This document shows, piece after piece, positions 1 to 64,000 of a stretch of 64,000 nt of DNA; position 1 is the first letter of the stretch, and every line of letters starts with the position of its first letter. This DNA comes from Antedon mediterranea. Its lineage: Eukaryota; Animalia; Echinodermata. Below the pieces are notes generated by a model. The model saw only the letters and a list, made by a program, of their open reading frames with translations. It was not told the DNA's origin and did not search any database. The position numbers and the translations under genes were made by a program. The stretch is taken from positions 18,166,001 through 18,230,000 of the forward strand of contig NC_092671.1 of the NCBI RefSeq assembly GCF_964355755.1, read 5' to 3'.

Positions 1-27
1 CTCTATTATATCCATCTATTTTTTCAG

Positions 28-2671
28 GCAAGACGGATTATTGGAGATTTTTCAATAGCTATCGCAATTTTTCTCATGGTGCTTTTAGACTTTGCAATAA
101 AAAATATATACACAGATGTAAGTTTTTCAAAATTGTCATGGCACAATTAAGTACTAGTGTAGATTTCAACTTTTCCCACATATGGGAAGTGCATATAGAC
201 TTTAAAAAAATGTGAATACTCATTTGCTTGAACCTAGCTACTTTCCCAGAATATTGTCATATATTAAAGTCATATCATACAAAGAACTGTTTTTTTCATT
301 CAAAGAAATTGACTGTATCATCACATTTGAAAGATGAAAGAACAATGTTTATACATCCATTAGGAAATGAAGATCAACCAATTACTGTGGCAATAATATT
401 TGCAGCAGCTATTCCGGCTTTTATGGTTTTTATTCTTCTTTATATTGAAATTTTACTCACAGGGTAAGTGGACTCAAAATATATAGTTTCTACTATTATA
501 TGGTTTTGTGCTAGGGAGTTCAGTTGATTAGTTAAATATTTGCCCAACTTTGAAGAAAGTTTATCATAGTTTTTTAATTGAATTTATCTAGGTAAAGCAA
601 TATATTTTACAATTGAGTTTTAAAAGTGAATCAACAAAATGTTAGTATCTGCAATAATTTAAACTCATCAATTCCCTTATTTTTAATGTTTTTTAAAGTT
701 TTAAACTTTGTAATGCAACTCATTTCAGATTCGGCTGCCCACTTGCAAATATGTTTTTATACCTGAATAAATAAATAATTGTATTGAGAATTGTAAGTTG
801 TTCTCAAACCCATGACTTCCTTAGGCTGCATGCGTTGATAGATGATAGGGTTAGATTCACGCTTGTGGAAGCATTGGGTATATACTGCACCGATATGTGG
901 ATAAGTCGATAGGCATTTCACAATGCTACATGAGTATGTATGTGTAAAGGCAATATATGAATAAAAAATACATTTATATTTTTTAGGGTGGTTGTAAACA
1001 AGAAAGAAAACAAATTAAAAAAAGGCTCTGGGTTTCATCTCGATCTTTTAATTATGGGAGCTTTGTCGTTCATCTGTGGATTCTTGGGTCTGCCTTGGAT
1101 GTGTGCTGCTACAGTACGCACAGTGTCTCACGTCGGCAGCGTCAGTACGTTTACGCATTCATCAGCACCTGGTGTAAAACCAAAGCTTGAGAATATTAAG
1201 GAACAACGTGTAACAGGGTTTATGGTTAGCTTTTTAGTAGGTAAGGTTAAAATTTCAATTAGTCAAAATTAAACTTTACACCCAAACAAATATAAACTAA
1301 ATCACAAGTTAACTTATGATATTATAAAACAAACTCCAATCATGATTAATTCATAAATTTATCTTATTAATTTTGGTTGCTTAATTCATTTTCCGTCTAC
1401 TTATAAATATGAATAAAGATCGAAATATATACATTTTTAGAGTTTCATAAATTACAACTTGTTACTCAGAAAATGGAGAAGTTTTAGAGATTTTGACAAA
1501 CCCATTTGTCTGTGAAACTCGAACTATTAGTGTTTTTGGAACGAGCATGTACTGTCCACATTTGTATAGAGATCTTAAATGTACCTAGAAACTAGTTGCC
1601 TAATTGCTCACTTAATATTGACTCGTTCAGATTGTGACCAACAACACAGTATTCGTAAAAAATCGAAAAAATATAATACCACACATAGAGTAGATTGGCT
1701 TTCTTTAGATACTTCTAAAGTATTATTAAAAAACACAATTTATAAAGTAACATTTGGATTTATTATCTTTTAGGATTATCTGTGTTTATGAAACCAATCC
1801 TTATTGAGGTGCCATTAGCTGTTGTATATGGTGTTTTTATTTACCTTGGATTCTGCTCACTAAGTTCACTGCAGTTCATCAGTAGATTAAAGATCTTGTT
1901 CATGCCAAGTAAATATCACCCTGATGTTAGTTATGTACGAATGGTAAGTATCAATTTCTATGTTGAATAATGCTAATTGATTTTAAGTATTATTTATTAT
2001 TTGCAGTATAATAAGTTGAAGTACAGTATAGCCAATAGTTAATATCCCTCTGAAAAAAGGGGCTAGGCCTATAGAAACAATCAATGCAGGTACGGTAACA
2101 CCAAACTTCGTCTGAGATTTAGCAAGTTTTTTCTTCTTTAAAATGCATGTAACTTTGCCTATTTTTGGTCAACAGGTGAAGACATGGCGAATACATATGT
2201 TTACCATAATCCAGTTTCTGTGTTTGGTTGGATTATGGGTAGTAAAAATGTCGCCAAATGTTGCCATTGGGTTTCCATTCTTTTTAATGCTACTTGTTCC
2301 TGTTCGGCTTTTTCTTAAGAGGTTTGTGTACTCAGAACGAGAAATTAATGCGGTAAATACTTGTTTTTATTTTTTTTTGTCAACAGCTATATGTCAGTAT
2401 TATACCAACTACTTAGAGAAGATTTTTTTTCATACAAAAAAAAATGAAAGCAATTAAAGTACAGTACTATAAATACTTTAAATAGTATGTACTATTGCAC
2501 GCCATAGTCCAATCAAATGACAGGAAATAAATATAAAATAAAAATAATTGATTACCATAGCAAGGTAAAAGCCTTTCTCTAAAATACAATTTAATTGATC
2601 TAATTTGTATGTTTCAGCTGGATAGTGAAGAAGAAGAAAAAGAAGATGGAAATTCAGATGAGCATTTTTGA
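28..2671 (+). CDS. SLC4A2: SLC4 anion exchanger (band 3/AE1-3-like), 3' part, last 6 coding exons
   Basis: Phase-consistent GT-AG exons 28-117, 306-463, 987-1240, 1774-1943, 2176-2352 and 2618-2671 (TGA). Peptides RRIIGDFSIAIAIFLMVLLD, KKENKLKKGSGFHLDL, LPWMCAATVRTVSH, EQRVTG and [23 protein letters not shown] match the AE transmembrane domain. The AE1 E681 and R730 equivalents are present. The symbol is family-level; the exact ortholog is not resolvable. The 5' part lies upstream of the window. Confidence 0.93.
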
Positions 2672-3499
2672 TTGACCATATATTTGAAAATAGACAGTTC
2701 GTATGACAGTCAGACTTTCTCATACAGTACAAGATATGTACTTTCAGAGTTATCATGTATAATGTGTACATCGTCATTTTCATAAGAACAATTTCAAAAT
2801 ATCAGATGGTCAAAATATGCAAAATTATTTTTGGGTGGATAGGGGAAGACTCTGTATACTCTCTAAATATAGATATTTATAATACTGTATAGATGTTAAA
2901 AAAAAATAATTAAATTAAATATATAAACTCATTTTAATATATGTGCAAATAATATCATCTTATGGCGTCATAAAAACATTTTCTCAAAAAACGCCAAAAT
3001 AATGTACTTAGATATTCAATTATTGTGCACTGATTTTGGTATATGTGCATATATATTTCATTATCATCATCTTATGGTGTCAATAAGTTATGGTAAAATA
3101 ATATAAGAGGGTCAAAATATGGTCATTAAGAAAAAAAATGGATGATTAAAAAAAATCACCAAAAATATACATTTATACTGTACTAGAGTCTTAGTAACCA
3201 GTTATTTTAAGAAAATGGATAAAGAATGGCGATTATTAAAGAAAATCCCTGTGCTATGATATATAATATAAAGACATTTTTGAACAGAATAATGACTTTT
3301 GATATTGTGTGTATTATAACATATGTGATTCTGAGCATGTCAATTTTTGTCTATAATTTCACTGTACTATAATACAGGAATTTTTTCAAAACAATAATCA
3401 CAAAAATATAGACTTATTGAGGTAACATGCGCAGAACAGATTATGTGATTCTAGGCAATTTCCTGGAAATTTTCCTGTACTATTTTTTTTAAAAATTTG

Positions 3500-3715
3500 T
3501 TATTTATTTAATCCTAGGTAACTTCTTCGGAAAAAAGACTGGTCTCCCAGAGGCCGCAGTTATGATCAGTGACTGTGATGTACTAGTACACTGGGGTATT
3601 TCCCACCCCCCCCCCCCTACTCGTTTCAAAAGATGTACTAGGTTCTTTAGTTTAGTGCACAATGAGCTAGATGTGTACATTGAACCTACGGTTTATAGTC
3701 CTTATCCGAGAACTA
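3500..3715 (-). mobile_element. 5'-truncated SINE fragment (probable Meta-domain-type core)
   Basis: GC-richer island with 'ctactcgtttcaaaagatgtactaggttcttta...cctacggtttatagtccttatccgaga', which resembles a conserved metazoan SINE central domain. A (TTTA)n tract at about 3500-3510 is the 3' tail on the minus strand. Family assigned from memory of the consensus. Confidence 0.5.
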
Positions 3716-4882
3716 TGGTTACCAAAATATCGACATATTGAATTATTTATTGAAGTAACATGCATGGAAAAATTGTGATTTTTAATTTTTCAGAAAATTT
3801 TTCTGTAGTACCGTACTATACATATTAAGTATCAACTTATAAAAATAAGTATTTAGGAAAAAAAGTGCATGTCACATTATGATATAGCAACCAGGTATGT
3901 GAAAAAATAAAAGGGTTCGAAATATGATTATTTTGGCTACAATGTTGACCTACATACTGTTGAGGTGATTTTGCGCAGATCAATTGTTTGAAAATCTTCT
4001 CAGAGATATTTTTTTGAAAAATGAACAGAATATTGAATTATTTTAATTAGGTAACATGTTCAGAAAAGATTATGTGATTCTGCGCATGCAAATTTTAATT
4101 TTTCGCAAAAGTCAATGGTATTTTTATAAGTGAAAACATTACATTTTTTTCGTTTCTTTTTATTAATCTTTATTTTTTGTGTTTTTGGGGACAATACTTT
4201 ACTTGCTATATAGCGCATATACTGTAAGCAAGCTCTCAATACGCTGTACATAAATTAAAATAAAAAAGCTTCTCTGTCCTTTATTGGTCGAGGTAATTTC
4301 GCAGTCGGCCAATATATCTAATGGAAGCAGATCGAGCAATACTTTTCAGATGAGCATCCATTATCAAGTGACAGTCCAGTTGCCTATGCATCTCTTATAG
4401 CAATATTATTGCATAATAAAAATATCCATATTTTGTCAATTTTATATTTTTAAATAACTTGTTAATATGACTCTATAAAAAATATAAAACACATTAAATT
4501 ATGCACATATAAATATTATCGCATATATTTTTAAAAAGTTCATATTTTGGACACTGTATTTAGAGTCACTGTAACATACCAGTATAACAAAAAATCATCA
4601 ATTTTTTTTAGAAAAACATGTAATATTTGTTAATATAGTTTAGGGATTTTTTGCAGAAATCGCCTGAAAAAGGACTTTTGAAACTTCAATTATTATGTAC
4701 TCATTGTGGTATATGTGCAATTAAAACATTTTAATTCTTAAAACACCTAATTATATATTCTGTAGTTACAGATAAAAATATATAGAAATATTATATAATT
4801 AATGCTATTGTTCCATTTTGTTTTGTTATATTATCCTCTTTCAAATAATTTATAAATATGACCTTTGACCTTATGACCTACT

Positions 4883-7800
4883 TTAGGAAGACATTCCTGC
4901 AATTATTTCTGAATAAAATGGACCATACACTTGACGGTTGTGTACAACTAGTTTTTGAAAGCGCGTACTCATTTCTAAGATTTCTTTTTCAACTGTTTTT
5001 AGACCAGCTGGCACATGCTCAGATGGGTTGAATTTCCCTCTAGCAGTCAACATTTTCAACATAAAACTTTTGGCTCTGGAGTCTAAAAAATGAATGAACA
5101 AAATATGTAATATATTTAAATATTCAAGATTATAGGGCTTGGCTATATACATTTTAAAGTTTGTTTGTCAGTGGCAGCAAAAGATCTTCCACTCTTTGTA
5201 GATATCCTATAGTCTTAAGAATAACTAGCAGACATTGGCCACCTGATCTAAGTGATCTAGTAGGCTGGTAAATATGCACAAGCTTAGATAGGTTGACTGA
5301 CGCCAAATTGTGATGTGCCTTGTGATGGTTACAGTGTATTTCAGCCTTTAAAGTATGTATTTTTTTGTGTAAAACATAAAATAAAAATATAATAATAATA
5401 TAGAATAAAATCCAATTGAATATGCCATTTTGCCGTTTTAATAAAGTTTTTTTTTTTTTACTTGCGTAGAAAAATACATCCAAACAAAATGAATTTACTT
5501 ATAAAGACAAATAAACAGTAAAAATGTTTTTCTTAAAATACAGTTACTTCAGGTAAATTACTTTTTTTAATCCAATTGTTGGTCAAAGGGAATAAACTAA
5601 TTGTGACATTCAAATGGCAACAACAAATTAAAACAAATTTCAGGGGGACAATTTATAATAAGCAGAGAATACAATTTATTAGTAATTTTTTCTTACCCAA
5701 TAATTTTTGTACAGAATGGTTTCTATCAGCTACCGCCTGTAGTTGGCTCTTGAGGGTTTCCTGTTTTGTTGCATCCAACATTTGGTAATTGCTCTCTTTC
5801 AAACACTCATTGACCTCTTTACATAAGTAATCACCTATGTTTAGCATTGCAGCTGAATCGTCACTAGAAAACATTTTAAAAGAATTCAATTTCTTTTATT
5901 TCGGAATAATTTCATCCATATCAACAAATGTACAAACAGAAAAAGAAAATTTGCAAACTTTAAGCTTAAATATATAGGATACTTCTCTATCTACATTTTT
6001 ACGTTATGGAGCATATATTTGCAAACCCGAGCAACAAGAATAATAATACAACTATTTAACATACGTTGCATGAAACTAAAATAGATAGATTTTCGCATAT
6101 ACTCATTAAAAGAAGGGATGCCATGTTCAATAAACATCATACTGGCACTACTGCTTCTAGAGACATTCAGTATACGGCGCAGAGCATTATTGTAGCATAC
6201 ATTAGGAGATCTAATTGTCTTCATACGATAGTCAAACCAAAGAGCAGCACAATATAGAGGTTGGTACAGTATGGTATAGTTGTATCAATATGTTTTAAAT
6301 TGTTACAACTTCACAAACTAGTAAATTAACTATTTTAATACAAAAATAAATATAAATATCATTACCAATAAAACTAGACATGAAACTCGTCACTTTGACG
6401 AGTTAGTTATCCGCACAACGACAAACGCCACGTGCACGTCATACGTTAGAATATTGCACACAGATAAAGATTATGGCATTATGACAAGAACTGAAGAATA
6501 TGATATGCTGTTAGTGCTGAATTCTGTCAATTTTGTGTCATATAGTATATACATGCAAACAGTATAATCTGTATACATATTACATACAGTGTAGAATAGG
6601 TGAAATTACGAGACCCGCCATTTATTCAAATTTTTAACAAGGCGACGGTATCAAAATGAAACACTTAAATATCAATTTCAGAAGGAAATTATCTCAGAAA
6701 CAACATATTAACGTGTAGAAGAAATTTGAATACGTAAAATATAGATGCGCACCCTTTTAAATGTGATGAACTATTACGCAAAATATGAAAATACGACTTT
6801 TTTTATTCAACTGGCCATATGATGACGTCACAACATCCGATTGGCAAAATGTTTACATGAATTCGTATTTACAATCCAATAGCTTCCAGAAAACGTTTTA
6901 ATCGTGATTATCACATTTTATTCTTACGAGCTATTACAGATTAAAATTTACTGTAAAGATGAAATTAATGACCCACGTAATTAAAATTTTTAGGCATGAT
7001 GACGTTATAAAAATTAAAATATTTTTATCTCATGCTAAAGAAAGTTGATTGACCTAGACAATATATAAATATAGGAGAAAAAGGAATACAGATAAGCGTG
7101 ATGCGCTCCATTGAATGTGATGAGCAATAACGAAAGAGACAAAAATCCTATATTTTATATTCGTGTGGCCATATGATTACGTCACAATGTTTTTTTAGCC
7201 TTATTGATGCATGATCCGATATCTACAACTCATCAACTTCTAGATTTTGTAATAAAAATAAACGGTTCACGGTTTACTTTAGAAACTATGACTGTTTAAA
7301 AAAAGACATTATTTTGATGATTTTTTAAGCTTTTTCATAAAAAACGCGCACAAATTGTCTAATTCAACGTGTTCGTATGGCGTTATTTAAACTGGAAAAG
7401 GTCTAAATTGTTTTCAAAATTACTAGGAAAGGCTTGAAAAATATAATTCAAGAGAAAAAAATATGGTGTTAACGCTGCGTGTGTACCGCGCGCGTAAAAA
7501 ATTGCGCGCCCGTGGGAATTTTTGACATGCTCAAAATGACATGAAACGCGTAAAAAATTGATTAGAAATTAATTTTGCGCATTTTGAAATTTTAAATGCG
7601 CGTGCGCGCGTAACTTCTTGTGAAACATGCCATTTTTAATCCGTAGAAAGTTTGCCCCTGATATGACTTAAATTTTGTCAAAGTGTCAATACTAAATGAC
7701 TTTTGGTTTTTAATCTATGTTCAATCATTGAAATTCATAAAATTGCGCGTAAGTCACGTTGCACAACTATGACGTCATTCAAAAATAGGAGGTGCACAAC

Positions 7801-10800
7801 TTCACGTAAATGCCCATATGTTGTCAAAGTTATGAAATGTTATGTTTACACATTTTAGAGAAACGCGATCCACAAAAAGGAAGGATGGAAACGAGAATAA
7901 TACAGAAAAAAAATGTTGATCTCATACAATAACAAGGAGTTATCCGCTTGGTATACCAAGCGGATAACTAATAATACTTACTTTGTTCCATCAAGTAGAA
8001 TTTTTATTTCTCTTTTTAGTTTGCTAGGGAAACCCTTCTCTCCTGAGATGGCCATACCTACATTTGTATATGTGACCAATAGAATTGAAGCTATTAATGT
8101 CAATCTTTTTAGCTCCTCTCTTAGTTCTAGAAATCGTCCCTGATCCATGATTATGGTCTATGAACATAAAAAAATGATTTGAACAATTACTACAATTACA
8201 CTTTATATTATTATATATTTGATTTATTTATCAATAATGTACTATCCAAATAATGTTTGTTTATATCTGTCATCGTATTAAAATAATAATGAAAATTCAA
8301 ACAATTAGTATTATAAATGTATAAAATAAAAAATATGAGTTTGATTAAAGCTAATGTTTAATTATTTACCTCAGGAAATAAAGAATTAGTCGGCCAATCG
8401 AATAGCTTGATATAAGCACCATTGATAATTTTTATAGGAGAGATTTGATTGGCTACAGAAACTCCAGCAGTATCTGCTTGGTCTGAGGGGGCAGAGAGCT
8501 CTTCTTTCATATGTGTAAGCCATTTCTTTGTAAGTTCAAGTCCATCTAAAAAAAAAAACAATAAGTTAAGGAAAGTGGTAAGAAGTGGAGAAAAGGGGCA
8601 AGATTGTAAAAGCAGAAATAAGGGCAAGATTGTAAAAGCAGAAAAAGGGTAAAAGCAGAAAAAGGGCAGAGATAGTAAAAGCAGAAAAACAGGGCAAGAG
8701 ATTGTAAAGGCAGAAAAAAGGGTAGAGATTGTACAAGCAGAAAAAAGGCAGAGATTGTAAAAGAGGAGATTGTAAAAGGTGGAGACAAAGGGCAAGATGC
8801 CAAGAAGTGATGGTAACAACAGACTCAACTTACCTTTTTGTGTTTTAAGGAACTCGCTAAATTTATTTCGTTCGTAGTTGACAGATTGTTGTTGAATATG
8901 TGGACGAAATGTGTTGATTGTGAAATTTGCCATATCCAGCTTCATCAGATCTAGTACTCGTAATATTTCGCTATAAAATGAACATTAGCAATATTTAATA
9001 TGAATATATACGTTATAAAGTTTTTCTCTTGAATTCTAAAAAGCGATTTTTAAAAAACAGATAGATTTTGACCCTCACATAAAAGCTCTACAATACCATT
9101 GTATGATGATAATGCAAAAATGTGCACATATATAACAATATAAACATGTTATAATTAAACTTTGAAAAGTTCATACTTCATGTGATTTTTGGAATATTTC
9201 TGACCTATTATAAGTACATGGTTTTTTAAAGGAATATTTTGACCTTATATTTTTACATAAATTGGTCATATGACACCATAAGATAATAAGTTAAAGTGCC
9301 TAATATTAGTAATTACGCAAAACGTATATATTTTATTATAGTATATTTTGGGGAATGTTTGGAAAGTGGACATATTTTGAATTGGTTTTTTTTTCTCTCC
9401 CATTGCCACTCCAGAATGGATTAATCTAAATTGCTCTTAATAAAGATGTGACCCTGCCTTTCGACATTACATAATAGAACTATTTTATGTACAAAATACA
9501 TGAGTCATACATATCATAAAGACAGAAATTAAACCTACCGAAATAAAGCAATGACATCTGTAAGAAGTTTAAGTTTTTCAATTTCTTTGTCTCTGACAGG
9601 AGCACATATTTTCCCCATTAATGTGATTATGTAGCCAGCATACTGGAGTACATCTAAGACTCCATGTTCTGCCTGTTGTTGAATTAATTGTGTGTCAATT
9701 TTCTCATTGATTTCTTCAATTTGTTTACTGTTTTGAGGTAAAATCAACATGTTCAGCGTCTGAATATTGTAAAAAAAAATTGTATTAAAAACTCTCCATA
9801 TTTACAAGTGAACGTAACCGAGATAGAGTTCACAATGCGACGCCATTTTTGTTTGTTCATCATTCAGTTTTGTGGGACAATCATCAATAAATTGGTTGGT
9901 GTTGCTTGTGACACAGAAAACATAGTTAATTGGTCTTCTACCTCTAGACATGGCAGTCTAATAAAGATGTCGGAAATGACCTGATCTTTTGCTGGATAGC
10001 AGTGACCAGCAAATTTAGTTCTATGCTGCGAAACTATGGATGATATTGGATGGACTCTATCTGATATTTCAGCTATGCAAAATAAATATTATTAAAAGTA
10101 AATAAACTAAATATAGAAGTATAAGTAGTTGTAATATTAATCAAATTGTTACAAAGATTAATTAAGAAAGTCAGAAAGAGAGACACTACAAAAAACAAAT
10201 TTAAAAAATACCTCTTTGACTTCACCAAGTAAACCAATAGCACGTGTATAGTTTGGGGGGTCTTCCTGCAGATCATCTTGTAAGCTATCCCAGAATGCTC
10301 TGTGCATTACATCCCTCACCTGTTTCTCTAGTCTGATGAAAAGAAAAAAGTGTAGATACCCAATTTATTGTTCATGTACATAGGTACCACAAAGGTGGGC
10401 CCAACAGTGTTGGAAATAACCACTTTTTTTGGTTGCTTTTAATTTTATATATCGGTATATTTATCAAAAACAATAAAACAACATTGGAAAAATTCATCTC
10501 CTTCCCAAAATATTTTTGAAATCAAATTTTCGTTTTTAGTGAAGGTGAAGATAAACAAAAATAAAACAACAACAAATAATTTTTAAAGTGATTGCCAATG
10601 CACACATCAATTGATGCATTTTTCATAATTTTGTTTAATTCTAGCTCTTATTCACCAATTAACAATTTATTTTCCACATACTACTACTACAACAACTAAG
10701 TACATGGAGGATGCATATTTTAAGATATGTGCAAAGCACTGTTCTTTTAGCTATAAGCACAACACCACTGACCAAACAATCAAAGTATGTATTGGTTACG

Positions 10801-11631
10801 GTATATGTTGGTGATCGAATAATGTTTACTATTTCCATTTGAATATGATATTATATTTATATATACCTATTATATAAGTAAACACTATATGGGCATAAAG
10901 ATGAACTTGATAAATACCAAAAACTTACGAATTTTCAGGTAAAACCGTAGGGGTAAGTTTGAAGTCTTTATCAACACTAATCTCATGAACGAGTGACATG
11001 TTTGAGACAAGGTCAGCAGCCTGAAGAAGCTCTTCAAATGTGGCATGTCTTCCAGGAGAGGCTATTGTACAGTTGGATAAACAAAGGTAACCATTTGTTG
11101 AATAAGTAATTATCAGGGGCGGATCCAGCATTACAGATTAGGGGGGAGGGGGGGGGGGGGGGGAGAGGGTCGGGTTGCAGAAAACCAAAAATAATCAATA
11201 TTTTATTTTAAAGACATGGCTGTTTAATTTTCAGTTGGGGATAAAGCCTTTTTAGTCCCCGCCGAATTCCATGCCAAATTATTAATAAATTGCAAAATTT
11301 ATTGAATTTCAACTGGGAGATTAAAAAGATTAATCTTCATGATGATGCATAGTCATTTGGCAATTTCAAAAAGCGAGAAACAACGATGCCTATCACTATT
11401 GGCTATTGTTTTAAATTTCACAACTTGGTGGAAAATGTGCTACTAATTTATATATTATTACAACTAACCTGAGATAGCTGCGGAATCTGAACCAGCAGGT
11501 GACTGTGACCGCAGACGTTTCCTCAATACCTCTTCCTCTCCTGATGACCCAAACTGTTGATCGTCATCTTGTTGGCTTTCATCTTCCTCTTCTGAATGTT
11601 CTTTTACATCTTTGTTTTGTTTCTCTGCCAT
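4883..11631 (-). CDS. TCP11L1: T-complex protein 11-like (TCP11L1/2 family)
   Basis: Nine phase-consistent coding exons: 11469-11631 (ATG), 10929-11061, 10212-10332, 9539-9759, 8834-8970, 8370-8545, 7982-8157, 5697-5863 and 4883-5082 (TAA). Motifs include [46 protein letters not shown] and [10 protein letters not shown]. Confidence 0.93.
5991..6290 (-). mobile_element. Non-LTR retrotransposon (LINE) ORF2 C-terminal fragment
   Basis: The peptide [38 protein letters not shown] resembles the post-RT C-terminus of invertebrate LINEs. It lies in a TCP11L intron and is truncated and degenerate. Confidence 0.6.
6372..7972 (-). mobile_element. HINE (Helentron-associated non-autonomous element, DINE-1-like), about 1.6 kb
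   Basis: Read on the minus strand: a 5' subTIR with adjacent inverted repeat (agttatccgcttggtataccaagcggataact, 7938-7969), a 3' subTIR (agttatccgc at about 6405), a terminal stem-loop aactcgtca-ctt-tgacgagtt, and a CTAG end next to a T run. No TSD. Confidence 0.8.
8585..8800. repeat. Degenerate ~22-bp purine-rich minisatellite in a TCP11L intron
   Basis: Repeated agattgtaaaagcagaaaaagggc-like units. Confidence 0.75.
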
Positions 11632-12473
11632 AATATTTTCACTGATACAACATGAAATAATACAAAAAAAAATGTTTTTTTTTTGTGTTAAATCCATGAA
11701 AAGACATTCAAAGCAATTAAGCTACTTTAAAGTAGTACACTGTTTCTGTATTTTTATCATATACAGTAATTAACCATAAAATGCACATTTAAGACAAGGA
11801 ATGACATGGTTTAATATTTTTAAAGTAATAACTAATATATATGCATTGTTTACAAATCATCAACAATTGTAGACACAAACAGTAGTAGATTTGAGCTATA
11901 CATTGTATTCAAATTTGTTTCTATATGCATACACAATTATTCAAAATGTATGCTCTTGATTACACAACAATTATGTTGTTATTATTGTGTAATTAGTCAT
12001 GCATGGAAATTGGCACAATCCACAACACTTTGAAAACATGTATGTAGGCCCTAGCGAGCTACTGCTGAAACAGGGAAATAAATATTTATTTTTAAATTCT
12101 TTATCCTATCTGACCCTCACCACGTATACGACATGTCATAACTCATTGTCTTGAATTGAAGGGAAATATAGGCCTAGTATTATTAGTGTCTTCTCTTCTT
12201 GGTCTTGGCATCATAGGCCTAGCTAGGGTAGAGAACAGTCAGGCCTAGTTAGAGTATAGTAGTGCAATAACTGGCCCGGCTGACGGTGTGTTGTTGTCGA
12301 AAAATCAGGCCAAATCGAGCCGCCTATCAAAGTATGTCATAATAGGCCTACTACTAGCTACCTAGTAGGCCTAGCCTTGTCTAACAATAACATGTCATAC
12401 TAGGCCTAGGCCTAGCCTACTACTAGGAGGGCTAGGCCTAGCCTAGCCTATTATAAGTATAACGTTTTATTTG

Positions 12474-13263
12474 GATTAGGCCAAGTTGAGCCGCCGACAA
12501 GTTGAGCCGCCACCAGAAAAACGTTATTTTTTATGGAACGCCAAATGCTAACTTTCGCCGGTGCTCGTTCTATTTATATTATTAGGGATCGATGTACATT
12601 CAAAAGTTTATATATCATGGTTTTTAGTATATATATTATTAAATATTATAATTAAAGAAATAATTATGAAAATCTGGCTTGTAGATTCCAAAATATAAAA
12701 CATCACCGAAAGTGATCGTTTTTAGCCAAAAATGACGTAAACATGTTGCCCCTCAGTCGGCAGTTGTATGAACTAGGCTTACTCCATTTTTCGGTAAAAT
12801 AATTACATAAAATCACGTTTTTTAGTAAAATATTTTGTGTATTTAACATTGTAAAATTCAATAAAATATGATATTAAAAGATTAGTAAATAAAAAATAAT
12901 ATTTATTTAATCTCATTCGAAGAATGTTAATACTCTATTAATTAGTCCTGAGAGAGGACAACGTGACTTTACGTGGTAGGCCTACACGTGGCGAGAAAAA
13001 TTATGAGTGCACTGAATTTTTTCCTCGAAAGATTAAAAACAATTACATTATTAAATATTACTACTTTCCTTTGCTGTGTTGTTAATTATAATATGTAATT
13101 ATATATTATTTATTTTCATGACACAATAAACCAAGACCATGAACTTATGTACTAGGACACCATCCTAATCACTACGCGAAATGTCGTAAAAGACGCATGC
13201 ACTGGGCGTTTCATAGAAATCACCGGCGGCTCAACTTGTCGGCGGCCCAACCGGTCATATCCC
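12474..13263. mobile_element. Mutator-like (MULE) MITE, copy 1
   Basis: 9-bp TSD TTTTATTTG (12465-12473 and 13264-13272). Imperfect TIRs contain gccgccgacaagttgagccgcc / ggcggctcaacttgtcggcggc. Ends are G...C. Co-linear with 23089-23910. Confidence 0.88.
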
Positions 13264-13326
13264 TTTTATTTGTAGACCTACCACAATGACCTTATAACTT
13301 GTATTGTACGCTTTCGCTTAACTTAC

Positions 13327-13520
13327 CTGTACTCTTTGAACTTTAAAATAGCTTGAATTTAACACGTTTTAACAGGTATCGATACAACAAACGTTTCGTT
13401 ATTGTTGAAAGCTAAAATAGATGTTTCTAGATTTTTTTTATTTACGGCTTGGGGAATTATTAAAAACATTATGCCTCATTGATTTTGTAACTCCGCCCCT
13501 CAACTAGCTACGTCACGAAC
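13327..13520 (-). promoter_or_regulatory. Putative non-coding exon 1 and core promoter of TCP11L
   Basis: Strong minus-strand donor CAG|GTAAGT at 13326/13327, a GC box CCGCCC at 13493-13498, a CRE-like TACGTCA at about 13509, and local CpG enrichment. Confidence 0.55.
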
Positions 13521-14076
13521 GAAAACAACCACACTCTACGGGGAGCCATTTGGAACATTTTATTTAAAAAATTATTCTTAGAACTTAAAATGGGAATCTC
13601 TACAACTTCTGTACTATTTGTCTCGTTAGCCAATTATAATAGCATCGTCTGCCATCTAATTTAAAACAAATGAAACAAAAATTAAAAAAACAATAACCAA
13701 TTTAAGGACACGCATTTATTCTAACAGTTAATAAAAAAAAATGTAGGACTACATTTTAATATAAAAGATATCTTGATGTTTTATTATTTACAAATATTTA
13801 AAAAAAGAATTAAGGAAAAATATATACAAATGTTTTCACATATCGTATTGGATAAAAGTTATGCATTTCAGACGGTTACCAAACAGTTCCGAAAAGTCTA
13901 CAACATATAGATCCAAGCTAAAATTCAGTCGCGCCCGGAAAATCGGTCCGTGCCCTAAGAAAAGTAGTGTGGAAAAGAGGTTTAGTTCCGGGTAAAGCAT
14001 GATCATTTCGAATTCGTGCTCGATGAAAGCACGCTCAAAAATGCTTAAAGATTTTCCAAGACAAATCTGGTAAAAT

Positions 14077-15834
14077 TTAGTAATTAAATAGTTTAACGTT
14101 GTTTTCGTTCAAGCATGTTACTGCTACTTTTCTAGGTCTGTTGGAAATTATAGAAATTCCACTTGGTTTCAAACAATCACCACTAAAATCTATCCGTTTA
14201 TGAACACGCCATTTTTATCAAATAATTGTAATTTATGATAGCTTGAAACTAACATGTTTTCATCCTTGTCAATTACTATGCTATTAGGGCCCCATACTTT
14301 CCCATCCTCCTTACTATACCCAACAAGCGTTTTTATAAACTTACCGCTTGCATCAAACTCTTGTATTTTATGATTACCAAAATCAGTAACAATCAAATGA
14401 CCTTCCTTGGTTAAGATGACATCGTGTGGTAGAACCAGTCGACCAATGTCATTACTATCTAAACCTACCTTACCCAACAGTCTTCCATCATCAATATTGA
14501 ATTTTAAAACACATTGAGATTTTCTGTCTGCAACATACAGAGTTCTTGTTTGATTGTTTAACGTTAAACCTTTTGGATGTTTCAGCATTCCTTTACCAAA
14601 TTGAGTGATTTCTTGAAATGTTTCAGTACACATTACAATACTCTTTCGTAGCTCATCAACATACAACAGGTGACCATCTTTCATTCGACACATTCTATCA
14701 ACCATGGCATTTGATGCCACTTCTATACTAGAAACAAATACACCTACTTGGTTAAACTTTAGTATTTCTTTACCGGAGCTTGATGATACCAATATACAAC
14801 CATCTGTATCCAATTCTACATCTGATAAATGCTGACTCTTTTCGCGTAGGCTTACTGTATGGATGTCGTCAATAGTAAGTGCCAGTCCTGTTGGTTCAAC
14901 TTTGATTTTTACTGGTGATCCTCTGATCCGTGATACTCCAGCAGCGATATCCATCATCCAATAACCTTCTTCGTCACAGCTACCATTTACTTCGTAGTTT
15001 CCATTTTCTAAGTATTCTACCTCCCCAATTTCCAATTTTCCTTCTGTAGGGTTTATCAGAGTAGCTGCTAACTTACATGAATAATTGTCTATAATTGTTG
15101 CAATCTTTACTAAAAATGATTGTCCCTTTGTTACGATAATGGACTCGTCTTCTTTATCAATGATGTACCTGTTATCAATACTTGTGATTTTACCGATGCC
15201 TTCCATGAGAACATCATCTAAATATGTATTTACAGTGAATGTTGGTTTAAGGTTCTTTGTGTAAACAGAATATTTGGAATGCATTTCCATTATGTTTTGT
15301 TTCACAATATTTACATTCGACTTGTAGATATTAAGAACATTTTCAGTTTCTGGCTTGTTGAATGTTTCTGTAACATATATCTTCAGACTTTGTACTTGCA
15401 TTTGATGTGATTCAAGTTCTTTCACTTGATTTTCAAGAGCTTTATATTTTTTGCTTATGTATGATTTCAAGATCAAACAAAAGTTTGTTGCTTTTCTCTT
15501 CAACTTGTTTATCAAGGGCTTCTTTATGCTGTTCAATAACCGTTTTTATATATTGTACATGCGTTTCAAAATCAGCCTTGTCTTCGATTATAGAATCATA
15601 AATTGCCTCTAATTCCCGTTTTGTATCATCAACTGCTTTGAAAACTTCAGCTGCATGTTTGTTAAACGTATTTATAGCATCTCTCATTGGTTTTGTATCA
15701 TGTCCTGCTTTGAAACAACTCATAAAAAGATAGCATTTCTTGCAGAAACTTTTGGAGCAAGTTGAACAAAACCGATCTAATGTGCTATCGGGGTGGTTTT
15801 GGCAACTACCAAGCACGTCTGATTCACTTGCCAT
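14077..15834 (-). pseudogene. TRIM2/3-like B-box/coiled-coil/filamin/NHL gene lacking a RING, with two frameshifts (pseudogene or assembly error)
   Basis: A single large exon starts ag|ATG at 15834. It encodes a B-box (CQNH...FCSTCSKSFCKKC...CFKAGH), a coiled coil, a filamin repeat (NGNYEV...IRGSPVKIKV) and NHL repeats (HPKGLT...LYVADR, LPHDV...IVTDFGNHKIQEFD). There is a +1 shift in the A6 run (15447-15452) and a -1 shift in the A3 run (14197-14199). Correcting the second restores the last NHL blade ...KPSGISII...VKLFNY* ending at 14077. Confidence 0.8.
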
Positions 15835-17201
15835 CTGTAAAAGCATAACATTAAAAAAAAAAGACCCTGTCAGTAATAAGGCCTACGTTTTACAGTTTAA
15901 CTGAACTGCCCTAAAAACCACTTCTAATCTAAGTTTTAATGTATGATTTTTAAATTACCTAAAATAATACTGGTGTTGTTATTACAATTTAATACAAACA
16001 TTTGCTGTTGCAACTAACCTTATTTTCTTGAATAACGAACCTCTTCTGGTTATAAAATGATATTTTGGGTTTTTTTTAATACGTGTACTTAAGATGTTCA
16101 CCCATGCAGAAACTAGCTCTTTAAAATGCAAGCAAAAGCAAACTTAAAATAGGAATGACAAAAGCACAATATGCCCGAGCATTGAAAGTTGTGCTCCATG
16201 GTCTGCTGGGGAATATTAATAATAATATTAAAATAATAATAATGCCATAATCTGTCAGCATGGTGCTATCTACATTGTAGTTTGTACATTTTAAATCACC
16301 CTTTCTAATCTAACAATAACCACAAACTCAAACCCACAACCTATTACAAGCCTATGCATTTACCTGTATAATGTTCTTGAAAAAGTATACAATCTGATTT
16401 ACATGTTTAGCAAAGTTGTAGAGGCAAAATAAATCATTACGCGGAAAAACAAAGGTTTGCTTTGAAAGCCTTCAAGCTCAAAGTTGTCTTGGTAATTGCA
16501 TGATTTTATTGACCCAAAATGGCAATATTATAAATATACTGTATTAAGTGTATATCATGTAAGAATATAGCAGCATAAGCGAAGTCTTCCTCCTATCTCT
16601 CAACACCTTGTTTGATTGCGAATTTAATTGACTAAGCTAAATCAACTACAGAAGAAAAACTGAATTTAATCATAATATACATCCTCAAAACATTTATGTA
16701 TACCCGATAGGCTGGTGATTAAATAGAGCATTTCAAACTATTTTACGTTACACAAATGTTTACGGTAATACTGTTAAACTAAAATAATTATTTTACATTA
16801 TTAAATAGAATATCCATCAAAAAAAGCATAATTTAATGAAGAACAATAATTAAAACTGTTACGTCAAAAATTCGAGCTGAATTTGTGTAAAGAAATATTT
16901 CTTAACATCAAATTAATGGCTGTAAATTGTGAATTAGACCTCAGACGAACCTTCGATGATAAATCACAACATTGTTTTAGGAATTAACAATCACATAAAA
17001 AACGTTGGAAAATGTTTTATAATGTGATCATTTTAACATCGGAGTAATTTTTACTACAGTATTATATTATTTACCATCATTTTACTATTGTATAAAATGT
17101 ATTGCATCTAATATTTGTATACATTACATTCTTTTATTCCTGTCCACCCAGGCAGCACTTGCCAGTTCTTATGCTATGACGTCATCCAAATTTCAACACT
17201 T

Positions 17202-17238
17202 GCACCGATGAAGGGCTAGTGTTGCCCGAAAGCTCTGC
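17202..17238 (+). ncRNA. Minimal type-I hammerhead ribozyme, Penelope-like-element type
   Basis: GCA-CCGATGA-A-GGGC(tagtgtt)GCCC-GAAA-GCTC-TGC: stem I GCA/TGC, core C[C]GAUGA, stem II GGGC/GCCC, GAAA, minimal palindromic stem III AGCT, and a CUC cleavage triplet. Followed by a T-rich pLTR-like tract. Confidence 0.65.
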
Positions 17239-18064
17239 TAATTTTTCTGGCTGTTTTACTTTATCGTTTTGATTTAGCTTTTTTTTTTATATCTCTATTG
17301 AGATCCAGCCACTGATACCCACAGCATTGTCATTTTTTCAGTAATTTGCCTTTTGATTTATACCTTATTGTTTTATTATCCTTTACAGAATTATCTGTAT
17401 CGGTATAACCAACTATAATCATAGGCAAGACGTCTATGGGTTGGGTCATTCTATAAAATTTATCTTGTATTCATTGTATAGATAAATAAATATAAAGCAA
17501 CAAGCCCATTTATCGCATGTAAACAGACTTTTCTTGCAAACAACTCACAGTTGCCCTTTCCTGGGACGGATCCATGGGTTGCCCTTTGGGGTGCGATCCC
17601 CTTTTGATAGGTAAAATTAAAGTATGAACTCCTTTTTGACAGACTATAAAAAGAAAAATTCTGGATCTGCCCCTCTCAATCAAGCTTGTCATATTTTGGT
17701 TTTAAAAAAGTAAACAATATTTACAGTAAAGTAATTTTTTATTTTCTATAAAAAATACATACAATGGAATAATTTATAAAACTGTATAATCTCACACTCA
17801 ATGAAATAACTAACACTTAGGGAAAGGTTCCAGCAATATAAACAAATTGCACTAATATGCCAAGACAAGGTACATTAACTGAAAATAGTTGCATAGGCCT
17901 GAAAAATCATTAGTTTATTTGCTTTCAAACACTGCCCCAATTCTACTTAAAAAACGGGCAGCAGACAACATGCCTTTTGTAAAAAAGTTTTTGTTCAGGC
18001 ATTCAACTGGTACATGATTTAAAATGTATCTAAATGTTGTACAGTAAGTAAAATATGCTGAATG

Positions 18065-21000
18065 CTAGTGAAAACGATACTGTCGAGCTGGTTTTAAATT
18101 TATGTAAGTTTTCTTCATTTCTTCTGACTCACGAGGGCGCATATCAACATACCTCTCACCTCGTGTTGACACAACTTGGTTACCAATGTAACGTACACGT
18201 TTCTTCTCATCCTATTGATGTTAACAAAATAGTAACAAAATACTTCAGAAACTCTGATTTGGGAGGGAGACACCTTTTTTTTGTAAAACTAGTTTGATAG
18301 TGTAGACAGACCTTTAGACATTATACAAACCTCTTTTTGCACTAGTGGTCGATGATCTATCTTATCATCATCAGTATCAACATATGAATATTTCTGTAAT
18401 ATATTTTCTTTAAGTTTAGTTTCATAATTTTCAGAGTGTGTTTTATATCTTGTTGATGTTGTCATCTGTAAGAAATCATAAAGCAATATAAGTCAGGGCT
18501 ACAGTACAATAAAAACATGTGTAAAAATATGTCTTGAAAATGAACATCTCAAATGGATAAAAATGTGGTCACTATTGTGAAATTATGAAGAGGAACAAAT
18601 TTTGATCTATCATAAAAATGATGATACAATACAACTTGTTGCATCTAAAAGCCCTAGGACAAAAAAATATCAGCCAGTCCAAAAAACAATCTTATTGCAT
18701 AAAGAAATGCGCGAGATTTGAATACAAGATATATAGAAATTCATTCATCAGAAAACACCTACAAACCAACAAAAACAATTACAAAGTGTCACATCACTCT
18801 CGTACAGTATACTGACAAGCATTCATTTAGATAAAAGCTGTTACAAAACCTATTTTTTTGAGAGATGATGGGTTATCGGTAACGTCTACCGCTACATAAC
18901 ACCTCAAATATGCATGGAATGAGTAGATTCTACATGTGCAAATTCATATCCTACCTGTTGTTTAAGTTTTTCTGATTCTCCTGTGTCCTGTCTTAGTAGC
19001 ATCAACTGTGCTGCTTTCTCTACTTCTCCCTCTGCCATTGATAAACAATGCTTTACTTCCAATTGGCAAGAAGCGGGAAACATTTCTAATAACAAACGCA
19101 TATTCTCCTCAATAGATGAATGCTAAAATTAAAAATAGTTGGTTTTAAAAAATGTATTAACACAGGTCCACACTTTTTAAATATTTTTTTGTACTGTATT
19201 AGTATATTACCTTTTCGTCTACTTCTTCTGACACAATCTCTGTATCATTTAACTTTGAATTTTTTCTATCATCTGTTGCATCACATGACGGCAATATAAA
19301 CAGCTCAGGTGTTTCTGAGGATATCTGAGGTGTGTTTACTGTAATATAAAAAAAAATATATATAAAAAGTATGAAAATAATGTAGGTTGGGCAGCGTTGC
19401 CAGCGATAAAATTTAAAATATGCCGTATCCTGTCTCAAATAATGCCAGATTGGGAAAAATAATGCCAGATCCCCAAAATGTGGCCCTAAACAGCGCCACC
19501 AACGGTTGTATGTCTAATAAACGTTTGTAAAACCCCAACTGACACAAAATAGGGCCTAAATTGTATCCCTATGTCGTTCAAAAATTGTATTTTTAGTTTT
19601 GTGAGTAATAACTAATAATTCTAAAAATATCTGGGGTGCGAAAATGGTAATTGCAAATGACACAAACACCAATCCACGAACCCTTCTCCCCCCCCCCCCC
19701 ACCCCCCACAAAAAACCTGTTACAGCCATGGAAATTTAGAATTTTTGAGCTGAAATATGAGAGCTGCTCGATCTTTGCACTTAATTTCAAATATGAAAGG
19801 ATCTTAGCCCACCATAATTAGAAAATGGCAATTATAATTTAAAATAGGAAAAATATATATTAAGTGTCTCCAGGACCTCAGTCCCACCGTGGTTGATAAG
19901 AAAATTTTGAAAAATTCTGATGGCCGGAAATGCCACTTAATTTAAAATATGAAATAAAAATATATTTATTAGTGTCTCCAGGATCTTAGCCCACCATAGT
20001 TCGAAAATGGCAATTATAATTGAAAATAGGAAATCAAAATAATTATATATTAAAAAAGTGTCTCCAGGACCTCAGCCCCACCATGGTTGGGACTGAGGTA
20101 CAAACATTTGGAAAATAGAGCTACTCGATGGCCGGAAATTGCACTTAATTTCAGATATGAAATAAAAATATATTTATTAGTACCTCCAGGATCTTAGCCC
20201 ACCATAGTTCGAAAATGGCAATTATAATTTTAAATAGGAAATAAAAATATATATTAAGTGTCTCCAGGACCTCAGCTCCACCATGGCTGGTGCTGAGGTA
20301 AGAAAATTTTGAAAAATAGAGCTGCTCAATGGGCGAAAATGGCACTTAATTTCAAATATGAAATAAAAATATATTTATTAGTACCTCCAGGATCTTAGCC
20401 CATCATAGTTTTGAAAATGGCAATTATAATTTAAAATAGGAAATAAAAATATATATTAAGTGTCTCCATGACCTCAGCCCCACCATGGTTGGGGCTGAGG
20501 TAAAAAAAATTGGAAAAATAGAGCTGCTCGATGGGCGGAAATGGCACTTAATTTTAAATAAAAATTACCTCGCCCACATGGTCACTACTGGGGCTGAGAG
20601 GTGAAGAACATTTGGAAAAATAGGGTTGCTACGACGATGCAAATGGAACATAATTTGAAATATGGAAAACAAATTCTCCTAGAAGAAATTCTTTTTAAAA
20701 TTAGAGCTTATAGTTACTGGAAATTGCCATTTCAAGGGTTGGGGTAGGGGTGCGGCCACTTATAATTATGAACTGAAACAACAAAACCCCTTTCATAATG
20801 TTTTCGTTAAATTGTCTCTATATCTGGGGATCCAATAACCTGCATGGTCTCTGAAATAGAGCAACATAATTGGCCAATAGCTAGCCTCTTCGGATTTGTT
20901 GTGCTGCCTATATCGCACACACGGTAGTTTTCGAGCAGCCTTCCTATCCGAAGAGTCTATTTAAGTCCGAAACAAAAGGATGGAAGAACTATTGTACGGA

Positions 21001-22241
21001 AAACCCGAACAGATCTGTTTTGTACGATATGATATTGTGTAAGGTGATATGTACCCGGGGATATGTATTAAATTGCAAGATTAAACAAAATATTTTATTT
21101 TTGTTCTGTGGTATATTATTTTTTTGGTTGTTCAAAAAACACAAAATTATGCCAGATTATGCTAAAAACGGCTAAATAATGCCGCGGCATTATGCCAGAT
21201 GCCGTGGGCCTCTAAATAATGCCAAAAAGCATAATAATGCCAAAAATGGCAACTATGAGGTTGGGAAATAATTAAATGTCAAAGGTGTCAAAGGTATCAA
21301 GTTTGCTGTTCAATTTACCTTCTTCCTGATCTTTTGATTTAAACTGCTCAGCAACATGAAATATCCATTTACAAACTTCTTCTCTAAATAATTTATAACA
21401 GAAAAAAAACTGTGAGATAAAAAAGATGAATAGTCATTTGATTAAAGGATTTTGGGTTACATGATATTAAAATTAAATACTCTATTGAACTCTCTTGAAC
21501 AAGAGTGTCCTTATGCGAGTTTATATTTGTTACACACAGTGGCACTGAGCAATCACAGTCTGTTGTTGCCTGATCATGTAAACTCTGAATCAAAGACAGA
21601 GTTTTTCCCTTTTGAATGGTTTACATTAGGTCTTACTGTAGCCTTCCTCCCGCTAAAGGTTGGTGTGTTATAAAACAAATAATAAATGTTTTATATTAGT
21701 GCAATAAGTTCATTCGGTAAAACATGAAAATTTGGTATTATTTTCACTTGGCTTTGCTTCATGAAAATATAATCTTTCATCTTTTACTGTCCTCATTATT
21801 ATATTAAATTATTGGTACCATCGCACTCATAAATTAATAATTTGGGAACATATACATTCGTACATTTTCCTATGGTTTTGTACATTTCTTACCTTTCAAT
21901 GTTTTTAAAACCTGTAATATAAGCATCCATCATTTCAATAAAATCGTCCACAGCAAAATCATCCTCACTACCAATATCTTCTAGGATTGATGAAACATAG
22001 TCCAGAACAATCTCATCTACAGAACTGAAGTAAAATAAAAGCCATTATTATCATTGTATAAAAATATGTTTAGATTTGTTGTGTATAATACTAAATACTA
22101 TAATCAAGCAGATTAGAGAAAACAAAATTGTATATAATTTTGTCTTACTGATAAGTATTTTTACCTGAGGGAGTTGTAGATGAAATGCTTCTTAGCAAAT
22201 ATCACAAGTTTGTCTTCAATATTAAAATTTTCACTTGCCAT
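18065..22241 (-). CDS. CUEDC2: CUE domain-containing protein 2
   Basis: Phase-consistent exons 22165-22241 (ATG), 21893-22024, 21319-21383, 19211-19338, 18955-19122, 18331-18465 and 18065-18211 (TAG). Motifs include [15 protein letters not shown]...FIEMMDAYI, the CUE domain LLEMFP, and the C-terminus [14 protein letters not shown]...[14 protein letters not shown]. Confidence 0.95.
19392..21257. mobile_element. Non-autonomous hAT element
   Basis: 8-bp TSD AGGTTGGG (19384-19391 and 21258-21265), TIRs CAGCGTTGCCA / TGGCAACTATG, and clusters of subterminal AATAATGCCA repeats at both ends. Confidence 0.85.
19750..20570. repeat. ~200-bp-unit tandem array inside the hAT element
   Basis: Units start gagctgctcgatgg at about 19760, 20118, 20319 and 20521. 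Each has two related subunits, ctccaggatcttagcccaccat and ctccaggacctcagccccaccat. Confidence 0.85.
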
Positions 22242-22487
22242 CTTAAAAAATTATTAAAAAAAATATTGTTAGAAAAAAGAAATACAAACTTTTATAATGT
22301 TTGTTATCATAGTAGGCCTAAAATTATTGTAAAAACGGTTGCAAAATAAGTTAAAATATGTTATCATACTGTATATGAAATTATAATAATGAATATTGTG
22401 GGCTAGGCCTAGCTAGCCTTTAAGTAGCATGGCCAGGTCAGGCAAGGCCCAGCCACATGCATAGCATGCAGCAGCCATCATCATATC

Positions 22488-22554
22488 AGGCTCAGCAGAG
22501 AGGGTAGAACTAGGGCCTAGGCTAGGCCCTAGTTCTACCCTCTCTGCTGAGCCT
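22488..22554. repeat. Perfect 67-bp palindrome (33-bp arms, 1-nt spacer)
   Basis: aggctcagcagagagggtagaactagggcctag-g-ctaggccctagttctaccctctctgctgagcct. Confidence 0.95.
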
Positions 22555-22689
22555 AGCCTAGCCTAGGCCTACTACCTGATATACAACTTACAACTAGAAA
22601 AAAGTATCACTTCTTCCTACACAACTGACCCTACCTATCTAGTCTAGCGATGAAGTTTATTTCATTTTATTAATTAACATTATACTTAC

Positions 22690-22985
22690 TTTACCTATCT
22701 AAGGCCTAGAGGCCTAGCCTAGGGGTCTAGAAATAATCTCAAATCAAACGATATGCCGCGCTCAAGAAAAACCAAAACAAACCAAATTGTATGGTGCGCT
22801 GTTGCTGCATTTAACACTGTTGTTATCATCAGTACCTCTGTGAACCACATTCACGAACATAACACCCATTAAATAATGCACTCGTCCACCTGTAATAAAA
22901 CACATGGTACATGTCTCTGTTGACTTGACAAATAGGAGAAGTCTCCGAAGTTTTGTTGTTGGTTTTGTTTTGTTCGTCACTAGAA
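22690..22985. promoter_or_regulatory. Putative bidirectional promoter CUEDC2 / SSBP1
   Basis: The genes are head-to-head. The SSBP1 ATG is at 22986, and candidate minus-strand donors for a non-coding CUEDC2 exon 1 lie at about 22685-22695. CpG density is raised locally. Confidence 0.55.
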
Positions 22986-25595
22986 ATGTTACGAAGAAGT
23001 CTGATCTGGGTAGGCATTATTAATAGAGATATACAAAACGAGAATAAACATAGATAGCGCATAGCCTAGCTAGGCCTAACTTAACTAGGAATAGGCCAAG
23101 TTGAGCCGCCGACAAGTTGAGCCGCCGCCAGAAAAACGTTATTTTCTATGAAACGCCAAATGCTTACTTTCGCCGGTGCTCGTTTCTATTTAATAGAAGT
23201 TCTATTTATATTAATTATTAGATATAACGATGTATATTTCAAAGTTTATATATCACGGTTTTTAGTATATATTATTAAATATTATAATTAAAGAGAAATA
23301 ATTATGAATATCTGACTTGTAGATTCTAAAATATAAGGCCTAAAACATGACCGAAAATGATCGTTTTTAGCCAAAAATGACGTAAACATGTTGCCCCCCC
23401 CCCCTTAGGCGGCAGTTGTATGAACTAGGCCTACTCCATTTTTCGGTAAAATAATTGCATAAAATCACCGTTTTTTAGTAAAATATTTTGTGTATTAACA
23501 TTGTAAAATTCAATAAAATATGATATTATTATTAAAAGATAGTAGATAAAAAACAATAATTATTTAACCTCATTCGAAGAGTATCAATACTCTATTAGTC
23601 CTGAGAGACAACGTGATTTTACACGAGAAAAATATTATGGAGTGCACTGCATTTTTACCTTGAAAGATTAAAAACAATTAAATTATTAAATATGACTACT
23701 TTCCTTTGCTGTGTTGTTATGGCGGTTCAACCGACAAAATTGTAGTATGTAATTATTATTTATTTTCATGACACAATAAACCTAAAGACCATGAACTTAT
23801 GTACTAGGACACCCCTCTATCACTACGCGAAATGTCGTAAAAGACGCACTGGGCGTTTCATAGAAATTACCGGCGGCTCAACTTGTCGGCGGCCCAACCG
23901 GTCATATCCCCTTAACTAGAGGAGTTGACTTTAGGTTAGGCTAGGCCTAGTCTAGCCTGGCCAAGCCAGGCCTCCTCGCTCGAGGAATCATCTAGCCTGA
24001 ATAACTCACCTGGAAATTCCTCTTTCCACTACTGCATGTTGGGGTAGGTTTACAGGTTGTTGTAAACGAGCTTGGTTGGTTGGTTTTGCTGAACAAGCCA
24101 ATGTTATTTATAGACCTAGGCCTACTCCATGTAATTAGAGTGGGTGGGAGGGGAGGCCTAATATACTAATGATAAAATATTTTTTTAAGATTTGACTTTT
24201 TTTCTTTCATCATGTGAATTTGATTATCCACTCTAGGTTGTTGCACAAAGATGGATGAGTAGTGAGCCTACAAGAGTAGAAAAATGTGAGTTTGACATTT
24301 ATACAGTTGTTGTATGAATGTACCATTGCATTACAAGTCCACAAAATACCACACCAAGAATTAGAGAGCAACTGCTAGATTATTGTATTTTATTCCAAAG
24401 GTCGAACCAAGAGCGCCACTGTGACGTGTACGGTATACAATTTGTTTGAGGTCCACATTTTTTCCTAAAGAAATAATTGTTATAAATGTTTGCTATTTAC
24501 AGCGGTGAATAAAGTTGTGTTGATAGGAAGAATTGGAAGAGAACCAGAGATGAGGGGTAGTCAGGAGAATCCATGCACAGCATTTCCCTTAGCCACATCA
24601 GAAAATTTCAAAGATAAAACTGGTGAGGTTCTATTTTATGATATTTTCCCCCTCCTCTCTCTATTTCAAAATCCTCTATCGGTCGAGTGTCAGTGGCATA
24701 AACGCAGATGCCTGAGGCCGCTGGTGTAGGAACCCCCCAATGCTGGAGGCCTTGGGCGTTTTTAGCTTTTTCAACATATTTTAATGCATGATTTTTCCTC
24801 TTGGCACTGCTCAGGGGCCTATGGGTAGCCAGTGAGCGCACATAGCCATAGCTGTTACTGTTGGATATAAATTGTGCAAAATGTGAATGTAAAGTTGTTT
24901 AAAGATCATGACATGCACCCATACACTGGATCTGTATCAGTGTTATAAATCACTTAGTTGCTGTATAAATGTGAATTTTCATAAATATTTTCACAGGGGA
25001 ATACCAACAGAAAACTCAGTGGCATAGGATAGTTATATTCAGACCGTGGCTCAAAGATACAGTATATACATACGCCAAAAAAGGGTAAATATACTAAAAA
25101 ATAATATTTAGTTAACTGAGGTTTTGATTATTAAATTCTTACCTGAAAGTTTCAGCTTCTTCTTATTTCTTGACCTTTGAAGTAATTCAACAACTTCAAA
25201 GAAGATTGAACATGAATTTCTAATCATAATTTTTGGGTTATTATACAATATAATAATGATTACATTTTTTTTATGAATTTAGCTCCAGAATTTATTTAGA
25301 AGGAAAAATAGAGTATGGTCAGTATACGGACGATGATGGCAACACCAATTTCACAACATCAGTAGTAGCAGGTTTGTATAATCATTGTTACCCATTCAGG
25401 CTTGTTACTTACCTGGATAAGTTGGTTTCTAGCCACCAAAGCTTGCAAAAATGGTGCCCATGAAACCAACTTACAGTATTCAAGTATTGTACATGTTCAA
25501 TCTTGATATGGCTCTTGCGTGCTAATAGTCACATATATTTTTATTTTTTAGATGATGTAATATTTTTGGACCATCGTTCAGGTGATAACTACTAA
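22986..25595 (+). CDS. SSBP1: Mitochondrial single-stranded DNA-binding protein
   Basis: Exons 22986-23009 (MLRRSLIW, presequence-like), 24237-24285, 24503-24622, 24997-25084, 25283-25371 and 25552-25595 (TAA), all phase-consistent. OB-fold motifs include [50 protein letters not shown] and ADDVIFL. Confidence 0.95.
23089..23910. mobile_element. Mutator-like (MULE) MITE, copy 2
   Basis: 9-bp TSD CTTAACTAG (23080-23088 and 23911-23919). Same TIRs and body as 12474-13263. Lies in SSBP1 intron 1. Confidence 0.88.
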
Positions 25596-26886
25596 AAGGT
25601 ACCTTTACTATTTACAAAAAATGTTTTAATAATGTAAAGTTGCCTTAAAGTCTACCATTTTTATGATTTCATCTTTATCAAGTATAGGTATGACACACCA
25701 TGTGTGCCACAATGCTTTTCTTTTAAGAATATTAAGCTGAAATCCCGTCTTAAATCTACACCAAATTATACCTAATAATATTGTAAAGTATGTTGGATGA
25801 CAAAAAATCATGTTTTGATATTTTATTGCACATAAGCATGTTATCAAAATACAAAATATAACAAAAATTAATATTGACATTGTAAATATTTAGAATTGCA
25901 CAAAAACAAACTTCATATTTATATTCTCTATCTCATATTTTCTATATATTATGTATACATTAAAAAACTAAAATTGTGTAACTGTTATCAATTTGTATTG
26001 CAACAAAAATATTAAATTAGGCTTTTTAAACAGTTTATAAGCATACATTTTCTGTGTATGACTTTGTATTTAAGTTTTAATTTGCATAAAATGCGTTTCA
26101 TAGCTTTTACATGGTTAGCTTATTATCATATACTTAATGAAACAAATTACAGTATATTTTTTAAAATAATAATCAAATATTTTACAAAAATATTACTATT
26201 TACAATCTTAAAGTGTCTTTGATCCAATGAAAAAAATCACTTTCTTTTTACATTTGAAATTTTTAATATAAAGCGTATCAAAAATGTTTTTAATTTGCAA
26301 TGTACAAATCATAGAATTGACTTGATGCACAGTTTAACATCCCTCCCGTTGCTTTCTGTATTGCTTTTAAGTATTTTAAAATTGTTAGATGTTTTTCCTT
26401 TTAAATTTAATTACTCATTTTCTATTTTTGTTAGGTTGGACATATTGGTTAGAATAAATTATTCACACTCCAAAAATATCTTTGAACTGCATTTAGAAGA
26501 TGCCAGCTTGCTTTTTGATATCACATATGATGTATGTGGTTAGATCAGGGACAACAACACTTTATTATTGTTTCAGATAAATTATTTTAACCATAACAAT
26601 AATATAAAATATATCGTTTTCCAGGAATGATATATAAAGTATAAACAATCATGTCATTTAATAACAATACAATTATGTTTTTTAATGTAAAACTATAATT
26701 AGGCATTTGCCACAGTGCTAAGACTAATACCCTTTTCACATCGGCAAAACTTGTAACAAGTTGTAACAATTTACACAGATGTGAAAAGGGTCTTATTATT
26801 GGAATACAGTGGGTATTTACTAGCTCCTGTAAATACAGAGATGGTTAATTCGGTCACTATAGACCTCATTTGGTAAATGACATTTG

Positions 26887-54354
<27,468 letters not shown>

Positions 54355-54630
54355 CTTCATTAGTGCCATCAACATGCAAGACAAAATAAAATTAAAGACA
54401 CTTTTTAAAGTCACTCCTGAAAATACATGTCTTCTAAGTTTAAATTTTTAAGTTTTGTGACCCAATAATTATTATGACGAGAAATAAATAAGTTCGTTGA
54501 CTATATTATATATATATATAAATCATACTGTAAATTATAGAAACAGTGCTCATATTCGGAATGATCTCATAATCGCGTCGAGCATAGCTCATTGGCGAAA
54601 GTTCCATATTTTTTAGTTGTATGAAAAAAT

Positions 54631-54701
54631 GTCTCTGGCTGGATTCGAACCTGCAACCTCTCGCTTACAGGGCGAGTATCATACCACTAGACCACAGAGC
54701 C
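54631..54701 (-). tRNA. tRNA-like sequence (Pro-like body, TGT anticodon); probable pseudo-tRNA or repeat-associated Pol III unit
   Basis: GGCTCTGTGGTCTAGTGGTATGATACTCGCCCTGTAAGCGAGAGGTTGCAGGTTCGAATCCAGCCAGAGAC has intact A and B boxes and a cloverleaf with one mismatch each in the acceptor and T stems. Position 33 is C rather than U. It is followed by ATTTTTT. Confidence 0.6.
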
Positions 54702-56121
54702 ATGTATGGTATTATCACAGATTTTCACCCACCAGATACATTCTCTCACACAACAAACGCCCTCACAATCAGTGGAGGCTTAACAAGTCAGAATAAATTC
54801 CAACTTTAATTCGCAACGGTTTTTTAAATAATATTGTGTATATGTAAATCAATGATGTTGCGTAGCACTGTGTAAATTATATATAAATCATACTGTAAAT
54901 TATAGAAACAGTGCTCATATTCGGAACATGATCTCATAATCGCGTCGAGCATAGCTCATTGGCGAAAGTTCCATATTTTTTAGTTGTATGAAAAAATGTC
55001 TCTGGCTGGATTCGAATATATATATATATATATTTTCATATATGAAAAGAGTTCTTGCATGAGTTTCCGTTCAGATTATATTCGACAAAAACGGAACTGG
55101 TTGGTTTCGGTGGAACGAGAAATCAATATTTCGTCATGACTTATAGGCACTTCATAACTAATACATGTGCTTATAAATTAATCATAACTTTACAAAGAAC
55201 ATGCTGATACTTTAAATTTATTTAATACCATCTTCAGTTGCCCAAAACGGAAATACTTCCTTACTGTATTGATCCGTTCAGACGGACATAACGTAACTTA
55301 ATATCTACAGATAAGATATGATATTTTGTAAATAGTTAATAAAAGTTTTTAAGTAGTTAAATATTATGTTATCATCTATATTGTATGGTAGGTCTTTACG
55401 CAAAGCAACCCTTTCCTAAACAGAAAATGTGTTTCATGAAGTTATTGCCTATATAACAATGGTTATTTCCCAACACACTTAAGTGTAATCCTTGCAATTT
55501 GATTGGTTAATTTCACGTTATATTGCACGGTAACGTTATATTTAATAGTTATATAACATGGCATGGAAAATTTTACCGCAATTCACTACCATTATATGCT
55601 TATCTATAAATTGGGATGCAAACGAAATTATTTTAAGAAATTATTATTTGTATGAGAGCACTTCTAATTGTACGCATGCGCAAAATCAAATTTATACGAC
55701 CTTGTCTAAACATCTTACATACATTATTTGGTTAATTTTTAGGCTGTATAGTGCTGTATAAGATTTCTTAATGATAGATTTTTAATTTACAAGGGACAAT
55801 GTCCGCTTTAGCAGTAAAGCATTCGACTTTTGTAACTCCTTTACTAAAGTAGCTATTTCGTCAAGTGGTACTTTACTCTCTCCTACTGTACGGTTGTTAC
55901 ATCATTTGTATTGTCAGATATTGTTTTCCCGTTTGAATTAAGTAATTTGAATCGAGATTCAAAATAGTTTATAAGAATTGATTGATACATACTTTTATCT
56001 TTATCAGAATAAAGAAATTCTAAATTGACGTTTATAAATCGTGGTTCCCGCTAGAACGCAACGCAGCGACGTAACAGTGCTGCAAACATTTGTTTCACGC
56101 AGGCGAGGCAAACACAATTAT

Positions 56122-56741
56122 TACCTCCGCCAAGGAGGTTATGTTTTCACCCCTGTATGTTTGTGTGTGTGTTTGTGTGTGTGTTTGTGTATTTGTGTGT
56201 GTGTTTGTGTGTTTGTGTGTGTGTCTGTGAACAGCCTGGAGGCCACAGTTTTTATCCGATTCTAACCAAATTTGGACACAATGATCTATGCCCAAAAAGC
56301 TTGGACGAGTTCGAATTTGAGAGGGAAAGGTCATAGGTCAAGGTCACAACTAACAAAAAACTATTTTACTGCCTAGAGACCACAGTTTTGATCTGATTGT
56401 CACCAAACTTAGCCACAATGATCAATGACACATCATATAATTGTGGTTAAATTTTGAAGGGTCAGGGTCAAAGATCAAGGTCCACAAAAAAAAAAAAAAA
56501 GAAATAAAAAAATAATTAAAAAAAAAACCCTCAGTGGGACTTGAACCAGCGATCGCAACTGTGAGAGGTGGATACTTAACCATTACACCACACTGTCATC
56601 CACAACTTTGTAGTGTGCAGTTAACATATTTACACTTAGAACTAATAAAAAAAAAATGTAAAAAAAAAATATTCTGGGGGCATTTTATGTAGGGGAATTT
56701 TACAGTAGGCGGAGGTTTGTACTCTCGGAGTACCCTCTAGT
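56122..56741 (+). mobile_element. HINE (DINE-1-like)
   Basis: 5' subTIR/IR acctccgccaaggaggt, a (GT/GTTT)n microsatellite, 3' subTIR ggcggaggt, stem-loop gtactc-tcg-gagtac, a CTAG-TT end and TT flanks. Confidence 0.85.
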
Positions 56742-57893
56742 TATTATTATTTCTTACGTTGCGTAGGTTGCGTTATGTTGCGTCGCTAGTTAAAATCAAA
56801 TACGAATGAACTGAGTGAAATACTTGACTAAACGCAGAGTTAAAATACATAATTAGCAAAATTGTATTTGTAAATACTCGCATCTCAACACTAACGTTTG
56901 CAAAAATGAGTTTACTTATTATTTTTTGTTAATGACACTCTTCGCCACAATAAGTAGATGTTTGAACTTATCCAAACTAATGTCCATTGTTCTTGGTAAA
57001 CTTTTCGAAATAATCGTTATTCCATACTGTCGACAAGTTAATCCGAGTAATTTCAATCTCATTTGATTCAAGTGTTGCCATTTTGATTCATCCATATGGC
57101 AAGATATAGAACGTTATACATCATTAATTTTCTTTAGAATTGACTTAATGACAAAGTCTCTACCATACTAATTTTGAACAAAGTCATTAACGGTCAACTT
57201 CAGTGTGGAAACGGGTATCTTCAAACGATTATTATGAACACGAATAATACTTTCACAAAATAGTAGATCGCTATAGGAGGCCTTGGTCGGGCCTTTTTAA
57301 TTTACACAGATTTTTTTTAAAGAAAGCCCTGAATTATAAGTTAACCCATTGGACTAAACCTGAAGGGTTCCCTTCTTGATGGTTGAACAAATCCGAGGTT
57401 CTAAATGACATTATTTTACTTATTTGCACTTTAATTATAAATCAATGTTTAATCACTTTTGTTGACATTTATAAATTCATTTTAATTTAATTCACGGTTT
57501 AGTTTGAACTACAGATTTTAATTTTCTTTTATATTATTCTATTCCGTAGTCCGTCGAGTGTATTACGGTGGCACTGTAAAACACTAAAATGTCGTTTTTC
57601 CGCGAGACAAACAGACGCGTTATTGTTCCGCATCTAAAAACGAAGATATATCTTAGTTTGAGTAGTCATCTTTCTGAACTACAGGCCGGGCATAAAATAT
57701 TTACATAATTTTTCAATTTTACCCGATAATTAAATTTTCAAAGTCCGCATGAATGCATGTTTAATGCAGAAGTAACGTAACCATTTAAGAGTGGTTATAT
57801 ATTGTATGCTAATAAGTTTGTTACTTAAATGAATGACTAAGCGGTACCTTAACGATGGGAATAATGTATTAATATCGGCAAGAGAATACTTAC

Positions 57894-57924
57894 CGGGATG
57901 AGGATGAATGCCACTGGCAACTAT
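57894..57924 (-). CDS. Candidate small upstream exon of the receptor PTP
   Basis: tttcctttcag|ATAGTTGCC...CATCCCG|gtaagt: 31 nt encoding IVASGIHPHP. It ends in phase 1, matching the mucin-like exon. Supported by splice signals only. Confidence 0.45.
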
Positions 57925-60900
57925 CTGAAAGGAAATGCAAAAATACATTAGGCACATCTTAAAAATTAATTAATTACTCAGTATTGTTAGGAACTCTGTT
58001 CTTTGTAGGGCGCCATATAAAAACCTGTATAGAATAGAATAATAATCTTTAAGTGAATCAGAAGAAGAACAATACCGCTATTTTCTTCATACCCTTTGTA
58101 GTTAAAACGCTTCGGGATAATAGGTAGGCCTAACTCTTGAATAAGACAATTTGCAGTATAGTATTCGCTGGAGTTGCAGTCACGAGAGCACGCGACCAAA
58201 ATATAAAATGTTGATTAATTGCAGACCTAGATGTGGTGAACTCAACCCTAGAACGGTGCAACTTCGTTGTGAACCATACTCATCGTTAAGTTTATCAGGA
58301 AACTGTGAACATTCTGTCATGTGCCTAACATGTCATGTTTATGCCAGGGGCATCCGACTCTTTTTAACCTAATCAAATAAAAACATGAATGTTGTCTGGA
58401 TTTAGAATATGTGATTGAAATGGCGCCAATAAGATAAATATACTACCTTGTTAATACTAGCAAAGCTGTCAACTAAGGACTCACCTAACACATAATGTTG
58501 AATGTAAATAAATACGATTTTAAATGTATCGGGATAAATTTGTTTTTACAGATGTTGCAATGCAATAACAACAGCTCGTCTACTCCAATGAGATACAATA
58601 AAGATCACTTTTCTAAAAAGTGAATAGGTTGGGATCGATTGGATATATCTGAATTCTACAATGTCATAAAAATTGCTACATACTTTGATATCTAAGAAAA
58701 TCTAGTAAAATACAGATAATTGTTTCACACTACAGCATGTACAGTATAATGAAATGTGTAAAATTGTTTTGTACCGCTAGCTTTACTTGCCATTAAAAAT
58801 ACCATAAAGTATTTTAACTATTTAGGCATAGCTCATGCGTGTTGGAACCGATTATAAAACATAAAGCTACTTAAAATGAAAAAAATAAGAAACTATAGGA
58901 TAACCATATGCTGTACGGTTTGAATCAAATCAAATGACGTCATGATCAATAAGAACAATATAGTCATTGTATCGTCACGATATTATTATACAAATCATGA
59001 TTGATTAGACTGTGAAATTATTATTTTCATCAAATGCAGCATAAATGGTTATCATATAGTTTTTCTAATTTATATTTTATGTATATGTATATTTATCTTA
59101 TAGCTATCGTCCTAGCATAAATAAGCCTAGTCAGTAGGTCTACTAATATTGCTTCTCCTTTCTTAAACAATTTTGTATAGCCTATTCATTAGAATTTATT
59201 TATACGGTCTTTGTGGACAGCTCGCGTTAGATTCTTTGCGCTAAACTAGGACGAATAAAATAAGTACACTCACACAAGCGCACAGAGTAAATCTTCGGCA
59301 TACGTGCATAACTCAGAGTAGGCCTATAATGATACAGTAGAGTATAAGTAAAATGTGTGTATGTTTTGCTTTGAAAATTACATGAATGTAGGCCTAACAT
59401 AATCCAACGCGAGAATAAGCAACTGTAGTAACGACCGCTGTCTTTAATCACCGTTTTTAAGAGCACGAAAGAATCAAAATCTAAACATACTTTCTAAATA
59501 TCAACATTTTGTCATTGAAAAAGTGTCAATTTGCATACGAGTGTATTTTTCTTCATTGGCCACTCATCATAATGGTATTTCGGCATACCTTTGACAAATT
59601 AAGCATGTAATGAACATATTATTGTTATTGCAAACATTATTGTTATTTGACAGGGATAAGTTTCACCTCTTGCAGGCCATGTGTGGTTCATTCCATGCCA
59701 TTACACACCGATTTTATCCGCCTAGTGAATACACAAGAAATCTGTGGATCGGTTTCAACGCCTGCTGTGTCTAGAAAAACATATTTAGCAACGGGCTTCT
59801 GAATATCCGATATTTTGTTTAATTCAATTACCTGTGGATTCCACTGATTTCTAGCTGTCATTTACACTTTCAATAACCCTTGTGAAATCAATAGAATAAC
59901 AGAGCTTTGCACGTTCTAGGCAATCACCTTTTTGTAGGGTAAAGGTTTTGAATCATAATCATTGAAAGCCCCATGGTTATAATTATGTTACCATTTCTGT
60001 ATGATATCAACAACGACAGCTTCATGAAGGTATGTTCAAGAAAATGACGTATTACCTATACCACTAATTGGATTACACATTAATGTCCTCTTACCTCTGA
60101 CTTACCTACATCATGTTGATAAGTAATTTTATAGGTTAAAACTGTAAAATAACAGGCTAAATAGGACTATACGTTACTTTCTAGTTTCTGTAAATCCAAG
60201 GAAACACAATTTTGCTTTGCAAACTCCGTGTTTGTTCTGAAAAAGTCTGTGGTGCCTATTAAGGTCTACCAGAGTTACTGGAAAATGTCATTGTCAATGT
60301 CAACTATAACTAGCTACTGTACAACGACGATTTTCACACCTCTAAGCAAACTAGTTTAACGGTAACTTTTGTGAACTCTCACTAAACTTGCTAGCTTTGG
60401 AAAACGTTTCTTTTCAGGCACTGAGTTTGCAAACTAAATTTCCTAAACAGGATTTAAAGTATAGCAGTTTGGTTTCAATTCGGTTCGGAAAACGGAATAT
60501 TAAATTTAAAAACAAAATGACTGTGACAGACAAAATTAGTGGTTCACGAGTGGGACCTTATATTTTTTTACTCCTAATTTGAATATTTCAGATCTCATTT
60601 GCATATTCCATTGTGTGACCGAGGTGTGATCATTTTGGAATGTCATCTCATACTATGTGTTAAGCCAGGGAAGATCACTACACTATTTTCTAGTTATTAT
60701 TACTTTTTTGGTTGTTGCTTTGTTTGACTATTGTTTCAAATTAAGCATTGTAATGGTGATTACGTCATTTATTTGGGACAAAGCAATGTAACAAATTTTA
60801 TTATTTTAATAGTTGAGGGTATTCTCTAAAGGCATATATTTTGCCTAATTAGGTTTACAGAACCTTTTATGTTTTTAGGCAGTGAAGAGTGTTTTAACAC

Positions 60901-61479
60901 GCGCGAAAAGGCCATGATAATGTGTGAGATAGGGAAGAGTTACCTGCTCATCAGGGATTACACTAATTGCATAGGCGGTTATATTTTCACGCCATGAGTT
61001 ACTGACTACGATCATTGCTTGATATATTCTTCGTAACAGTATATTTGATACATCATACAATTACATGAGTTAGTTTTAATGGTAGGCCTACATAGTCGCA
61101 AGTGAAATATTGATATCGTGTCTATCTGCTTCTTACAGATGAGAAGTAATTTAAATTAATACACTCTATTGGCAACAGTTACAAAAATATCATTCGGTAG
61201 GCCTATTTTTATAGATTAGACTATTTTGAAAGAACAATTTTTCCTCAAGAGATATTTCATATTATTATTATCATGTTATACGTTTAAATATTATTATAAT
61301 GTGTTGAAATACGAGACACTAACTCATGTCTATCGCAGATATTATCTTCTAGAACAAGGCAATTATACTGTCACTCTCAAGGATTCGATTACATATTTTG
61401 ACAGAAGATGACATGTTTTAGGTGGCTACTGACATGGATCCGATTACATAAATCATTGTTTTTAAGTTTTGATAGGTTA

Positions 61480-62397
61480 TTGTTTGATTGATAGATGATT
61501 GTTGGATTGATCGGTTATTGTTTGATTGATCAGTTATTGGTTTGATTGATCGTTTATTGGTTTGATTGATCGTTTATTGGTTTGAATGATAGGTTATTGT
61601 TTGATTGATATGTTGTTGATTTGATTGATAGGTTATTGGTTTGATTGATAGGTTATTGGTTTAATTTAATAGGTTATTGTTTGATTGATAGGTTATTGTT
61701 TGATTGATAGGTTATTGTTTGATTGATCAGTTATTGGTTTGATTGATCGGTTATTGGTTTGATTGATCGGTTATTGTTTGATTGATATGTTATTGATTTG
61801 ATTGATAGGTTATTGGTTTGATTGATAGGTTATTGGTTTGATTGATAGGTTATTGGTTTGATTGATAGGTTATTGGTTTGATTGATAGGTTATTGGTTTG
61901 ATTGATAGGTTATTGGTTTGATTGATAGGTTATTGGTTTGATTGATAGGTTATTGGTTTGATTGATAGGTTATTGGCTTGATTGATAGGTTATTGGTTTG
62001 ATCGATATGTTATTGATTTGATCGATAGGTTATTGGTTCGATCGATATGTTATTGGTTCGATTGATAGGTTATTGGTTTGATCGATATGTTATTGATTTG
62101 ATTGATAGGTTATTGGTTTGATTGATATGTTATTGGTTTGATTGATAGGTTATTGTTTGATTGATAGGTTATTGGTTTGATTGATCGGTTATTGGTTTGA
62201 TTGATATGTTATTGGTTTGATTGATCGGTTATTGATTTGATTGATATGTTATTGGTTTGATTGATAGGTTATTGGTTTAATTTAATAGGTTATTGTTTGA
62301 TTGATATGTTATTGGTTTGATTGATCGGTTATTGATTTGATTGATATGTTATTGGTTTGATTGATCGGTTATTGGTTTGATTGATATGTTATTGATT
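61480..62397. repeat. 19-20-bp minisatellite, about 0.9 kb
   Basis: Tandem ttgattgataggttattggt units with minor variants. Confidence 0.97.
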
Positions 62398-64000
62398 AAA
62401 CGATTAATTTATCAATCAATCATCTTATCGTTAATCGAATACTGCAGTATATTACTGATTCAATCGATTTATTCTGTCGTAATATATTGAAGTTATAAAA
62501 TGTGTAAATTTTAATTTGACAATGATGAGAGAGGCATATACAAAATTATAATATTGCTTCTCCACTGCGATAAGAACATGAGGAAGGCGTAGTCGTTCAA
62601 ATTCGGTTTCCAAATGGAAGTTATTGACAGATCAATAGCATTACACGTCATTTTATTATACATAATTTATTCGATTGGTCTGGGTGGGTCCTGTTTTGTA
62701 ATTCCCCACTGCTGAGAATCACCCAAATTGCTAAATATTCAAACGGATGTTCTGATAAAAATAATATGTTGTTGATATATAATTTTATTAGTCTATTTTG
62801 CAAAATGCAAACTGTTGATAATGAATTTACATTTCGCAAATCATTGGCAATGAGAAAATGTACCATAAATAAAAAATATGGCTAAATATTGTGCAGAGAT
62901 CAAAAGAAAATCGCTATGTCAAATTTATATCATAAGCATGCTTTCTATTTATTTTCTTCATACAATTGTATAAAACTCGAAAAATAAATGTTAACTCTTA
63001 GTAAAGCTTTAATAATGCTGTGATGTGTTTTCACTAGTAATGAATCGCCTTTGCAATGCTGTATCGGCATAAATTTGCAAATTAACGGCAGGCGGAAGAA
63101 TGATGTATCGTATATTATTGTCACACTTTTACTATAGTTTTTCTTTTCACTCTGAGGAAACGTGGTTTTATATCTTCGAAGTGCAATATTTTATTTCCAA
63201 TTCTGTCACAAAGGATTATAATTTTCTGAATGGATGTCAGTACACATGCAGATGTGCATAAAACACTTGAACACTGTAATAAAAAGTACAGTTTCTTGTT
63301 GCTAAAACCTGAAGCGGTGTTATCCATAATGAGTTAAACTCCGTTGGGAAAACTAGCCATTTTTTTATATCTTTGATGTATTCCGTATTGAGAGACATAT
63401 TAAAAATTAACACATATTAGAAACTGAATGTGCTTTTTATCAATTGTAAGCTTATTGAGTTTGCTGTTTTTTCGAGCCTATACATTTCTAAGATACAGTT
63501 CTAAGAATTCATAAATAAAAACCATTAAACAAATTCAGTTTTTTTGAAACAATATAGTATAATCAGTATATTGACGTAGCCTACTTTTTAAATCTCAATT
63601 TTGTTTCCTTTAAAAAATATCTCGATATATGTATATAAATAAATGTAATTTCTCAGGATATCACACTGTTACCACCGGCCTGCGATAACGAACATTTCGC
63701 CGAGTGACTCCCGTGAGACGGGCAGGACTCATTAAATAACGTAATTATTGCTATAAATATAAATAATGTTCGTAGATAAGACTACTCGGTACCTGGAACT
63801 CCGAGGGACAAAACTGTTAGGCCTATATTTCATTGATATTAAAAATGTACATCATTTTTAAAGTTAACGTGTTATACGTGTTTGTTCTATGTATCTGACC
63901 CCATTTACTTCGTATTAGCAGTAATTAGTAGTCTAGCTTTTCTGACGTATAGTTCCTGTTACAATACCTCAATTCTAATGAAATACAGTCTAAGCAAATG

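What the first reader, a model, noticed from the sequence alone, without database searches (positions are those of the whole stretch)
12040..12460. Promoter-proximal pile-up of TA-anchored TAGGCCTA / TAGCCTA motifs: a candidate site-directed micro-insertion process
Seen: TCP11L intron 1 carries concatemers such as taggcctaggcctagcctactactaggagggctaggcctagcctagccta. The same happens around the CUEDC2/SSBP1 promoter (22310-24160), and single copies are scattered through the PTP introns. My rough by-eye count is about 50 AGGCCT in the window, whereas base composition predicts only a handful. I found none between about 2100 and 12000. Units share their TA ends, as expected if TA is repeatedly converted to TA-GGCC-TA or TA-GCC-TA. 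Established: cut-and-paste transposons that target TA leave TA-NNN-TA footprints. Inference: these are accumulated excision footprints of a TA-targeting element with GGC...GCC ends that prefers open chromatin, or scars of another sequence-adding repair activity. I know of no description of this as a system.
Basis: partly seen in the sequence, partly recalled or inferred. Interest (0 to 1): 0.78.

Follow-up and report, generated by a model that had tools for sequence, protein, structure and literature searches.

The report
Transposon exit scars stacked near promoters
In this feather-star DNA the eight-letter palindrome TAGGCCTA is about 45 times too common and stacks up in chains near the 5' ends of two genes, most likely as scars left when a cut-and-paste jumping gene with GG…CC ends repeatedly landed at TA sites and left again, although that jumping gene was not found here.

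Summary
Observation confirmed. The window is crinoid DNA (exon 100% identical to Antedon mediterranea). TAGGCCTA occurs 38 times against 0.85 expected, 7 of them in 12040-12460 (0 of 20,000 permutations). Chains parse into TA-sharing units (GGCC, GCC/GGC, GC, C/G). Two copies of a Mutator-like MITE differ by GGCC-bearing insertions at TA. A second individual carries a different chain at 22512-22566, lacking a 32-nt inverted duplication. The same spectrum appears in contigs from other organisms. Best reading: end-joining footprints of a TA-targeting, GG-ended IS630-Tc1-mariner element (pogo/Fot-like is a lead only), with repeated hits near gene 5' ends. Against: no donor found; no clean TA versus TAGGCCTA allele pair seen (12 of 12 covered 8-mers shared, 0 of 54 clean indels elsewhere); TCP11L's first exon is inferred; the 5' regions were drawn after seeing the data. 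This scan noted the same scar earlier in other genomes. A new variant of a known kind.

The parts
12040..12460 (.). Scar cluster A: 7 TAGGCCTA and 11 units with a core of 3 or more letters, in runs at 12045-12053, 12169-12179, 12214-12225, 12343-12373, 12398-12425 and 12433-12450; about 100 of 421 bases lie in units
11642..13326 (-). Inferred first intron of the TCP11-family gene (acceptor before the ATG exon; GTAAGT donor at 13326; GC-box and TGACGT words near 13500). Not shown by RNA
   Evidence: sequence; Tcp11 Pfam hits in downstream exons
12474..13263 (+). Mutator-like MITE copy A with a 9-bp target duplication; not the TA donor. Carries an 8-mer at 12977 inside a short insertion that holds an inverted copy of its flank, absent from copy B
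23089..23910 (+). Mutator-like MITE copy B with a 9-bp target duplication. Carries a 7-letter GGCC insertion at about 23334 (TAA to TAA-GGCC-TAA, equally TA to TA-AGGCC-TA), absent from copy A; the 8-mer at 23426 is shared (one substitution in copy A)
22310..24124 (.). Scar cluster B on both sides of the SSBP1 first exon: 7 TAGGCCTA (one inside the MITE) and 15 units with a core of 3 or more letters
22488..22554 (.). Perfect inverted duplication (32-bp stem, GGC loop) centred on a TA-GGC-TA unit; a second allele in run X1 lacks the right arm and has other TA-anchored units
22895..23011 (+). SSBP1 first exon as covered by a spliced contig of run X5, joined to about 24240; a contig cannot fix the start site
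27550..63825 (.). 22 dispersed TAGGCCTA in PTP introns and beyond (0.6-0.7 per kb), none in coding sequence; the copy at 28804 overlaps a splice donor

Best explanation
TAGGCCTA and its shorter forms are TA-sharing units that differ between copies and alleles, and they are most likely end-joining scars of a TA-targeting cut-and-paste transposon with GG…CC ends that likely landed and left repeatedly near these gene 5' ends. Inferred steps: (1) insertion duplicates TA; (2) excision leaves 2-3 element letters as 3' overhangs on each flank; (3) joining gives TA-GGCC-TA as the main product and GGC/GCC, GC, G/C and GGGCC/GGCCC as minor ones; with GGC ends the self-complementary terminal GC would favour exactly the 8-mer; (4) each scar turns one TA into two, and a later hit on one of them lengthens the chain; (5) some breaks are repaired with templated, inverted copies of the flank. 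Shown here: enrichment, unit structure, clustering, indel differences at TA, and exon avoidance. Not shown: the donor, the overhang length, germline activity today, and chromatin state.
For: 44.7-fold enrichment specific to GGCC between two TA; 38 of 54 AGGCCT have T before and A after. MITE copies differ by two GGCC-bearing insertions at TA. A second allele of cluster B has different units, with 47 and 65 letters of matching flank and depth 27. Loci L008 and L036 differ by TA versus TA-GGCCC-TA and by two extra units at one 8-mer. Away from the search pattern in 114 metagenome loci: 8-mer 177 vs 3.4 expected, 7-mers 203 vs 29, GGGCC/GGCCC 17 vs 1.4. Isolated 8-mers favour G (window 20 vs 8.0) or a purine (loci) at -1, T at -2 and A at -3 in both sets. 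0 of 38 in coding exons, 4.5 expected, p=0.009. Sleeping Beauty leaves a parallel series of shortened footprints (bioRxiv 10.1101/659086, passages). Tc1/mariner footprints equal the terminal 2-4 letters of the element (PMC6943129, passages). Fot/Fot-like pogo TIRs begin GGG, GGC, GGT or GGA with TAA or TAAA duplications in the rows seen (PMC7386202 supplement 3), and the text gives TA duplications for 50 Fot-like elements. The pogo element Passer favours 5' ends and start sites and leaves 0-4 bp footprints (PMC9976928). Templated inserts follow Tc1 excision (PMC4490562, passages).
Against: No donor: no TA|GG…CC|TA element in the window (best 17 of 24 matches, between scar chains) or in the loci, and no transposase domain in 166 of 166 window ORFs or 16 locus ORFs. 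No clean TA versus TAGGCCTA allele pair: 12 of 12 8-mers covered by long X1 contigs are shared, and 0 of 54 clean indels among the loci are the hexamer. My prediction that a 6-letter deletion in X1 sat on an 8-mer failed; it lies in 22429-22459. Polarity of the MITE indels rests on two copies with no outgroup. TA-GG-TA/TA-CC-TA, the analogue of the usual +4 Tc1 scar (PMC13148408, passage), is not enriched (29 vs 37; 99 vs 93). In the window, neighbours lean to the pattern that slippage would give (10 vs 4, p=0.18). Mean CpG o/e at 8-mers is no higher than in shifted controls (133 of 252). The echinoderm pogo rows seen in the supplement start with CAG.
Confidence: 0.7

Rival explanations
1. Single scars are footprints, but the chains grow without further transposition, by slippage or iterative templated repair that duplicates the scar's own ends (GCCTA or CTA on the right, TAG or TAGGC on the left).
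For: Window neighbours: 10 duplication-type vs 4 opposite-type. TAGCCTA outnumbers TAGGCTA 15 to 5 on the + strand (p=0.04). Ordinary tandem duplications occur nearby (7 letters at about 22582).
Against: Opposite-type neighbours are common (13 vs 18 in 83 de-duplicated loci, though 8-mers inside the search pattern were skipped, which removes duplication-type cases). GC units are not duplication products (3 in the window). Cluster A holds five separate 8-mer runs and a GGCCC unit tens of bases apart, which needs several seeds. Only 4 of 50 sides of dispersed 8-mers have any neighbour.
Confidence: 0.12
2. A transposon-independent process, such as a TA-cutting nuclease or domesticated transposase plus a polymerase that adds GGCC, writes these units.
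For: No donor found here. The 8-mer dominates while the +4-type scar is not enriched. Inverted templated inserts occur at two sites.
Against: A fixed palindromic insert between duplicated TA is what excision chemistry gives, and a second footprint-like class (TACAGTA/TACTGTA, 56 vs 16) is present. Earlier, unchecked scan notes report a GG-ended pogo donor in other genomes.
Confidence: 0.08
3. The motifs are selected transcription-factor sites of the ZFX type (AGGCCTAG near start sites).
For: ZFX binds AGGCCTAG about 240 bp downstream of start sites in human cells (PMC5848610, passages). The window holds 24 AGGCCTAG, and the clusters are at 5' ends.
Against: 21 of those 24 are preceded by T, which the ZFX motif does not ask for. 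Alleles differ within the species. Units also appear inside MITE copies and throughout PTP introns. No crinoid ZFX-type factor was looked for.
Confidence: 0.05
4. The donor duplicates three letters (TAA/TTA; Fot, Zator or PIF/Harbinger type) rather than TA.
For: The cleanest insertion here reads TAA to TAA-GGCC-TAA. TA-AGGCC-TA forms occur 4 times vs 0.5 expected. Most Fot elements have TAA duplications (PMC7386202).
Against: The main class is TA-GGCC-TA with varied flanks; ATAA/TTAT and TTAA contexts are depleted (2 vs 9.5 and 1 vs 4.1). The AGGCC form is not enriched in the loci (2 vs 1.6).
Confidence: 0.05

Closest known systems
Sleeping Beauty / Tc1-mariner excision footprints (10.1101/659086; PMC6943129; PMC13148408; passages read)
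   Same: Duplicated TA around a few letters, a series of shortened variants, end-joining origin.
   Different: The inner letters are GGCC rather than CAG/CTG. A 4-letter palindromic core dominates, while the 2-letter (+4) form is not enriched. The scars are accumulated in a natural genome at about 0.6 per kb and chained at hotspots.
pogo superfamily: Fot/Fot-like and Passer (PMC7386202 passages and supplement 3 rows; PMC9976928 passages and section 21)
   Same: GG-starting TIRs with TA, TAA or TAAA duplications exist in Fot/Fot-like. Passer favours gene 5' ends, has a G-TA-C-centred target and leaves 0-4 bp footprints.
   Different: The GG-ended rows I saw are from fungi, red algae and oomycetes (7 places per term shown of 99 GGG hits); the echinoderm rows seen start with CAG. 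No such element was found in this window.
Polymerase-theta end joining after Tc1 excision (PMC4490562, passages)
   Same: Templated inserts copied from next to the break.
   Different: There the spectrum is highly variable deletions; here one fixed insert dominates and templated inverted copies are a minority (2 sites seen).
ZFX/ZNF711 motif AGGCCTAG (PMC5848610, passages)
   Same: AGGCCT core, enriched near start sites.
   Different: The ZFX motif is one-sided and protein-bound in human cells; the crinoid word is TA-bounded on both sides and polymorphic.

Membership tests
IS630-Tc1-mariner excision footprint | Core flanked by TA on both sides | tested here: met
   38 of 54 AGGCCT have both flanks; GGCC 44.7x among TA-N4-TA spacers
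IS630-Tc1-mariner excision footprint | Is an insertion relative to an empty TA allele | tested here: inconclusive
   Met for variant units (chain alleles); no clean hexamer pair: 12 of 12 shared with X1, 0 of 54 clean indels in loci
IS630-Tc1-mariner excision footprint | Inner letters equal the terminal 2-4 letters of a real element | not testable with these tools
   No genome is held for this window; no donor in the window or loci
IS630-Tc1-mariner excision footprint | Series of shortened forms from trimmed or asymmetric ends | tested here: met
   GGC/GCC, GC, G/C and GGGCC/GGCCC units in chains; 7-mers 7x and 9-mers 12x in loci; GG/CC forms not enriched
IS630-Tc1-mariner excision footprint | Palindromic target preference around TA | tested here: met
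   A-T-purine before TA in 23 isolated window sites and 144 locus sites; modest effect
pogo (Fot-like) donor | DDE_1 transposase inside GG-starting TIRs with TA duplication | tested here: inconclusive
   0 transposase hits in 166 window ORFs and 16 locus ORFs; only 64 kb of this genome could be read
The ~790-bp MITE as donor | TA duplication and GG…CC tips | tested here: not met
   9-bp duplications at both copies; its TAGGCC is internal. The Mutator-like label follows from recalled family traits
ZFX-type binding site | One-sided AGGCCTAG with no 5' T requirement | tested here: not met
   21 of 24 are preceded by T
ZFX-type binding site | Conserved position and protein binding | not testable with these tools
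   Organism B did not align over cluster B

The most novel reading that the evidence does not exclude
In crinoids and other invertebrates a GG(C)-ended transposase revisits its own scars in open, unmethylated germline chromatin, so TAGGCCTA chains are a still-growing fossil map of promoter accessibility, a major source of promoter-proximal indels and inverted duplications, and a supply of AGGCCTAG words that host factors could adopt.
Probability: 0.25. Interest if true: 0.7.

Novelty: new variant of a known kind. Interest (0 to 1): 0.42.

Why it matters
Excision is usually invisible in genomes, so past DNA-transposon activity is counted from surviving copies. A fixed, searchable scar at about 0.6 per kb would count excisions directly, show where the element went, and explain a class of small indels near promoters. 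The different placement of two scar classes in one window (TAGGCCTA at 5' ends, TACAGTA/TACTGTA in gene bodies) offers a way to compare target choice between transposase families in a wild genome.

Tried and rejected
No whole genome is held, so genome-wide counts and a donor search were not possible. The ~790-bp MITE beginning near TAGGCC looked like the donor and was rejected on its 9-bp duplications. The 22488-22554 hairpin as a tiny GGC-ended MITE was rejected because an allele keeps the left arm and lacks the right. Read-laying on 20600-34500 was swamped by repeats (487 indel rows not shown). Organism B did not align over 22150-23060, and 9 indel rows were not shown. No run was on record as RNA; X5 behaves as spliced RNA. 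The predicted 6-letter allele at 22313 or 22404 was not found. CpG link: only 1 of 38 8-mers lies where CpG o/e is under 0.6 (1 of 252 shifts as low; threshold chosen after the fact), but the mean is not raised. A DDE_1 search of five locus records was not possible. (bacterial promoter scan) was irrelevant. Print searches: TAGGCCTA anywhere, 283 papers, 40 listed, none on this topic by title or abstract start; 0 hits; 2 hits not opened; 15 of 72 listed, one opened, none on this scar by title or abstract start. PMC7325037 passages gave nothing on GG ends. Six GGC-five-letter terms had 0 hits in the pogo supplement. bioRxiv supplements were not seen and may hold further footprint data.

Full report
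Setting. An exon at 1024-1245 is 100% identical to a band-3-like protein of the feather star Antedon mediterranea. Pfam supports, in order, an anion exchanger, a TCP11-family gene (minus strand), a B-box/NHL gene, an SSB gene (plus) and a receptor tyrosine phosphatase (minus). No whole genome is held.

The observation. The quoted chain is at 12401-12450. TAGGCCTA occurs 38 times against 0.85 expected from an order-2 background, and AGGCCT 54 times against 5-17. Among TA-N4-TA words only GGCC exceeds 4-fold. TAGCCTA/TAGGCTA occur 20 times against 6.7, and TACAGTA/TACTGTA 56 times against 16. Seven 8-mers lie in 12040-12460, which none of 20,000 permutations matched; the empty 10-kb stretch alone is borderline (0.053). 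None of the 38 is in coding sequence against 4.5 expected on an approximate exon list; one overlaps a splice donor.

Anatomy. Cluster A parses as TA-separated units, for example GGCC-C-C-GC-CC-G-GGCC and C-GGCC-GGCC-GCC-C-C. A unit shares a TA with an 8-mer at 9 of 14 sides in cluster A, 6 of 12 in cluster B and 4 of 50 elsewhere, against 4.5% background. Nearly every unit is a prefix of GG(C) joined to a suffix of (G)CC.

Is it insertion? Two copies of a ~790-bp element (12474-13263 and 23089-23910) have 9-bp target duplications, so the element is Mutator-like (family traits recalled) and not the donor. The copies differ by a 7-letter GGCC insertion that duplicates TA(A), and by an insertion holding the 8-mer and an inverted copy of the flank. 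With two copies the direction is inferred from the duplicated TA. Run X1, which differs from the window at several fixed letters, has a second allele at 22512-22566: it keeps TA-GGGCC-TA, adds two units to its left, and lacks the 32-nt inverted duplication and some of the following units of the reference. That duplication is centred on TA-GGC-TA with a GGC loop, a weak hint of a 3-letter overhang. Against this, 12 of 12 8-mers under long X1 contigs are shared, and a 6-letter deletion that I expected at an 8-mer lies elsewhere. Dispersed scars therefore look older and chains more variable, on very few haplotypes.

Other organisms. A scan for one 19-letter chain returned 114 metagenome loci, 80 with full flanks, none similar to the window by BLAST. 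Away from the pattern (299,114 bases, duplicates included, loci selected for carrying a chain) the spectrum repeats: 8-mer 177 vs 3.4, 7-mers 203 vs 29, GGGCC/GGCCC 17 vs 1.4, GGCGCC and GGGCCC 0, GG/CC 99 vs 93. Of 82 indel contexts in 48 locus pairs, 54 were clean; one is TA to TA-GGCCC-TA and none is the hexamer. The same pair differs by two extra units at an 8-mer. Isolated 8-mers share an A-T-purine context before TA in both data sets. Contigs of organism B from other loci also carry chains.

Position. A spliced X5 contig places the SSBP1 first exon at 22895-23011, so cluster B flanks a gene start. For TCP11L a donor at 13326 and promoter-type words near 13500 suggest that cluster A lies in intron 1, 70-490 bp from the donor before the MITE arrived (inferred). 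The two 5' regions hold 15 8-mers and the three adjoining gene bodies 0, whereas TACWGTA splits 2 to 15 (Fisher p=2e-7). The regions were drawn after the fact and chained units are not independent, so that figure overstates the case. The CpG evidence is mixed. Both MITE copies landed beside the clusters, which fits accessible DNA.

Mechanism. Tc1/mariner excision leaves 3' overhangs, and joining gives the terminal 2-4 letters between two TA (PMC6943129), with a series of shorter forms (10.1101/659086). GG…CC ends give the units seen. With GGC ends the terminal GC of the two overhangs can pair and yield TA-GGCC-TA directly, a full overlap gives GGC or GCC, and the lack of GG/CC enrichment is expected; this is my inference, and GGG ends with mixed cuts are not excluded. 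Each scar doubles the local TA, and a 5'-seeking element such as the pogo Passer (PMC9976928) would return. Templated inserts after excision are known (PMC4490562). GG-starting TIRs occur in Fot/Fot-like pogo elements (PMC7386202). Slippage may add to chains: neighbour polarity is 10:4 in the window and 13:18 in 83 de-duplicated loci, neither significant.

Donor. Not found: no TA|GG…CC|TA pair in the window or loci, and no transposase domain in 166 window and 16 locus ORFs. Earlier unchecked notes of this scan report the same scar in other genomes, some with a GG-ended pogo donor. I reuse that as a lead and could not test it.

Verdict. A real feature, best read as a new variant of known excision footprints. 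My paper searches showed no description of this scar, within a library that lacks most subscription papers. What this window adds is a crinoid case, a polymorphic chain with an inverted duplication, and an internal control class with different placement. Interest 0.42.

Noticed in passing
window 22165-22241 (minus): The spliced X5 contig over the CUEDC2-like ATG exon runs on by exactly 30 letters that match nothing upstream in the window (19 letters searched with up to 4 mismatches), and X5 has no cover at 22739-22893. It could be a distant or missing first exon, a paralogue, or a trans-spliced leader; one paper search found nothing for crinoids.
   Followed up: partly
whole window: TACAGTA/TACTGTA (56 vs 16 expected) and TACCGTA/TACGGTA (14 vs 5) look like further footprint classes; the first shows no 5' bias.
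   Followed up: partly
window 28804-28811: An 8-mer sits on a PTP splice donor: the donor GT overlaps its first TA and the site still reads GTAGG.
   Followed up: partly
window 42045-42566: MITE-like element with 31-nt inverted ends and internal 17-18-bp repeats.
   Followed up: no
window 27644-27768, 29100-29125, 43398-43540, 43925-44082: Very high-copy ~150-bp palindromic MITE family; it dominates the laid contigs of both organisms.
   Followed up: no
window 19798-20560, 46505-46978, 61469-62394: Tandem arrays of 202, 26 and 20 bp units.
   Followed up: no
window 22429-22459: GGCC-rich tract without intact TA units that carries a 6-letter deletion in X1; possibly a decayed chain.
   Followed up: partly
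window 7300-7826 and 34734-35238; 34607-34702 and 35234-35325: Dispersed ~520-bp repeat; the second copy lies between two ~95-bp direct repeats that end in GTCG/GTCT microsatellite.
   Followed up: no
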